Source: a virus
Length of the DNA: 64,000 nt
Reading direction: 5' to 3' (one strand)
Virus record (IMG/VR): IMGVR_UViG_3300050821_018642
Span: 5,133-69,132 of that record
The notes beneath the pieces are model-generated. The model was given only the letters and a program-made list of their open reading frames with translations. It was not told the DNA's origin and made no database searches. The position numbers and the translations under genes were made by a program. This document shows positions 1 to 64,000 of this stretch, one piece after another; the stretch's first letter is position 1, and every line of letters starts with the position of its first letter.

Positions 1-1
1 G

Positions 2-403
2 AGCACGGATATCACGAACGTCAATCTTGCCGGACCTAGCACCGCCGACGCGCCGTCGTTAACCGACAACTCTGCCGCTGTGGTAACGTCGGCCTGGGTG
101 AAGTCGCTACTGGCCACCGTCAGCTTTCCCGGTACCATCAGCGGAAACGGTTACGTGATACTTCCGAACGGGCTGATCATACAATGGGGCGTGGCCGCTG
201 GTGCGGGCGGCACTGGCACTCCCGTCAGCTTCCCATTGACGTTTCCCAGTGCGGCGTTCACGGTGGTAGTTTCGGCACTACAGAATAGCGGCGGATCGTC
301 ATCGATTTTCAGCTCGGCAGCCGGATTGTCGCAATCCGGATTCCACATGATAACGGTTGGCACGCCAGTACAGCAATCCGGATGGATTGCGATCGGCTAC
401 TAA
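2..403 (+). CDS. tail fibre protein, C-terminal part (5' end lies outside window)
   Basis: Frame is open from the window edge; Gly/Ser/Thr-rich; C-terminal motif GYVILPNGLIIQWG recalls phage tail-fibre C-terminal domains. Confidence 0.55.
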   Translation, partial: STDITNVNLAGPSTADAPSLTDNSAAVVTSAWVKSLLATVSFPGTISGNGYVILPNGLIIQWGVAAGAGGTGTPVSFPLTFPSAAFTVVVSALQNSGGSSSIFSSAAGLSQSGFHMITVGTPVQQSGWIAIGY

Positions 404-404
404 C

Positions 405-995
405 ATGCTGGATATGAGCAGCGTCGTAGCCGACGCCGAACTGGAGGCTCCAAAGCCGTTCTTGATACTAAGGTCCGCCGGGCAGTGGACGCAGAATGGC
501 TTTGCGGCGTCGAACACCGTCACCATCCAACAAGTGGGTCCCGTGCAGCGTGCCGGGGACAAGGAACTTGAGGAGATACCGCAGGCCGACCGGGTGCACG
601 CCATCATGGCGTTCTGGTGCTTGATACCGATATACATCACGCGCGGCAAGGCTCCTACCACCGCCGCGCAAGGCGTAACACCAGAGGGCGCGTATCCCGG
701 CACCGTGTACACCGTCGATCCGGCTCCGCCGCCCGGTACGCAAGGCAGTCTGTACAAGAATGGAATATTCCAGACCCTCGGAATCGACTACCAGTATTCC
801 AGCGGCGTCGTAACTATGCTATACACCACCTCGGAAACGGATCGTCTTTACTACACCTGGACCAACAACACGGCCGGATCGGCTTTCAGTGACATCATGC
901 AGTACGACTCAGAACAGTACCGCGTGCTGGCCGTGAAACATTATCCAGGTTCTGGGTTCTACAAGGCGCTGGGTACGAGGTTGTCGACGATATGA
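405..995 (+). CDS. virion fibre-associated protein (hypothetical)
   Basis: ATG 2 nt after upstream stop; motif PGTVYTV...LYKNGIFQTLGIDYQYSSG also found in ORF 11805..12212. Confidence 0.4.
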   Translation: MLDMSSVVADAELEAPKPFLILRSAGQWTQNGFAASNTVTIQQVGPVQRAGDKELEEIPQADRVHAIMAFWCLIPIYITRGKAPTTAAQGVTPEGAYPGTVYTVDPAPPPGTQGSLYKNGIFQTLGIDYQYSSGVVTMLYTTSETDRLYYTWTNNTAGSAFSDIMQYDSEQYRVLAVKHYPGSGFYKALGTRLSTI

Positions 996-1639
996 GCTCC
1001 CCCACCGCGATTCTATACCCCAACGGTCAGCAATTGCTCAGCAGCGCGCTGACACCGAAAACGATAAACTCCTTCATACTTCAACTCACTTGCGGGATGC
1101 TCGGGATAAACCCGCCCGATTACTCACAGGTGCGCGACAGTTGGCAGACGCAAGGACAGCCGTTCGCGGACGTTGGCACGGACGTGTGCTTCGTGGCGTG
1201 CGTGCCTGAAAACGTGGACTACAGGTTGGTGCGCAATCGCACTTACACAACCGTTCCTGCGCAACCTGGCGTCGAAGAGCAGGTCCAGGAGAACTGGACT
1301 TATACGAAGGGTTGGCGCGTGGATTGGGTATTGTACGGTCCCAACGCCGAGGATCGCGCGCGCATGCTTAAGACCGCGCTGTTCTTGGATTGGGTGAACG
1401 ACGAGCTCAACAACACCAACCTATTCCCGTTGCCGGACACGCCAGAGGTCACGCGCATACCAGAGTTAGTCAACGCTCAATGGTTCGAACGGGCTGACTT
1501 TCACTGCGTCATGTACGAGAATGTCACGGAAACCATCATGGATGGTACCGTACAAAGTGTGGAAATCAAGTTGTTCGATGCTTCGCCAGACGACCCGGTG
1601 GCGGACTTCACCGTGGTCAATCCAACACCAAACGTCTAA
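992..1639 (+). CDS. hypothetical virion protein (neck/tail-completion candidate)
   Basis: ATGA start/stop overlap with upstream gene; sits immediately before the sheath gene. Confidence 0.4.
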   Translation: MSSPTAILYPNGQQLLSSALTPKTINSFILQLTCGMLGINPPDYSQVRDSWQTQGQPFADVGTDVCFVACVPENVDYRLVRNRTYTTVPAQPGVEEQVQENWTYTKGWRVDWVLYGPNAEDRARMLKTALFLDWVNDELNNTNLFPLPDTPEVTRIPELVNAQWFERADFHCVMYENVTETIMDGTVQSVEIKLFDASPDDPVADFTVVNPTPNV

Positions 1640-1651
1640 GGAGTAACCTTC

Positions 1652-3055
1652 ATGTCAACAGTGCCTCCTCTTTCGCTTTCGGACCTCGTAGACATTTCGG
1701 TTACGATAGCTCCGGCGGCTGCTAGTGCCAACCCATTTAACCAGGGATTGTTCGTGGGTCCTTCAGCGGTAATTCCGTCGTACGGCGCGAACAGCCGCCT
1801 GCGCCAGTACACCAGCCTGTTGGGCATACTGGCCGACGGATACACCACCAGCGATCCCGAGTACATCGCTGCGGAGATATACTTCAGCCAGACTCCGGTG
1901 GCGCAGTATCTTTGGCTTGGCCGGCAAGATCTCACCGCCGTATCCACGTTCGTAATAGACGTACCGGGCACCGGCTGGGCCGTCGGCGACGAATTCACGG
2001 TAACGCAAGGCGGAGCCAGCAACATCGTCGGCAGGATCACGGCGGCTGCGGCCGGAGTTCCCAGCGCCATAGCGTTGGTACAGCAGGGTACGGGCGCGGC
2101 TATCGCTGCCGGTTTGCCGACCGTAGCGATCAGCCCATCCGCCGGTACTGGCCTGACCGTTAGCATAACGGCTCTCGGTGAAAGCCTGCTGCAAGCCACC
2201 GTGGCCTGTCGCGCTGCCAGTTCGTTGTGGTACGGAGTGGCCGTCAACAATCCCGCCGATGCGGACAACCTGGCCTTGGCGGAGTGGGCCGACGCCAATT
2301 GGCAGACTTCACGCTACTACGTTTGGTCAGCCGATCCAGGCATCCCGGCTGGCACCACCGGAAATCTCGCGTTGCAGTTGCAGGCGCTGCAACTGCGCGT
2401 GTTCGGCATCTACTCCACCACGCAGGGCGGATTGTATCCGGACAATATCTACGCAGCCGCTGGCGTGATGGGCGTGGATATGGGCTTCAACACCGGGCTG
2501 GCCAACAGCTTCTTCTTCCTTGGTCACAAGCAGATAGCCAACATCGCCGATGAGCCGCTTACGCAGACGCAGTATACCAACATCAAGAACGCCGGATTCA
2601 ATGCGTACTGCAACTTCTCGCCGTACGAGTTGTTAGAGCCTGGAGTCATGTCCAACGGAGCGCCAAGCTTCCTGTGGATGTTCCTGGCTATGTTGGTGAA
2701 CAACCTGCAGATCAACGAGATCAACGTGCTGCAGTCGTTCCCCGCCGTGCCGCAGACCAACGCGGGCGAGCAGCTGCTGATCAACGCGGCCAACGTGGCT
2801 TGCGCCTACCTGGCCAGCATCGGATTCATTTCCGGAGCCGTATGGGAGGGCCTGGCCATCCCGGTTCCTTCTGCCAGCAATCCAGCGTTGGTACCCGGCG
2901 AGGCGTTGCCACTCGGTTATCTTTGTGTGGCTCCGCCTTACGCGCAGCAATCACCCGGCGACAGGGCGGCTGGCAAGGCCATGCCAATCTACGTAATGAT
3001 CACAACGGCTGGCGCGGTGCAGAGCCTCGTCATCGCGGTTTACACGCAACTCTAA
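1652..3055 (+). CDS. tail sheath protein (DUF3383-like)
   Basis: 467-aa ORF with RBS AAGGAG before ATG; directly followed by a tube-like gene; family assigned from remembered sequence features. Confidence 0.5.
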   Translation: MSTVPPLSLSDLVDISVTIAPAAASANPFNQGLFVGPSAVIPSYGANSRLRQYTSLLGILADGYTTSDPEYIAAEIYFSQTPVAQYLWLGRQDLTAVSTFVIDVPGTGWAVGDEFTVTQGGASNIVGRITAAAAGVPSAIALVQQGTGAAIAAGLPTVAISPSAGTGLTVSITALGESLLQATVACRAASSLWYGVAVNNPADADNLALAEWADANWQTSRYYVWSADPGIPAGTTGNLALQLQALQLRVFGIYSTTQGGLYPDNIYAAAGVMGVDMGFNTGLANSFFFLGHKQIANIADEPLTQTQYTNIKNAGFNAYCNFSPYELLEPGVMSNGAPSFLWMFLAMLVNNLQINEINVLQSFPAVPQTNAGEQLLINAANVACAYLASIGFISGAVWEGLAIPVPSASNPALVPGEALPLGYLCVAPPYAQQSPGDRAAGKAMPIYVMITTAGAVQSLVIAVYTQL

Positions 3056-3068
3056 GGAGCGATGCAAA

Positions 3069-3524
3069 ATGGGCTTGGGAGTAACGTATTCGTTTAAGGA
3101 CCTTGTGGGTGCGCTCACCAACGCCGTGTTTGGTGTGTCGTTCCCGTTGAGTGGCGGCAACGTAGGTTTCGGTGCCATGACCATAACGATGTCCACAGAG
3201 CGCACCACGCACGACGTAGCCGCCGACGGCACGGTGATGCTGAGCTACATTGCCGGCGACAATGGAGACGTGGCCATCGAAGTCCAACAGACGTCTCCAC
3301 TACACCACGCACTGTTGTCTCTGTACAATCAGTGCGTGACAGCGGCCAACAACGACGACGTGAGCGGGTGGGGCAGCACTTCCATTTCGTTCAGGACGTT
3401 GCTGGACGGCAGTACGCACCTGGCCACCGGAGTCAGCTTCGGCAAGATCCCGGATAAGCCGTACCAAGCGCAGGGACAGAAGATTACCTGGCGCTTGATG
3501 GCGGCCAATATTATTAACCAGTAA
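3069..3524 (+). CDS. tail tube protein (DUF3277-like)
   Basis: 151 aa; position between sheath and chaperone genes; family assigned from memory. Confidence 0.45.
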   Translation: MGLGVTYSFKDLVGALTNAVFGVSFPLSGGNVGFGAMTITMSTERTTHDVAADGTVMLSYIAGDNGDVAIEVQQTSPLHHALLSLYNQCVTAANNDDVSGWGSTSISFRTLLDGSTHLATGVSFGKIPDKPYQAQGQKITWRLMAANIINQ

Positions 3525-3564
3525 CCGCGAGCGTTTTTCAGGCGCTGCAAGGAGCGCACTACAA

Positions 3565-4032
3565 ATGGCAAACAAGACCAAGAACATCCCGCTTGGCGGG
3601 CACACGTACAGGCTGCGTAAGTTGGGCGTGGACGAGGGCAGTCACATCTTCATGCGCATGATGGGCGCGATCATTGAGGCGCGCAGTAAGCTCGCCCATC
3701 AATCCACCGACGAACCTACCGAGGAAGAAAGCAAGAAGCTGACCGACGAAGAGCGGGCTAAGGTGTTGGTCGGCCTGTCCTTCATGAATGGATTCAGCTT
3801 CGAAGACGCCAAGTTCGCGCGGCACCAGGCCCTGTTGGCGGTGGACCGCGTGGAGACGCTGGCGACCGGAGAAGTTTGCATCCAAATCATGCTGACCGAC
3901 GGTAGGTGGTCGCCAACGCCGGATGGATGGCCGGACCTGGAGGAGGACGCTGCCACCAGGCAGGAATTGGTGGTGGAGGCGTTGACGTTCAGCATCGCGC
4001 CTTTTTTCTCCAAAGCTGGCGCGAAGAGCTGA
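3565..4032 (+). CDS. tail assembly chaperone (gpG-like)
   Basis: RBS AAGGAG; acidic 155-aa protein just upstream of the tape-measure gene; ends a few codons after the slippery site. Confidence 0.55.
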   Translation: MANKTKNIPLGGHTYRLRKLGVDEGSHIFMRMMGAIIEARSKLAHQSTDEPTEEESKKLTDEERAKVLVGLSFMNGFSFEDAKFARHQALLAVDRVETLATGEVCIQIMLTDGRWSPTPDGWPDLEEDAATRQELVVEALTFSIAPFFSKAGAKS

Positions 4033-4244
4033 CGTCGGACGATTCGCCCAGCTACGAACCGATGGCGTTTCCGACGCTCAATCCGCTGCTTTGGCGACCG
4101 GTGGGGGCAAATCTGTGGCGTCAGCATGAGCTGTACGACGGTACTTATGACATGGGCGACCTCGCCGATGTGCTGGAGTACCTGGACGTGAAGGAAGAAA
4201 ACGAACGACGATACGCGCGATGGATGCGCGATCAGAATGGATGA
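3565..4244 (+). CDS. tail assembly chaperone, -1 frameshift fusion product (gpGT-like)
   Basis: Overlapping -1 frame is open from the slippery heptamer T_TTT_TTC (4002-4008) to the stop at 4244, 6 nt before the TMP start. Confidence 0.45.
4002..4008 (+). promoter_or_regulatory. -1 programmed ribosomal frameshift slippery heptamer TTTTTTC
   Basis: X_XXY_YYZ heptamer in the zero frame of 3565..4032, placed at the conserved chaperone-to-TMP position. Confidence 0.5.
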
Positions 4245-4250
4245 CGCTGG

Positions 4251-5819
4251 ATGCCAAACTTCTTGGATGAATACCTTGTAAAACTGGGCACCAGCGTCGA
4301 CCAGGCCGGATTCGCGCGGTTCCATCAAGCATTGCGCGAGGCTTCCAGCGCTGTGGACGCGAACGCCATCAACATGGCGAAGTCGTTGTTCAAGGCGCAG
4401 AACGAGATAGTGGCCGGTTTTGCCGCCATAGGTGGTGCCGCGCTGGGCCTCGTCGACAAAGTGGCTATGGCGGACCAAGAGTACCGCCTGTTCGCTCTGC
4501 ATATGTATATGTCCAAGGATGCCGCGCGCGGACTGAAGATCGCCATGGACGCGCTCGGACAGCCGCTCGAGAACCTCGCTTGGGACCCGGAGCTGCGCGG
4601 TCGTACGTCCAAGCTGCTGCAAGACCAACGCGCGATGGCCCCGCAAGGCGACTTCGACGAGCAGATGCGCAAGATACGGGACGTGCGCTTCGAGTTCACG
4701 CGCATGGAAGTCGAGATACAGTATCTCGGTCTGCACGTGGTACAGGACTTCATGAAAGCGCTGGGAATGGGCTCGGACGATTTGTTGCGCAAGCTGCGCG
4801 AGTTCAACGACTGGGTTACGCATCACCTTCCGCAGATATCGCAGTGGGTGGTGAACAACTTCATGCCGGTTTGGCAGGACATCAAGATGATACTAGGCGA
4901 CGTCGTGAGCATCACGCGCGACCTCGCCACGTTGTTTGACAATATCATCGGATTGATCAGCGGGGATTCCACGCTCACGGGAGTGGCCAACTTCGACAAG
5001 TTCGCGCGCTCCGTGGGCAAGGTGGTGCATTGGTTGGCGCTGGCCGCGCATTTCCTTTTGCAGATAGAAGGAACGTTGATGGGCGTGATAGGTGGAGGCG
5101 CGACGGGCGGAACCGTCGGATCCATCATCGGCGGCATCATGGGCATACCGGGCGGTCCTGCCGGCATTGCCGGCGGAATCCTGGCCGGTGGTGCTACAGG
5201 CACGGCCATCGGGGCAGCCGCCGGAGGCGCAGGTGGAGCCGCGTTCGATTTGATGCGCCACCTTGGCGTAGGTCCGTTCGGTAGCGGTAACTCATCGAAC
5301 GGCGATAATTCGTCGTACGCGCAGATAGCATCCGGCTCGCCTTTGATACAAGCAATGATGGCGCAGGAAAGCGGCGGTCGTCAGAGCGCTGTGTCTAGTA
5401 AGGGTGCCATCGGTTTGATGCAGCTTATACCCGGCACCGCTAGATCTCTAGGCGTAGATCCCAACGACCCGGCACAAAATTTGGCTGGCGGCGTACGCTA
5501 CATGGACATGCTGTTGAAGCAGTACAATAGCGTGCCATTGGCTTTGGCCGCGTACAACGCCGGTCCTGGTAGGATCGATGCGGTACTGGCCGGCAAGGCA
5601 TCATTGCCTGCCGAGACGCAGAATTACGTACGTAGCATCATGGGTAAGATGGGCGCTAAGGGTGATATACAGATAGGCACCGTCACGATACATATCACAC
5701 AGCCCAACGCCAGCCCGCGTCAGATACAAGAGGCAGTCACCAACGGCGTAGTCAACGCGAGGGAGAAGCAGATGCAGCGCAATCTGGCCGAGTTTGCCGA
5801 CCTGAGTCCGAGCTACTGA
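4251..5819 (+). CDS. tape measure protein with C-terminal lytic transglycosylase (SLT) domain
   Basis: Follows the frameshifted chaperones; Gly-zipper segment GGGATGGTVGSIIGGIMGIPGG; SLT signature AQESGGRQ...GLMQL...AYNAGPGR. Confidence 0.65.
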   Translation: MPNFLDEYLVKLGTSVDQAGFARFHQALREASSAVDANAINMAKSLFKAQNEIVAGFAAIGGAALGLVDKVAMADQEYRLFALHMYMSKDAARGLKIAMDALGQPLENLAWDPELRGRTSKLLQDQRAMAPQGDFDEQMRKIRDVRFEFTRMEVEIQYLGLHVVQDFMKALGMGSDDLLRKLREFNDWVTHHLPQISQWVVNNFMPVWQDIKMILGDVVSITRDLATLFDNIIGLISGDSTLTGVANFDKFARSVGKVVHWLALAAHFLLQIEGTLMGVIGGGATGGTVGSIIGGIMGIPGGPAGIAGGILAGGATGTAIGAAAGGAGGAAFDLMRHLGVGPFGSGNSSNGDNSSYAQIASGSPLIQAMMAQESGGRQSAVSSKGAIGLMQLIPGTARSLGVDPNDPAQNLAGGVRYMDMLLKQYNSVPLALAAYNAGPGRIDAVLAGKASLPAETQNYVRSIMGKMGAKGDIQIGTVTIHITQPNASPRQIQEAVTNGVVNAREKQMQRNLAEFADLSPSY

Positions 5820-5821
5820 TT

Positions 5822-6649
5822 ATGAGCTCGCTAAGTTGGCGTCCGCCGCAGTGGTCCAACGGTCCGGCGATGGTTTCCATCACCGTTCCCAGCCCTCCCA
5901 ATTCCAACAGCACGCAATCGCTACAGCCCGACCCCACGGTGCCGGGCGGCTACGTGCTGCAACAACAAGCCACCGGACCTACCACGTACGTGTTTGATGC
6001 GATACTGGACCTGGAGCATGAGCAGCGTTTGGAAAAGACGCACCACCCAGTACAGACCGGAGCGGACCTCAGCAGCCACGCCTACCTGATGCCGGCACGC
6101 GTCACGATGTACATCGGCATGTCGGACGCCATGGACGCCTATTCCAGCGGCAGCGACCCGACGCAGCCTCCGTACATCACGCCGTTCACTGGAAATCCTA
6201 GCAAGAGCGTGTCCGCGTACCAACAGATGATATCGCTACAGTCCGCCCGTGTGCCGCTGACTGTTACCACCAGGTTGCGCACCTACACCAACATGATCGT
6301 GACGTCCGTCGGACCGCGCGAGGATTACAAGACCATAACCGGGCTGCGCATGCGTGTGGAGTTCGAGCAGATATTCACCGCCAGCATAGCATCGGTGCCT
6401 AACAGCGCGCGCAACAACGATACGGCCAGCACCGGACTGGGAGCCGTGAACGCCCAGACGCCCGATCCAACCACCGTAGGCCAGTTCAACGTCAACAACG
6501 CGGCCGACAGTGCCGCCGCAAACGCGGTGCCGTTGAGTAGCCTGTTGGGCTGGGTCAGTACCAATCCTTCTGGCGTGGATGTGCCCGGAGCTGGCGATTA
6601 CAGCAGTAGCAATATCAACAATCTTCAACAATTACCATCGCCACTCTAA
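5822..6649 (+). CDS. baseplate-associated tail protein (hypothetical)
   Basis: ATG 3 nt after TMP stop; position between TMP and hub. Confidence 0.35.
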   Translation: MSSLSWRPPQWSNGPAMVSITVPSPPNSNSTQSLQPDPTVPGGYVLQQQATGPTTYVFDAILDLEHEQRLEKTHHPVQTGADLSSHAYLMPARVTMYIGMSDAMDAYSSGSDPTQPPYITPFTGNPSKSVSAYQQMISLQSARVPLTVTTRLRTYTNMIVTSVGPREDYKTITGLRMRVEFEQIFTASIASVPNSARNNDTASTGLGAVNAQTPDPTTVGQFNVNNAADSAAANAVPLSSLLGWVSTNPSGVDVPGAGDYSSSNINNLQQLPSPL

Positions 6650-6660
6650 AGGCGGCTTAC

Positions 6661-7026
6661 GTGGATCAAACGATACCGCTTACGACGGCTCCGAATCAAT
6701 CGTTCTCAGTGCAGTTGAGCGTCAACAGCAGTCCGCTTACATTGCAGATTACGCTCGGCTACTCTGAAATGGCCGGTTACTGGCAGATGTCCATCAGCGA
6801 CGTGAACGGCAACCTGTTGGTGGCCAGCGTGCCCTTGATAACGGGCTGGTATCCGGCGGCAAACATACTCGGTCAGTACGAATACCTGCAAATCGGCAGC
6901 GCCTATCTGTTGAACACCGGCAATTCCAATACCGACTATCCCGGTCCCAACAACCTGGATCAGTTCTCGTTGCTTTGGGGAGACAACAGCACGTACGTAA
7001 CGCCGACGCACGCGGTGGCCTTGTGA
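6661..7026 (+). CDS. hypothetical small baseplate/tail protein
   Basis: GTG start; 121 aa; in the baseplate block. Confidence 0.3.
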   Translation: MDQTIPLTTAPNQSFSVQLSVNSSPLTLQITLGYSEMAGYWQMSISDVNGNLLVASVPLITGWYPAANILGQYEYLQIGSAYLLNTGNSNTDYPGPNNLDQFSLLWGDNSTYVTPTHAVAL

Positions 7027-8084
7027 GCTCGACTACCAGTAGTATGCCTCTTTGGGGGCAGGCTTGGGAATTGACAGTTACGTACGCCACCGAATCTGGC
7101 GATCCAGACGTACAGACCATAGGATCTAGCGATTGGGAACCGGAGTCGCTACGCATTACGTTCGACGTGTTGCAGGCTATGAACACGGACCCGTTTTGGT
7201 ACGCCGATATCAGCATCTACAATATGAACGACCAGGCCGTCCAAAACACGCTTCTTAACGCCACGTGGGCCACGCTCAAGGCCGGTTTCCAGGTAGGCTC
7301 CAATCTTTACACAACCATCTGGGACGGTCCGGTGTTTCAGTCGTTGTTCACGCGTGAGAACGTGGTGGATCAAAAGGTTACGCTGCACTGCGTGGCGAAT
7401 CCATTGATCATGAGCAGCATAGTCAACTTCAACATCGGACCGGCTTCGCAGGCCCAGCTGGCGGCGAGGTTGGCTAGCGAGGTATCGCTTCCGCCGTTGA
7501 CGCCAGGACAAGGAACCATGAGCCAGCTGGCGTACGATCGAATGTCCGCCAAGCAATATCCGCGCGGTCGCACCGTATACGGCAAAGTCGGCAGGTACAT
7601 CGCGCAATTGGCGGACGACAACTTCATGCAGTCTTGGCGCGACGGCCAGCAGGTGTACGTCAGCGAAGTAAGCAAGAGCGATACCACGCCCGATCTAATT
7701 TACAGCCCACCAATTCCGCCCGGTTACACGGCCCAGCAGCTGGGATTGCCTAACAACACCACCACCAGCATCATCGGTACGCCGCGTCAAATCCAGCAAG
7801 GCGTGATATTCACGGTGCTGCTGGATCCAAGACTGGTAGTCAAGCTGCCTCCGTTGGTGGTGCAGTTGACGCGCACTCAGGTGGCCCTGCTGCAGCGCAC
7901 GCCCAGTATCAACGACTCGCTGCCTACGGTGTTGGACGCCAACTTGAAGTTCTTCGTGGCGCAGGTGCGCCACACGGGCGATACGCGCGGCAATGATTGG
8001 CAAACGGAGATAACCGGCTACAGCACCACTTACGCCGACAATTTGTTGAACGGCATCTTCGCGCCGAATTCCTTGGGAGGATGA
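7023..8084 (+). CDS. baseplate hub-like protein (gp27/gpD-like candidate)
   Basis: GTGA start/stop overlap at 7023-7026; about 354 aa immediately upstream of the spike gene. Confidence 0.35.
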   Translation: MSSTTSSMPLWGQAWELTVTYATESGDPDVQTIGSSDWEPESLRITFDVLQAMNTDPFWYADISIYNMNDQAVQNTLLNATWATLKAGFQVGSNLYTTIWDGPVFQSLFTRENVVDQKVTLHCVANPLIMSSIVNFNIGPASQAQLAARLASEVSLPPLTPGQGTMSQLAYDRMSAKQYPRGRTVYGKVGRYIAQLADDNFMQSWRDGQQVYVSEVSKSDTTPDLIYSPPIPPGYTAQQLGLPNNTTTSIIGTPRQIQQGVIFTVLLDPRLVVKLPPLVVQLTRTQVALLQRTPSINDSLPTVLDANLKFFVAQVRHTGDTRGNDWQTEITGYSTTYADNLLNGIFAPNSLGG

Positions 8085-8085
8085 A

Positions 8086-8772
8086 ATGTCCACCACGTCC
8101 ACGGCGCAGGCCCAACTTACGGCGTCGCAGGTAAACAGATCAGAATCGGCGCAATGGCGAGACATCATCAGGCGCGCGCTGGCCGACACGCGCGTATCCA
8201 TTCCGGCCTATCTAGCCGAGGACATGGACGCCGCCACGCAGACCGTCACGGTTCAAATAGCGATACAGGAGAAGTCGCGCACGCTCACCGGTCCGCAGTG
8301 GACCAGTATCAAGCCCATCTACTACGTGCCAATACTGGTGCCGCGCGGAGGCGGATCCAGCATCACTTTGCCGTTGAAGCAAGGCGACGAAGGGCTACTG
8401 ATATTTTGCGATTGCTGCTTCGATATTTGGTGGCAGAACGGCAGCGGTGGCGGACCGGTTCAGCAGATAGGAAATCACAGCCATGAGGAGGGCGATTGCG
8501 GGTTCTTCCCCGGCATGTGGAGCCAAAAGAACCTGCTTTCCAACTACTCCACCGATTCGTTGCAAGTGCGCATGGACGATGGATCGGCCATTGTGGACGT
8601 ATCCTCTGGCTCCGTGAAGGTGCAGAACAACGGAGGCACGCCGCTGGCGTTGATGAACGACACGTTCTACCAATGGTACGTGGCGCACATACAGCCATTC
8701 TTGGTGTCGCTAGGCTATAGCGGTCCGCCTGTACCGGCAGGCTCTGAAACAACGATCTTGAAAGGTCAGTAG
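8086..8772 (+). CDS. baseplate central spike protein (gp138 N-terminal / gpV-like)
   Basis: Motifs IPAYL...VTVQIAIQE...IYYVPILVP..GG...LKQGDEGLLIFCD match the spike N-terminal OB-domain family (from memory). Confidence 0.5.
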   Translation: MSTTSTAQAQLTASQVNRSESAQWRDIIRRALADTRVSIPAYLAEDMDAATQTVTVQIAIQEKSRTLTGPQWTSIKPIYYVPILVPRGGGSSITLPLKQGDEGLLIFCDCCFDIWWQNGSGGGPVQQIGNHSHEEGDCGFFPGMWSQKNLLSNYSTDSLQVRMDDGSAIVDVSSGSVKVQNNGGTPLALMNDTFYQWYVAHIQPFLVSLGYSGPPVPAGSETTILKGQ

Positions 8773-8775
8773 ACG

Positions 8776-9168
8776 ATGGCCACAGCGCCTCTAATCACAT
8801 ACCTATTGCTCGATGCCCAGTACGACCCGGTATTCGATCCCAGCAATTCACTCATAGACGCGCAGGCCGTGCAGCAGGCCATACTAACACGCCTGCGATT
8901 GTTCTTGGGCGAGTGGTGGGAGAACATGAACCTCGGCCTTCCCGTGTTCCAATCCATACTAGGACAGTTGGGCAGCGCGCGGTTCCAGGCCGCTACAAAC
9001 CTGGCCATACAACAGCAAATAGAAGGCGTGCCGTACGTGGCTTCTGTCACGTCCATTTCATCGTCGTTCGACGACGGACGATTTTCTTTTTCGGCCACCG
9101 TGCAGACTTCATTCGGCCCGGTAGCCATCACCAATCTACCGGCCAATTCCGCCAGTCTGGATACCTAA
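8776..9168 (+). CDS. baseplate wedge protein gpW/gp25-like
   Basis: 130 aa; RLRLFLGEWWENMNLGLP motif typical of GPW_gp25. Confidence 0.6.
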   Translation: MATAPLITYLLLDAQYDPVFDPSNSLIDAQAVQQAILTRLRLFLGEWWENMNLGLPVFQSILGQLGSARFQAATNLAIQQQIEGVPYVASVTSISSSFDDGRFSFSATVQTSFGPVAITNLPANSASLDT

Positions 9169-9171
9169 GTT

Positions 9172-10590
9172 ATGTCGACGCCTCCGTACGCACCGCCATC
9201 GATCGGACCGGCTGGGCTTACGATAAACACGTACCCATCCATATTAGCAGACAATCTTCAAGCCTACCTGAACATTTTCGGATTGAACCAGTACGTAGCC
9301 CCGGATTCCGCCATTTACCAATTGCTGTCCATCATCAGTTTGAAACAGTCCGATGCAAACCTTGGTCTGCAACTCGCTTACAACCAAGCCAGTCCGCAGA
9401 CCGCCGTCGGAGCCGGTCTGGATCGTATTGTGAAGATGAATGGGTTGGCGCGGTCGTCGTTCACATACTCCACGGCCATACTGACCATAACGGGTTCGGC
9501 GACTGCGGTGTTGGTGAACTGCTTCGCGCAGGACCAAAACGGAAATCTCTGGTCCATTCCAAGTCCGCTGCCTATAACTGGAGGTGCCGTGGACGTGGTG
9601 GCCGTATGCACCACACCGGGCAACGTCACGGCCGAGCCGAACAGCATCAACATCAAAGCGACTCCTTCATTGGGTTGGACCAGCGTCAACAACGCGGCTC
9701 CGGCCACCTCCGGAGATCCGGTCGAAACCGACTCAGAGCTACGCGCGCGCCAAGCCATAAGCGTGGCACTGCCTTCGCGCACCACGCTGCAGACTACCAT
9801 CGCCTCCGTGCTGGCAGTGGCCGGAGTGACGCGCGTGGCACCGGGTTACCCGACGCCTGGAGGTCCGGGCACATCCATCGAAAACCCGACGGGAGCTACA
9901 GACTCGTGGGGCAATCCTCCGCACTCCATCTCCATGGTCGTAGAAGGCGGTACCGATGCCGCTGTGGCTCAGGCCATCTATGGGGCTCGCGGGATAGGCT
10001 GCTATACCAACGGCACCACCGCCGTGGTGGTCGTGGATCCGAACAGCGGCTACTCCATGACTATCAGCTTCTTCAGGCCCACGTACATACCAATAGCCGT
10101 ATTGGTGGCCGTAACTCCGTTGGCCGGGTTCACATCGTCCACACTCGCCGCCATCCAGGCCGGGATAGTGAACTACCTGAACAGTCTATCCATCGGGGAG
10201 ACGGTGGTGTACTCTGAATTGTACGGAGCGGCGTTGACGGCACGTCCGAATCCAGACCAACCCATATTCTCCATCGCTAGCATCAGATCCGCCGCATTGT
10301 CGGCGCAGACTACCGGCAATCTGGTGCTTGGCAGCCCCAACGTCGTGGTGGCCAGCGTGGTCGGACTGGCGAACGGAATGCTGGTGGTGGATGAGACCAA
10401 TCCCGCAGCGCTTCCCGACGGCGTCATGATCATCAACATCAGCGGTAGCACCGTTACGCTGTCAGCCAACGCCTTCCAGAGCCAGACCGGAGATTCGCTT
10501 TCGTTCTTCGCGCTGGGCACCTCGGACATAGCCATGCCAAACTACTACGACGCCGTGGTGGGTCTGGACAGCAACGTACAGGTGGCCTGA
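9172..10590 (+). CDS. baseplate protein J-like
   Basis: 472 aa following the gpW-like gene; ETDSELRARQ motif typical of the baseplate-J family. Confidence 0.6.
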   Translation: MSTPPYAPPSIGPAGLTINTYPSILADNLQAYLNIFGLNQYVAPDSAIYQLLSIISLKQSDANLGLQLAYNQASPQTAVGAGLDRIVKMNGLARSSFTYSTAILTITGSATAVLVNCFAQDQNGNLWSIPSPLPITGGAVDVVAVCTTPGNVTAEPNSINIKATPSLGWTSVNNAAPATSGDPVETDSELRARQAISVALPSRTTLQTTIASVLAVAGVTRVAPGYPTPGGPGTSIENPTGATDSWGNPPHSISMVVEGGTDAAVAQAIYGARGIGCYTNGTTAVVVVDPNSGYSMTISFFRPTYIPIAVLVAVTPLAGFTSSTLAAIQAGIVNYLNSLSIGETVVYSELYGAALTARPNPDQPIFSIASIRSAALSAQTTGNLVLGSPNVVVASVVGLANGMLVVDETNPAALPDGVMIINISGSTVTLSANAFQSQTGDSLSFFALGTSDIAMPNYYDAVVGLDSNVQVA

Positions 10591-11231
10591 TGAGCACGTC
10601 ACCAAATCCCTACTATGGAACCTCGGGCTACGGGCTAGGCGGCTACGGCAACCAACCCATAGAAGCGCTCAACATCGGCTACTACCTATCGTTGCTGACC
10701 AGTCAGTACAAGAACTCTCCGAAGTTGAACGCCTTGCTGTACGTTCTTCTCAAGAAGTTCGACGACGTCACCAATTGCCTGGTAAAGATGGACACGGCAC
10801 TGGACTTGGACAGCGCCGTGGGGGCGCAGCTGGATCTCTTGGGAACCATACCGAACGCCTCCAGGACCGTGGGATTCCAGCCGTCTGACAACGTCAGCCC
10901 GGTACTGGATGACGACACGTACCGCATCTATATCAAGGCCAAGATAGCGCGCAATCAATGGGATGGTACAATAGACAGCCTGTACGGCATCTGGAAGCAA
11001 TTGTTTCCCAGCGGCACCATCGTCATAGAAGACAACCAGAATATGACGGCCACCATCGTGCTTACCGGCGCGTTTACCAGCATACTGCAGGATCTCATCG
11101 TCAACGGCTACATCATACCCAGGCCGGAGGGCGTGCTGTATACCTACGTCTTCGGCGTGTTGCCGTACTTCGGATTTGGCTACTCACCCGGCTTCATCGC
11201 CGGATTCGACACCGGGCATTGGGCGGGGTAA
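10590..11231 (+). CDS. baseplate/tail protein I-like (DUF2612-like)
   Basis: ATGA overlap with the gpJ-like gene; position and size match gpI-type proteins. Confidence 0.4.
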   Translation: MSTSPNPYYGTSGYGLGGYGNQPIEALNIGYYLSLLTSQYKNSPKLNALLYVLLKKFDDVTNCLVKMDTALDLDSAVGAQLDLLGTIPNASRTVGFQPSDNVSPVLDDDTYRIYIKAKIARNQWDGTIDSLYGIWKQLFPSGTIVIEDNQNMTATIVLTGAFTSILQDLIVNGYIIPRPEGVLYTYVFGVLPYFGFGYSPGFIAGFDTGHWAG

Positions 11232-11238
11232 ATAACGA

Positions 11239-11805
11239 ATGGCTTCTACGACACTGTTGCAATGGAATCCCACGCAGGCCAATCAGGAAAGCGACGCGAC
11301 GTATCTCGCCGATTCGCAGCGATCGGGAGGGGCCACCAACCCCTCCTTGTTCGCGTCCGTATTGGCCAACAAGGCGTTCAATCAATGGAGTAACTATTTG
11401 TTCGCGTTGTTCACGGCGTTCGCGAACAAAGGCTTCGGCACCTCCGACGCCAACATCACCACGCTGATATCGCAATGCGCCAACTTCCTGACGACCGCCG
11501 ACGTGAAACCGGACCTTGCATACGTGCTGTACGCGCCGACGTTGGTGTTGGACGCGTCCACGGCCAACGGTTTCCAGATAACGCTCACCGGCAACCTGTC
11601 GTTCACCATCACTGGTTTAACGGTCGGCCAGCCTATCACGCTGGCGTTCACGCAGGACGGGGTAGGAGGACGCGTCGTGACGTTTCCAAGCAACGTCGCT
11701 AGTCCAGGCACCCCGAGCGGGACGCCCAATATCAACAGCGTCCAGACGTTCATCGTGTTGAACGACAATATACTGCATCCCAACGCGCCCATGGTGGTGA
11801 GCTAA
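11239..11805 (+). CDS. tail fibre-associated protein (hypothetical)
   Basis: 188 aa between the baseplate and fibre genes. Confidence 0.35.
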   Translation: MASTTLLQWNPTQANQESDATYLADSQRSGGATNPSLFASVLANKAFNQWSNYLFALFTAFANKGFGTSDANITTLISQCANFLTTADVKPDLAYVLYAPTLVLDASTANGFQITLTGNLSFTITGLTVGQPITLAFTQDGVGGRVVTFPSNVASPGTPSGTPNINSVQTFIVLNDNILHPNAPMVVS

Positions 11806-12212
11806 TGGCTGGCGAGACTACCACTCCCAATATAGGATTGCAGATAGCCGGTTTCGACCAGCCAAATTGGCAGGTTCCCACCAATTACAACTGGAACTTG
11901 CTGGACCTTATTTTCGGCGGCGAGATACAGGTGCCTGCCCTGGACGTCAACGTGCTGACGGTCGCCAGCTTCGTCATCGCCAATTTCGTCGCCAGCGCGG
12001 CGGCGTCGTTCTTCGCCGAGACTCCCGGCGGCACCGTACCAGGAACCGTGTATACGTGCACGTACATACCGGGCGTGGTGCTGGGCGTGTACAAGAACGG
12101 AATCATTCAAAAACCGGGCGTCGGTTACGACTACACGATTTCAGGCAATCAAATCACGTTCTCAACCGCGACCTCTCTCGGAGACAAAATCTATGTCACG
12201 TACTTTCATTAG
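11805..12212 (+). CDS. small fibre protein with YKNG motif
   Basis: Shares GTVPGTVYT...VYKNGIIQKPGVGYDYTISGNQITF with ORF 405..995. Confidence 0.35.
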   Translation: MAGETTTPNIGLQIAGFDQPNWQVPTNYNWNLLDLIFGGEIQVPALDVNVLTVASFVIANFVASAAASFFAETPGGTVPGTVYTCTYIPGVVLGVYKNGIIQKPGVGYDYTISGNQITFSTATSLGDKIYVTYFH

Positions 12213-15200
12213 GCTGATGGCGTCGCTGGCTGTGTTGGTTGGTTGCTGCGGCGCGCAGACTCTCGTCAATCCGGCTACGCAGATCAACTGGCCTTTGATA
12301 ACCGGAGCCGGCACTCCGACGGCGTTGGGATACGGCTGCACCAGCGTCAACTACGGACAGCCGTTCCAGAACACCTCCGTTACGCCCAATACATACTATA
12401 CTTGCGGCTCCGATGGTTGGCAGATACGAGGCGGCAGCAGCGGCGGCGGCATCACGATCGGCTCCACGTTCGTTCCCGGCGGCGGAACGATCACCAATGC
12501 GCCAGGATTCAATTCAGCCACGGCCACGGCCTTGGCGGTCAATCCGGCCACCTGCCCCAGCGGCAGCTACCAATACGGTTCGATGGCCAACGGCAACGCC
12601 TTGTGCAACGCCCTGCCGACGCAGCCCGGTACGCAGTACGTGGGTCCGCAGGCCATCAGCGGGTGCGGCGTGCAATACGTGAGCGGCCTTACCTACACGG
12701 TCGGCGCTTGCACGTACATCATCAACAACACCACGTACAACTCACCGCTTACCAACATCACGCTTCCGGCCTCGGATCCTTCCAATCCGGAAATAGACGT
12801 GTTGTATCTGGACGCCACGCAAACGGTGCAGTACATACAAGGCACTCCGGCAGCCACGCCGCAGCAGCCGACGATCAATCCCGGCACGCAGCTGGCGCTG
12901 ACGTTCGTATTGGTGCCGGCAGGCAGTTCGACTCCAGGCGGTACTACCACCACCAATATCTACCTGAACAACACTGGATGGACCTACTCCGTGGGCACGA
13001 ACGTCAACGGCGCGTCCACCAACAATCCGTACAGCGGCACCTACACCGTGGAATTCGGCTACGGCGGTGCGGCCACCACCACTTCCGATATCATACTTAC
13101 GGATCCTTCTTCTGGCACCGTCAACCTATCCAACTACAACAATCTGATATTTTACGTGCGCAATAAGGCGGCTTGGTCGTCCAGCTGCTCCGTAGTGCTG
13201 CAGTGGTACAACTCTGGGTTCGGCACGGTGGGTCCTGGCATCGTACTGAACAACGGCGCGTTCGGCTTCAACGCATTGTCAAACTTCACTACGTACCAGC
13301 AGGTTTCCATACCCACGACCGCTTTCAGTACCGGCAACACCGCCGTAGCTACGCTCGGTTACTTCGTGACTGGCTCTGGCTGCAGCATGACCGGCTTCTA
13401 TCTGGACGCCGTATCGCTGCAGGGCGGAGTCGGCAACAATCCGCCCGCATCGACGGTGGTCAACTTCAAAGGTACGTGGAGCGCAACGGCCTCTTACAAT
13501 CCGAACGACTTGGTGGTGAGCGGCGGAATAGGCTACGTGGCACTGGTCGGCAATACGGACGTAGCCGTAACCACCACCGCGACATGGGCCTCGCTGGGGG
13601 CCACCGGCGGAGGTGGTAATACCACTTCTACGGGCGGTACTAACAACGTCGTGCCGAAATTCAACGGAGCCAACTCCATCATTAATTCGCTGTACGCGGA
13701 CGACGGCACGAACGGCTCGTATTCCGGCACTGGCGGCTTCACCTCGTCAGCATTCAAGACCAACGGCACAGTCAACGGATTCCTCAACCTAAAGGCCACC
13801 GGTACTCCCGCAACCGCTCCAGGCACTGGCACGTTCCAATTCACCACGCCAAGTTCGATAGCCACTCCGTACGCGCTAGAGGTTCCCGCCACTCCTCCTC
13901 CAGACAGCACGCACATCTATCTGACGTGCACGTTCGCCAATCCCAGCGTTTGTAGTTGGGGCGCTGGCGGCGGTTCGGTAACGCTCACTACGGTCGGTAG
14001 CGGCGGACCGGCTACGTACAGCGGCGGCACGCTGAATATTCCTGTGTACGCCGGATTGATACAGCCGTATCCCGTGGTCGTCAACTCTGGCGACAGCGAC
14101 GGTGTGTACTCACCCACCGCACCGCAGACCTCGCCTTCCTCCGCCAGCGGATGCAACGGCACGGTCTGCAACATCAACGCCGTCAACACGCACGTCGCTG
14201 GCGATTGGGTAACGTTCAACAACGAGGGAGGGACTTGGGGATGCTTGGCCTGGGCTCCGGCCCAGGTACTGTCCACCGGACTGACTGGATCGTCGTTCGA
14301 AGTGTCTGAAGCGCAAGCGATGATACCCACGTACGCCGGATGCACCGGAGTCGTAAGCGGGCTGGGCGTGGGTTCGCTGATACAGGATTCCAACGATCTG
14401 TACGGTCAGCTGGTTGTCCACTATCCGACGTTGTCGGCGCAGGGTACTGCCGTTCCGACGCTGTATCCGTACAGCATCCCGGGCAACACGGCCACGGCCG
14501 ACGCCGCCAACTTCACGGCGCGTTACGGAGCTGTGGCGCCGTCATCTCCGCACGGCGCGTTGTTCATAAACAACGACGGAGCCAACGACTTCAACAATTG
14601 CGAAACCGTGTCCGCCATCGAAACCGCGCTACAGTCCGTTTGGACGCAAGCGCACGCCGCCAATTACGACGTCCTGGATTCCACGCCGATCGGTGGATTC
14701 ACGGCCTTCAATGCTGGCATTGAGTGCAGCCAGAACACCACGATGAATTACGACGCGGTCATGCAGTGGCTTTACGCGCAGAAATGCGTGGACGGCAATA
14801 GCACCGCTTGTTGGGATTACTTGGCCGATTCGGGCGGTACCATCAAGGATTTCAGCAATACCAATATGATCTCGAGCGGCCACCCCACTCCCGCCGCGAA
14901 CACCATTTACGCGGCGGTCATCGACCGCGCCTTGTCCAGCAAGATGGTCACCTACAACTACAATCCTGGTGCTGGCGCGAACGTGCTGCACGGCACGCAG
15001 ATAGTGCAGGTGCCTCCGAACAACGTCACAACCATGGAGACTTGGGCGTTCACCGGCGGCAATCCGTCCTTGAGCATCTGCCAGTACGGCACGGCCATGT
15101 GGATGTCCTACGTCAATACGGGTATAGTAACTTCATACTGCCCGAATTGGCTTACGTTGAACTACAATGGAAGCCAAGGATTCGTCAACGTCGATTCGGG

Positions 15201-16953
15201 ATTGACGCTCGGCTTCGGAGACGCTCAAAACTGCCTGGTGTGCTTCAGCCTGGATCCCAGCGCCAACGGTCCCTACGGCCTCAACGACACGGTCGATCTC
15301 GGGGCCAACGTATATCCCTCGTCGACCGGTCAACTGCACGACACCACGGCGTGGCTGAGCAACGGTGGTTTGAAGTTCCACAATTGGACGGCCGATCCGT
15401 CGGTCCTGACCAACGGCCAAGTTTGGTACAACAGCACCTCGGGGCAGCTGAAGGGCTACTTCGCTGGGACTACGATTTGCATTTCCGGAACTGGTTGCAG
15501 TTCCGGCGCGGCGTTTCCGAGCACTAACGGCCTGGTGTTCAACACCAGCACCACCACTTCGCGCAACGGAACCGCGTCGGACCTAGCCTCGCTGGCGTAC
15601 GTGGCCGACAGCGGGACCACTAACGCTTACGCTGCGGTGCTGGCCTACCCGATATCATCGTACACGGCCGGACTCACGGTCACTATCAATCCTGGATCCA
15701 CCAACACTTCGACCACGCCCACGTTGGCCGTCAGCGGATTGAGCGCCGTCACCATCGTGAAGCCGGTCAGCGGATCCTTGGTTGCCTTGGCCGCCAGCGA
15801 CGTCGTGAGCGGCACGTTGGCCACGTTCAAGTACGACGGCACGCACTTCCAATTGCAGAATGCGCAAACCAGCGCCGCAGCTGGTGTAGCTAGCGTCAAC
15901 GCCACCTCACCATTGACCGCCAACGGCGTTTCCGGATCGGCGCAAACGGGAACGGTGGTCGTAGCCTGCCCCACGTGCTCCGTCGGCAGCGGCACCTCCG
16001 TCGGCCTGCCGGGCGCTGCGTCCCTCGGCTCCGTTACGTTCAACGGCAACGTCGGATTGCTTTGCGCAGATACGTCGGGCAGCGGCACGGCGCAAAGCTG
16101 CACCACCACGCCGAGCATCACGCCTGCGATCGGCACGTGCTTCACTTACACCACCACCACGGCCAACAGCGGCACCGGCCTGACTCTTAATATGGATTCA
16201 TTCGGCGCGAAGAACGTGGCCGTCGCTAGCAGTTCTGGCTGGACAACCACACTAGTAGCGAGCACAAGCATTCCGGCCAACAAACCGATGGTGATGTGCT
16301 ACGACGGTACAAATCTGAATGCGTCAGGCACTGGCTATGCTCCAAGCAGCGGTGGGAGTTATCAATATTCTTCTCTTCCACAACCTGTATACGCAAACTT
16401 CACTCAAGTCAACTTCCAATCCGGTACCACTGTAGGCACGGCTGGCGGAAACATATTTATGACCATTCCTTTTCAGTCGTCTCTGAATTGGCAGCTTCTA
16501 AAGCAAACGACAAATCCGGGGTCAGCACCTTGGAGCGTTCAAGCATTCATCGCGTCCACTCCCAACAGCGCTGCATCTTCTACCACTGCCGGTCTGTACA
16601 TTTCAGATGGTACGAAGCTTGCAGGTATGGAATTGCTTAATGGTAGTACTTTGCGCTTGGAACACATGAACAGCGTCACAAGCGACAGTGGAACAGTAAC
16701 CAGTGTCAGTTTGCCAGCGTTATATAGCCAAGGCCAATACTATCGCATTTGCGATAGTGGCACTACGATCTATTACGAGACTAGTATGGACGGAGCGAAC
16801 TGGTTCACGCTTCCATCGTTTAGCGAAACTGTAGGTTCGTTCATCACACCTACGCAAGTTCTCGTCGGAGGCGTGTCTGTAACTGCTGGTGGACTTGTTA
16901 CCTACGTCAATGTGAAGGGCTGGTCAATCACAAATTCGGCGGTATGTCCATAG
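12193..16953 (+). CDS. large tail fibre/adhesin (1586 aa) with signal-peptide-like N-terminus
   Basis: RBS GGAGA 8 nt before ATG; N-terminus MSRTFIRLMASLAVLVGCCGAQT; Gly/Thr/Ser/Asn-rich beta-rich sequence; codon usage is coherent across the whole length. Confidence 0.55.
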   Translation: MSRTFIRLMASLAVLVGCCGAQTLVNPATQINWPLITGAGTPTALGYGCTSVNYGQPFQNTSVTPNTYYTCGSDGWQIRGGSSGGGITIGSTFVPGGGTITNAPGFNSATATALAVNPATCPSGSYQYGSMANGNALCNALPTQPGTQYVGPQAISGCGVQYVSGLTYTVGACTYIINNTTYNSPLTNITLPASDPSNPEIDVLYLDATQTVQYIQGTPAATPQQPTINPGTQLALTFVLVPAGSSTPGGTTTTNIYLNNTGWTYSVGTNVNGASTNNPYSGTYTVEFGYGGAATTTSDIILTDPSSGTVNLSNYNNLIFYVRNKAAWSSSCSVVLQWYNSGFGTVGPGIVLNNGAFGFNALSNFTTYQQVSIPTTAFSTGNTAVATLGYFVTGSGCSMTGFYLDAVSLQGGVGNNPPASTVVNFKGTWSATASYNPNDLVVSGGIGYVALVGNTDVAVTTTATWASLGATGGGGNTTSTGGTNNVVPKFNGANSIINSLYADDGTNGSYSGTGGFTSSAFKTNGTVNGFLNLKATGTPATAPGTGTFQFTTPSSIATPYALEVPATPPPDSTHIYLTCTFANPSVCSWGAGGGSVTLTTVGSGGPATYSGGTLNIPVYAGLIQPYPVVVNSGDSDGVYSPTAPQTSPSSASGCNGTVCNINAVNTHVAGDWVTFNNEGGTWGCLAWAPAQVLSTGLTGSSFEVSEAQAMIPTYAGCTGVVSGLGVGSLIQDSNDLYGQLVVHYPTLSAQGTAVPTLYPYSIPGNTATADAANFTARYGAVAPSSPHGALFINNDGANDFNNCETVSAIETALQSVWTQAHAANYDVLDSTPIGGFTAFNAGIECSQNTTMNYDAVMQWLYAQKCVDGNSTACWDYLADSGGTIKDFSNTNMISSGHPTPAANTIYAAVIDRALSSKMVTYNYNPGAGANVLHGTQIVQVPPNNVTTMETWAFTGGNPSLSICQYGTAMWMSYVNTGIVTSYCPNWLTLNYNGSQGFVNVDSGLTLGFGDAQNCLVCFSLDPSANGPYGLNDTVDLGANVYPSSTGQLHDTTAWLSNGGLKFHNWTADPSVLTNGQVWYNSTSGQLKGYFAGTTICISGTGCSSGAAFPSTNGLVFNTSTTTSRNGTASDLASLAYVADSGTTNAYAAVLAYPISSYTAGLTVTINPGSTNTSTTPTLAVSGLSAVTIVKPVSGSLVALAASDVVSGTLATFKYDGTHFQLQNAQTSAAAGVASVNATSPLTANGVSGSAQTGTVVVACPTCSVGSGTSVGLPGAASLGSVTFNGNVGLLCADTSGSGTAQSCTTTPSITPAIGTCFTYTTTTANSGTGLTLNMDSFGAKNVAVASSSGWTTTLVASTSIPANKPMVMCYDGTNLNASGTGYAPSSGGSYQYSSLPQPVYANFTQVNFQSGTTVGTAGGNIFMTIPFQSSLNWQLLKQTTNPGSAPWSVQAFIASTPNSAASSTTAGLYISDGTKLAGMELLNGSTLRLEHMNSVTSDSGTVTSVSLPALYSQGQYYRICDSGTTIYYETSMDGANWFTLPSFSETVGSFITPTQVLVGGVSVTAGGLVTYVNVKGWSITNSAVCP

Positions 16954-17013
16954 GCTAGATGTAGCGTACGCGACGTTTTCAATATTGTAAGCGAGGCAGC
17001 AAGGAGATGTAAA

Positions 17014-20000
17014 TTGCGCAAATTCCTGACGGTTCTATTCCTGTTCTGCGTCTTCGGTATGGCGAGGGCGCAGGGAACCTACACCGCCGCGTCGTGCAAC
17101 ACGGCGGACGTGAACGCGGTCATCAACGGACCGACGCACAACGCCGTCAACGGTGACACGATCGTCATCCCGGCGGGCAACTGCACGTGGACCTCTGGCA
17201 TAGCCATTTCTGGCGTCGGAATTTCCATACTTGGTTCTGGCACTCCGAACACCGGTCCTTCGACGTTCGGAGCCGGAACCAGTACCACCGTCATATCTTC
17301 TAACATCTCGGGCGGAGCGTCGGCGCTTTTCAACGTATCTGGACTAAGCTACGGCCAATTCACGCGCATATCGCTCATCAACTTCGCCAGCGAAACCAAT
17401 ACCAACCCCACCACGGGCGTGGGCGCGCTGATATTCAGCGGCACTTGCACCACGAGCGGCTGCGCCAATCTTCGTCTAGACAACCTTACTTTCGGCCCTA
17501 CTTGGAACGGAGCCTATCTTCCCGCCGGATCGATCGTGTTCACATTCGGAATGACTGGCGTGGCGGATCACAACTCCATCAATGGCCCGGACGGTCAGGC
17601 TCCCTACTTCATCAATGCCAACCAGGGTTCTTGGCAGGGAGTCGGCCAATACGGCGACAATTCATGGTACGCGCCAGATACGATGGGCACGGCCCAGGCC
17701 ATGTACTTCGAGAACAACGTATTCGATTCTGGAACCGCGTCCGAAGGAGACTTCGGAGAAACGGTGGCCGGAGGCGGAAGGTATGTTTGTCGCTTCAACA
17801 AATTCAGCGACGTGGCCACCGAAGCCGTTTCTTGCGGCGGTCACGGTACGTCGTCTGGCGGAAGACCGCGCGGAATGCGCCAAATGGAGGCGTACGGAAA
17901 TACGATGGTCTGCACCAGTTCCGCCGGGTGCGAGGGTCCGCTCAGCTTCAACAGCGGCACCGGCTACGTGTTCGGAAACAACTGGAGCTCCACTGGCTCT
18001 GGGTTCTTCAACGGATACTCGTCCATCAACGCGCAAAGATCGGCCGGCACCGGTTGGCCGATTCCCTGGAACGACTGCGACGGCACCGGACCTTACGATT
18101 TGAATTCTGGCGGCTCGGCCGTGGCCTGCATCGATCAACCGGGCAGAGGTACCGCTACCGTACTATTGTCTGGCTTCACTCCGTCGCCAACCGGGTGGGT
18201 AGGCGAACCTATAGCTCCCATCTACGAGTTCACGGATACGGTTACTGGTGGATTCACCACTCCCATGTTCACCGGCAGTTCCACGTTGGCGGCCAACCGC
18301 GACTTCTACTACGAGGGAACCAACCAGGCAGCGCAGACATCCACGAGCGTCCCGTTCAACGGTTCCACCGGCACCGGACACGGAGCCTTGGCCATGATGC
18401 CGACGACGTGCACTACCGGCGTAGGCTACTTCGCCACGGACCAAGGTTCGTGGAATACCAGCGGCAACGGCTTCGGACAGGGAGTGTTTTACAAGTGCAC
18501 GTCCACGAATACGTGGAACGTGGCGTACACTCCGTACACGTATCCGCACCCGCTCACCGCAGCGGCTTCCAACGTATACACCGCCGCGTCGGCCGCTTAC
18601 ACGGATGTGAACGCCGTAATCAACGGTCCCACGCATGTGGCCGTGAACGGCGATATCATCCAGATACCGTGCAGCGGCAACGTCTACGTAACGTGGACCA
18701 ATACGCTCACCATCTCGGCTAGCATCACGCTGACCGCCTTGGGAGCGTCTCCGAACAGCGGACCGTCCACCGTAGGCGCTGGCACGAACTGTCTGACCAT
18801 CATCGACGACGTTACGAGCGGGTGGATGTTCTACCTGACTCCGACCTACGCCGCCGCCAACAATGTCACCACGCTTCAGAACTTCAACATCGATCCGATA
18901 AGCACCACCACCGCGCTGTATACGCCGATCACGATGGAGGGAACCGGAACTTCCAGCGGTATGCCGCAGGTTCGCATCGACAACATCGTCTTCGGCAAGG
19001 CCACGCCCTGGAGCGGAGCCACCAACAGTTCGAACGCCACCCGCATGCTGAACGTCGACAACGTAGTCGGCGTCGCGGACCACAACACCATCGCACCGGG
19101 CAACAACGTATACTTCTACGAAGGCCAAATGTCGTCCTACCTGGGCGTGGGCCAGCTGGGTGACAATTCCTGGGCGCAACCCGATTCGATGGGCGGAGCC
19201 AACAACTGGTTCACAGAAAACAACGTATTCAACACCACCGGTAACGCTTCTTACAACGATTGCACGGAGGGCGGTCCTTCGGTGTCGGAGAGCGGCGGAT
19301 GTCGTGTGGTAAATCGCTTCAACAACATCGTAACCAGCAACAGCTTTCAGATCACCAGTGTCCATGGCCTGGACACTACGGGGCGCGTGCGGTCGGCCCG
19401 GCACACGGAGACCTACGGCAACACCGAGTCTTGCTCTGGTAATTGCCAAGACCTCGCGACATTCCGCGGAGGCACGGGAATGGTCTGGGGCAACAAAGCC
19501 GTCAACGTCAATCCAGGCGGTTCGTATTGGAATCAAATCTTCGATCTCACCACTTACAGATTGGTGTTCAACTCGAACCCGTGGGGTTACTGCGGCGGAT
19601 TGACCTCGTTGGATCCGTTCGACACCGTGGACAACACCGTTTATTACTCAGGCACGATGAGCGCCAGCAACGGCAGCTTGACGATGACCGATTCCAGCAA
19701 GAGCTTCCCCAACTTGATCCCCTTGGGGATGCCTTACTCGGTGTACGATACCACGCAGGGATTCGTATCGCAGGTGGTGTCGAATACGGCCACCACTATC
19801 ACGGTGATGGGCAACATTCCAGAATCCAGTTGGACCGGGTTCAACAACGGCGACGGCTACCAGATAATACGTGCCACGGTATGCATGGACCAGAGCGGAC
19901 GCGGCCAAGGCAACCTCATCTCCGGTTCCACGCCGACGCCGTCAGCTCCCATCAACGAGGCCCTGGACCCCATCTATGAGTGGAACGATTCGTTCCCCGT

Positions 20001-22845
20001 AGGCACTCTGGCGCAACAAGTGTTGCAAAATCCAAAGCAGACTATCGCCAATCGCGATTACTACACAGACAATTGGAAGGGCGGCGGCAATTCCGCTCCG
20101 GTACTACAAACTAGCAACACGGTGCCCTTCAACGGATCCACCACTTGCAACGCCGGAAGCGGCAATTACTCGTGCGGCGTAGGCGTAGGCACGCTGGCCA
20201 ACATACCGACTTCGTGCACCACGGGCGTGGCCTACTGGGCCATGGACCAGGGCAGTTGGAACCACGGCTGCGGCAACGGCGCACAAGGCGTATTGTACAA
20301 ATGCACGTCCACAAATTCTTGGAACGTGGGTTACACGCCATATACTTGTCCGCATCCGTTGGCCGGAGGCACGCCGCAAGCGTCGGTTCCATCTATCAAT
20401 CCGGCGACTGGCACGTACTCTTCTTCACAGACAGTAACCATGGCCTGTGCATCGCCCAGCCCGACCATCTATTACACGATAAACGGCTCCGTACCAACCA
20501 CTAGCTCCACCGTTTACTCCGGCTCGTTCAACGTCACGTCCACCACCAACGTACAGGCGATTTGCACGGCCTCGGGATACACGCAATCCAATACGGCCCA
20601 ATCCATCATAACGATAGGCACGCCGCAGACGGCCACACCCGTCGTATCGCCGGCAACCGGCACGTATCCGCGCGCGCAGACCGTAACCATTACCGACGCC
20701 ACCGGCGGATCCACCATTTACTACACCACCAACGGGACCACGCCAACCACCGGTTCCACGCAATATACCGGATCGTTCGCGCTGTCAACCACCGCGAACG
20801 TGCAGGCCATAGCCGTAGCTTCTGGCTATTCGCAAAGCGCAGTAGGTAGCTCCAACATCACCATCACGTCCGCGATTACGATCGACGGAGGAGGCACCGC
20901 GCATTGCTTCGCGGTGGGCACAAGCTGCGCGACCGGCACGGCGGTCGCCGGGGACGCCATCTTAGTGGACGCTTCGGATCGCAACGGCACGATTACTAGC
21001 ATCTCAGACGGTACAAATACCTATCATCAACTGAGCTACGTACAGGACGCGGCAAACCCGGCTTGGGGTGGTCAGTGGGTTGCTTGCAACGTCGCAGCTG
21101 GTACATACACTGTCACAGTGAACGGTACTGGTGGCGCATACGAATGGGTCAATGTACACGCCAAGGTGCTAGCGAATACGTTGGCCAATTCCGTTTGTTA
21201 CGACACTGGTCCGGTCACACAAACCAGCGTATCCACCAGTTCCACACCGACGTGTGGTAGTGTCCAGGCACCAACTGGAAATTCAGAATGGGTAGAAGCT
21301 TACCTAGTTCCAGATGGAGCCTTCGCATCATCCACGGCCGGAGCCAATTACACCATTCTGGACGCCGTATTGGGCGGCGTCAACAATTCGGCCATCCCAG
21401 AGTACTGGAATCAGACCACGGCTACCGCAACTAACGGACCGCAGACCATAGCTAGCTCCGTAGATTACTTGAACGTCTGCACCGCCATACTACCCGTCGC
21501 AGCGGTAACACCAACGTGCGCCATTCCGACGCAGCTGGGACCGCCGTACAGCTACTCTGGCAACGGACCAGGACCGGGCGGCGCTTATTACGTTCCGCCC
21601 GCCGTGAGCGTGGGCTTCAACTCCGCCACGCCTGGATGCACGTTGCACGCCACGTTCAACGGTACCACCGCTAGCTGCGCCAGTCCAGTGTACGGCGGTA
21701 CGTCGTCGCTTACCGCCACGACGCCCATAAGCACCATCGCTTGCGGCGCTGGGTTCAATCCTTCCGCCAACAGCGGCGGAGTGTGGGATATAATCAACAC
21801 CGTAGCGGCTACGCCGACCCTGTCGCCTATCACCGGCACTTACGGCTCGGCGCAGACGGTTACGATAAGCGACACCACTCCTTCTTCCACCATCTACTAC
21901 ACGACGAACGGAAACATACCAACCACTTCCAGCGCCGTGTACACAGCGTCACTCACGGTCAGTTCTAACACCGTGGTCAATGCGATAGCCGCTGCGTCCG
22001 GCTATGCGAACTCGGCCGTGGGAAGCGCTACTTACACGATACTCGCTGCCACGCCAGCATTCTCGCCGGCAGGTGGTATGTACGCCACGTCGCAAGTGGT
22101 CACAATTACCACCACGACGCCTTCAGCCACCATCTACTATACCACCAACGGCAGCACGCCTACTACTTCCAGCGCCGTATACACAACACCGTTGACGGTG
22201 AGCTCCAGCCAAACATTACGCGCGATAACGGTGGCCACCAACTACGCCCAGAGCGCAGTCGGCAACGCCACTTACACTATCGGAACTGTAGTGGCTACGC
22301 CGTCCCTGTCGCCAGCTAGTGGATCATACACTTCCGCTCAGACGGTTACGATAACGGACGGCACCATCGGCTCCACCATCTACTACACCACTAACGGCAC
22401 CGTGCCTACGACGGCTAGCACCGTATACACAGCGCCGTTCACTGTAAGCGTAACCAGCACCGTGAACGCCATAGCCACGGCCAGCGGATACGTACAAAGT
22501 GCCGTCGGGAGCGCCACTTACACCATAGCGACTCCGGCCGCCACGCCCACGTTCTCACCAGTGGCGGGCACCTACGGATCTGCGCAGACCGTGACCATAA
22601 GCGATACCACGCCTTCGCCTACCATCCACTACACCACCGACGGCAGCACGCCCACTACCTCCAGTCCGGTTTACAGTACGCCGCTGACCATAGCCTCTAC
22701 AGCCACTGTGAAGGCTATAGCAACCGCCAGCGGATACACGCAAAGCGCAGTAGGAACGGCGCTGTACACCATCAACTCGACGCCAGCGCCGCCGACGTTG
22801 ACTGGTGGTACTACTACCATGGGTGGTTCGGCTAATCATAATTGA
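17014..22845 (+). CDS. giant secreted fibre/depolymerase-like protein (1943 aa) with six chitobiase-C-like repeats
   Basis: RBS AAGGAG 7 nt before TTG start; signal peptide MRKFLTVLFLFCVFGMARA|QG; two paralogous ~500-aa modules followed by six ~80-aa CHB_HEX_C-like repeats (TIYYTTNG...P). Confidence 0.6.
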   Translation: MRKFLTVLFLFCVFGMARAQGTYTAASCNTADVNAVINGPTHNAVNGDTIVIPAGNCTWTSGIAISGVGISILGSGTPNTGPSTFGAGTSTTVISSNISGGASALFNVSGLSYGQFTRISLINFASETNTNPTTGVGALIFSGTCTTSGCANLRLDNLTFGPTWNGAYLPAGSIVFTFGMTGVADHNSINGPDGQAPYFINANQGSWQGVGQYGDNSWYAPDTMGTAQAMYFENNVFDSGTASEGDFGETVAGGGRYVCRFNKFSDVATEAVSCGGHGTSSGGRPRGMRQMEAYGNTMVCTSSAGCEGPLSFNSGTGYVFGNNWSSTGSGFFNGYSSINAQRSAGTGWPIPWNDCDGTGPYDLNSGGSAVACIDQPGRGTATVLLSGFTPSPTGWVGEPIAPIYEFTDTVTGGFTTPMFTGSSTLAANRDFYYEGTNQAAQTSTSVPFNGSTGTGHGALAMMPTTCTTGVGYFATDQGSWNTSGNGFGQGVFYKCTSTNTWNVAYTPYTYPHPLTAAASNVYTAASAAYTDVNAVINGPTHVAVNGDIIQIPCSGNVYVTWTNTLTISASITLTALGASPNSGPSTVGAGTNCLTIIDDVTSGWMFYLTPTYAAANNVTTLQNFNIDPISTTTALYTPITMEGTGTSSGMPQVRIDNIVFGKATPWSGATNSSNATRMLNVDNVVGVADHNTIAPGNNVYFYEGQMSSYLGVGQLGDNSWAQPDSMGGANNWFTENNVFNTTGNASYNDCTEGGPSVSESGGCRVVNRFNNIVTSNSFQITSVHGLDTTGRVRSARHTETYGNTESCSGNCQDLATFRGGTGMVWGNKAVNVNPGGSYWNQIFDLTTYRLVFNSNPWGYCGGLTSLDPFDTVDNTVYYSGTMSASNGSLTMTDSSKSFPNLIPLGMPYSVYDTTQGFVSQVVSNTATTITVMGNIPESSWTGFNNGDGYQIIRATVCMDQSGRGQGNLISGSTPTPSAPINEALDPIYEWNDSFPVGTLAQQVLQNPKQTIANRDYYTDNWKGGGNSAPVLQTSNTVPFNGSTTCNAGSGNYSCGVGVGTLANIPTSCTTGVAYWAMDQGSWNHGCGNGAQGVLYKCTSTNSWNVGYTPYTCPHPLAGGTPQASVPSINPATGTYSSSQTVTMACASPSPTIYYTINGSVPTTSSTVYSGSFNVTSTTNVQAICTASGYTQSNTAQSIITIGTPQTATPVVSPATGTYPRAQTVTITDATGGSTIYYTTNGTTPTTGSTQYTGSFALSTTANVQAIAVASGYSQSAVGSSNITITSAITIDGGGTAHCFAVGTSCATGTAVAGDAILVDASDRNGTITSISDGTNTYHQLSYVQDAANPAWGGQWVACNVAAGTYTVTVNGTGGAYEWVNVHAKVLANTLANSVCYDTGPVTQTSVSTSSTPTCGSVQAPTGNSEWVEAYLVPDGAFASSTAGANYTILDAVLGGVNNSAIPEYWNQTTATATNGPQTIASSVDYLNVCTAILPVAAVTPTCAIPTQLGPPYSYSGNGPGPGGAYYVPPAVSVGFNSATPGCTLHATFNGTTASCASPVYGGTSSLTATTPISTIACGAGFNPSANSGGVWDIINTVAATPTLSPITGTYGSAQTVTISDTTPSSTIYYTTNGNIPTTSSAVYTASLTVSSNTVVNAIAAASGYANSAVGSATYTILAATPAFSPAGGMYATSQVVTITTTTPSATIYYTTNGSTPTTSSAVYTTPLTVSSSQTLRAITVATNYAQSAVGNATYTIGTVVATPSLSPASGSYTSAQTVTITDGTIGSTIYYTTNGTVPTTASTVYTAPFTVSVTSTVNAIATASGYVQSAVGSATYTIATPAATPTFSPVAGTYGSAQTVTISDTTPSPTIHYTTDGSTPTTSSPVYSTPLTIASTATVKAIATASGYTQSAVGTALYTINSTPAPPTLTGGTTTMGGSANHN
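20380..20870 (+). repeat. intragenic tandem repeats 1-2 (chitobiase/hexosaminidase C-terminal-like, ~80 aa each)
   Basis: Units share P(A/T)TG(T/S)Y...QTVT(I/M)....TIYYTTNG..PTT.S..Y...(F/L).(V/L). Confidence 0.55.
21800..22775 (+). repeat. intragenic tandem repeats 3-6 (chitobiase/hexosaminidase C-terminal-like)
   Basis: Four consecutive ~80-aa units, each ending GY.QSAVG.ATYTI. Confidence 0.55.
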
Positions 22846-22861
22846 CAAGGAGATGCCCTCG

Positions 22862-23248
22862 ATGCGAATCATTTGCATTGCGTTGTCGTTCCTCATCGCG
22901 ACCATGGTGTGTCGTTCGCAAAACGCCGTAACGCTCAGTGGAACCGCGCCCGCGTCCTGTAGCGGTCAATCTTGCTCGTTTGTATTCAGTCGTGTGACGT
23001 TAGTTACTGGCTCCGTGGCCTGCCCTGGCAATACCAGTACCACGTACAAGCCACTGAACGCCTCGTCGCCGTCTTGCTCGCCATTGTACCTGGATACTAC
23101 GGCTGCGGGACTTACAACCTGCTACGTAATGCGCGTGATGCAGAATGGCGCGGTCGTAGGCCAACCATCCAACAGTGTCGGACCGTTCGTACTGCCGAAG
23201 GTCGCGGCGGCATCTAGTAAACAAATCGCAAAGGAGACGAAGCAATGA
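22862..23248 (+). CDS. small secreted Cys-rich protein
   Basis: RBS AAGGAG 9 nt before ATG 22862; signal peptide MRIICIALSFLIATMVC; sits between the fibre and holin genes. Confidence 0.4.
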   Translation: MRIICIALSFLIATMVCRSQNAVTLSGTAPASCSGQSCSFVFSRVTLVTGSVACPGNTSTTYKPLNASSPSCSPLYLDTTAAGLTTCYVMRVMQNGAVVGQPSNSVGPFVLPKVAAASSKQIAKETKQ

Positions 23249-23481
23249 ATTTTCTAAAGCAATTGTGGCTGAGCGTACGTAGCAATCCGTATTTCGTGGC
23301 GGCGTACAGCGCCGCCGGAGGAGCCGTCGTAGACCTGCTGTACGACGAACTTCAAACCGGGCAGATGGATTTTTCGCGAGCCGGTATTCACAAACTGCTG
23401 ACCGCCGCTGGCGGCGCTGTATTGGTGGCTTTGATGCATCTGTACCGTCCCGCGCCCCAAGTAGCCGCTTCGAAGAAGTAG
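23245..23481 (+). CDS. putative holin
   Basis: 78 aa with two hydrophobic segments; RBS AAGGAG; precedes the lysis enzymes. Confidence 0.4.
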   Translation: MNFLKQLWLSVRSNPYFVAAYSAAGGAVVDLLYDELQTGQMDFSRAGIHKLLTAAGGAVLVALMHLYRPAPQVAASKK

Positions 23482-23490
23482 GAGAATACG

Positions 23491-24180
23491 ATGCCGAGAT
23501 TTAGAGGAGCACTACCATCACCGAGGCACCGCCTTGCAGCTGCGCATCCACACGTGGCTACCACACTTACACCGCCGCAGTTTTTGTGGCAGCCAAAACA
23601 AATCTCAATGTGGGGCAACGACACCTACGGTGATTGCACCGTGGCCGAGGAAGCCTTCGCGAAGAGCGCTACTGCTGACATCTTCGTTCCAGACGCTGAA
23701 GTAATTCAGTGGGCTCAGCAGAACGGTGCTATTAATGGCGATACCCTCATCGATGTCTTGGATAAGATGGGAACTGGCGGTTTCGTACTCGGCAGCAGTA
23801 CGTACGACGACGGTCCGGCGGTGTCCGTGGATTGGACCGTGGCTGCCAACATCCAGAATGCCATTTCACAAGGTCCTGTGAAGATCGGCGTAGCCGCTGC
23901 GCAACTGGAAAACGTCGTACCGGAGCCACCGATCAACGGCTGGTTGGCTACCGGATTCACACAGGATCAGAATCTGGATCACTGTGTGTCGTTGTGCGGT
24001 TACGGATCCATCGCCTGGCTGCTGGAGCAATTGGGCGGCACGCTGCCGAGCGGCGTGGACGGTACGCAGCCTGGTTACGGTCTGTTCACGTGGGATTCCA
24101 TCGGCGTGTTGGACGTACCTAGCCTACTGGCGATTTGCGGCGAGGCGTGGTTGAGAAATCCCACCACGCTCGTGAAATGA
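23491..24180 (+). CDS. papain-like cysteine peptidase (Cys/His dyad)
   Basis: RBS AGGAGAA; YGDCTVAEEA (nucleophile Cys context) and LDHCVSLCGYG (His followed by GYG as in papain/C39). Confidence 0.4.
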   Translation: MPRFRGALPSPRHRLAAAHPHVATTLTPPQFLWQPKQISMWGNDTYGDCTVAEEAFAKSATADIFVPDAEVIQWAQQNGAINGDTLIDVLDKMGTGGFVLGSSTYDDGPAVSVDWTVAANIQNAISQGPVKIGVAAAQLENVVPEPPINGWLATGFTQDQNLDHCVSLCGYGSIAWLLEQLGGTLPSGVDGTQPGYGLFTWDSIGVLDVPSLLAICGEAWLRNPTTLVK

Positions 24181-24698
24181 AGTACGAAGACCTACGCTCG
24201 ACGATTCGAACCGGCGACGTGCTGGGTTATCACGGTACCGAGTGGACTGGGCGCATCATTGAGTTCTTAACGGGCAAGAAAGACCCTACGGCCTGGAGCC
24301 ACGTCGCGTTGTTCTACTGGAACAGCCTAGGACTGTGGTTGGCCCAAGAATACGAGGGCGTCGGGTTCGGATGCTATCCGGCTTCGCAGCTGATTGGCAA
24401 ATTCATTCGGGAGCACGGCACTTGCTACTTGGGGCGCGCTCCCGAATCGGTCACAGGCAGGGCTGGATCGGTGCTGAACTTCATAGCTAAATACCGCGTT
24501 ACTCCCAGTCTGCGTCCGTACGGCTACGGTACGTTGTTGCGAGTCCTGCTGGATGAACGCACTAATCCGGATAACGTACAGGCCGTATGCAGCGTATTCG
24601 ACCAACAGGCTTGGGAAGCTTGCGGATACGTGTTCCCGCGCTTGTTCGCGCCGGAAGATTTCAAGACGGTGGTGACTGAAGTAGTTACCATAGAGTAG
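24177..24698 (+). CDS. circularly permuted NlpC/P60-like (YiiX-like) hydrolase
   Basis: ATGA overlap; His in WSHVALFY precedes the Cys in AVCSVFDQQ (C-S-x-F motif of permuted papain-fold amidases). Confidence 0.35.
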   Translation: MKYEDLRSTIRTGDVLGYHGTEWTGRIIEFLTGKKDPTAWSHVALFYWNSLGLWLAQEYEGVGFGCYPASQLIGKFIREHGTCYLGRAPESVTGRAGSVLNFIAKYRVTPSLRPYGYGTLLRVLLDERTNPDNVQAVCSVFDQQAWEACGYVFPRLFAPEDFKTVVTEVVTIE

Positions 24699-24744
24699 TA
24701 GACACCGCCGCTCTCGCGGCCACAACCCGGCAAGGAGCATGCGA

Positions 24745-25305
24745 ATGAAAATGTTTCTGAAGAAGCACTTCACCACAGCCAAGCTTGGCGTAGTAGCGTT
24801 GAATCTTGTTTTGCTGATGGGCTTGTTGGTGATTCCCACCACCACTACTGGATGTAGCGGTAGTCAAGTAGTGAACGAAATCAACGTGGTACTGCAGGAA
24901 GCCGCATCGGTACTAGCCGTAGCCGAACCGAATTCGCCGTGGGTACCTGAGTTGAAGCAAGCCATCGCCGCCCTCATGACCGCTGAGCAACAGTGGCAGA
25001 CCGGCGGAACCGTGCAGATCGTGATTGACGCGCTCAATACCATCGTGGCCATTACCGCAGTGATTCCAATCACGTCCGTGTATTCGCCGCTTATCGACGT
25101 GTTGGTCGCCGGCATAGAGGCTATACTAGCCGCATTGCCGCAATCTAGCACGATGACTGCCGTGCGGGCCACTCCACAGGCCAATCCGCACGTCAACGCT
25201 TACAAGCTGCAACATCACTTCCTGCATTCTCCGGCCGGAAATTTCAAACTCAATTGGAATGATGTTGCTAAGGCGCACAACCTTTACTCGGCTGTGCTGC
25301 AGTAG
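24745..25305 (+). CDS. lipoprotein (spanin candidate)
   Basis: RBS AAGGAG 7 nt before ATG 24745; signal peptide and lipobox-like LVIPTTTTGC. Confidence 0.4.
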   Translation: MKMFLKKHFTTAKLGVVALNLVLLMGLLVIPTTTTGCSGSQVVNEINVVLQEAASVLAVAEPNSPWVPELKQAIAALMTAEQQWQTGGTVQIVIDALNTIVAITAVIPITSVYSPLIDVLVAGIEAILAALPQSSTMTAVRATPQANPHVNAYKLQHHFLHSPAGNFKLNWNDVAKAHNLYSAVLQ

Positions 25306-25307
25306 AT

Positions 25308-25565
25308 ATGGTCAATCAATCTTACACACCAGTCAGTGCCGAGCGCTGGGCGGACATCAAGAATGAGTTCGCCCAGCAAGCAGGCGTGACGATTACCACC
25401 GACACAGGCGCTGCCGTCTCACACGGCGTTCACTTCAGTTGGGCCTATGGTGGAGATGCACTAGCTATTACTGTGGACAGTGTACCGTGGGCTTTGAAGA
25501 TGGTAGGGCTGTCGGAACAGGCCGTACTGGACAAATTTAGTACGTGGATCAACGGAGTTCAGTAG
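25308..25565 (+). CDS. hypothetical protein
   Basis: 85-aa ORF inside the lysis cassette. Confidence 0.35.
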   Translation: MVNQSYTPVSAERWADIKNEFAQQAGVTITTDTGAAVSHGVHFSWAYGGDALAITVDSVPWALKMVGLSEQAVLDKFSTWINGVQ

Positions 25566-25963
25566 TGACCATACAGGACCAGGTAATCGGTGCGCTGTGC
25601 TGTTGGCGTGAGAACCGCGGCGGTGGTGTACTTGGCATGCAGTCGGTGATGAATGTTCTGGTTAATCGTGCGACAAAACGATTGACTGATGTATACACTG
25701 AAGCCACACGCCGATTGCAATTTTCATCCATGACCGCAGCGGGCGATCCAAACCTGATTCTCTATCCATCTCCGCAAGATCCGCAAGGTTGGAGCGCGTG
25801 GTTGGAGGCGTTGACCATCGCAGGTGAAGCAGCTGCCGGTAGCCTGGAAGACATCACCGAGGGCGCTACCAGCTACTACGCCACTTCAATGACTACGCCT
25901 CCGTACTGGGCTTCCAGTATGACCAGAACAGTCACTATCGCAAATCAAATATTCTTCAAGTAA
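25565..25963 (+). CDS. SleB/CwlJ-type cell wall hydrolase (endolysin)
   Basis: GTG overlapping the upstream TAG (TAGTG) with GGAG 7 nt upstream; IGALCCWRENRGGGVLGMQSVMNVLVNRA and QFSSMT match the Hydrolase_2 signature. Confidence 0.55.
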   Translation: MTIQDQVIGALCCWRENRGGGVLGMQSVMNVLVNRATKRLTDVYTEATRRLQFSSMTAAGDPNLILYPSPQDPQGWSAWLEALTIAGEAAAGSLEDITEGATSYYATSMTTPPYWASSMTRTVTIANQIFFK

Positions 25964-25974
25964 ATTTACTGGGG

Positions 25975-26031
25975 CAGCCCAGCGGCGCATCGGCTCGAAT
26001 CATTCGAGTCAAGCGCCGCTGGGCTATTTTT
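25975..26031 (+). terminator. rho-independent terminator of the late (+) operon
   Basis: Stem cagcccagcggcgc / gcgccgctgggct with a nested ctcgaat/attcgag hairpin, followed by ATTTTT. Confidence 0.45.
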
Positions 26032-26104
26032 GCGTCTATAGGGTCCATTTTGGACCAAAAACAACCCCAAATCGCCCTGGCTACGATGGTTTCAGGACTT
26101 TTGG

Positions 26105-26135
26105 AGTGGGTTTAACCACCCAAAACCGGCTGAAT
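26105..26135 (-). terminator. rho-independent terminator of the early (-) operon
   Basis: Stem cggct/agccg just past the last - strand stop; on the - strand it is followed by GTTTTGGGT. Confidence 0.35.
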
Positions 26136-26141
26136 AGCCGT

Positions 26142-26471
26142 TTATAGACGTTGCACAGGCGGAAGGGCTAATACGCCGCGCAATTTGGTTAGGAAGCTCT
26201 GCGCTTTATCCAGGTCTTCCAGACCATTCTTCTGGAGCCAGCGTAGGATGTAGCGACAGATCTGCGACTCCAGGTATGGCATTCTGGCGAAGAGATCCCA
26301 ATGCTGTATCTCCTTACCACAATGTGGGCACTGACCACTGCATGCTGTGTAGTGCGTACCACCGACTTGCTGCACTACCGCTCCTTGCGTTTCCTTTTCC
26401 ACCGCCGCTACCAACATGCGACGCGTACTAGACTTCGTAGATGTCGAATCTTGATGAGCCTTCTTGACCAC
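26142..26471 (-). CDS. DUF3310-like phage protein
   Basis: QVGGTHYTA...CPHCG...HWDLF...PYLESQICRYILRW..KNG.EDL.KA matches my memory of the DUF3310 signature. Confidence 0.45.
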   Translation of the reverse strand: MVKKAHQDSTSTKSSTRRMLVAAVEKETQGAVVQQVGGTHYTACSGQCPHCGKEIQHWDLFARMPYLESQICRYILRWLQKNGLEDLDKAQSFLTKLRGVLALPPVQRL

Positions 26472-26991
26472 AGCATTCCTCCCATGTAGTGTATACAGCG
26501 TGAATGACCTCGGCTTCCAACGGACTCAACGTGTCGTCCGGGAATGTACGACGGATGTAGTCCTTCCACCGTCGTACGCTGAAGTTCACTTTGCGATTCC
26601 CCATAGCGCGCTCGTCGCAACACCAAAGAATACCGTCCAAGCGATCAGCAAGATCCAGTATACGTCGCTCTTCGAGCGTCAACGGAAATAGCAGATCATA
26701 CTTGGACAGAGTATCAGTTTCCAACTTCTCGAATTTTGCTGAAAACTCTGGGCCCATTTCCCACTTGAACGGTGCTGGCATATCACCGGAAGCTTGCTCG
26801 GCTAGATCGTGCGTGGCTGCCATCATCAGTAGATTGGAGCTAGGCATACCATCGCTTAGAAAGAACACCAGCAGAATAACGCCGTGTTGATGTTGTGCGT
26901 TGGTATTACGTAGAATACCCATACGCGTATGGAATCGCGTTACCAGACCGCCTTCGTGTGCGAACTGTATACGCTCTTTGATTGACTTCAC
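26428..26991 (-). CDS. HD-domain phosphohydrolase (YfbR-like 5'-deoxynucleotidase candidate)
   Basis: H...H(x21)HD...E...GD metal-binding motif spacing: HTRMGILRNTNAQHQHGVILLV...ATHDLAEQASGD. Confidence 0.55.
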   Translation of the reverse strand: MKSIKERIQFAHEGGLVTRFHTRMGILRNTNAQHQHGVILLVFFLSDGMPSSNLLMMAATHDLAEQASGDMPAPFKWEMGPEFSAKFEKLETDTLSKYDLLFPLTLEERRILDLADRLDGILWCCDERAMGNRKVNFSVRRWKDYIRRTFPDDTLSPLEAEVIHAVYTTWEECCGQEGSSRFDIYEV

Positions 26992-28094
26992 TTCTGCCTC
27001 CGCTCAATCCACTCATTACACGCGCGCTTCCAATCCGGCGCTTCTATACCGTCAAGACAGGTGAACATACTGTATGAATCTTTCCATTTGCGATACGTCC
27101 AGGTTAGGAACATCGGAATAGCAACGGTCTCCATGAAAGCTGTATTCATGGGCGGTACGTTGAACGCCGCTTCCCACGCCGCTGGTGTCGGGTCGTTGAT
27201 ACCTACAGTATCAGGCGGTTGTGGTTGACGTATAAGACCGCGCGCCCACGTCATGAACTTCGATAGGTCCTCATCGAAGCCGGGTTCCAGCGCCGGACCC
27301 ATGTCTGGAAGCTTACCTAGTGAATCGCTCTCCAGCGCAATTTGTTCCAGCTTCTCTCGGTTAAAGACATCGGTATAGACATGAAAGTTGTTACTAAACT
27401 GCCGATACACACCCATCGGAATGCCGATGCGCATTGCCATGTACTCGTGGAAGAAACTGAAGTGCACGGCGTTGGCTCCGTAGCAACCCCATATGATGTC
27501 ATTGCTGCGATTGCATACGGTAATATTCAACTTCCCACCGCGACAATCCAGATATACGTGCGTATTGCACGGAACATCCAGACCACCGTGGGTGGCTACC
27601 TGTAGGTCGTGGTCATGTAGATCTGGATTGTCGCGATTCATCGTGCGATTCTGATCGTAATCCCCGGCTCCAGGCCAAGCATTCCACATCGTCAGCACAC
27701 ATCGCCTGGATTTAGGGTCTTTCTTTAACTCTGCTATGATGGCCTCCAGCTGGTCCCAGCCGAAGAAGTTGCGCCAACGCCAGCCGTATGCACCCCACGA
27801 TGTAACGCCGTCGTCGCTATAGGCGCGCATCTGCTTAGCGAAGTATTCGACGAACTCTACGTCGTTGGCACCGCTGAGAATCCAGAGCGATTCCATAACG
27901 TGGAAGAAAGGATTTGCATCACGTAGCGGGCTGAATAGCACGCGGCGACGTGGGTTTACGTACTCCGTAAGCACTGGACCCGGTGCAACGATCACCGAGC
28001 CATTGCGCGATTGTTCCTCTACGCCTTCACGTAGAAGATAGTTGATGCCGATCTGTAATGCGGCATTTACATCATCGGTCTTAAAGCTATACAT
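26988..28094 (-). CDS. thymidylate synthase-family enzyme (dUMP hydroxymethylase candidate)
   Basis: Aligns to ThyA along its length: ESLWILSG, YGWRWRNFFGWDQLEAII..LK.DPKSRRCVLTMWN, VPCNTHVYL..GGKL..CNRSNDIIWG.YGAN. His147 of ThyA is replaced by Asn, and there is a ~100-aa C-terminal extension. Start ATG at 28094 has a GAGGAG RBS. Confidence 0.65.
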   Translation of the reverse strand: MYSFKTDDVNAALQIGINYLLREGVEEQSRNGSVIVAPGPVLTEYVNPRRRVLFSPLRDANPFFHVMESLWILSGANDVEFVEYFAKQMRAYSDDGVTSWGAYGWRWRNFFGWDQLEAIIAELKKDPKSRRCVLTMWNAWPGAGDYDQNRTMNRDNPDLHDHDLQVATHGGLDVPCNTHVYLDCRGGKLNITVCNRSNDIIWGCYGANAVHFSFFHEYMAMRIGIPMGVYRQFSNNFHVYTDVFNREKLEQIALESDSLGKLPDMGPALEPGFDEDLSKFMTWARGLIRQPQPPDTVGINDPTPAAWEAAFNVPPMNTAFMETVAIPMFLTWTYRKWKDSYSMFTCLDGIEAPDWKRACNEWIERRQK

Positions 28095-28965
28095 ACGTCT
28101 CCTCGCTCGGTGTGAAGTGCTGCTTCGCTCTACGTCCAAGGTATTTTACCTTGAAGTACTTTCCTATTTCGCAAAGTGTGTTCTGCGTGTCTTGGGCCGA
28201 CAGACCGTGCAGTTCGCTCGGTAGCTTCGGGAGTGCTGTATCCATCAACTTCAGTAACGTGCTGTGCCACTCTTCTTCATTCCAACGCTCTGTGACGTCG
28301 CGACCCGTTACCCAGTTCAAACCACGTCGCGAGCCTGGACCACTAGCGGCAAAGGTATGCCAGTCGTCAGCGTTCTTGCCGGCCGGAGTGTACTTGACAT
28401 CGCCCACTACCTGCGCTGCCATAAAGCCAGCACCGAATCCGTGGAACTGCATCAGCGAATTATGTAGTCCACGTAGTGATGTACAGGTACGCAGCTCTTC
28501 GCCCAGCGCTTTGCGTCCTGACCACAATGGACCCAGTACGCACGTAGACAGGTAGCTAGCCTTGCTTTGACCTTTGGTAGCGCCAACTGCATTTATCATA
28601 TACGCATTATTGTAGGCGCAAAGACCGCGCTCACGTCGTGCATCCATGATACGTACGAAGCGCTGCGGATTCCAGCGTTCTGGGTAGCCTAGTTCCTCCA
28701 TAGTGGCTGGTAGATTCACCAGCCGTGCAAGGCACATAGCGAATACCACGGTATCATAATCCGTGGCGTGCGGAAGAAGCCATGATCCGTGTATCCATTT
28801 AGTAACGCGGTCGTCGTTACGACGCACGTTCGTAAAGCGGTACTTCTGAAGTATTGGATCCTTGGTCCAGGGTGCTGGTTTACCTTCCAGACGACGTTGA
28901 TGGATGTTCCACCGCTCCGTTACGAAGTCAGTGAATTCCCTAAGCCTTGGAAACAGCTTGCTCAT
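28087..28965 (-). CDS. uncharacterised protein, candidate DNA-modification enzyme
   Basis: 292 aa with no P-loop; translationally coupled between the ThyA-homologue and the nucleotidyltransferase. Confidence 0.4.
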   Translation of the reverse strand: MSKLFPRLREFTDFVTERWNIHQRRLEGKPAPWTKDPILQKYRFTNVRRNDDRVTKWIHGSWLLPHATDYDTVVFAMCLARLVNLPATMEELGYPERWNPQRFVRIMDARRERGLCAYNNAYMINAVGATKGQSKASYLSTCVLGPLWSGRKALGEELRTCTSLRGLHNSLMQFHGFGAGFMAAQVVGDVKYTPAGKNADDWHTFAASGPGSRRGLNWVTGRDVTERWNEEEWHSTLLKLMDTALPKLPSELHGLSAQDTQNTLCEIGKYFKVKYLGRRAKQHFTPSEETYV

Positions 28966-29692
28966 ACGCCTCCAGTTGCTCTGGGGTGCCTACCACATGA
29001 AATTCCTTCTCCGGTATTTCGTGGAGAAGTACGTCGCCCATACGCAGCATATAACTGTGTACTGGAGCTAGGTAGAACTCGCCATTCGTGGAGTTGTCGT
29101 AGAATACCATAGCCGCGATTGCAGCACGTAGCCTACTCCACGTCTTAAATACGTGGACGCCGCACGTAGCCATGTCGCTGATAGGCTGCTTCTCCACGAT
29201 GCGTGTAACTTCTTGGCCTTCATACTCCACGAAGCTGTAACGCGCGCTACCGTCCGTCGGCTTGAACGTCAGCACCATGGATACGGTGGAACTGAGCGGA
29301 TGTGTGAAGTGCGCCTCCGCGTGCGCTACAAACGCCTTGATAAGCGCTGGATCGATGATACTGTCACAATCCATTACCAGCACCGGCTGGTCTTCGTCCA
29401 GGACGGCTGCGGCTGCAAGAAGCGTCATAGCCGCGCCGCGCTGCGTATGCTGTACGCCGATGATCTTAGGTACGCAATCCTCCGGCGCTTCCGTCCATAC
29501 ATCATGTCGAATGGATTGTGGACATAGTACGATGGCTTCGTGAATTTCCGTACCCAAAGACACAGCCATAGCCTGTCTAAGTGCATACCATATCATAGCA
29601 TGCCCGTTGACCGGTATGAGCGGTTTCATCTGTGTATAGCCAGCGCTTGCAAAGCGATCGCCGCGCCCAGCGGCTAGGATTACTACTTGCAT
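28940..29692 (-). CDS. sugar-1-phosphate (or phospho-alcohol) nucleotidyltransferase
   Basis: N-terminal MQVVILAAGRGDRF...KPLIPVNGHAMI NTP_transferase signature; RBS GGAGGA 6 nt before ATG 29692. Confidence 0.6.
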   Translation of the reverse strand: MQVVILAAGRGDRFASAGYTQMKPLIPVNGHAMIWYALRQAMAVSLGTEIHEAIVLCPQSIRHDVWTEAPEDCVPKIIGVQHTQRGAAMTLLAAAAVLDEDQPVLVMDCDSIIDPALIKAFVAHAEAHFTHPLSSTVSMVLTFKPTDGSARYSFVEYEGQEVTRIVEKQPISDMATCGVHVFKTWSRLRAAIAAMVFYDNSTNGEFYLAPVHSYMLRMGDVLLHEIPEKEFHVVGTPEQLEAYEQAVSKA

Positions 29693-30495
29693 TTGACTTC
29701 CTCCATTCGTTCTTCGAGATTCATTGCGAGGTTCAGTGCCCACTCCCTGGCATGTGGCTGTACCTTGTACAGCCGTACCAGGTGTGTAACGAGGTAGTAA
29801 GCGCAAAGTTCCAGGTTAAGCCGCTCCACTTGTAAGAACGCTTTGATCATCTCGCGTTCCACAACGTCACAGCTAGTGGTACAAGCTATGCTGTCATAAC
29901 CGAAGAACGACTGCAGAAGCTTGCCGCCGTCCAATTCAGCCTCTAGCGGAAGCGGTCTTGTGGATGGATCAATCCACAAGCCACCAGCCATGATGTTCTC
30001 CAGCGTAGGATCACCGTGTACATTCTTCACCATACGGTTTCCAGTTATCCAGCGTGCTCCGCCTTTCCACGTCTGTTTTAGTACTTCACGAAGCGCAGGT
30101 TCTGTTGCCAATTCAAGCTGCTCTTCGTAATCGTACGCACGATCACGCTCAGCTCCGCCTACCCAGTGTGGTACCTTCCACAACACTGATAAGCGTACAA
30201 GTGCATTAGCCGTGTCTTCCATCGTAGCTGGTCCAAGCATAGGCATGAAGTAAGAACACGCATTTTCGTCGGAATCACCGAATTCTACTTCCACGAATAT
30301 TTCTGGGAAATGTCGCATCTTTACAGCTTGACGCACCACTCCCGGTCCGCTCTTGCGTATCCATGGTTCCAGCGTCGCTCCGGAGTTACGCTTCACTTTG
30401 TTATCTATCACCACCACGTTCTCCTGTTCTCCGTACAAGTATTCTTCACAGTCCTTACACAACCCAGATGCCTCCATACAACGTGGACAGCTCAC
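29683..30495 (-). CDS. APH/choline-kinase-fold kinase (anomeric sugar kinase candidate) with N-terminal zinc ribbon
   Basis: Catalytic loop VHGDPTLENIM (HGDxxxxN) and LWIDPS; CPRC...CKDC at the N-terminus; GTGA overlap with the upstream gene. Confidence 0.5.
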   Translation of the reverse strand: MSCPRCMEASGLCKDCEEYLYGEQENVVVIDNKVKRNSGATLEPWIRKSGPGVVRQAVKMRHFPEIFVEVEFGDSDENACSYFMPMLGPATMEDTANALVRLSVLWKVPHWVGGAERDRAYDYEEQLELATEPALREVLKQTWKGGARWITGNRMVKNVHGDPTLENIMAGGLWIDPSTRPLPLEAELDGGKLLQSFFGYDSIACTTSCDVVEREMIKAFLQVERLNLELCAYYLVTHLVRLYKVQPHAREWALNLAMNLEERMEEVKCK

Positions 30496-31352
30496 TTCTT
30501 CACTCCGCTGGACTCGTAGGCCTTCTTCCAGGCCACCACCACTTCCTTGCGCTTGATGGAGCCCTTGTAATCGCGGTCCACCACTTTGACGAACGGCGCG
30601 TGCAGCTTCTGTAGTACGAAGCACTGTGCGTCGCTGTACTCCATGGAGCGCTCGCCCGAGCAGCCTCCGGCCGCACCGAAGCTTCCGTATTCGTTGTTCA
30701 GGAGCTCCACGAAGCTGTGACCCTGTTCGCCTTTACGCAGCATACTCAGTACAACGTGGAAGTCCTCGCGCAGCCCGACGGCATCGAATCGAATCTTGTA
30801 CTTCTTGTAGCGCTCCGGGTCTACACCGAAGGCGTACATCATCCGGCCGTTGATATGCCACGATTCCTTCTGCTTGTCGCTGTGGCGTCGGTGCGCTATA
30901 CCGAGCATGGCCGGTGCGTGAGTGCCGTAGCGGGCGTCCAGTTGCTCAAATAGCTTCAGCAGCACGGCGTCTTTGGGGTAGCGCCGCATCATCAAGGCGG
31001 TCCCGGTTGGAGCTCCAGGCTTGATGCCGTAGGCCTGTCGGTCTTCCTCCCATACACGCCACTTGGGTGGGCACCGTTCGAAGAACGCAATGTCGTCGTC
31101 CATCATAAACAGGAGACGATCTCCGTTCTTCGGTAGGTTCGTCATGATCCAGTGACGTTTGGCCGCGATGGACTTTGTGCCCTTCGCTAGAACCACCTCA
31201 TTGTCTGGGTACAGCGCTTGTAGCGCCTTGGCTTCTTCCGGAAGCGACGGAACCAGTACCACTTCCTTCTGTAACGACGTAGGCAGTGCGCCCAGCGTGA
31301 TCTGTTTGTTTACGCGTCCATGCGTAGGTATGACAAGCGTGATGTTCTTCAC
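30492..31352 (-). CDS. GT-A-like glycosyltransferase
   Basis: N-terminal ITLVIPTHGR and DxD-like FMMDDDIAF; RBS AAGGAG. Confidence 0.45.
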   Translation of the reverse strand: MKNITLVIPTHGRVNKQITLGALPTSLQKEVVLVPSLPEEAKALQALYPDNEVVLAKGTKSIAAKRHWIMTNLPKNGDRLLFMMDDDIAFFERCPPKWRVWEEDRQAYGIKPGAPTGTALMMRRYPKDAVLLKLFEQLDARYGTHAPAMLGIAHRRHSDKQKESWHINGRMMYAFGVDPERYKKYKIRFDAVGLREDFHVVLSMLRKGEQGHSFVELLNNEYGSFGAAGGCSGERSMEYSDAQCFVLQKLHAPFVKVVDRDYKGSIKRKEVVVAWKKAYESSGVKK

Positions 31353-31461
31353 AGGCTAAAGCTCCTTGCTGAATTTAAGAAATGTATCCAGAGACACGAA
31401 TGCCGCCCGATACGCTGGGCGGCATTGTAGATTACAGAAAACTAATTCTGACTTTCTGGTC

Positions 31462-33498
31462 TTAGACTACCTTGATGTAGCCCTGCTTCGCGAGCCACGC
31501 GATCTCGATGCGGCGACCCGGCTTGGGGTTCTTCTTGTCTTTGTCCAGCTTGGCCTGCGCCTCGCTTACTGTCTTGCTGCTGAGCGCGGCGTTCACCTGA
31601 GCGAAGCAGAAAGTTCCTTCGCGAAGCTCGTTCTTCTTTTTGAGCGCCTTGATCTCGCGATCCGCGACGACGCGCTCGACCTTTTCCTTTGGAGCCTTCT
31701 TGGTTGCTTCTTTCTTCGAAGGAACTGCGACTGGTCCCTTCTTACCGGTCTTGGCGGGAGGAGCAAACTTTGCGGACTTGATGGATACGGCTGCTGATGC
31801 TGTCATGGCTACGATCTCCTTGCAGTGGTTTAGAACTGCGGTTAGGTGGCGCGCGGCCACTGGCGTTACTGCTACCGAAGGTACAATGGGATTCAGTAAC
31901 TGGTTCGCGGCTTTAATCAGCTCATCTACTTCTCTGGTAATCGGCCGCAATCTGTTCAGTTTCTCGTTCGGGATTACCCCACAGGCAACCCTCACACCAT
32001 TATTATACACGCAAATTGCGCCTTGTGAATTTGCGGGCTCCAACTGCATCATGGCGATACCGTTAGTTGGGTCTTCCAGAAGACGTATAGAATCCTTGTC
32101 CAAGACTACCTCCGCATCCGGCTTAGGCACCGGGTACTGTTCAGCCGTCACGGCTAGTGAGTAGATCACTTCGCGACGAGCAGCGTTATCATAAGCGGCA
32201 CGTGCCTTCTTGCTCATGGGCGTGCCGGTGTCCAGGATGGTGCCCGGGACGGTACGCTCCATGACGGTAGCGCGTTTCACCTGAGCTATCTGGGCCTTCT
32301 CCGCACGTGTAGCCGCACTCTTCAGGGTGCGAATCTTAGTGCTGACTTCCTTACAGCGCTTTGCGAATGCCGTAGACTTCGCTGCAGCGGAGCGTCCTTC
32401 TACGCCTATCGCACTGTAGAATGCCTCGGTGAGATTATTGATGCCGCATTCTTTGGCTAGTATACGATCGCGTTTGAAAAGCTGCTTCAGAAGCGCCATC
32501 CGCTTACCGTAATACTTGTCGCCGCGTAGAAGGTCCAGATCGAAGCGCTGAAGCGTCAATCCGCCTAGCATCTCGACGGCTCGTACCACGTGGGACGGTA
32601 CGCCGTCTATCGTTTCTACGCGTACATTCTGTGGCGACAGTAGGCCTTTCGCAGCCAGGTCCAACACGGAACGCCCCTCGGCTACAGCAGCTTCAGTCTT
32701 CGCCTGATCAGCGGCCAATCGCTTAGCACGACGCTGGTCCGACGCCAGCGCCTTATTGCAGAGACTCTTAGTAGCCGTTGAAGCCAGCGTAGCCTGCAGT
32801 TCCTTCACGCTAGTTCCGCCGCGCTCCAGTCCATTCTTCGCCATCAGCTTGTAGCCAGCACCCGGGACGTACATCACGGCGCGTCCATCCGCATGACTGT
32901 AACCATACGCTACGCGCTTACCGGTACCGCCCGGCTGCGCACTTTCCTGTGCCTGAATGAACGTGAACCTGGACTTGATCAGTTCCGCGTTAATAGCGTC
33001 CTCCGGCGGTACCAGCTTCGCTGGTGCAGGCTTCTTCTTGGAAACCGTCGCGCTGAGTTCGGTGAGACGCTCGGCCTTATCGTCTTGCTCCTTGGCTTCT
33101 TCCAGTGCTTCTATCTTCGCGGGATCATCAGCCAACGTACGACGTCCAGTCGTCGGATCTACTTTACGCGTTCTAGCGTATTCCAGAACTGGATCATCAA
33201 CACCTAGATTGACCGCTGTATGCCCATTCGACGCGTGCTTGGCCTCCAGGAATTGGCTACGCAGTTTCTGCGCCGTCGCCATGTTGGTTTTCAGGCGTCC
33301 GGCCAGTACGTTCATGGGTGTATCCGCCTTGGTGGTCAGGATCTCCACGCATTTTGTATAGAGATCATCACCGGCTGCGGCTACTACGACGGCTGCGGCC
33401 TCACTACTGACTAACGGTAGACCATCGTACTTGGAAAGTACTGGTGCGTTAACATTGGACTTCGCGACGTCGGCCTTTACAGCAACTTTCTTTGTCAT
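31462..33498 (-). CDS. large hypothetical protein (678 aa)
   Basis: Long Lys/Ala-rich ORF with coherent codon usage; RBS inside a conserved stem-loop. Confidence 0.5.
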   Translation of the reverse strand: MTKKVAVKADVAKSNVNAPVLSKYDGLPLVSSEAAAVVVAAAGDDLYTKCVEILTTKADTPMNVLAGRLKTNMATAQKLRSQFLEAKHASNGHTAVNLGVDDPVLEYARTRKVDPTTGRRTLADDPAKIEALEEAKEQDDKAERLTELSATVSKKKPAPAKLVPPEDAINAELIKSRFTFIQAQESAQPGGTGKRVAYGYSHADGRAVMYVPGAGYKLMAKNGLERGGTSVKELQATLASTATKSLCNKALASDQRRAKRLAADQAKTEAAVAEGRSVLDLAAKGLLSPQNVRVETIDGVPSHVVRAVEMLGGLTLQRFDLDLLRGDKYYGKRMALLKQLFKRDRILAKECGINNLTEAFYSAIGVEGRSAAAKSTAFAKRCKEVSTKIRTLKSAATRAEKAQIAQVKRATVMERTVPGTILDTGTPMSKKARAAYDNAARREVIYSLAVTAEQYPVPKPDAEVVLDKDSIRLLEDPTNGIAMMQLEPANSQGAICVYNNGVRVACGVIPNEKLNRLRPITREVDELIKAANQLLNPIVPSVAVTPVAARHLTAVLNHCKEIVAMTASAAVSIKSAKFAPPAKTGKKGPVAVPSKKEATKKAPKEKVERVVADREIKALKKKNELREGTFCFAQVNAALSSKTVSEAQAKLDKDKKNPKPGRRIEIAWLAKQGYIKVV

Positions 33499-33609
33499 GT
33501 GTGTATGCGGTCCTTTCTAACCGCTGCACTACTTACCTTGTTAGAAAAGCTATGAACAGCGCAATCGCGCACAGCGCGAGCATCAAGCGTTCGTACCGTT
33601 CCTGACGAG

Positions 33610-34653
33610 TCACTTCCCCAGTCCTTTCTTCGGTGTACCGGCAGAAACCTGTCCGTCTAGCCCGATGTCGTCGCCCTTGGCGCGTCCAGCCCGGTACGCG
33701 CCAGAGTTCAGCCGCGCCTCGCGCCGTTCGTCCTCGCGATCCTGACGACGCCAGTAGGATTCACTGAAGCGCTCGTTACGACGCGCCTCTTTAGCTTCTT
33801 CGCGTTCGCGCTTGGCTTTCTGCGCGGGCGTCTCCAGCGCTCGCTTGGCAGCTAGCTCAGCGTCGCGTATGCGCTGGCGTTCCGCTACCGCTTCATCAGA
33901 CCAGTACTTCTCCGCCTCCGCTTCACGAGCTAGCTTCTTAGCCCACGCACCGGCTCCATATTGATGGTCGTAGTTTCCAGCCGCCTCCTTACGGGCGAGG
34001 TCGGCGACCTGGATGGCGGTGGTGTAGGCCTTTTCACCTTGAGTAGCGTAATCGGCCGTTTTCATAGCCTCAGCTTTCGCCTTGACGCGTTCTACGAGCC
34101 GGTCCGCGCAGCCTTCACGCCAAAGATTGGCATTACGACTCAGGCGCTCGTTCTGTGGATACGGTAGCAAACGCTCGATGGTATCCAGCAGGTAATCCAC
34201 CATGATCATTACAGCGGTGGTGTTGGCTATGCGGCCGAGAACCTTGTGGCGCTTGACGCGAATTTCCGCGCGTCCATTCTCGTCGTAGTCCTCGTAAGGC
34301 TTACGATTCTTTGGCGGGATGTAGGTCAGCTCCCGCGTCTCATCGACCCAGTAGACGCAGAAGTTGGCTTCGGCCAGGACGCGTACAAGCGCTTGTTGCC
34401 ACTTGTACATCGCGCTTCGCTTGGACTGAGCGTAGTCGCGCTTGGATTCAGCTTCACGCGCTGCGGTGCCACCGGCTACCACCTTGTCCTGGACGGTAGC
34501 CAGGTCAAGGTTGTACTGCGCCAATAGCTCCTGGGCGCGCGCCATCGCGGCAGCGGCTTCCTGCTCGTTTCCTTCGGACCGTGCGCCGAGGTTCAGTAGA
34601 AGCTGAATCTTACGTACGATGGAATCAGAGGGTGGTACGTTCATCGTTGCCAT
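33610..34653 (-). CDS. DUF2786-like phage protein
   Basis: N-terminus VRKIQLLLNLGARSEGNEQEAAAAMARAQELLAQYNL resembles the DUF2786 N-terminal helix; Arg/Glu-rich C-terminus. Confidence 0.4.
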   Translation of the reverse strand: MATMNVPPSDSIVRKIQLLLNLGARSEGNEQEAAAAMARAQELLAQYNLDLATVQDKVVAGGTAAREAESKRDYAQSKRSAMYKWQQALVRVLAEANFCVYWVDETRELTYIPPKNRKPYEDYDENGRAEIRVKRHKVLGRIANTTAVMIMVDYLLDTIERLLPYPQNERLSRNANLWREGCADRLVERVKAKAEAMKTADYATQGEKAYTTAIQVADLARKEAAGNYDHQYGAGAWAKKLAREAEAEKYWSDEAVAERQRIRDAELAAKRALETPAQKAKREREEAKEARRNERFSESYWRRQDREDERREARLNSGAYRAGRAKGDDIGLDGQVSAGTPKKGLGK

Positions 34654-34654
34654 T

Positions 34655-35485
34655 TTACCGCACCGCCATTTCTGCGTTGTTGAGTTCGCGTTGGAAACCG
34701 TTCCACTCGTTGACGCTCATGTTGTTGGAAATCGTAATTTCCTTGACACTGTAACGCTTTCGTTCGCCAGTAAGCGGAAGGAATTCCACGGTCTTCATCT
34801 TCTTGTAGTCAGCGGCGTTCACGTATCCCCACACCGACCCACCACAGAAGTGGTGTACAGCCGGAATTAGATTCGCGTTGTTCTTTAGGTAGCCGAGCCA
34901 ACTAGCTTGACCGATCTTCTGTTCGTCGGCCGCGCGCTCTTCGCGGCAAGCCACGCCGTGAGCCTGACCAATACGCAGCCGTTCATCGCGGTCGGTAACG
35001 CCGTGCAGCTTATAGGCGAGTGTACCCGGGACGTGAGGATTCTGAGGAGTGGGCGCTTCCACGTACGCCCGGATTCCATCTAGCGCTGCGATGAACTGGC
35101 TAGTGTAGCCAATCACGCCGTTCCACGTCAGGTACATGTCAAAGAGTTCTTCGACGGTGGAATTCTCCATCACGAAGTCGGCGTCATCATGCGGCCGATT
35201 TTCTTCCAGGAACTCGCGGATATCGCTATCGACGTTGGATGGAAGCGAGGATGACTTGGATACCGTCTTCTTCTCTACAGGTACATCCAGTTCCAGTGCT
35301 TCTGGAGTAGCCCACGCTTGCACTCCGCCGTAGCCCTTCTTGACGACGATGTGACCGTCGCGGCGAAGGTGGACGACTTCCGTATGGATCGTAGCGCCAC
35401 CATGACGGTAAATTACCTTGTCGCCCTTCTTGAACTTCGAGGTCGTTTTCTGGCTAACTGCTTGATTCTGCTTGGATTGCTTCAT
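34655..35485 (-). CDS. hypothetical protein
   Basis: 276 aa; RBS stem-loop GCCGTTAGAAAGGACGGC upstream of the ATG. Confidence 0.5.
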   Translation of the reverse strand: MKQSKQNQAVSQKTTSKFKKGDKVIYRHGGATIHTEVVHLRRDGHIVVKKGYGGVQAWATPEALELDVPVEKKTVSKSSSLPSNVDSDIREFLEENRPHDDADFVMENSTVEELFDMYLTWNGVIGYTSQFIAALDGIRAYVEAPTPQNPHVPGTLAYKLHGVTDRDERLRIGQAHGVACREERAADEQKIGQASWLGYLKNNANLIPAVHHFCGGSVWGYVNAADYKKMKTVEFLPLTGERKRYSVKEITISNNMSVNEWNGFQRELNNAEMAVR

Positions 35486-35486
35486 T

Positions 35487-35504
35487 TGTCAGGCCGTCCT
35501 TTCT
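35487..35504 (-). promoter_or_regulatory. conserved RBS-containing stem-loop GCCGTTAGAAAGGACGGC
   Basis: AGGA in the loop, 12 nt before the ATG; paralogous copies at 33504..33521 and 40553..40570. Confidence 0.35.
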
Positions 35505-35600
35505 AACGGCTACCTAAATTATAACTCGGATTTCTGGCCAAGAAAAGGTTTATTTTCTGGCCTTTAGGCCCAACTTTGCGATGCAAAGTCTACTACGGTT

Positions 35601-35930
35601 TCAGGCGTTTCGCGCGGCGCACTCCGTACAGCGTGTAGTCAGGTCACGTAGCGCCGAGTACCTGTCCACGCGTACAGCGCTGTACAAGCGTAGCGTACGT
35701 ACATGGACGTGACGTAGCGGACTACGATGACGGTAGCCGCGCCGCTGAAGTTCGCGTACAAGCGCTGCGTGTCGACGCTCCAGGCTCTTGGGCTCCACGC
35801 AATTATGCGCAATGAAGCCTTCAATACGCCTTCCACGGCGTAGATGCCCAACGAACATGTGCAGTTCCACGTGCTCACCGAGTAGATGTTTGCGGCACAT
35901 CACACGCGGGTCCACCATCCACATTCTCAT
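35601..35930 (-). CDS. pyrimidine-dimer DNA glycosylase-like protein (Pyr_excise-like)
   Basis: Strong RBS AAGGAGG; N-terminus MRMWMVDPRVMCRKHLLGEHVELH resembles the MRLWSLHP..L...L..E family. Confidence 0.4.
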   Translation of the reverse strand: MRMWMVDPRVMCRKHLLGEHVELHMFVGHLRRGRRIEGFIAHNCVEPKSLERRHAALVRELQRRGYRHRSPLRHVHVRTLRLYSAVRVDRYSALRDLTTRCTECAARNA

Positions 35931-36056
35931 TATTCCTCCTTACTACGGATACGACTGTCGACATCAGTAGTACGCCTCCAAGTATACAGAGCTCGAACAG
36001 ATGTTCTCTACACTGTACGCACACATCCAGATGACGATGGAAACGTTCACCGGCGG

Positions 36057-36404
36057 TCATGGTAGCTTCACTTTCTGCGTGCAATACCCGACGATGCGTC
36101 CATCCGTGTACAGCGCCGTTACGGAGAAGCTTATCTTCTTCCACACACAATACGCCACCAAGTATGGAGTGAACAATCCCATCGATGAGTGATTGACGCA
36201 GCCGTCGCGTTCGAATGCTTCCACCGTCATGCGTACGTTGGAGGCCGTAGGGTACACTCGCCGTACGCCTGGAAACGTCGGTGATTGCCACGGACTTGTT
36301 ACGCGGTAGCGCTTTCGTCCGTCGGCCTTGAGAATTTCCTCGATACCGAGTACGGGAATTTCCTTTGGCCAACGTATGGCGTATATCGGTTTTCCTGTCT
36401 TCAT
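36057..36404 (-). CDS. hypothetical protein
   Basis: Trimmed to the internal ATG with a GGAGGAAGA RBS; the longer track ORF has an Arg-rich junk-like N-terminus. Confidence 0.35.
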   Translation of the reverse strand: MKTGKPIYAIRWPKEIPVLGIEEILKADGRKRYRVTSPWQSPTFPGVRRVYPTASNVRMTVEAFERDGCVNHSSMGLFTPYLVAYCVWKKISFSVTALYTDGRIVGYCTQKVKLP

Positions 36405-36661
36405 TCTTCCTCCACTCTGTCCGGGTGCTCGAAGACGTTGAACTCGATTCCGGCCGCGCTCAACAGGACATCCAGCTTGTGCTCCGTTACGGATCGCTCC
36501 GCCGCGCTGTCGCTGTACACGTCGTCTTCGAATCCGCACGTACAGGACAACGACAGACGACGCTCGGAGTCGATCGGATTTCCTTTGCGCGAGAAGTACT
36601 GGATGGTCCTCCACTGTCGGTTCACCGTATGGATAATCTTTGGCGGTTTCTTAGCACTCAC
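36401..36661 (-). CDS. hypothetical protein
   Basis: 86-aa ORF coupled to its neighbours. Confidence 0.3.
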   Translation of the reverse strand: MSAKKPPKIIHTVNRQWRTIQYFSRKGNPIDSERRLSLSCTCGFEDDVYSDSAAERSVTEHKLDVLLSAAGIEFNVFEHPDRVEEE

Positions 36662-36836
36662 AATGATCTCCTAGCTTTTGAAACCAGCAGTCCGCCGGTT
36701 TACCGTTACGCAGCACTTCTATCCATCCACTCCACGTACCTTTGCCGGCTCGCACGGTAATTATGTCGCCGGTCTTTTTAGCGTCGCGCTTCATGCGTTG
36801 AAGCGTGCAGTAATTGCAAGGCGTGAGTTCACTCAT
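36651..36836 (-). CDS. small zinc-ribbon protein
   Basis: CNYC...CWF..GDHCEC. Confidence 0.3.
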   Translation of the reverse strand: MSELTPCNYCTLQRMKRDAKKTGDIITVRAGKGTWSGWIEVLRNGKPADCWFQKLGDHCEC

Positions 36837-37021
36837 TCCACCTCCTTCAGTATCGCGATGTAGAAACGATCAGCCCACTTCTTGGTATACGAAGCGTCTT
36901 CTTCCGCCTTCAATTCCTTCGCACGACGGAATGCCGTGGCGCGATTCGGCCGCGTATCGACGACCCAGTAGTCGTCGCCTTTGGCTTCGCGGCGTAGGAT
37001 GCTGTACTCTAGAATTGGCAT
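36833..37021 (-). CDS. hypothetical small protein
   Basis: Trimmed to the ATG just downstream of the upstream stop. Confidence 0.3.
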   Translation of the reverse strand: MPILEYSILRREAKGDDYWVVDTRPNRATAFRRAKELKAEEDASYTKKWADRFYIAILKEVE

Positions 37022-37025
37022 TGTA

Positions 37026-37874
37026 CTACCTCCTAGCGATGAATAGTTTCTTACTCGGTGGCTTAAATGGTTTCTCTGCTGGCCCTTTGATGTATGAATC
37101 AACAAATACAGCTCGCAATTCTTTGCGATCAGGTCCACAACGGTACTTGTGCCAATGTTCTTCTACCATCCATCTACAGGTGTAGTCACGATTAGCAGAG
37201 CCTTCACTTTCAGAGTGTTGTAACCGACGCAAAGTCACTACACGATACTCAGCAGGTAGGACATAACCTTTACGTTTTGCCAATGTGCGGCCTATAGACG
37301 TAGATTGCTGTCGTTCGATGGTGGCCAGTTTCTGTGCCATTAAATGAATTATGGCAGCAAACAATCTCAATCGTTTAGACTCACTACTAGCTGATTGTAA
37401 AGGTTTATTTAAAAAGCCTGTAGATTGTAGTAAATGTATTGCACCAACTTTCGCACTGATGTTTGTATACAGAAAGTGTATTGCATTCCAAGGATCTTGT
37501 TCCACAACACCAACAGTAGATGCTGTACACCACAATAAAGTATCTACTGGTTGGCCGTCAAGTAAAGTTGTTCTAGGTAAGTATAAAGCGCCTATAGGTG
37601 ACAAGAATTCTTCCTCTGCCAATACAAACTCCGGAGGCATAGTTTCAGCAGCACGTTCAGCTAACAATAGAAATTCCTCACTTAGAAAGAACTTCTCACC
37701 ATTTTGTAGTACCAGCCCAGCCATTGTGATGTAAGCACGCTGAACATTTGTAGAGTTATCGCCAGTTGCTCTAGGCGGCGGGAGCGCTTTCTGCAGTATT
37801 ACGTTAAACACAGATGTTTTCTCAAAAGCATTCAGTATACTAGCCAGCATTACGCCATCATCCTTTCCGCACAC
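37026..37874 (-). CDS. hypothetical protein encoded in a low-GC island
   Basis: 282-aa ORF; a sampled 100-nt stretch is 33% G+C against ~60% in the flanks. Confidence 0.5.
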   Translation of the reverse strand: MCGKDDGVMLASILNAFEKTSVFNVILQKALPPPRATGDNSTNVQRAYITMAGLVLQNGEKFFLSEEFLLLAERAAETMPPEFVLAEEEFLSPIGALYLPRTTLLDGQPVDTLLWCTASTVGVVEQDPWNAIHFLYTNISAKVGAIHLLQSTGFLNKPLQSASSESKRLRLFAAIIHLMAQKLATIERQQSTSIGRTLAKRKGYVLPAEYRVVTLRRLQHSESEGSANRDYTCRWMVEEHWHKYRCGPDRKELRAVFVDSYIKGPAEKPFKPPSKKLFIARR

Positions 37875-38356
37875 TCCGGGCCGATTCCGCGCTCGACAGA
37901 TTCAGGTACGGTAAGCTTACGGCCGCAGCGTCCGCACGTTCCCTCATGCCAGAACTCCATAGTCTTGCATGATTCACCGCCCTTCGCCATACGCGCTAGA
38001 AAGAAGGTGAACGCCTTCCAGGAAGGTGCGTCGACCGTCATGCGGCTATTCTTGGTGGCATGGAAGCCGGTGTTGTCGATCAGCCCCATGTAGGCATAAT
38101 CGTTCACATTGTCCGCGCCGCGTAAGAGACTTACGAAGTAAGTTTGTCCGTACTTAGCTACGCGGTCCGCATCGTTATCCTTCGGCTTACGTACCTTGTA
38201 CGTATACCTAGCTCGTGTCTGTACAGACACGAGCGTGAACGTAGCATTACCACCGAATACGAAGCGCCAGATGTCATCCCATTTCTCAAGTCGACCACGT
38301 TGACGATCAGGATCTACTTGGAAAGTGCGTGGTTCTTCAACTATAGATGAATTCAT
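37850..38356 (-). CDS. hypothetical protein with C-terminal zinc ribbon
   Basis: 168 aa; CKTMEFWHEGTCGRCGRK. Confidence 0.4.
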   Translation of the reverse strand: MNSSIVEEPRTFQVDPDRQRGRLEKWDDIWRFVFGGNATFTLVSVQTRARYTYKVRKPKDNDADRVAKYGQTYFVSLLRGADNVNDYAYMGLIDNTGFHATKNSRMTVDAPSWKAFTFFLARMAKGGESCKTMEFWHEGTCGRCGRKLTVPESVERGIGPECAERMMA

Positions 38357-38582
38357 GGCACGCTCCTCCCTTGTAAGCGCGCACGATGCGGCTCAACGGT
38401 CCGAACGAATCGCGCTCGCCCATGTGGAACGTGACGCGTTCGTAGCCGGCAGCTTCCAAGGCAGGCTTGGCCACCAAGTCCTCCCACTGCCAGTAGAACT
38501 CACCGCAGTAATCGTGCCCGGCGGCCAACGATTGCGGTATGACGTCGAATAAGTCTTTGTATCTACTACGCACCTTGGGCAT
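38337..38582 (-). CDS. hypothetical protein
   Basis: 81-aa ORF in the coupled early block. Confidence 0.3.
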   Translation of the reverse strand: MPKVRSRYKDLFDVIPQSLAAGHDYCGEFYWQWEDLVAKPALEAAGYERVTFHMGERDSFGPLSRIVRAYKGGACHEFIYS

Positions 38583-38817
38583 CGAGCATGTCCTCCTTCA
38601 GAGTATAGCTGACCAGCTCCTTTGGCCCGTCAACTACGCAAGCCACGAATAAGTCGCGGTTGTTGAATGCTGGGTGATTCATAAACAACCAAAGCGCGTG
38701 CTTGGCGTCAGAAGCTTGCACTTCCCATTTACTCGTCTGACGAGGGAACCTATTGCTGCGCAAAAAGACTACGGTGAACGGCTTAAGCACTGAGCTCATG
38801 TCGCCTCCATGCTCCAC
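38566..38817 (-). CDS. hypothetical protein
   Basis: 83-aa ORF. Confidence 0.3.
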   Translation of the reverse strand: MEHGGDMSSVLKPFTVVFLRSNRFPRQTSKWEVQASDAKHALWLFMNHPAFNNRDLFVACVVDGPKELVSYTLKEDMLDAQGA

Positions 38818-39130
38818 TGGGTGATGGCATGTAAACCGCGTGGACGTCCTTCTTGACGCTGCGCCCTGTCAGCGATACGCGATGGGACACCCAATTGCCG
38901 CTGTACGCATCCAGGTTCTCGATCCATACCGTAGGGTCGACGAAGTACAGCGGCACGTACTTACCCTTGAGTTCGCGCGCTTCGCGGCGGTCGCGGTCGC
39001 GCCTCTTGGCCTTGCGCTGCCGCGACGAGTCTGGATGCGGGTGCGGCGCGCCGAAGAAGAGCTCCGTCAACATGCCCTGGATGAACAGCTTGTGGCAGAC
39101 TTCCGGGTGTATCTCAATCACTTTCATCAT
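38783..39130 (-). CDS. hypothetical protein
   Basis: 115-aa ORF. Confidence 0.3.
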   Translation of the reverse strand: MMKVIEIHPEVCHKLFIQGMLTELFFGAPHPHPDSSRQRKAKRRDRDRREARELKGKYVPLYFVDPTVWIENLDAYSGNWVSHRVSLTGRSVKKDVHAVYMPSPSGAWRRHELSA

Positions 39131-39296
39131 CGTCCTCCGTATCCACGAAACCCAGGTCCGCGTTCAGCCGCTCCACGGCGTCGGCTTTCAGCATCAAGCG
39201 TTTTGCACCGGCTGGGATGTCCAGGCACGCGTCGTTCAACAGACCCTCCGTGATGTCGTCGTACGTAAGTACGAGTACGTTACCAGTCAGTATCAT
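39114..39296 (-). CDS. hypothetical acidic small protein
   Basis: 60 aa with a DTEDDDESD tail. Confidence 0.25.
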   Translation of the reverse strand: MILTGNVLVLTYDDITEGLLNDACLDIPAGAKRLMLKADAVERLNADLGFVDTEDDDESD

Positions 39297-39625
39297 AGCA
39301 CCACCTTCGCGCAGTTGACCGTCAAGTCCTCGTACTTCTCACTGATCAAGTCGCACGCCGTATGCATAGCGTGCCACAGGTTATCCAGCACTCGGTATTG
39401 GCTAGTGCCGTGCATGCGGTCTCGCTGCTCCATTATCTTCAACGAGGTGTCGAAGTTACGGAACGGCCAGACTACATCTATCTTGCGATCCAGTGGCTTG
39501 GACCGCAGTAGCAACTGCGCTAGGAATCCGTTCTCACGCGCGGTACCGAACTTGGTTTCATCGCCTATCTTGCACCCGGCCATGACACATACGCAGTCGT
39601 AGTGCAGCTTCGCCAACTCCACCAA
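39293..39625 (-). CDS. hypothetical protein
   Basis: 110-aa ORF. Confidence 0.3.
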   Translation of the reverse strand: MVELAKLHYDCVCVMAGCKIGDETKFGTARENGFLAQLLLRSKPLDRKIDVVWPFRNFDTSLKIMEQRDRMHGTSQYRVLDNLWHAMHTACDLISEKYEDLTVNCAKVVL

Positions 39626-39689
39626 GGCGTGAGCCTCCTCGCGGTGAAGGAGACCTTGAGTTCCACATGGTAGGAATACTCCAGGTAGT

Positions 39690-39962
39690 TCACGGCTGTA
39701 CCTCCTCGATGCCGCAGGACGTGAACGTCATGTCGTCTCCGCTGGAGCTGAACGTCACGGTCTTGCCGTCGTCCAGCGTCAGTATGTAGGTTCCCTCGTT
39801 GGTCGGATCGTAGTCCACAACGTTGATGGTGCGTCCGACCAACACGCGCAGTCGCTTTACCTCAGCCTTCGCCGCCCTATTCGCGTCGCGCTTCGCAGCT
39901 TCCACGGCGCGCAATTCCTCGCGCCGACGTTTCATAACAGATTTCATCGCCGGATAAGTCAC
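39690..39962 (-). CDS. hypothetical basic protein
   Basis: GTG start with AAGGAGG 6 nt upstream; the longer track ORF has a junk-like N-terminus. Confidence 0.3.
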   Translation of the reverse strand: MTYPAMKSVMKRRREELRAVEAAKRDANRAAKAEVKRLRVLVGRTINVVDYDPTNEGTYILTLDDGKTVTFSSSGDDMTFTSCGIEEVQP

Positions 39963-40089
39963 AGACGGCCTCCTTGCACGAGGTGCGTCTCTACATATGC
40001 CACCACTACTTGCGTCACCATGAACACCACACGGATGGTTACGAGTCCTACTACGAACGGTACGATGCGCTGCGCCCAGCGCGCGGCGT

Positions 40090-40302
40090 TCACGCAGCAC
40101 CTCCGGTGACAAGGCAGCCCCACATCAAAACAGGGGAGGCAATCGGATGCAGTTTGACGTTCGTCATCAATTCAAAGTCCGACCCACAAGGTACGTAGGA
40201 CACGCTGATAATGGAGTCTTCGACGTACAGCGCATCTTCGTAACCAGCCGGAACATACCTAGTGCCTTCTTCGAGTATGAGTTGCTCCAGAAGAGTCGTC
40301 AT
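40090..40302 (-). CDS. hypothetical protein
   Basis: Trimmed to the ATG overlapping the upstream stop. Confidence 0.3.
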   Translation of the reverse strand: MTTLLEQLILEEGTRYVPAGYEDALYVEDSIISVSYVPCGSDFELMTNVKLHPIASPVLMWGCLVTGGAA

Positions 40303-40544
40303 GCGCTCACCGCCTTCATCGCGCCGATGTGTCGAATGCCGGTATCCAGCGTTATGACGCTGTAGCCGGAACGTAGAAGATCCAGCTGCGCTTCTGCGGC
40401 TCCACGTGAGCCCCATGTGGTGGACGGAACCACACCGTTGTAAACAAGCATCCAGTGTCCCCTGAGACAGAACACTTCGTTGGGAAGTAGCTTCACTTTC
40501 GCGGCTACGTCGTAGTCGCGGTTTACCTTTCTGGTTGTCTTCAT
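40299..40544 (-). CDS. hypothetical protein
   Basis: Start moved to the Met at 40544 because a promoter-like TATAAT plus a conserved RBS stem-loop lie inside the longer ORF. Confidence 0.35.
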   Translation of the reverse strand: MKTTRKVNRDYDVAAKVKLLPNEVFCLRGHWMLVYNGVVPSTTWGSRGAAEAQLDLLRSGYSVITLDTGIRHIGAMKAVSA

Positions 40545-40578
40545 GATGGATAGCGGTCCTTTCCGAGCCGCTGTATTC

Positions 40579-40598
40579 ATTATAAACCAGCTGGTTTA
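40579..40598 (-). promoter_or_regulatory. promoter-like TATAAT overlapping perfect palindrome TAAACCAGCTGGTTTA
   Basis: Seen in sequence; a similar element lies at 57082..57101. Confidence 0.35.
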
Positions 40599-40609
40599 TT
40601 GCGTACGAA

Positions 40610-42109
40610 TTACCTACGTTTAACAGGCATCTTGCGCTTGTACTTCTTCTCGGCGTACTCCTTCATGGCGTCCAGAAAATCTTTCTGCTCCGTTCCCTTG
40701 CGCTTAAGATTTCGCATCTTTGCCACGTCTACAGTGTCGTCAGTGTAGAAAAGATGACGCATGACAAATTCAGCTTTATTACCCTGACGCCATACACGAC
40801 GAAACGCCTGATCGAAGTGATCGTAGTCGTCCGGTATAAAGAAGAACCCAACGTGACGCGCATTGAACTTCTGGAGATTCAGTGCATGTCCGGCCGAAGC
40901 TGGGTGGATCATCATCAACGGTAGCTGGCCCTTGTTCCAGGCTTCGATGTAGTCGGATGCTTGACCTCGCGTCGTCTTACTATTGATACAAGGAATATTC
41001 TTACCAAGAGCCTTGCGAATAGCGTCCACGTCGTGGTGGAAGCCTATGCAGAGTAGTAACGGTTCACCCTGCAGTTCGTTGTACAAGTCTACGACGGCGT
41101 CCACCTTGGCAGTATGTACGATCTTGTATGGACGCTCGCCGCTGTAGCGTTCGTCGTCGCTGTCTCGAGCGTCCAGGTATACAGCGCCATTGGCTATCTG
41201 CATACACTTGGCACGCGCCGAAGCACTGGAAGTCAGCGGCGCTGTGAATAGCGTACTCATGAGACTTTCCTCAATGGAGTCATACTCCTTCTGCACGCTG
41301 GCCGGCAACTCCACACGATGGTCGCGCTCCAACACCTTTGGAAGCTTCAAGTAATCGGCTGCATCCAGACGCAGAACTAGCGGAGCTACTAGCTTGTTGA
41401 TTTCCTTATCCTTACCTGGTACTAACTGCCATTCGTGCATCTGATAGCCAGTCTGGAAGAAGAAGTTATTGCGGTAATGCGAGATATACGAACCTAGTGC
41501 AGCTCCACGATCCAGGATGAAGATCTGTCCGAATAAGTCCAGGTAGTTACGCGGGCGCGGCGAGCCGGTCAGGATGTGCCGACGCTTGAAGTAGCCCTTC
41601 TCCACCAACGGCCGAAGACAACGGAAGCGTACCGTGGTGGGGTCCTTCCACCGCGACGACTCATCAATGATTAGCTCGTCGGCCTCCAGCATGTTGAGTC
41701 GCTTCTTACTGTCAGTGAGCCACTGGAAGCCTTCCGGATTGATCAGCGCGATAGGTTGATTGGTAAGCGTGCGTAGTGCGCGCTCCTTTCCAGGTCCATG
41801 AAGTAGAGCGATGTTGAGATCGTTGAAATCCTCCCAGCTACTTATCTGCTCCGGCCACACGTCGTATATAGCGCGTAGTGGTGCGACGATTAGTACGCGC
41901 TTTGTCAGGCGTTTCTTTAGAAGTATCTTTATGGATGCGAGGCTTATGCTCGTTTTCCCAAGTCCTGGATCTAGAAGTAGGCCGCTTTGTGCGAACTCCA
42001 GTACGAACTTCAGAGCTCGCTCTTGATACGCGTGCGGATTCCATGGCTCGGCGTTTGACTTCCACCCATTCATCTTCAGTGCTAACGACGCAGGTACTAT
42101 ATCCGTCAT
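40610..42109 (-). CDS. SNF2-family helicase
   Basis: Motif I LLLDPGLGKT, DESS (DExx box), and a C-terminal helicase domain. Confidence 0.75.
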   Translation of the reverse strand: MTDIVPASLALKMNGWKSNAEPWNPHAYQERALKFVLEFAQSGLLLDPGLGKTSISLASIKILLKKRLTKRVLIVAPLRAIYDVWPEQISSWEDFNDLNIALLHGPGKERALRTLTNQPIALINPEGFQWLTDSKKRLNMLEADELIIDESSRWKDPTTVRFRCLRPLVEKGYFKRRHILTGSPRPRNYLDLFGQIFILDRGAALGSYISHYRNNFFFQTGYQMHEWQLVPGKDKEINKLVAPLVLRLDAADYLKLPKVLERDHRVELPASVQKEYDSIEESLMSTLFTAPLTSSASARAKCMQIANGAVYLDARDSDDERYSGERPYKIVHTAKVDAVVDLYNELQGEPLLLCIGFHHDVDAIRKALGKNIPCINSKTTRGQASDYIEAWNKGQLPLMMIHPASAGHALNLQKFNARHVGFFFIPDDYDHFDQAFRRVWRQGNKAEFVMRHLFYTDDTVDVAKMRNLKRKGTEQKDFLDAMKEYAEKKYKRKMPVKRR

Positions 42110-42356
42110 CTTTCAATTTCTCCCTGTGCCAACGCTGTAACTTCTCACGTCCTGGTGATGTCTTTCCTTTAGGATCTTTGAACTCCACGATGAGTGGACG
42201 TCCTCCCGGTACCCAAAATACATGGTCGGGAAAACCAGCAGGATCGGTAACTTTACTTACTGTCCACCCATCGTTACGAGCATCTGCAACGCATTCACGT
42301 TCCAACTTGGATTCACGAGCGCGAGGGCGACGCATCTTCCAATTCTCCGCACCCAA
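41838..42356 (-). CDS. VRR-NUC domain nuclease (reading frame runs ~270 nt into the helicase gene)
   Basis: PAGFPDHVFWVPGGRPLIVEFKDPKGKTSPGREKLQRWHREKLKDDGYSTCVV is a VRR-NUC signature; the C-terminal ~70 aa are low-complexity. Confidence 0.5.
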   Translation of the reverse strand: MGAENWKMRRPRARESKLERECVADARNDGWTVSKVTDPAGFPDHVFWVPGGRPLIVEFKDPKGKTSPGREKLQRWHREKLKDDGYSTCVVSTEDEWVEVKRRAMESARVSRASSEVRTGVRTKRPTSRSRTWENEHKPRIHKDTSKETPDKARTNRRTTTRYIRRVAGADK

Positions 42357-42519
42357 TGCATTTACCGTCTTGGAAGTCGTGTCTAGTGCATGCTACCGAC
42401 GGTTTCACTTCTGGCTTACACTTACCAGCGTGACCTATTGGCTCCATGCAGTAAGTGTTACTGAGCATACGCCCGTGTTCATCGACAATGGTAGGTATAA
42501 CCTTTTGACATAGAATCAT
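42313..42519 (-). CDS. small zinc-ribbon protein
   Basis: Cys-rich 68-aa ORF. Confidence 0.3.
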   Translation of the reverse strand: MILCQKVIPTIVDEHGRMLSNTYCMEPIGHAGKCKPEVKPSVACTRHDFQDGKCIGCGELEDASPSRS

Positions 42520-43163
42520 AGCACGTCATCGTTTCCGGGCGCATACTCAACCCTGGGTTTACTTACGTCCACAAGTGCAGCCTTAACTGCCTTCTTCCAC
42601 TCCGCGTTGCCGGCTTCGCGGTCCTTCAGGTCCGCCCAGATAGATTGTAACCACCGTGCTTGATGCTGTGCGTCGGCTAGTGCGTTATGGCGCGTACCCT
42701 GGAACGCGGGCTCCGGCGTGCTGGCATGCTGCACCTTCATGGTGCGGAAACATTGACTGTTGTAGTACTTCCACGGCAACAAGATATTACATGCCTTGTA
42801 GGCGCACCCGAGTAGCACGTTGTCGAAGTCCGATCCATTACCCCATAACTTCGCACCTGATGGGAAGAACTCCGTAGCGAACTCTGTCAGTGCCCACGCA
42901 ATGTGATCACCGCCTGTCTTGGCCGCTTCAAATACGCGCCGCGCTGCTGGTTCTTGTTTTTCCCACCAGTCCAGCGTGGCTGTGTCGAACGTCAGTCCAG
43001 CTTGCCGGCAAGAAGTCATGGATATCACCGGCACCTCGAAGTTACGCCAGTCACGCTCCGCCATACCTGGTGCGAATGCCACTGCGCCTATGGCAATGAT
43101 ACCGCTTCCAGGCGCAGTCCCGACCGTCTCGAGGTCAAGCATTACATCGGTGTATGCAGTCAT
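42516..43163 (-). CDS. DEDDh 3'-5' exonuclease (DnaQ-like)
   Basis: Exo I MLDLETVG, Exo II WGNGSDFDNVLL, Exo III HNALADA. Confidence 0.6.
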   Translation of the reverse strand: MTAYTDVMLDLETVGTAPGSGIIAIGAVAFAPGMAERDWRNFEVPVISMTSCRQAGLTFDTATLDWWEKQEPAARRVFEAAKTGGDHIAWALTEFATEFFPSGAKLWGNGSDFDNVLLGCAYKACNILLPWKYYNSQCFRTMKVQHASTPEPAFQGTRHNALADAQHQARWLQSIWADLKDREAGNAEWKKAVKAALVDVSKPRVEYAPGNDDVL

Positions 43164-43342
43164 CGCGCCAGCCCCAGGTCGTGCTTGAACTTGATCCAAC
43201 GCAACTCTTCTTCAGCGGTCAGTATACGCGGTCCACCGTCGCCTGTCACGTACGGACGTGCGCCGTCTTCTTGCACGACCGTCAAGGCCGGTTTGCCATC
43301 GCGTTCTGTTATATTCCAACACTGCGATCTGCCCACGGTCAT
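43160..43342 (-). CDS. hypothetical small protein
   Basis: 60-aa ORF. Confidence 0.25.
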   Translation of the reverse strand: MTVGRSQCWNITERDGKPALTVVQEDGARPYVTGDGGPRILTAEEELRWIKFKHDLGLAR

Positions 43343-43551
43343 TTCGACACTCCCATTCTGATGTAGTTGACGGCCAACTTCTTGGCTTCCGCCAGCACCG
43401 CCGCGTCCTCCTTAGTTACACGTCCCAGCGCTCCGAATATGGTGGCGTCGTACGACGACTTCTCCACTTGGTCGGCTACGAATTCCAAGATATTACGTGT
43501 CGCGCTCTTGAGATCAGGCGCTGGCTTCTTTGCTGCTTTCTTTGTTGCCAT
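43339..43551 (-). CDS. hypothetical basic small protein
   Basis: 70 aa; MATKKAAKKPAP. Confidence 0.3.
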   Translation of the reverse strand: MATKKAAKKPAPDLKSATRNILEFVADQVEKSSYDATIFGALGRVTKEDAAVLAEAKKLAVNYIRMGVSK

Positions 43552-43719
43552 GTGTAAGCCTCGCTTCTATTTGTTGGTTGTGGATGGTAGCAATGTGCAA
43601 TCCTACGGGCCACTTCGTGGCGTACGCCACAATTACGTAGCTACCATCAGCTTGTACTGCGTAGATAGGATAAGCCGTCCTAATCATCACAGTCGCTTCA
43701 ATATCACTTTGTATCCACT

Positions 43720-44478
43720 TCACATCTTCTCCGGGCACGGGCCTCCTTTGGACTTCGCAAACTTACACCACTGACAATGCCGCCCGGTGCGAGTCTTGAA
43801 CGTGGTGTCCGTCATCATCTGACGGGTACGCGCTATCCACTCATTCTGTAGCGGCTTCAGGTTCTTCATGGTGAATTTCTCCGTGGCTGACTGGCCGGTA
43901 TCAGCGTACACATGCTGCGCCGTTAGCTGCACGGCTTTGTCACCACCAGCCAGCTGACCTATCTGCACCAGTCGTAGACCGCCCAGCGCGTACAGGCTAC
44001 GCTGCTGCTTATGCTCTGGATGCACGCGCCCAGTCTTCCAATCGATGATGTCCACCGTGGGCGGAGTAACTGTATCCGCGCAGATGTCGGTCTTGATACG
44101 CAGCCACGCAGCTTTCCAGTCGCGCCAATCTACCGGATTCCACTTCTTGTCGAAGGCCCACTCCTGCTCTGTACGCGCTTTGGCTGCGCGCATACGCATA
44201 AGCTGTTCCTTTATTGGCTCCATCTCCGGAGTAAGCTTCGGTACCTTACCTTTACCGCTTACAATGCTTGCAGCCGTGTCATGTACACGATTGCCCTTTA
44301 CGAACGCAGGATTCTCCGGCTCCTGGATGCGTATGCGCATGATTTTATCCAGGCACACGCTGAACGGGCAGTTGATGTATTGCTGGTAGACAGAATACGA
44401 CCAAGACGTTAGAGTTGCAAAGCGTCTCTTAGCCAATTGATGCTTCCTTCTCCGCCACGGCGGATGTTTCGGTTTCAT
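43720..44478 (-). CDS. Cas4/RecB-like PD-(D/E)xK nuclease with 4-Cys cluster
   Basis: N-terminal S.S..Y..CP and C-terminal CQWCKF...C; VDIIDWKTG core. Confidence 0.55.
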   Translation of the reverse strand: MKPKHPPWRRRKHQLAKRRFATLTSWSYSVYQQYINCPFSVCLDKIMRIRIQEPENPAFVKGNRVHDTAASIVSGKGKVPKLTPEMEPIKEQLMRMRAAKARTEQEWAFDKKWNPVDWRDWKAAWLRIKTDICADTVTPPTVDIIDWKTGRVHPEHKQQRSLYALGGLRLVQIGQLAGGDKAVQLTAQHVYADTGQSATEKFTMKNLKPLQNEWIARTRQMMTDTTFKTRTGRHCQWCKFAKSKGGPCPEKM

Positions 44479-44902
44479 CCACGGTATACACCGCTACGTG
44501 ATCGTCCAGGTGACCCAGCGCCATCGGGATAAGCCACCGTAAGTTCGGCATTACGTTACTTGGTAATCCTTTGACGTAGAACGGGCCGACTATTTCGTCC
44601 TCCGTTGTAGCGCCGTGATTGACTACAACATCGTTGAAGCAGTGGAAGAATACAACGTTGAAGCCGTCGCCACGCAGAACCAAGAACTTATCCCAGATAT
44701 ACTTGGCCGTGTCGACGCCAGTTTCCTCCTTGAACTCGCGACACATAGCTTCGATTGGCAGTTCGCCTGATTCTATCTTACCGCCAACGCCGTTCCACTT
44801 ATCCACCATGTGGGGAACGTTTGCTGGTGCGCGTTTCTTCTTGATTAGAAGAACACGCGTCTTATCGCTGCTGAATGCGAATCCTACTACGTACTCTTTC
44901 AT
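44429..44902 (-). CDS. Nudix hydrolase
   Basis: Nudix box GGKIESGELPIEAMCREFKEETGV; AAGGAG RBS 9 nt before ATG 44902. Confidence 0.6.
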   Translation of the reverse strand: MKEYVVGFAFSSDKTRVLLIKKKRAPANVPHMVDKWNGVGGKIESGELPIEAMCREFKEETGVDTAKYIWDKFLVLRGDGFNVVFFHCFNDVVVNHGATTEDEIVGPFYVKGLPSNVMPNLRWLIPMALGHLDDHVAVYTVDETETSAVAEKEASIG

Positions 44903-45036
44903 CTTCATCTTCTCCTTCTTTGTTCGTTCTGCGTATACTGCGTCACTCTCCACGTACGCACCATGACCAGGCTCGAAGAAGTCAGGTACGTACACTGCGT
45001 CCGGATGACTGGCCGGCAACATCCGTCTGGAAAGAT

Positions 45037-45585
45037 TCACGGCTTAACTCCTTGTGTACTTACATCTCCGTTGTAACGACCTCGTTTTGCATACGACGCC
45101 CACTCCGGTACGGACGTATGCTTGAAGAATACCATCTGACCTATCTTATCACCCTGGCGTAGCTTGACTGTATGACGTCTAGTCATGTTCTTCAACTCCA
45201 GGGTAAGCACCGAGCCATGCCAACCTGCATCACACCACCCGGCATTTGCGTGATCTACGCCGGTACGCGCTAGTGACGACTTCAGCTTGTACTCAGCGCT
45301 GATCCAATCAGGTAGGTTGAATACCTGCTCGCTCTGCGCCAGTATGAACTCACCCGGTTCCAGGCTGTAGTAATCGTCGTCCGCATCAGCAAACATCCAT
45401 TCACGCATTCCAAGTAATGATTCACGTTTTCGAATGTCAACAACATGCTCGTTACGTGATTCATACAGTATCTTGTTTCCAAGCGTGATGTCGATGGACG
45501 TCGAATTTACGTGTTCTGGTAAGGAGTTAGTGATGACTCCGGCCTTCTGCAACTCGAGAAGCTCTGTGTAACTTAGTAGACTCAT
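45037..45585 (-). CDS. dcd: dCTP deaminase family protein
   Basis: SIDITLG, GWCDAGWHG..TLE and GQMVFF motifs; AAGGAGG RBS. Confidence 0.6.
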   Translation of the reverse strand: MSLLSYTELLELQKAGVITNSLPEHVNSTSIDITLGNKILYESRNEHVVDIRKRESLLGMREWMFADADDDYYSLEPGEFILAQSEQVFNLPDWISAEYKLKSSLARTGVDHANAGWCDAGWHGSVLTLELKNMTRRHTVKLRQGDKIGQMVFFKHTSVPEWASYAKRGRYNGDVSTQGVKP

Positions 45586-47522
45586 GCTACCTCCTTGAAT
45601 TTTTCCAGGAATCCCCAATTGGGCCCTACTTCACCGTCGCTCAACATTGGGATGTCTGTTTCAATGCTAAGCATGCATTCCTTCATGATTTTCTGTTCTT
45701 CCTTCATAGCTTTAGGTGGGCAGCTGAAGTTGATCTCGTCATAGACAGTTACCACGAACCTACCGCGACGCTTAGGATGACTATCATACCTGATTAGTGT
45801 CTCCTTAGTAACGTCTGCACCACTTCCTTGTAGCAGATAGTTCAATAATTTGTACTCATAGGTCATATCACGCCCGTAGAACTCACTGTACGTTGGCGGT
45901 TCGCAGTAGTACAACCTACCGCCCCACGTCCTGATGGGCGCGCCGTTAGGCCCATAACTCTTATCACGAGCCAGTTCCTTGAGCTGATCATCCAGTTCCT
46001 TGATGGACGGAACCGCTGCGTTGATGGCTCGCTGGATGATCTGCGCTACCGGCTTATCCTCTTCAGGAAGATGCAAGGCGTCCATCAGTCCGCTCAGACC
46101 CTGTCCGTACACACGACCGAACACGCAGGTCTTAGCCGTATCTCGATCGAAGCTATCACGTAGCATAGCCTCAATCAAGCGTCGCTCGGCCTCAGCACGC
46201 ACATTCTCATGTATGTCGAACTTAGGGTCATTAAGAAAGCCTTGCATTACCTGGCCTTCTTCGAAGTGACCGAAGAGCCTTAATTCTTGCTGATTGAAAT
46301 CGCGCTTTCCCCATTGCTCGCCATTGTCAGGTAAACAGTACTGACGCATATAAGGTAGCTCCGGTACCCTTAGCCAAGCTGGATGTACATACCCGGAGCT
46401 AGCCGCGCGCTTCCATTTTTTAGGAATGTTCAGGAAGTTCGGTCTGGAGCATATAATCCGACCACTTCGTGCGCCAGACATATCCTTACCGCCATTGCGC
46501 GAACTACGCACCTGCGACCAGTTAGGGAACAGCGATCCGTGACCGACTGTACCTAGTTCCAACCAAGGCTCAGCGAACATATTGATACACGTCGCCATCT
46601 GTCCACGGTACTGAAGAGCGTGATACACACGCTTATCCTTGAAGCGGTCCAGTATCAGGTACTTCTTACTGACACTGAGCTGCCCCTTGGGCGTGCGTTT
46701 GAATTCAGTAACAATACCTTTGTTGTAAAGTGCCTCACCCAGCTGGCGGTCGCTATCGATGTTATCGATGCCGAGGCGCTTCCTGAGCCACACATCAGCC
46801 TTTTCAACTCCGGCCTTCATCGCCGGCAGATCGCGCTCTAGGCCGTCCACGTCCGTACGCATACCTACACGTGCGTTACGTAGTAGGATTGGCATTAAAC
46901 GACGATCGCGGTCGTACGCCTTACCCATCTCCGCATCTATAATGCGTGGATACAGAAGGTTGAATAGCCTACCAGTGCGTACTAGATCTCCCTTGTGGTA
47001 TGGCTTCACTATTTGATACGGGCACATCCATAGATACTGACCCCATTCACTAGGCTTCTTCTTAGCCTCCGGAACATTGGCTAGTACCCACTCCTTGACG
47101 CGATCCTGCTCCTCCGGCGGGATACCGAGTAACCGTTCTGCCGTAGGCTTCAACGCTAGCGACTCAGCGTGCGGATCATCCAGGAACGTCAGATACATAG
47201 TATCATAGGTACGTTCCCATGGTAAAATTGGTAAATCCCAGTGCGCCTCAGCCACATCATGGTCGAATGATCCATACTGTGTAAGTATTGGATAGCGGCT
47301 GTTGTACGCCTTGACTAGCTCACCGCGCCCCTGCTTCTCCGTGCAGTTATTACCGTGAGCCTTAGTACCATCGCCGTGACCCCACGCCATCAATATGTAA
47401 TCCGACCGGTCAGGCCACTTGAGTGCCAGCGACACCGCTTTGGGTGGGTAGTTAGGACGAGGTAGAATACCCTTAGTCTCAAAATCGAAGATTATACAAT
47501 CGGGAGCCTTAGTGCGTGGCAC
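45582..47522 (-). CDS. DNA polymerase I family (3'-5' exonuclease plus polymerase; no 5' nuclease domain)
   Basis: Exo I IFDFET; motif A region RRLMPIL; motif B R....K...FGRVYG; motif C VYDEINF; GTG start with GGAG RBS. Confidence 0.85.
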   Translation of the reverse strand: MPRTKAPDCIIFDFETKGILPRPNYPPKAVSLALKWPDRSDYILMAWGHGDGTKAHGNNCTEKQGRGELVKAYNSRYPILTQYGSFDHDVAEAHWDLPILPWERTYDTMYLTFLDDPHAESLALKPTAERLLGIPPEEQDRVKEWVLANVPEAKKKPSEWGQYLWMCPYQIVKPYHKGDLVRTGRLFNLLYPRIIDAEMGKAYDRDRRLMPILLRNARVGMRTDVDGLERDLPAMKAGVEKADVWLRKRLGIDNIDSDRQLGEALYNKGIVTEFKRTPKGQLSVSKKYLILDRFKDKRVYHALQYRGQMATCINMFAEPWLELGTVGHGSLFPNWSQVRSSRNGGKDMSGARSGRIICSRPNFLNIPKKWKRAASSGYVHPAWLRVPELPYMRQYCLPDNGEQWGKRDFNQQELRLFGHFEEGQVMQGFLNDPKFDIHENVRAEAERRLIEAMLRDSFDRDTAKTCVFGRVYGQGLSGLMDALHLPEEDKPVAQIIQRAINAAVPSIKELDDQLKELARDKSYGPNGAPIRTWGGRLYYCEPPTYSEFYGRDMTYEYKLLNYLLQGSGADVTKETLIRYDSHPKRRGRFVVTVYDEINFSCPPKAMKEEQKIMKECMLSIETDIPMLSDGEVGPNWGFLEKFKEVA

Positions 47523-47531
47523 AGCGTTCTC

Positions 47532-47834
47532 CTAGAGTTCAAGTGCAGGTAAGCCAGCAAGTCGTTCACTTAGACGCAAATTCGCCAGTCGTATATCTTC
47601 CTTCAACGACTTGGCAACTTCCTTGTGTAAGTCCCGATGCCACGTATCATGTACGTCCAGGTTATGTTGATCCACCTGCGCGCCGCAAGTTATACAAGCG
47701 TACACTACGCCACCGTTATAAGACGTTTCTTCACCCTGGTGGAAACGAGCCATTACATTTGAGTGACGATCTACTCCATCATCACAGGCTCCAGCGTGTC
47801 CACCACTTCCCTTGTCGCACTCACCGTAGCTCAC
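47532..47834 (-). CDS. small zinc-ribbon protein
   Basis: GTGA overlap start with AAGGAGG RBS; Cys pairs CDKG...C and CITC. Confidence 0.3.
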   Translation of the reverse strand: MSYGECDKGSGGHAGACDDGVDRHSNVMARFHQGEETSYNGGVVYACITCGAQVDQHNLDVHDTWHRDLHKEVAKSLKEDIRLANLRLSERLAGLPALEL

Positions 47835-48058
47835 GACGCCTCCTTCTTCAATGCTTCTAGTTCGTTCGCCCGTCGTACGGCGCTTAGACGGCCGTAGATA
47901 CGCTTGATACGCGTCTTCCGACCGTCCGCCGTAGCTGCTGCCAGCCAGCACTGAAGTTCCACTTCATCCGTACACTCCAAGAGTACACGGTTCAGTTCCG
48001 GCCAGTTCAACGCAAGTACTTCTTCGACTGTCATGCGATAACGCTCGTACCGCGCCAC
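47831..48058 (-). CDS. hypothetical protein
   Basis: 75-aa ORF. Confidence 0.3.
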   Translation of the reverse strand: MARYERYRMTVEEVLALNWPELNRVLLECTDEVELQCWLAAATADGRKTRIKRIYGRLSAVRRANELEALKKEAS

Positions 48059-48213
48059 CGACGCTTGCGATCTATAGCTTTCCTCTTCGTATATTTACGC
48101 TTGACTGGTGTGTCGCCACGTAATATACTTGCCACCTTCTCCATGCGAGTGGCCATTTCTCGATGATGCGCAGCTTCCTTCAACAACGATGCTACAATCT
48201 TTTCCCTGTCCAT
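48031..48213 (-). CDS. hypothetical protein
   Basis: 60 aa; GGAGGA RBS. Confidence 0.3.
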   Translation of the reverse strand: MDREKIVASLLKEAAHHREMATRMEKVASILRGDTPVKRKYTKRKAIDRKRRWRGTSVIA

Positions 48214-48413
48214 TTAGATATCCTCCTACGAAGTAGTAGGACGCCGCTGCCAAGGCGACGTCCTTCGTTAGATCGAGCGTTACTACTGCTTCTTTACAGC
48301 AGCCTGGACAAATGGTTTACACATTTCCAGTAATTGCGCTGCTATGTCGAAGAACTTAGCAACTGCTAAGTCACGCTTCACTTGCGCTGCGTTAGTATAT
48401 GCGCTTGCCATTG

Positions 48414-49214
48414 TTACTTCTTCGCCTTTACACCGGCGAACTTCTTGCTCTTACCAGCAGCGCTCTTCGGCGCTGTCTTCTTATCAGACGGCGCTGGATA
48501 CGGCGTCTGTAATACATCCTGAATCTTCAGGAAGCGCTTCTCCAATGCCGTGAGGATATCATCGTCCTCGATGAGTTCCACCATCTTGAATTCCAGGCGA
48601 ATCTGCGTAGCTTCATCGTCCTGGCTGTCAATCTGGGTGACCACGGCCCACGGCGGACGCCCGTACTCTTCTTCCAGCATGGACACGTAGGTCTTGTAGC
48701 GCTTGAGGTTGGTTGGTGAGATGCCTGCGGTAGCGATCTCTGACGAAGCAGCAGTAGCGCCGTCCTCCACGTCCTTGGATAGTAACACGCCCAATCGCAG
48801 CGTATTAGCGCAAGCCTTGCCTTTACCGACCTTGGCCGTGCCAAAAACGTTCTTCTCACAATCGGCACACAGAACAGACTGTTTTTCCTTGACCGTAGCG
48901 TGCGGTGCCATGGATGGATCATCGGCAACGATCGCGAATGCGTAGCAGTCAGGTGGCTGCTTATTATCCTTGTCGTAACCGGCCTTGAACCACCGATTAT
49001 GCGCGCAGCTGCCTAGGATGATACAATCCAGCTTGGAACCGCTGATCTTAGTGCCGCCAACGCTGACACTGTTATGGCCCCAGCTGATTCCAATACCACC
49101 GCCGCCAATGCTCTTGACTTGCTCAGTAGTCTCCTTGGCGTACTGCGCGAACTTCTCTTTCCACGGCACGATTGCTGTGGACTTACCTTTTGCTGCCGTT
49201 TTCTTAGGTGCCAT
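48414..49214 (-). CDS. basic zinc-binding protein (nucleic-acid-binding candidate)
   Basis: Lys-rich termini, CxxC..CxxC cysteines and an acidic segment. Confidence 0.4.
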   Translation of the reverse strand: MAPKKTAAKGKSTAIVPWKEKFAQYAKETTEQVKSIGGGGIGISWGHNSVSVGGTKISGSKLDCIILGSCAHNRWFKAGYDKDNKQPPDCYAFAIVADDPSMAPHATVKEKQSVLCADCEKNVFGTAKVGKGKACANTLRLGVLLSKDVEDGATAASSEIATAGISPTNLKRYKTYVSMLEEEYGRPPWAVVTQIDSQDDEATQIRLEFKMVELIEDDDILTALEKRFLKIQDVLQTPYPAPSDKKTAPKSAAGKSKKFAGVKAKK

Positions 49215-49275
49215 TACGTTCCATTCTCCTTGCTACGGTTGTGGCTCTTCGCCGGTTACCTGTAAGTACCTACGT

Positions 49276-49707
49276 TCATTGCCCAGAATCGAATGAACCA
49301 CCAGAATCACTACTTGACGACGAGTCGTAAGATGACGAACCGGAATCGCTACTTGACATATCGCTCGATGTATCGCTCGATGTATCGCTCGATGTATCCG
49401 TAGCAGGCGCGTCGAACATTCCCTCGACACCGGCTCCGCTGAAGGCTCCGCCGTCGAATCCCTGGAACCCTGGAGCCTCATCAGCTACCGCTGCGGCGGT
49501 AGATGCTACAACGCTGGCGCTCGGTCCGCTGTCCAGGATGGACTCAGCCGCTAATACACCCAGCGCCGTACTAGCGAAGTTGTCATCGTCATCATTGGTG
49601 GTAGACGCGTTACGTGCCCGTAACGAGGCTTCTTCGTGTCGTTGCCGATGTTCGCGGCAACTGACGCAATCAGTGTGAAAATGCAAGTGGTGAAAACAAT
49701 GATCCAT
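49276..49707 (-). CDS. acidic Ser/Asp-rich low-complexity protein
   Basis: Excellent RBS AAGGAG 8 nt before ATG; Cys/His-rich N-terminus; contains 3.3 copies of a 12-nt tandem repeat encoding TSSD. Confidence 0.5.
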   Translation of the reverse strand: MDHCFHHLHFHTDCVSCREHRQRHEEASLRARNASTTNDDDDNFASTALGVLAAESILDSGPSASVVASTAAAVADEAPGFQGFDGGAFSGAGVEGMFDAPATDTSSDTSSDTSSDMSSSDSGSSSYDSSSSSDSGGSFDSGQ

Positions 49708-49719
49708 GTCCGTTTCTCC

Positions 49720-50334
49720 TTAGTAAATTGATGGTAGTACTTCTTCCACATCCGGAACTCCCAGGATGTGATCAACGCGTGAATGCGCGTTCTTCAAAAA
49801 CACGGTTAGTACGGACTCCGCCGCCGCGTAACTAGTCCCTGCTTGGCGGGCAAGCCAGTTCACCTCCGTCTCTTCTAAGGTGCGTTCGTCTTGCATACGC
49901 AGAATCGCTATAGCATCCTGCAACTGACGAACGCGCGTCGTCGCTTCATCCTCCTTAGGCAGCATCTTACTGTACGGTAAGGGCCACAGTAGCGTGACCC
50001 GTCGGTTGTAGGCTTTGGCGGCGTCGCGTAGGTTATCCGGGACCAGCTCCGTCGGGATTAGCTGTCCCAGAGTTCCATACTGCGCCACACGGTCCAGGTG
50101 CTCACGAGCCAGCCGTTGCAGCTTCTGATAATTCGCACCGACTTCGCGCATCATCACGTACTGCATAGCAACCATGTAGCCGTAGTTGTACTGAGCCAGC
50201 CATTCCGCCGCCAGGGCTACATCTATCTCCCGAGCACATTGCAGCTCTGTCAACACCACCCGTCTGTGCAGCAAAATGCACGCTCCTAAAAGGCCGAGTA
50301 CACATCCGCCGGCAAAAAATAAGAAGTACATCAT
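49720..50334 (-). CDS. membrane-anchored hypothetical protein
   Basis: N-terminal TM segment MMYFLFFAGGCVLGLLGACILL. Confidence 0.4.
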   Translation of the reverse strand: MMYFLFFAGGCVLGLLGACILLHRRVVLTELQCAREIDVALAAEWLAQYNYGYMVAMQYVMMREVGANYQKLQRLAREHLDRVAQYGTLGQLIPTELVPDNLRDAAKAYNRRVTLLWPLPYSKMLPKEDEATTRVRQLQDAIAILRMQDERTLEETEVNWLARQAGTSYAAAESVLTVFLKNAHSRVDHILGVPDVEEVLPSIY

Positions 50335-50873
50335 TTCTTCTTACCTCCCAGTTTCGTGCAAGATACTTTCTTCGCCACGAACTTACCAACGCCCGGGACC
50401 TGCTTCTTTGCATCCCACCGTTCCACGATGGCCTTGCGGTTGGGAGCACGGTTTAGCAGTTCGAACGACCTGGTCTTGCGAATGTGCTCGTAGAACTTAT
50501 CCCAGTCGTCAATGGTGGGTATTACGCTGTCCGTAATCTGGACGCGCGCCTGCATACCCTGGACGCCGCTACTTTCGCCCACGGCCAGCGTATCGATGAA
50601 GTGCGTCTCCACCACTTTGATGGACGGACCCAACACGTCGATGAACGGCGCTGACAACGAGCTCAGCTGTTTACCCACCTGTTCCAGGTCGTACAGTAGG
50701 TCAGCCAATGAACCGACAGGCAACTTCTTAGGGTCCAGCTTGCTGAGTATAAGTGTGAGACGCTTCACGGCCGGAGCCAGCGCCTTATTGGCTACGCCCA
50801 ACTCCTTGAGAATGGAAACATCCGGAGCACTATTCGTCTTCATCGTCGCCCTCTTCATCGTAGTTATCGTCAT
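50331..50873 (-). CDS. hypothetical protein
   Basis: 180-aa ORF. Confidence 0.4.
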   Translation of the reverse strand: MTITTMKRATMKTNSAPDVSILKELGVANKALAPAVKRLTLILSKLDPKKLPVGSLADLLYDLEQVGKQLSSLSAPFIDVLGPSIKVVETHFIDTLAVGESSGVQGMQARVQITDSVIPTIDDWDKFYEHIRKTRSFELLNRAPNRKAIVERWDAKKQVPGVGKFVAKKVSCTKLGGKKK

Positions 50874-51198
50874 TGACTATAGTTACTTCGAATGCGTGCA
50901 GTACGTAGTTACCGCCATCTTGCAACAGCGTTCCAATATAGTCTACGTCACTATCTCGATATGGCAGCAACTGGCCAGTTTCCACCAAGATGAACATTCG
51001 CTTGGTAGTTTTGCGCTTGCCATCAGCCAGAGCCCATAAGCAGGATTGTGAATTCTGCTGTTGTACGCACAATAACTCCGCACCACGTGGCATATCCACC
51101 GTCTGTAGTGCACCCTGCGTAAGAACGTACTTAAAGACTTTGAACTCGCGCACCCTGAACTCCCTTCGTAGGTGTAAAGTTACTGCGTTTACTACCAA
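50830..51198 (-). CDS. hypothetical protein with acidic tail
   Basis: 122-aa ORF; start uncertain. Confidence 0.3.
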   Translation of the reverse strand: MVVNAVTLHLRREFRVREFKVFKYVLTQGALQTVDMPRGAELLCVQQQNSQSCLWALADGKRKTTKRMFILVETGQLLPYRDSDVDYIGTLLQDGGNYVLHAFEVTIVNDDNYDEEGDDEDE

Positions 51199-51469
51199 TG
51201 TGTCCGATGTCCGTGCGTAGTATTACCTTCGGACTCAGCTCTCGTTGACGCGCCGTGACGGTAGCGCTCAACTTGGCTATGTAGCGGTTAAGCGCCGTCT
51301 CGCACGAATCCATCGCGGCCGGAATGGCGTGCCAGCGGTCCTTGACGCGCAGACCGTTGATGAACGCCTGCCAACGATGCTCCACAGGGCTCCAGGTTAG
51401 TTGGAACGCTTCATCCTGCCACTGCGCCACGTACTCCAGCGCCGTGACACGTTTCCATTTCAATAGCAT
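51131..51469 (-). CDS. hypothetical protein
   Basis: 112-aa ORF. Confidence 0.3.
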   Translation of the reverse strand: MLLKWKRVTALEYVAQWQDEAFQLTWSPVEHRWQAFINGLRVKDRWHAIPAAMDSCETALNRYIAKLSATVTARQRELSPKVILRTDIGHIGSKRSNFTPTKGVQGARVQSL

Positions 51470-51659
51470 TCACTTCCTCCTTGTAAGTACACTCAAGCTA
51501 CGCATCTTCACGCAGTACACTCAATTCACGGCTCCTTTAAGATGTAGTCGTTCGTCCGCAGTTACAAAGTAACCACGCCTAGTCTCCACCTATATACTGC
51601 GACCAGTCGGAGTGACGCAGTATCGCGCTGGTCGCGGAGCCGTGAATGGAGGGTACCTA

Positions 51660-51935
51660 TCATGAAATTCCAAATCCGTAATCAATCAAAGCAATCAGGT
51701 GCGCATCTTCTTCGCCCCTAGACTCCAGATTAAGCGTATCTGACTTACCACTACACGAACCATCGAGCAAGCAAAATTCACCAGCCGACAACGGCTTTAC
51801 GTCTGTGAAACCGTGCTTTCGCAGTGCCGTGCTCATTGCAGCGGCCATCGTGACGTGCACCAATAGGTTGTGGAATATGAACGGTATCTCGCACATTAGA
51901 CCGCCCCGCTTCGCGCTCAGCACCACGTACTTCAT
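51660..51935 (-). CDS. hypothetical protein
   Basis: Trimmed to the ATG overlapping the upstream stop. Confidence 0.3.
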   Translation of the reverse strand: MKYVVLSAKRGGLMCEIPFIFHNLLVHVTMAAAMSTALRKHGFTDVKPLSAGEFCLLDGSCSGKSDTLNLESRGEEDAHLIALIDYGFGIS

Positions 51936-52138
51936 ACCCGACCCTTCGGATCGCGCAGCAGCCCTTCCGAGTACCGCTCGATATCCACCAGCGCGCACCG
52001 TATGTCGCCTACTAGTTCTCCCCTGACCTGCGCGTCGCGCAAACCCGTGAATATGGCCTCCATGGCGCTCTTGGCCGTGGCCAGTTTGTCGGCGTCCAGC
52101 ACCACCTCGATGGTCAGCCGTTGCTTCTGATCACTCAC
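51932..52138 (-). CDS. hypothetical protein
   Basis: 68-aa ORF. Confidence 0.3.
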   Translation of the reverse strand: MSDQKQRLTIEVVLDADKLATAKSAMEAIFTGLRDAQVRGELVGDIRCALVDIERYSEGLLRDPKGRV

Positions 52139-52260
52139 TTCGCCGCCTCCTTGACACTGTGAATAGCGGCGTACCTACCTTCACCGCACAAAGCGCATTT
52201 CTGCGTGTAACTTATTGGTACGCTGACAATCGGCTTTGGTTTGAATACATGAGGCTTCAT
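52135..52260 (-). CDS. small zinc-ribbon protein
   Basis: Trimmed to MKPHVF...CALCGEGRY. Confidence 0.25.
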   Translation of the reverse strand: MKPHVFKPKPIVSVPISYTQKCALCGEGRYAAIHSVKEAAK

Positions 52261-52493
52261 CACTTCGCAACCTCCGTATTCACGCAGGAAATCGCCGCGC
52301 CAGATTGAGTAAAACCATCTGGAACCAAGCCGTAACAGGTAATGTGGTTGAGGTCGTCCTGCAACTGCCAAAGCGTGAACGAACCGGTGCGTCCGAAGTC
52401 GCGCGTCCGTATTCCGTGCGTCTGACCGATCAAAACGCCGATGTAAAGACCGAGCACCGCGATCAACACGGTCCAGCGCCAGTTCCACTTCAT
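52260..52493 (-). CDS. small membrane protein
   Basis: N-terminal TM segment WTVLIAVLGLYIGVLIG. Confidence 0.3.
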   Translation of the reverse strand: MKWNWRWTVLIAVLGLYIGVLIGQTHGIRTRDFGRTGSFTLWQLQDDLNHITCYGLVPDGFTQSGAAISCVNTEVAK

Positions 52494-52756
52494 TTCGCCT
52501 CCTTCACAGAACCATCGGCGTTAAGCACCGTGGTACTAACCACCTGCGCTTGATGCGGTACATCGCCCATCGCTTTGCGCAACGTACCTAGTAAGTTGTC
52601 CACGGTCACACCAGCGCGCAGTGGTACTTCTAACTCGATAACGTAGCGTTTGCGCGGTACGTTCATACGCGCCTTACTCTTGTGATACTCACGAACTCGC
52701 TGAGCTGCGCGTGCTGCATCTACGTCGTAACCTACATACGAACTCATATCTGTCAT
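52490..52756 (-). CDS. hypothetical protein
   Basis: 88-aa ORF coupled to the ligase gene. Confidence 0.3.
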   Translation of the reverse strand: MTDMSSYVGYDVDAARAAQRVREYHKSKARMNVPRKRYVIELEVPLRAGVTVDNLLGTLRKAMGDVPHQAQVVSTTVLNADGSVKEAK

Positions 52757-53691
52757 AAGAGCTCCTCAAACTTACAAGTACAGATTCGCGGTGCATCCTT
52801 GGCACCGGCCAGTTGGTGTTTGTAACGCACCACCTTGCCTACCTGCCGCTGCCACCAGTCGAACCCCTTGTCACGTAGCAAGTTGGTGGGAACCGTGAGG
52901 CTGAACTTCGCCTTGGTATCAATCTCTACTACATCCACCTTACCTATACGCTTGAAGTCTACTACCATCCCGGACTTCTTGCTGCTGCGTTTGCCGGTGG
53001 AAGTGCGCTCCTCATTCTTGTTATGCTCCAGGTAGCGTGGTGCGATAATACGTGCCTCTCCGTAATCGAAGCGCTTCAGCTTCACGAGGTAGAACTCGTT
53101 CACGGTGGAACGATTGTCCTTGCCCGGCTTCTGCGGGTAAGCTGGACCGTCCGCGCGCCGTAGCATTACGCCCTCATAGCCCTTCGCCAAGCACTTCGCC
53201 TCGAACGCCTCCAGCTGCTTACGGTTCTTGATCAGCGTCTGAGGAACGATACGCAACTGGCCGTGATTACGCCAAACGTTCAGCCCAGAATACATAGAGC
53301 TGATGGTTGGAAAAGCGCCGTATGCCCCGAACACATGGAACGCTCCGTGCTTGAAGAATTCCCACGCAGCCTCCTTGGACCCGCTGTTGACGCAATTCTG
53401 CGTCCTGTTAAAGACGTCCGAAGCCCACGGCGAACCCACCACTATCTCGCCGTCCAGGCCCTCCAGCTTGCCACTAGCGAACATTTCTTGCACGGTCGAA
53501 TTGCGATAGACGGTGCCCTTGCGGCTGACGCCTTGGTTGTTCTGGCCCATGATCCTGAAGCCGTCGATCTTGGGCGATCCCCACAACGGATACGGCAGCG
53601 CGTCCAGGTCCGCCGTGACCGGAAGCAATGCAGCCAACAACGGTTTCCAAAGCAGTTTCAACGTCCTTCTCCTTGCACCGTAGCGAACCAA
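52753..53691 (-). CDS. ATP-dependent DNA ligase
   Basis: Motif I SPKIDGFR (KxDGxR), III LDGEIVV, IV EGVMLR, V LVKLK. Confidence 0.7.
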   Translation of the reverse strand: MVRYGARRRTLKLLWKPLLAALLPVTADLDALPYPLWGSPKIDGFRIMGQNNQGVSRKGTVYRNSTVQEMFASGKLEGLDGEIVVGSPWASDVFNRTQNCVNSGSKEAAWEFFKHGAFHVFGAYGAFPTISSMYSGLNVWRNHGQLRIVPQTLIKNRKQLEAFEAKCLAKGYEGVMLRRADGPAYPQKPGKDNRSTVNEFYLVKLKRFDYGEARIIAPRYLEHNKNEERTSTGKRSSKKSGMVVDFKRIGKVDVVEIDTKAKFSLTVPTNLLRDKGFDWWQRQVGKVVRYKHQLAGAKDAPRICTCKFEELL

Positions 53692-53882
53692 ATACGGTGA
53701 ATCTCTTCAGTACTCACGCCGCACAACTCAGACGCGCGACGCTCAATCCACGGGACAATCGGCCCTAGCTCCACGTAGCCTTCAGAATCCGGTGCTAAGT
53801 GATCTTGAGCGTGGTCCTGTCGTGCGTACTCTCGCTCAGCTTGTTGCACGGCATCCATAACAGACAATCTTTCGTCGCTCAT
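53658..53882 (-). CDS. hypothetical protein
   Basis: 74-aa ORF. Confidence 0.25.
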   Translation of the reverse strand: MSDERLSVMDAVQQAEREYARQDHAQDHLAPDSEGYVELGPIVPWIERRASELCGVSTEEIHRIWFATVQGEGR

Positions 53883-53883
53883 T

Positions 53884-54132
53884 TCACTCCCACACGCGAA
53901 CCGAAAAGCGCTTCATGTACCTATCGACCGGGAAGCATCCGGCGTCGCGTATCAGACCTTCTACCAATCCACGCATACGCGATCCGAACGCCTCGCTGCC
54001 ACATACGAACACGATGCTGGTGCCGCTGGTTAATTGCAGCGCTAGCTTCACGGCTTGACGATAGGTCTTACCGCCCTGCTCGCTCACGCCCGCCGTCCTT
54101 TGCGGTCCTGCACTCTCATCTTGCTGAACCAC
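53884..54132 (-). CDS. hypothetical protein
   Basis: 82-aa ORF. Confidence 0.25.
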   Translation of the reverse strand: MVQQDESAGPQRTAGVSEQGGKTYRQAVKLALQLTSGTSIVFVCGSEAFGSRMRGLVEGLIRDAGCFPVDRYMKRFSVRVWE

Positions 54133-54329
54133 CAGCCCAAACCCACGAGACCGGCGCAGCCGAACGCAGTCGCTAGCGACAGCGCTATCAACGTGTTGTA
54201 GACCGTATCAACATCAATCGTCGCCATAATTCCTCCATACGTTGCGGTCTTGGAACAAAGAGCCCAAGGCCAAGGCTAACAGCATACATCCCACCACCAG
54301 TAGGACGTCAATCAAAATTTCATAAAGTC

Positions 54330-54668
54330 TCACACGACTTCCTCTTCCTTCTTCCACCAACGTTCCAGGAACCGCCACTCCGCGCGATTTGGTAGCTTCT
54401 CCGTAAGACCGCGACCGCCAAATTTGGCCCATGCATGGTGCGCGAGCGTCTCGCGCTTCAAGGTGTTCAGATACCGTCTGAGCCCGCGCCTGGTGCCGAA
54501 CTCCGCCGGACCTATACGCCTGCGCCGCTGCTGTCGCGCGGTGATGCCGGTGGCCTGCCGCTCGTGCCGGCTCATGGCTACGCTGCGGCGCAGCGGCGCG
54601 CCCGTGGGGTCGTTGTGTACACGCTGCGCGTTCAATGTACGCTTAAGCGCACCCATTATCTTGTTCAT
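54330..54668 (-). CDS. hypothetical basic protein
   Basis: 112-aa Arg-rich ORF. Confidence 0.25.
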   Translation of the reverse strand: MNKIMGALKRTLNAQRVHNDPTGAPLRRSVAMSRHERQATGITARQQRRRRIGPAEFGTRRGLRRYLNTLKRETLAHHAWAKFGGRGLTEKLPNRAEWRFLERWWKKEEEVV

Positions 54669-54991
54669 TTCTTCACTCTCCTGGCTTCCGGGTTCATACT
54701 ACATACAGCAGCGTGGCCGCGCAACGGCTCTCTGGACTTGTGACCGCACCCATACGGGCACACGTAAGAACCTTGAGTACCGACGATTAGCGTCGTACCA
54801 CGTTTCTCCGCCTTACGTTGACGAAATCGTTTCGGCTTATAGCCGGTAGTCCACTTGAAACGCGCCGTCCTAGGATTGCGCATTTTACACTTACTAAGAA
54901 CCCTGCGTTTGTGCTCCTCGAGAGCTTCAGTAACGAAGTCCCATTCATCGTTCTTGATGCTCCACATCCACAGGGTCCAGGTTACACTCAC
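54665..54991 (-). CDS. hypothetical protein with CPYGCGH motif
   Basis: 108-aa ORF. Confidence 0.3.
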   Translation of the reverse strand: MSVTWTLWMWSIKNDEWDFVTEALEEHKRRVLSKCKMRNPRTARFKWTTGYKPKRFRQRKAEKRGTTLIVGTQGSYVCPYGCGHKSREPLRGHAAVCSMNPEARRVKK

Positions 54992-55279
54992 TCCACATCC
55001 TCCTCTTCCACTACCTTGGGCGCGCCAGAATTAGCGCGAATCAGCAGTATTGCAACAACGAACGCCACCAGCCAACCCAATGCCTCGATTACACGTATCA
55101 CCTTGGGCCTCTCGCTCAGTAATTTACTAGAAAGTCTCCTTCTTTACTGATAACTACTTCATCAGTAGTTACAAGTTCCAACATTCTGTCACCTTCGCGA
55201 TAATCATACTGATACTCAGCGCGTTTAACTATTGCATCTTGCGGTAGCTTCTTTAGTAATTCGATGTATTCAGCTACTG

Positions 55280-64000: not shown

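Follow-up and report, generated by a model that had tools for sequence, protein, structure and literature searches.

Phages that replace thymidine in their DNA must make a new nucleotide and must also starve their polymerase of dTTP. A phage of the hmU type depends on a dUMP hydroxymethylase and a deaminase, on a dTTPase and a dTMPase, and on a kinase (PMC8989533). The enzymes which make the replacement nucleotide are known; the genes for removal of dTTP and dTMP are not assigned in most lineages. PhiW-14 has a known dTTPase activity, for which its genome paper names no gene (PMC5977210). The window analysed here (64,000 nucleotides of a viral genome; IMG/VR record IMGVR_UViG_3300050821_018642, positions 5,133 to 69,132) contains a dCTP deaminase and a Nudix hydrolase immediately downstream of the DNA polymerase. 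Do these two enzymes supply dUMP to a modified-thymidine pathway and keep the canonical nucleotide out of it, as a first-pass annotation proposed? Judged from sequence, it is rather probable that the deaminase supplies a ThyA homologue and that the Nudix enzyme hydrolyses an unwanted pyrimidine dNTP, with putative substrates and a putative modified base. The two halves of this reading differ in strength.

All genes of the block lie on the minus strand. The family A DNA polymerase (45582-47522; Pfam DNA_pol_A, E 1.4e-38) is followed directly by the dCTP deaminase (45037-45585, 182 aa; Pfam DCD, E 8e-30) and then by an MTH1/NUDT1-like Nudix hydrolase (44429-45040, long ORF of 203 aa; Pfam NUDIX, E 1e-11), as first annotated. 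The next gene downstream encodes a PD-(D/E)XK (RecB/Cas4-like) nuclease (43720-44478; Pfam PDDEXK_1, E 4e-13). HMM scores for the named genes (Pfam, NCBIfam, PHROG) were rated far beyond chance. In relatives which have neither deaminase nor Nudix, the PD-(D/E)XK nuclease comes directly after the polymerase; in Pseudoxanthomonas phage PW916, polymerase and RecB-family exonuclease follow one another with nothing inserted between them. The polymerase is 39% identical to those of PW916 and Stenotrophomonas phage AXL3, and 77% identical to its counterpart in the uncultured relative L003/L012; L003 keeps the polymerase, deaminase, Nudix order, with 4-nt gene overlaps. In the window, the deaminase start (ATG 45585) overlaps the polymerase stop as ATGA and is preceded, 5 nt upstream, by the Shine-Dalgarno sequence AAGGAGG; the long-form Nudix start (GTG 45040) overlaps the deaminase stop as GTGA. 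The deaminase gene probably shares a transcript with the polymerase gene upstream and the Nudix gene downstream, and its translation is probably coupled to theirs. Scanned for promoters and terminators, 42000-48500 yielded as many as shuffled sequence does and no minus-strand terminator; this neither supports nor breaks the operon. In a blastn search, positions 43000-48000 found no counterpart among GenBank phages; the relationship to cultured phages is only distant.

The deaminase scores 101.9 bits against the NCBIfam equivalog TIGR02274 (curated cut-off 92.8) and 104.3 bits against Pfam DCD (PF22769; cut-off 27). The same 182-aa product is recorded by public gene callers (P0121), and an exact-sequence look-up matched only a 36-kb copy of this phage. 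The motifs KSSLARTG and HANAGWCDAGWHGSVLTLELKN retain the equivalents of Ser, Arg, His112, Ala115, Asp119 and Glu130. In a 43-sequence family alignment K102, S103, S104, R107, D119 and E130 are invariant or nearly so, and they align to the Mycobacterium tuberculosis enzyme; the catalytic Glu (E138 in E. coli, E129 in M. tuberculosis) accompanies the Ser and Arg of KSS..R and the Asp of DxGxxG. The AF2 model (pLDDT 92.8) has the dUTPase-type beta jelly-roll fold, with TM 0.75-0.84 to the dCTP deaminases of M. tuberculosis, B. halodurans and E. coli.

When solved structures were searched by profile, three bifunctional dCTP deaminase:dUTPases came out on top with 65-78 bits; E. coli Dcd reached 50 bits. 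These best matches (M. tuberculosis Rv0321, PDB 2qxx/2qlp; B. halodurans 4xjc; M. jannaschii 1ogh) have in common with the window protein the fold, the Ser/Arg/Asp/Glu catalytic set, the His112/Ala115 positions and a similar length. The window deaminase differs in being only 27-30% identical to them, phage-encoded and set in a polymerase operon, and its formation of dUMP is a prediction. Foldseek does not separate mono- from bifunctional deaminases, as the model fits the E. coli and M. tuberculosis enzymes with similar TM values, and we know of no sequence signature that separates them. The enzyme is probably of the dUMP-forming dCTP deaminase:dUTPase class; sequence and fold alone do not decide between a mono- and a bifunctional enzyme. 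It would act as a homotrimer, converting dCTP to dUMP, or to dUTP if monofunctional. His112 and Ala115 are the dTTP-sensing positions of the M. tuberculosis enzyme; because they are retained, depletion of dTTP may free the deaminase from feedback inhibition.

A probable user of the product is encoded in a hydroxymethyl-pyrimidine modification cluster (26142-31352), where all the genes described here are on the minus strand. The cluster holds the sole thymidylate-synthase homologue of the window (ThyA homologue, 26988-28139; Pfam Thymidylat_synt, E 7e-14; phrog_5131, E 2e-106). It has the catalytic Cys in DVPCNTH and a uracil-type Asn in GANAVHF, where the CMP hydroxymethylase MilA has Asp. The protein falls far below all NCBIfam thymidylate synthase cut-offs and is 39% identical to the Sonora enzyme; it belongs to a divergent phage family of Yua-like and Sonora-like phages, whose enzyme is named a putative dUMP hydroxymethyltransferase in the Lydia paper. 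We infer that it makes 5-hydroxymethyl-dUMP, on a sequence that cannot itself tell hydroxymethylation from methylation. Searches of the window detected no canonical thymidylate synthase and no ThyX, dUTPase or dCMP deaminase.

Further genes of the cluster lie upstream of the ThyA homologue. A PF18723 protein (28087-28965; Pfam HMUDK_hel, E 1.8e-42) represents the helical domain of 5-hmdU DNA kinase, with a best identity of 33%, to Yua-like phages and Sonora. The P-loop part of that kinase was not found in the window, and the Sonora P-loop kinase gave no tblastn match, so that the downstream modification chemistry is uncertain. A sugar-1-phosphate nucleotidylyltransferase-like protein (28940-29806; Pfam NTP_transferase, E 9e-14) matches NCBIfam GlmU and RmlA, in both cases below the family cut-off. 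A TET/JBP-associated glycosyltransferase (TAGT)-like protein is encoded at 30492-31352 (Pfam TAGT, E 5.7e-15; phrog_842, E 4e-36); its gene adjoins the PF18723 gene in the loci L080, L063, L144 and L095.

Directly after the ThyA homologue lies the HD phosphohydrolase which had been annotated at 26428-26991, and this assignment was confirmed: the protein is YfbR-like (Pfam E 8e-9; 35.8 bits, cut-off 25.9) and a candidate dTMPase of the 5'-deoxynucleotidase type. Its motif HDLAEQASGD aligns to HDASEVLTGD of YfbR (HDxxExxxGD, the HD metal site); it falls short of the NCBIfam YfbR equivalog (20 bits against 122). HD homologues adjoin the ThyA homologue (labelled 'pyrimidine hmase') in Bordetella phages, PhiJL001, Rhodoferax P26218 and Manatee Spring phages, and in Yua some 2 kb separate the homologue from the PF18723 gene. 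As a neighbour of the ThyA homologue, the HD protein is widely conserved. The presence of HD and DUF5664 genes also led to consideration of a 2-aminoadenine (PurZ/DatZ/MazZ) phage; this was dropped, since the 383-aa protein encoded next to the HD gene is the ThyA homologue and not PurZ.

A DUF3310 protein (26142-26471; weak Pfam match, E 0.0047) is a candidate nucleotide kinase and matches PHROG families with that label at 1.6e-7. A DUF3310 gene comes after the ThyA homologue in Sonora, and after the HD gene in Rhodoferax P26218 and in the window, where no P-loop dNMP kinase was found. The DUF3310 protein had been absent from the first-pass list.

The Nudix hydrolase has the Nudix box GKIESGELPIEAMCREFKEETGV, which was read directly from the sequence and is a perfect fit to GX5EX7REUXEEXGU; its residues are invariant across the family. 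Homologues are 140-150 aa long and the N-terminal 43 residues of the long form are not conserved in the closest relative. Translation is therefore more likely to start at ATG 44908 or ATG 44902, candidate internal starts with AAGGAG upstream which give a core of about 157-159 aa. The family profile matches MTH1 at E 3e-11 over residues 20-134, and with the AF2 model (pLDDT 92.3) the top 26 Foldseek matches are all MTH1, at TM of about 0.65. Like vertebrate MTH1/NUDT1, the phage enzyme is a single-domain Nudix protein with near full-length profile similarity and a common WNG(F/V)GGK, its NGVGGK aligning with the WNGFGGK of MTH1 (the base-contacting Asn33 motif); a C-terminal P-x-x-x-x-W-x-x-P-x-x-L segment is also common to both. 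Identity is, however, only about 22-27%, and MTH1 Asp119/Asp120, which recognise 8-oxo-G and 2-oxo-A, are replaced by Asn and Leu. Across the Nudix family the first of these positions is a near-invariant Asn (N123 in alignment A1), while the second is Leu or varies.

ADP-ribose pyrophosphatases of the Nudix superfamily are reported to carry a signature proline about 16 residues beyond the Nudix box (Dunn et al. 1999). No such proline was found after the box, where the sequence continues as DTAKYIWDKFLVLRGDGFN, and no ADP-ribose pyrophosphatase was among the best sequence or fold matches. Given its MTH1/NUDT1-like character, the enzyme is probably a pyrophosphohydrolase acting on dNTPs.

Deaminases of this family recur beside modification genes in other phages. 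The order is PF18723 gene, ThyA homologue, deaminase, HD gene in locus L147 and PF18723 gene, ThyA homologue, HD gene, deaminase in L137; in L144, L095/096, L112 and L169 the deaminase and a modification cluster lie within one replication module. The PF18723 gene is found within 10 kb in 6 of 80 deaminase loci, compared with 222 of 50,697 GenBank phage records which carry it anywhere. About 74 of the 80 loci have no modification cluster within 10 kb, and cultured phages with no known thymidine modification have the same family too. A dCMP deaminase is present and the dCTP deaminase absent in all five non-redundant Nudix-bearing cluster loci and in Sonora, where the dCMP deaminase gene follows the polymerase directly; tblastn found no dCMP deaminase in any dCTP-deaminase locus. 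The two deaminases are complementary in distribution among cluster-bearing phages. As the dCTP deaminase family occurs inside other clusters, and dCMP deaminase is found where it is absent, the predicted supply of dUMP to a modified-thymidine pathway by the deaminase is well supported. The earlier claim that dUMP is fed to the ThyA homologue stands, with the uracil-type Asn and the HD neighbour pointing the same way. The further claim that the pattern is typical of phages with modified thymidine is too strong: dCTP deaminase has been reported for YerA41 and Carin-5, but the classical hmU phages (PMC8989533) and Sonora use dCMP deaminase.

For the Nudix family the context is broader. A scan of IMG/VR with the single protein found nothing and an exact-sequence look-up of the 203-aa form matched no contig, so relatives were collected by an alignment-based scan. 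There are at least 475 in IMG/VR, in very different phages including jumbo and T4-like ones. Their most recurrent cross-lineage neighbours are the family A polymerase and the ThyA homologue. In a second lineage, with a polymerase just 25-27% identical to that of the window, the genes run ThyA homologue, HD gene, one or two small ORFs, Nudix, polymerase. About 72 of 80 Nudix-family loci (some 90%) have no ThyA homologue within 10 kb. In a neighbour-joining tree the cluster-linked Nudix genes split between two separate clades, and the notion of a dedicated thymidine-modification subfamily was rejected on this ground. The family is absent from Yua, Sonora and all other GenBank phages with a PF18723 gene, and from the characterised thymidine-modifying phages. 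The two clades, together with the absence from GenBank PF18723 phages, show that thymidine modification cannot be the specific task of the family as a whole.

Several other accounts of the two enzymes have to be weighed. The deaminase might simply raise ordinary dTTP synthesis, with the ThyA homologue as a true thymidylate synthase; phages for which no modification is known, among them phiEco32-like, Thermus and haloarchaeal viruses, often encode a dCTP deaminase, and most loci of the family have no modification genes within 10 kb. This is improbable in view of the ThyA homologue itself, which belongs to the divergent family of putative hydroxymethyltransferases, fails every thymidylate synthase cut-off by far, and is clustered with the PF18723 protein and the TAGT-like glycosyltransferase. 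It is more improbable still that the deaminase-like protein is a dUTPase only. Its deaminase Glu is invariant in the phage family, it passes the dCTP deaminase equivalog cut-off and reaches only 34.9 bits against the archaeal dUTPase model (cut-off 130), and its distribution is complementary to that of dCMP deaminase. These points outweigh the archaeal dUTPases among its fold matches and the precedent of archaeal 'dCTP deaminases' of the same superfamily that turned out to be dUTPases (PMC5122711).

For the Nudix enzyme, action on RNA 5' ends (RppH-like, or removal of NAD caps) would speed host mRNA decay and leave dNTPs aside. Among solved structures, the closest to the single sequence is 3ees (E 9e-6), which we take to be the Bdellovibrio RNA pyrophosphohydrolase BdRppH, and there are weak NCBIfam RppH and Dcp2 matches; MTH1 nevertheless comes clearly first in profile and fold searches, over nearly the full length, and the neighbours are replication and nucleotide-metabolism genes. 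We give this account little credence. A house-cleaning role deserves more attention: a general antimutator pyrophosphohydrolase for damaged dNTPs such as 8-oxo-dGTP, placed beside the polymerase for fidelity, would have no specific part in thymidine replacement. The MTH1/MutT-like character of the family, the 475 relatives in diverse phages, mostly with no modification cluster nearby, and its absence from characterised thymidine-modifying phages all agree with this. Loss of the oxidised-purine Asp119/Asp120 pair to a near-invariant Asn and a variable residue speaks against it, as does recruitment beside ThyA-homologue, HD and polymerase modules in two separate clades. House-cleaning is a possible, though somewhat doubtful, explanation of the gene.

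Returning to dUMP supply and dTTP exclusion, the pathway would run as follows. The dUMP or dUTP made by the deaminase would feed the ThyA homologue, yielding 5-hydroxymethyl-dUMP, which the DUF3310 protein may phosphorylate. In this phage the Nudix enzyme would most likely cleave a pyrimidine dNTP that is not wanted, dTTP and/or dUTP, to its monophosphate; removal of the phosphate from dTMP would fall to the YfbR-like HD protein. At the triphosphate level the only hydrolase candidates are the Nudix enzyme and the DUF5664 protein; at the monophosphate level the only one is the HD protein. A dTTP- or dUTP-excluding role of the Nudix enzyme is no more than plausible, because about 90% of its relatives are in unrelated contexts. 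The bolder suggestion that its Asn/Leu pocket has been retuned from oxidised purines to pyrimidines, making it the 'dTTPase' (a dTTP/dUTP pyrophosphatase) that bars thymidine from the DNA of hmU phages, in series with the HD dTMPase, is speculative and on present evidence unlikely. The earlier statement that the phage excludes the canonical dNTP went too far, since no gene in the window can be assigned to this step.

The second triphosphate-level candidate is encoded at 58160-58876 (minus strand). It had been described as a MazG-like pyrophosphohydrolase; no DUF550/MazG domain was found in it, DUF550 being the partner domain in an Acinetobacter phage enzyme. It contains DUF5664 (PF18909; E 1.3e-11; 44.8 bits, Pfam gathering cut-off 27) in residues 53-140 only, as an N-terminal domain. 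The stand-alone DUF5664 protein of Arthrobacter phage Wayne has been shown experimentally to hydrolyse dATP, dUTP and dGTP to the dNMP (PMC12884076). The window protein likewise has PF18909 above cut-off and stands alone; it is very distant, however, with no BLAST-level similarity to any GenBank phage and no homologue among solved structures. Wayne, whose enzyme has a preference for dATP, has 2-aminoadenine in its DNA. The window protein may be a second dNTP pyrophosphohydrolase.

The pre-replicative dTTP-replacement pathway of hmU and thymidine-hypermodifying phages (SPO1, SP8, PhiW-14, M6 and ViI; Lee et al. 2018, 2021) invites the comparison that the first-pass annotation suggested. Both sides have a ThyA homologue, in the window a putative hydroxymethylase, and a cytosine-nucleotide deaminase as source of dU nucleotides, and candidate dTMP/dTTP hydrolases and post-replicative modification genes are likewise present in the window. 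The window has a dCTP deaminase in place of the dCMP deaminase, as do YerA41 and Carin-5; its candidate hydrolases are the Nudix, DUF5664 and HD proteins, with predicted roles only; and where the known phages have the P-loop 5-hmdU DNA kinase and aGPT-Pplase, neither of which was detected in the window, it has the TAGT-like glycosyltransferase and the sugar nucleotidyltransferase. Sonora and the Yua-like Mesyanzhinovviridae have the ThyA homologue, PF18723, DUF3310 and family A polymerase in one module, and a deaminase just downstream of the polymerase, as in the window; Yua also has the HD homologue. Their polymerase is only about 25% identical to that of the window, their deaminase is a zinc-dependent dCMP deaminase, and unlike the window they have aGPT-Pplase and the P-loop kinase and no Nudix enzyme. 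Supply of dUMP by a phage deaminase is a known strategy, very probably built in this phage from partly unusual parts.

The window and its relatives reduce the search for dTTP- and dTMP-removal genes to a short list of candidates: the MTH1-like Nudix enzyme, the DUF5664 protein and the YfbR-like HD protein. Modified genomes become easier to predict from metagenomes in this way; in practice the gain is modest, as the logic of the pathway is already established.

One further gene had been counted with the nucleotide-pool enzymes. The metallophosphoesterase-like protein at 60160-60771 (minus strand) was confirmed as such (phrog_547 'phosphoesterase', E 4e-43), though it has no Pfam hit. It retains DxH and GNHD motifs, with GD changed to GY, and weakly matches the metallophosphoesterase aq_1665. 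A role in nucleotide pools is unsupported and the gene was removed from the set: its closest relative found, 50% identical, lies near PNKP and RNA ligase genes in L006.

The family A DNA polymerase (45582-47522, minus strand) is directly followed, on the same strand, by a dCTP deaminase of 182 amino acids (45037-45585) and then by a Nudix hydrolase (44429-45040). The first-pass annotation had placed these two genes right behind the polymerase, and both were found there. Downstream of the Nudix gene are, in order, a PD-(D/E)XK nuclease, an Rv2179c-like exonuclease and a SNF2 helicase. The deaminase start (ATG, 45585) overlaps the polymerase stop (ATGA) and has AAGGAGG upstream. The long form of the Nudix gene starts at GTG 45040, with a GTGA overlap with the deaminase stop and AAGGAG 7 nt upstream; alternative starts (ATG 44908 or 44902) are preceded by a second AAGGAG. 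Nudix homologues are 140-150 amino acids in length, and stop codons interrupt the sequence before the conserved start in the nearest relative, which indicates that the conserved protein is the short form. The deaminase stop and the conserved Nudix start are ~130 nt apart (44903-45036, minus strand), in contrast to a 4-nt overlap of these genes in the nearest relative; from GTG 45040 on, this stretch has no stop codon in the Nudix frame, yet it is not conserved. No terminator-like site was found on the coding strand within the gene run; the scan was otherwise uninformative.

In the phage genome of the window, the plus strand encodes the structural proteins (~1-25 kb), and the minus strand (26-64 kb) carries the genes for replication and nucleotide metabolism. 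No GenBank phage is related to it at the nucleotide level. The structural region contains two very long ORFs of 1586 and 1943 amino acids (12193-16953 and 17014-22845, plus strand), and the replication module contains a DenV-like pyrimidine-dimer DNA glycosylase (35601-35930, minus strand; Pfam Pyr_excise, 7.6e-15). An 864-amino-acid protein (61357-63951, minus strand) has vault-type domains, which are unusual in a phage (major vault protein shoulder domain, 2.5e-21; vault repeat domain, 4e-10).

The deaminase scores 101.9 bits against the NCBI dCTP deaminase equivalog (cut-off 92.8) and 8e-30 against Pfam DCD. It is unlikely to be a dUTPase only, of the archaeal type; the score with the archaeal dUTPase model, 34.9 bits, is well below the cut-off (130). 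In an alignment of the 43 closest relatives, Lys-Ser, Arg, His112, Asp119 and Glu130 are invariant, and Ser104 and Ala115 nearly so; the conserved residues align with those that serve catalysis and dTTP sensing in the M. tuberculosis enzyme. The AF2 model has high confidence (pLDDT 92.8), and its fold resembles that of dCTP deaminases (TM 0.75-0.84). A profile search of solved structures placed the B. halodurans, M. tuberculosis and M. jannaschii enzymes at the top (65-78 bits), with E. coli Dcd at 50 bits. The three top enzymes are known direct dUMP formers, and this ranking favours a bifunctional, dUMP-forming deaminase; the mono- and bifunctional classes are not separated by structure.

The Nudix box, as read from the sequence, is perfect. 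The best match of a 65-sequence family profile is vertebrate MTH1/NUDT1 (E 3e-11, residues 20-134), followed by bacterial MutT, the CTP pyrophosphohydrolase NudG and BdRppH; the top fold matches of the AF2 model (pLDDT 92.3) are also MTH1 (TM ~0.65). NGVGGK aligns with MTH1 WNGFGGK, which includes Asn33, and the conserved C-terminal PNLxWLIPMAL of the family aligns with MTH1 WPDDSYWFPLLL. MTH1 recognises oxidised purines through the Asp119/Asp120 pair; at these positions the family has a near-invariant Asn and a variable residue. The ADP-ribose-type proline after the Nudix box is absent. The MTH1-like profile and fold make the protein very probably a dNTP pyrophosphohydrolase; with the Asp pair altered, its base preference is not inferable from MTH1.

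The divergent ThyA homologue (26988-28139), a putative dUMP hydroxymethylase, is the sole thymidylate-synthase homologue in the window. The catalytic Cys is present, and an Asn stands at the position of an Asp in MilA, a cytosine-specific CMP hydroxymethylase; the substrate should thus be a uracil nucleotide. The protein belongs to a divergent phage family with members in Yua-like phages and in Sonora, whose protein is 39% identical; the enzyme of these phages has been described as a putative dUMP hydroxymethyltransferase. Its gene lies in a cluster which comprises, in transcription order, a TET/JBP-associated glycosyltransferase (TAGT)-like protein, an unknown ORF, a sugar-1-phosphate nucleotidylyltransferase-like protein, a 5-hmdU DNA kinase helical domain (PF18723) protein, the ThyA homologue, a YfbR-like HD protein and a DUF3310 protein. 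Canonical thymidylate synthase, ThyX, dUTPase, dCMP deaminase and P-loop dNMP kinase were all not found in the window.

It is unusual for a modification cluster to have a glycosyltransferase and a sugar nucleotidyltransferase but no P-loop kinase. The PF18723 protein is paired with the two sugar-related proteins at 28087-31352 (minus strand), and neither a P-loop kinase domain nor aGPT-Pplase was detected with this cluster. PF18723/TAGT adjacency is also seen in uncultured phages of several lineages (L080, 5660-7359; L063, 5599-7283; L144, 2419-4100; L095, 17432-19000). The pairing may specify a base-J-like hydroxymethyl-uracil with a sugar attached, in contrast to the amino-acid-derived modifications known to date; a literature search found no evident precedent for it. 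In another uncultured phage (L034), a myo-inositol-1-phosphate synthase-like gene (4568-5626; Pfam 4.9e-33) lies within the thymidine-modification cluster, which hints at yet another side chain.

An alignment-based IMG/VR scan with the deaminase gave 265 relatives, from which 80 loci were fetched and searched with the window proteins. L093 is of the window's lineage and has the order polymerase, deaminase, Nudix. The order is PF18723 gene, ThyA homologue, deaminase, HD in L147, and PF18723 gene, ThyA homologue, HD, deaminase in L137; in L144 a complete cluster precedes the deaminase and replication module. In L095/096, L112 and L169, the deaminase is accompanied by TAGT-like and/or PF18723 genes, which lie at the replication module's far end. 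A PF18723 gene lies within 10 kb of the deaminase in 6/80 loci, versus anywhere in 222/50,697 GenBank phage records, a rough comparison between two different databases with mutually related loci. In Stenotrophomonas phage Sonora, the position just downstream of the polymerase is taken by a zinc-dependent dCMP deaminase. All five non-redundant Nudix-bearing cluster loci have a dCMP deaminase and no dCTP deaminase, whereas none of the 80 dCTP-deaminase loci has a dCMP deaminase match. Among cultured phages, PW916 and AXL3 have the most similar polymerases (39% identity), and in both a RecB-like nuclease comes directly after the polymerase; the fetched PW916 region also has ThyX. Taken together, dCTP deaminase and the more usual dCMP deaminase appear to be alternative suppliers of dU nucleotides to such clusters, in agreement with published pathway logic (PMC8989533; PMC12686479). 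The proposal that the deaminase feeds a thymidine-modification pathway is thus upheld by the uracil-type Asn of the ThyA homologue, cluster recurrence and dCMP deaminase complementarity; the accompanying proposal that the canonical nucleotide is excluded goes beyond the evidence.

Exclusion of dTTP/dUTP is nevertheless the favoured, though unproven, role of the Nudix protein in this phage. The family has 475 IMG/VR relatives, and 80 loci were fetched; only L012 is of the window's lineage. Five non-redundant contigs (L080, L063/064, L034, L030 and L039) are of a different lineage, with a polymerase only 25-27% identical. In these, the PF18723 gene comes first, then the modification enzymes, the ThyA homologue and, in the contigs where it was detected, HD; one or two small ORFs precede the Nudix gene, which is followed by the polymerase. 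When neighbouring genes were clustered without bias, the most recurrent multi-lineage neighbours were family A polymerase, in 9 loci, and the ThyA homologue, in 7; such recurrence of an MTH1-like Nudix with an altered base pocket is unusual. General pool sanitation is a serious rival, however. Approximately 72 of the 80 loci have no such cluster nearby; among them are T4-like and jumbo phages, in which the gene is surrounded by other replication or nucleotide-metabolism genes. Cluster-linked genes split into two separate clades in a neighbour-joining tree, and no characterised thymidine-modifying phage has a Nudix of this family.

Other candidate nucleotide enzymes vary in their ties to the pathway. 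The HD protein has the YfbR HDxxExxxGD motif, and its homologues adjoin the ThyA homologue in Bordetella phages, PhiJL001, Rhodoferax phage P26218 and several uncultured phages; the Yua homologue is ~2 kb from the Yua PF18723 gene. The motif and this recurrent neighbourhood make it a conserved hydroxymethylase partner and a good dTMPase candidate. The metallophosphoesterase (60160-60771, minus strand), assigned to pool remodelling in the first-pass annotation, showed no tie to nucleotide pools: its phosphoesterase family is common in phages, and a relative (50% identity) lies near PNKP and RNA ligase genes. It keeps the DxH and GNHD motifs, but GY replaces the metal-bridging GD of its relatives, with loss of one metal-binding Asp. 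The supposed MazG-like dATP/dGTP pyrophosphohydrolase has a DUF5664 domain only. A 2026 study demonstrated hydrolysis of dATP, dUTP and dGTP to monophosphates by a stand-alone DUF5664 protein (PMC12884076); by analogy, dNTP pyrophosphohydrolase is a reasonable assignment for the window protein, which is very distant from that enzyme. Just downstream of its gene is a 143-amino-acid protein with a DnaJ (J) domain (57634-58065, minus strand; 3.8e-7). The small DUF3310 protein (26142-26471, minus strand), missed at first reading, matches PHROG 'nucleotide kinase' families and may be the kinase for hm-dUMP, the presumed ThyA-homologue product. Its gene comes after that of the ThyA homologue or the HD protein in each of three unrelated phages: the window phage, Sonora (L011, 7569-8078) and Rhodoferax phage P26218 (12786-12962).
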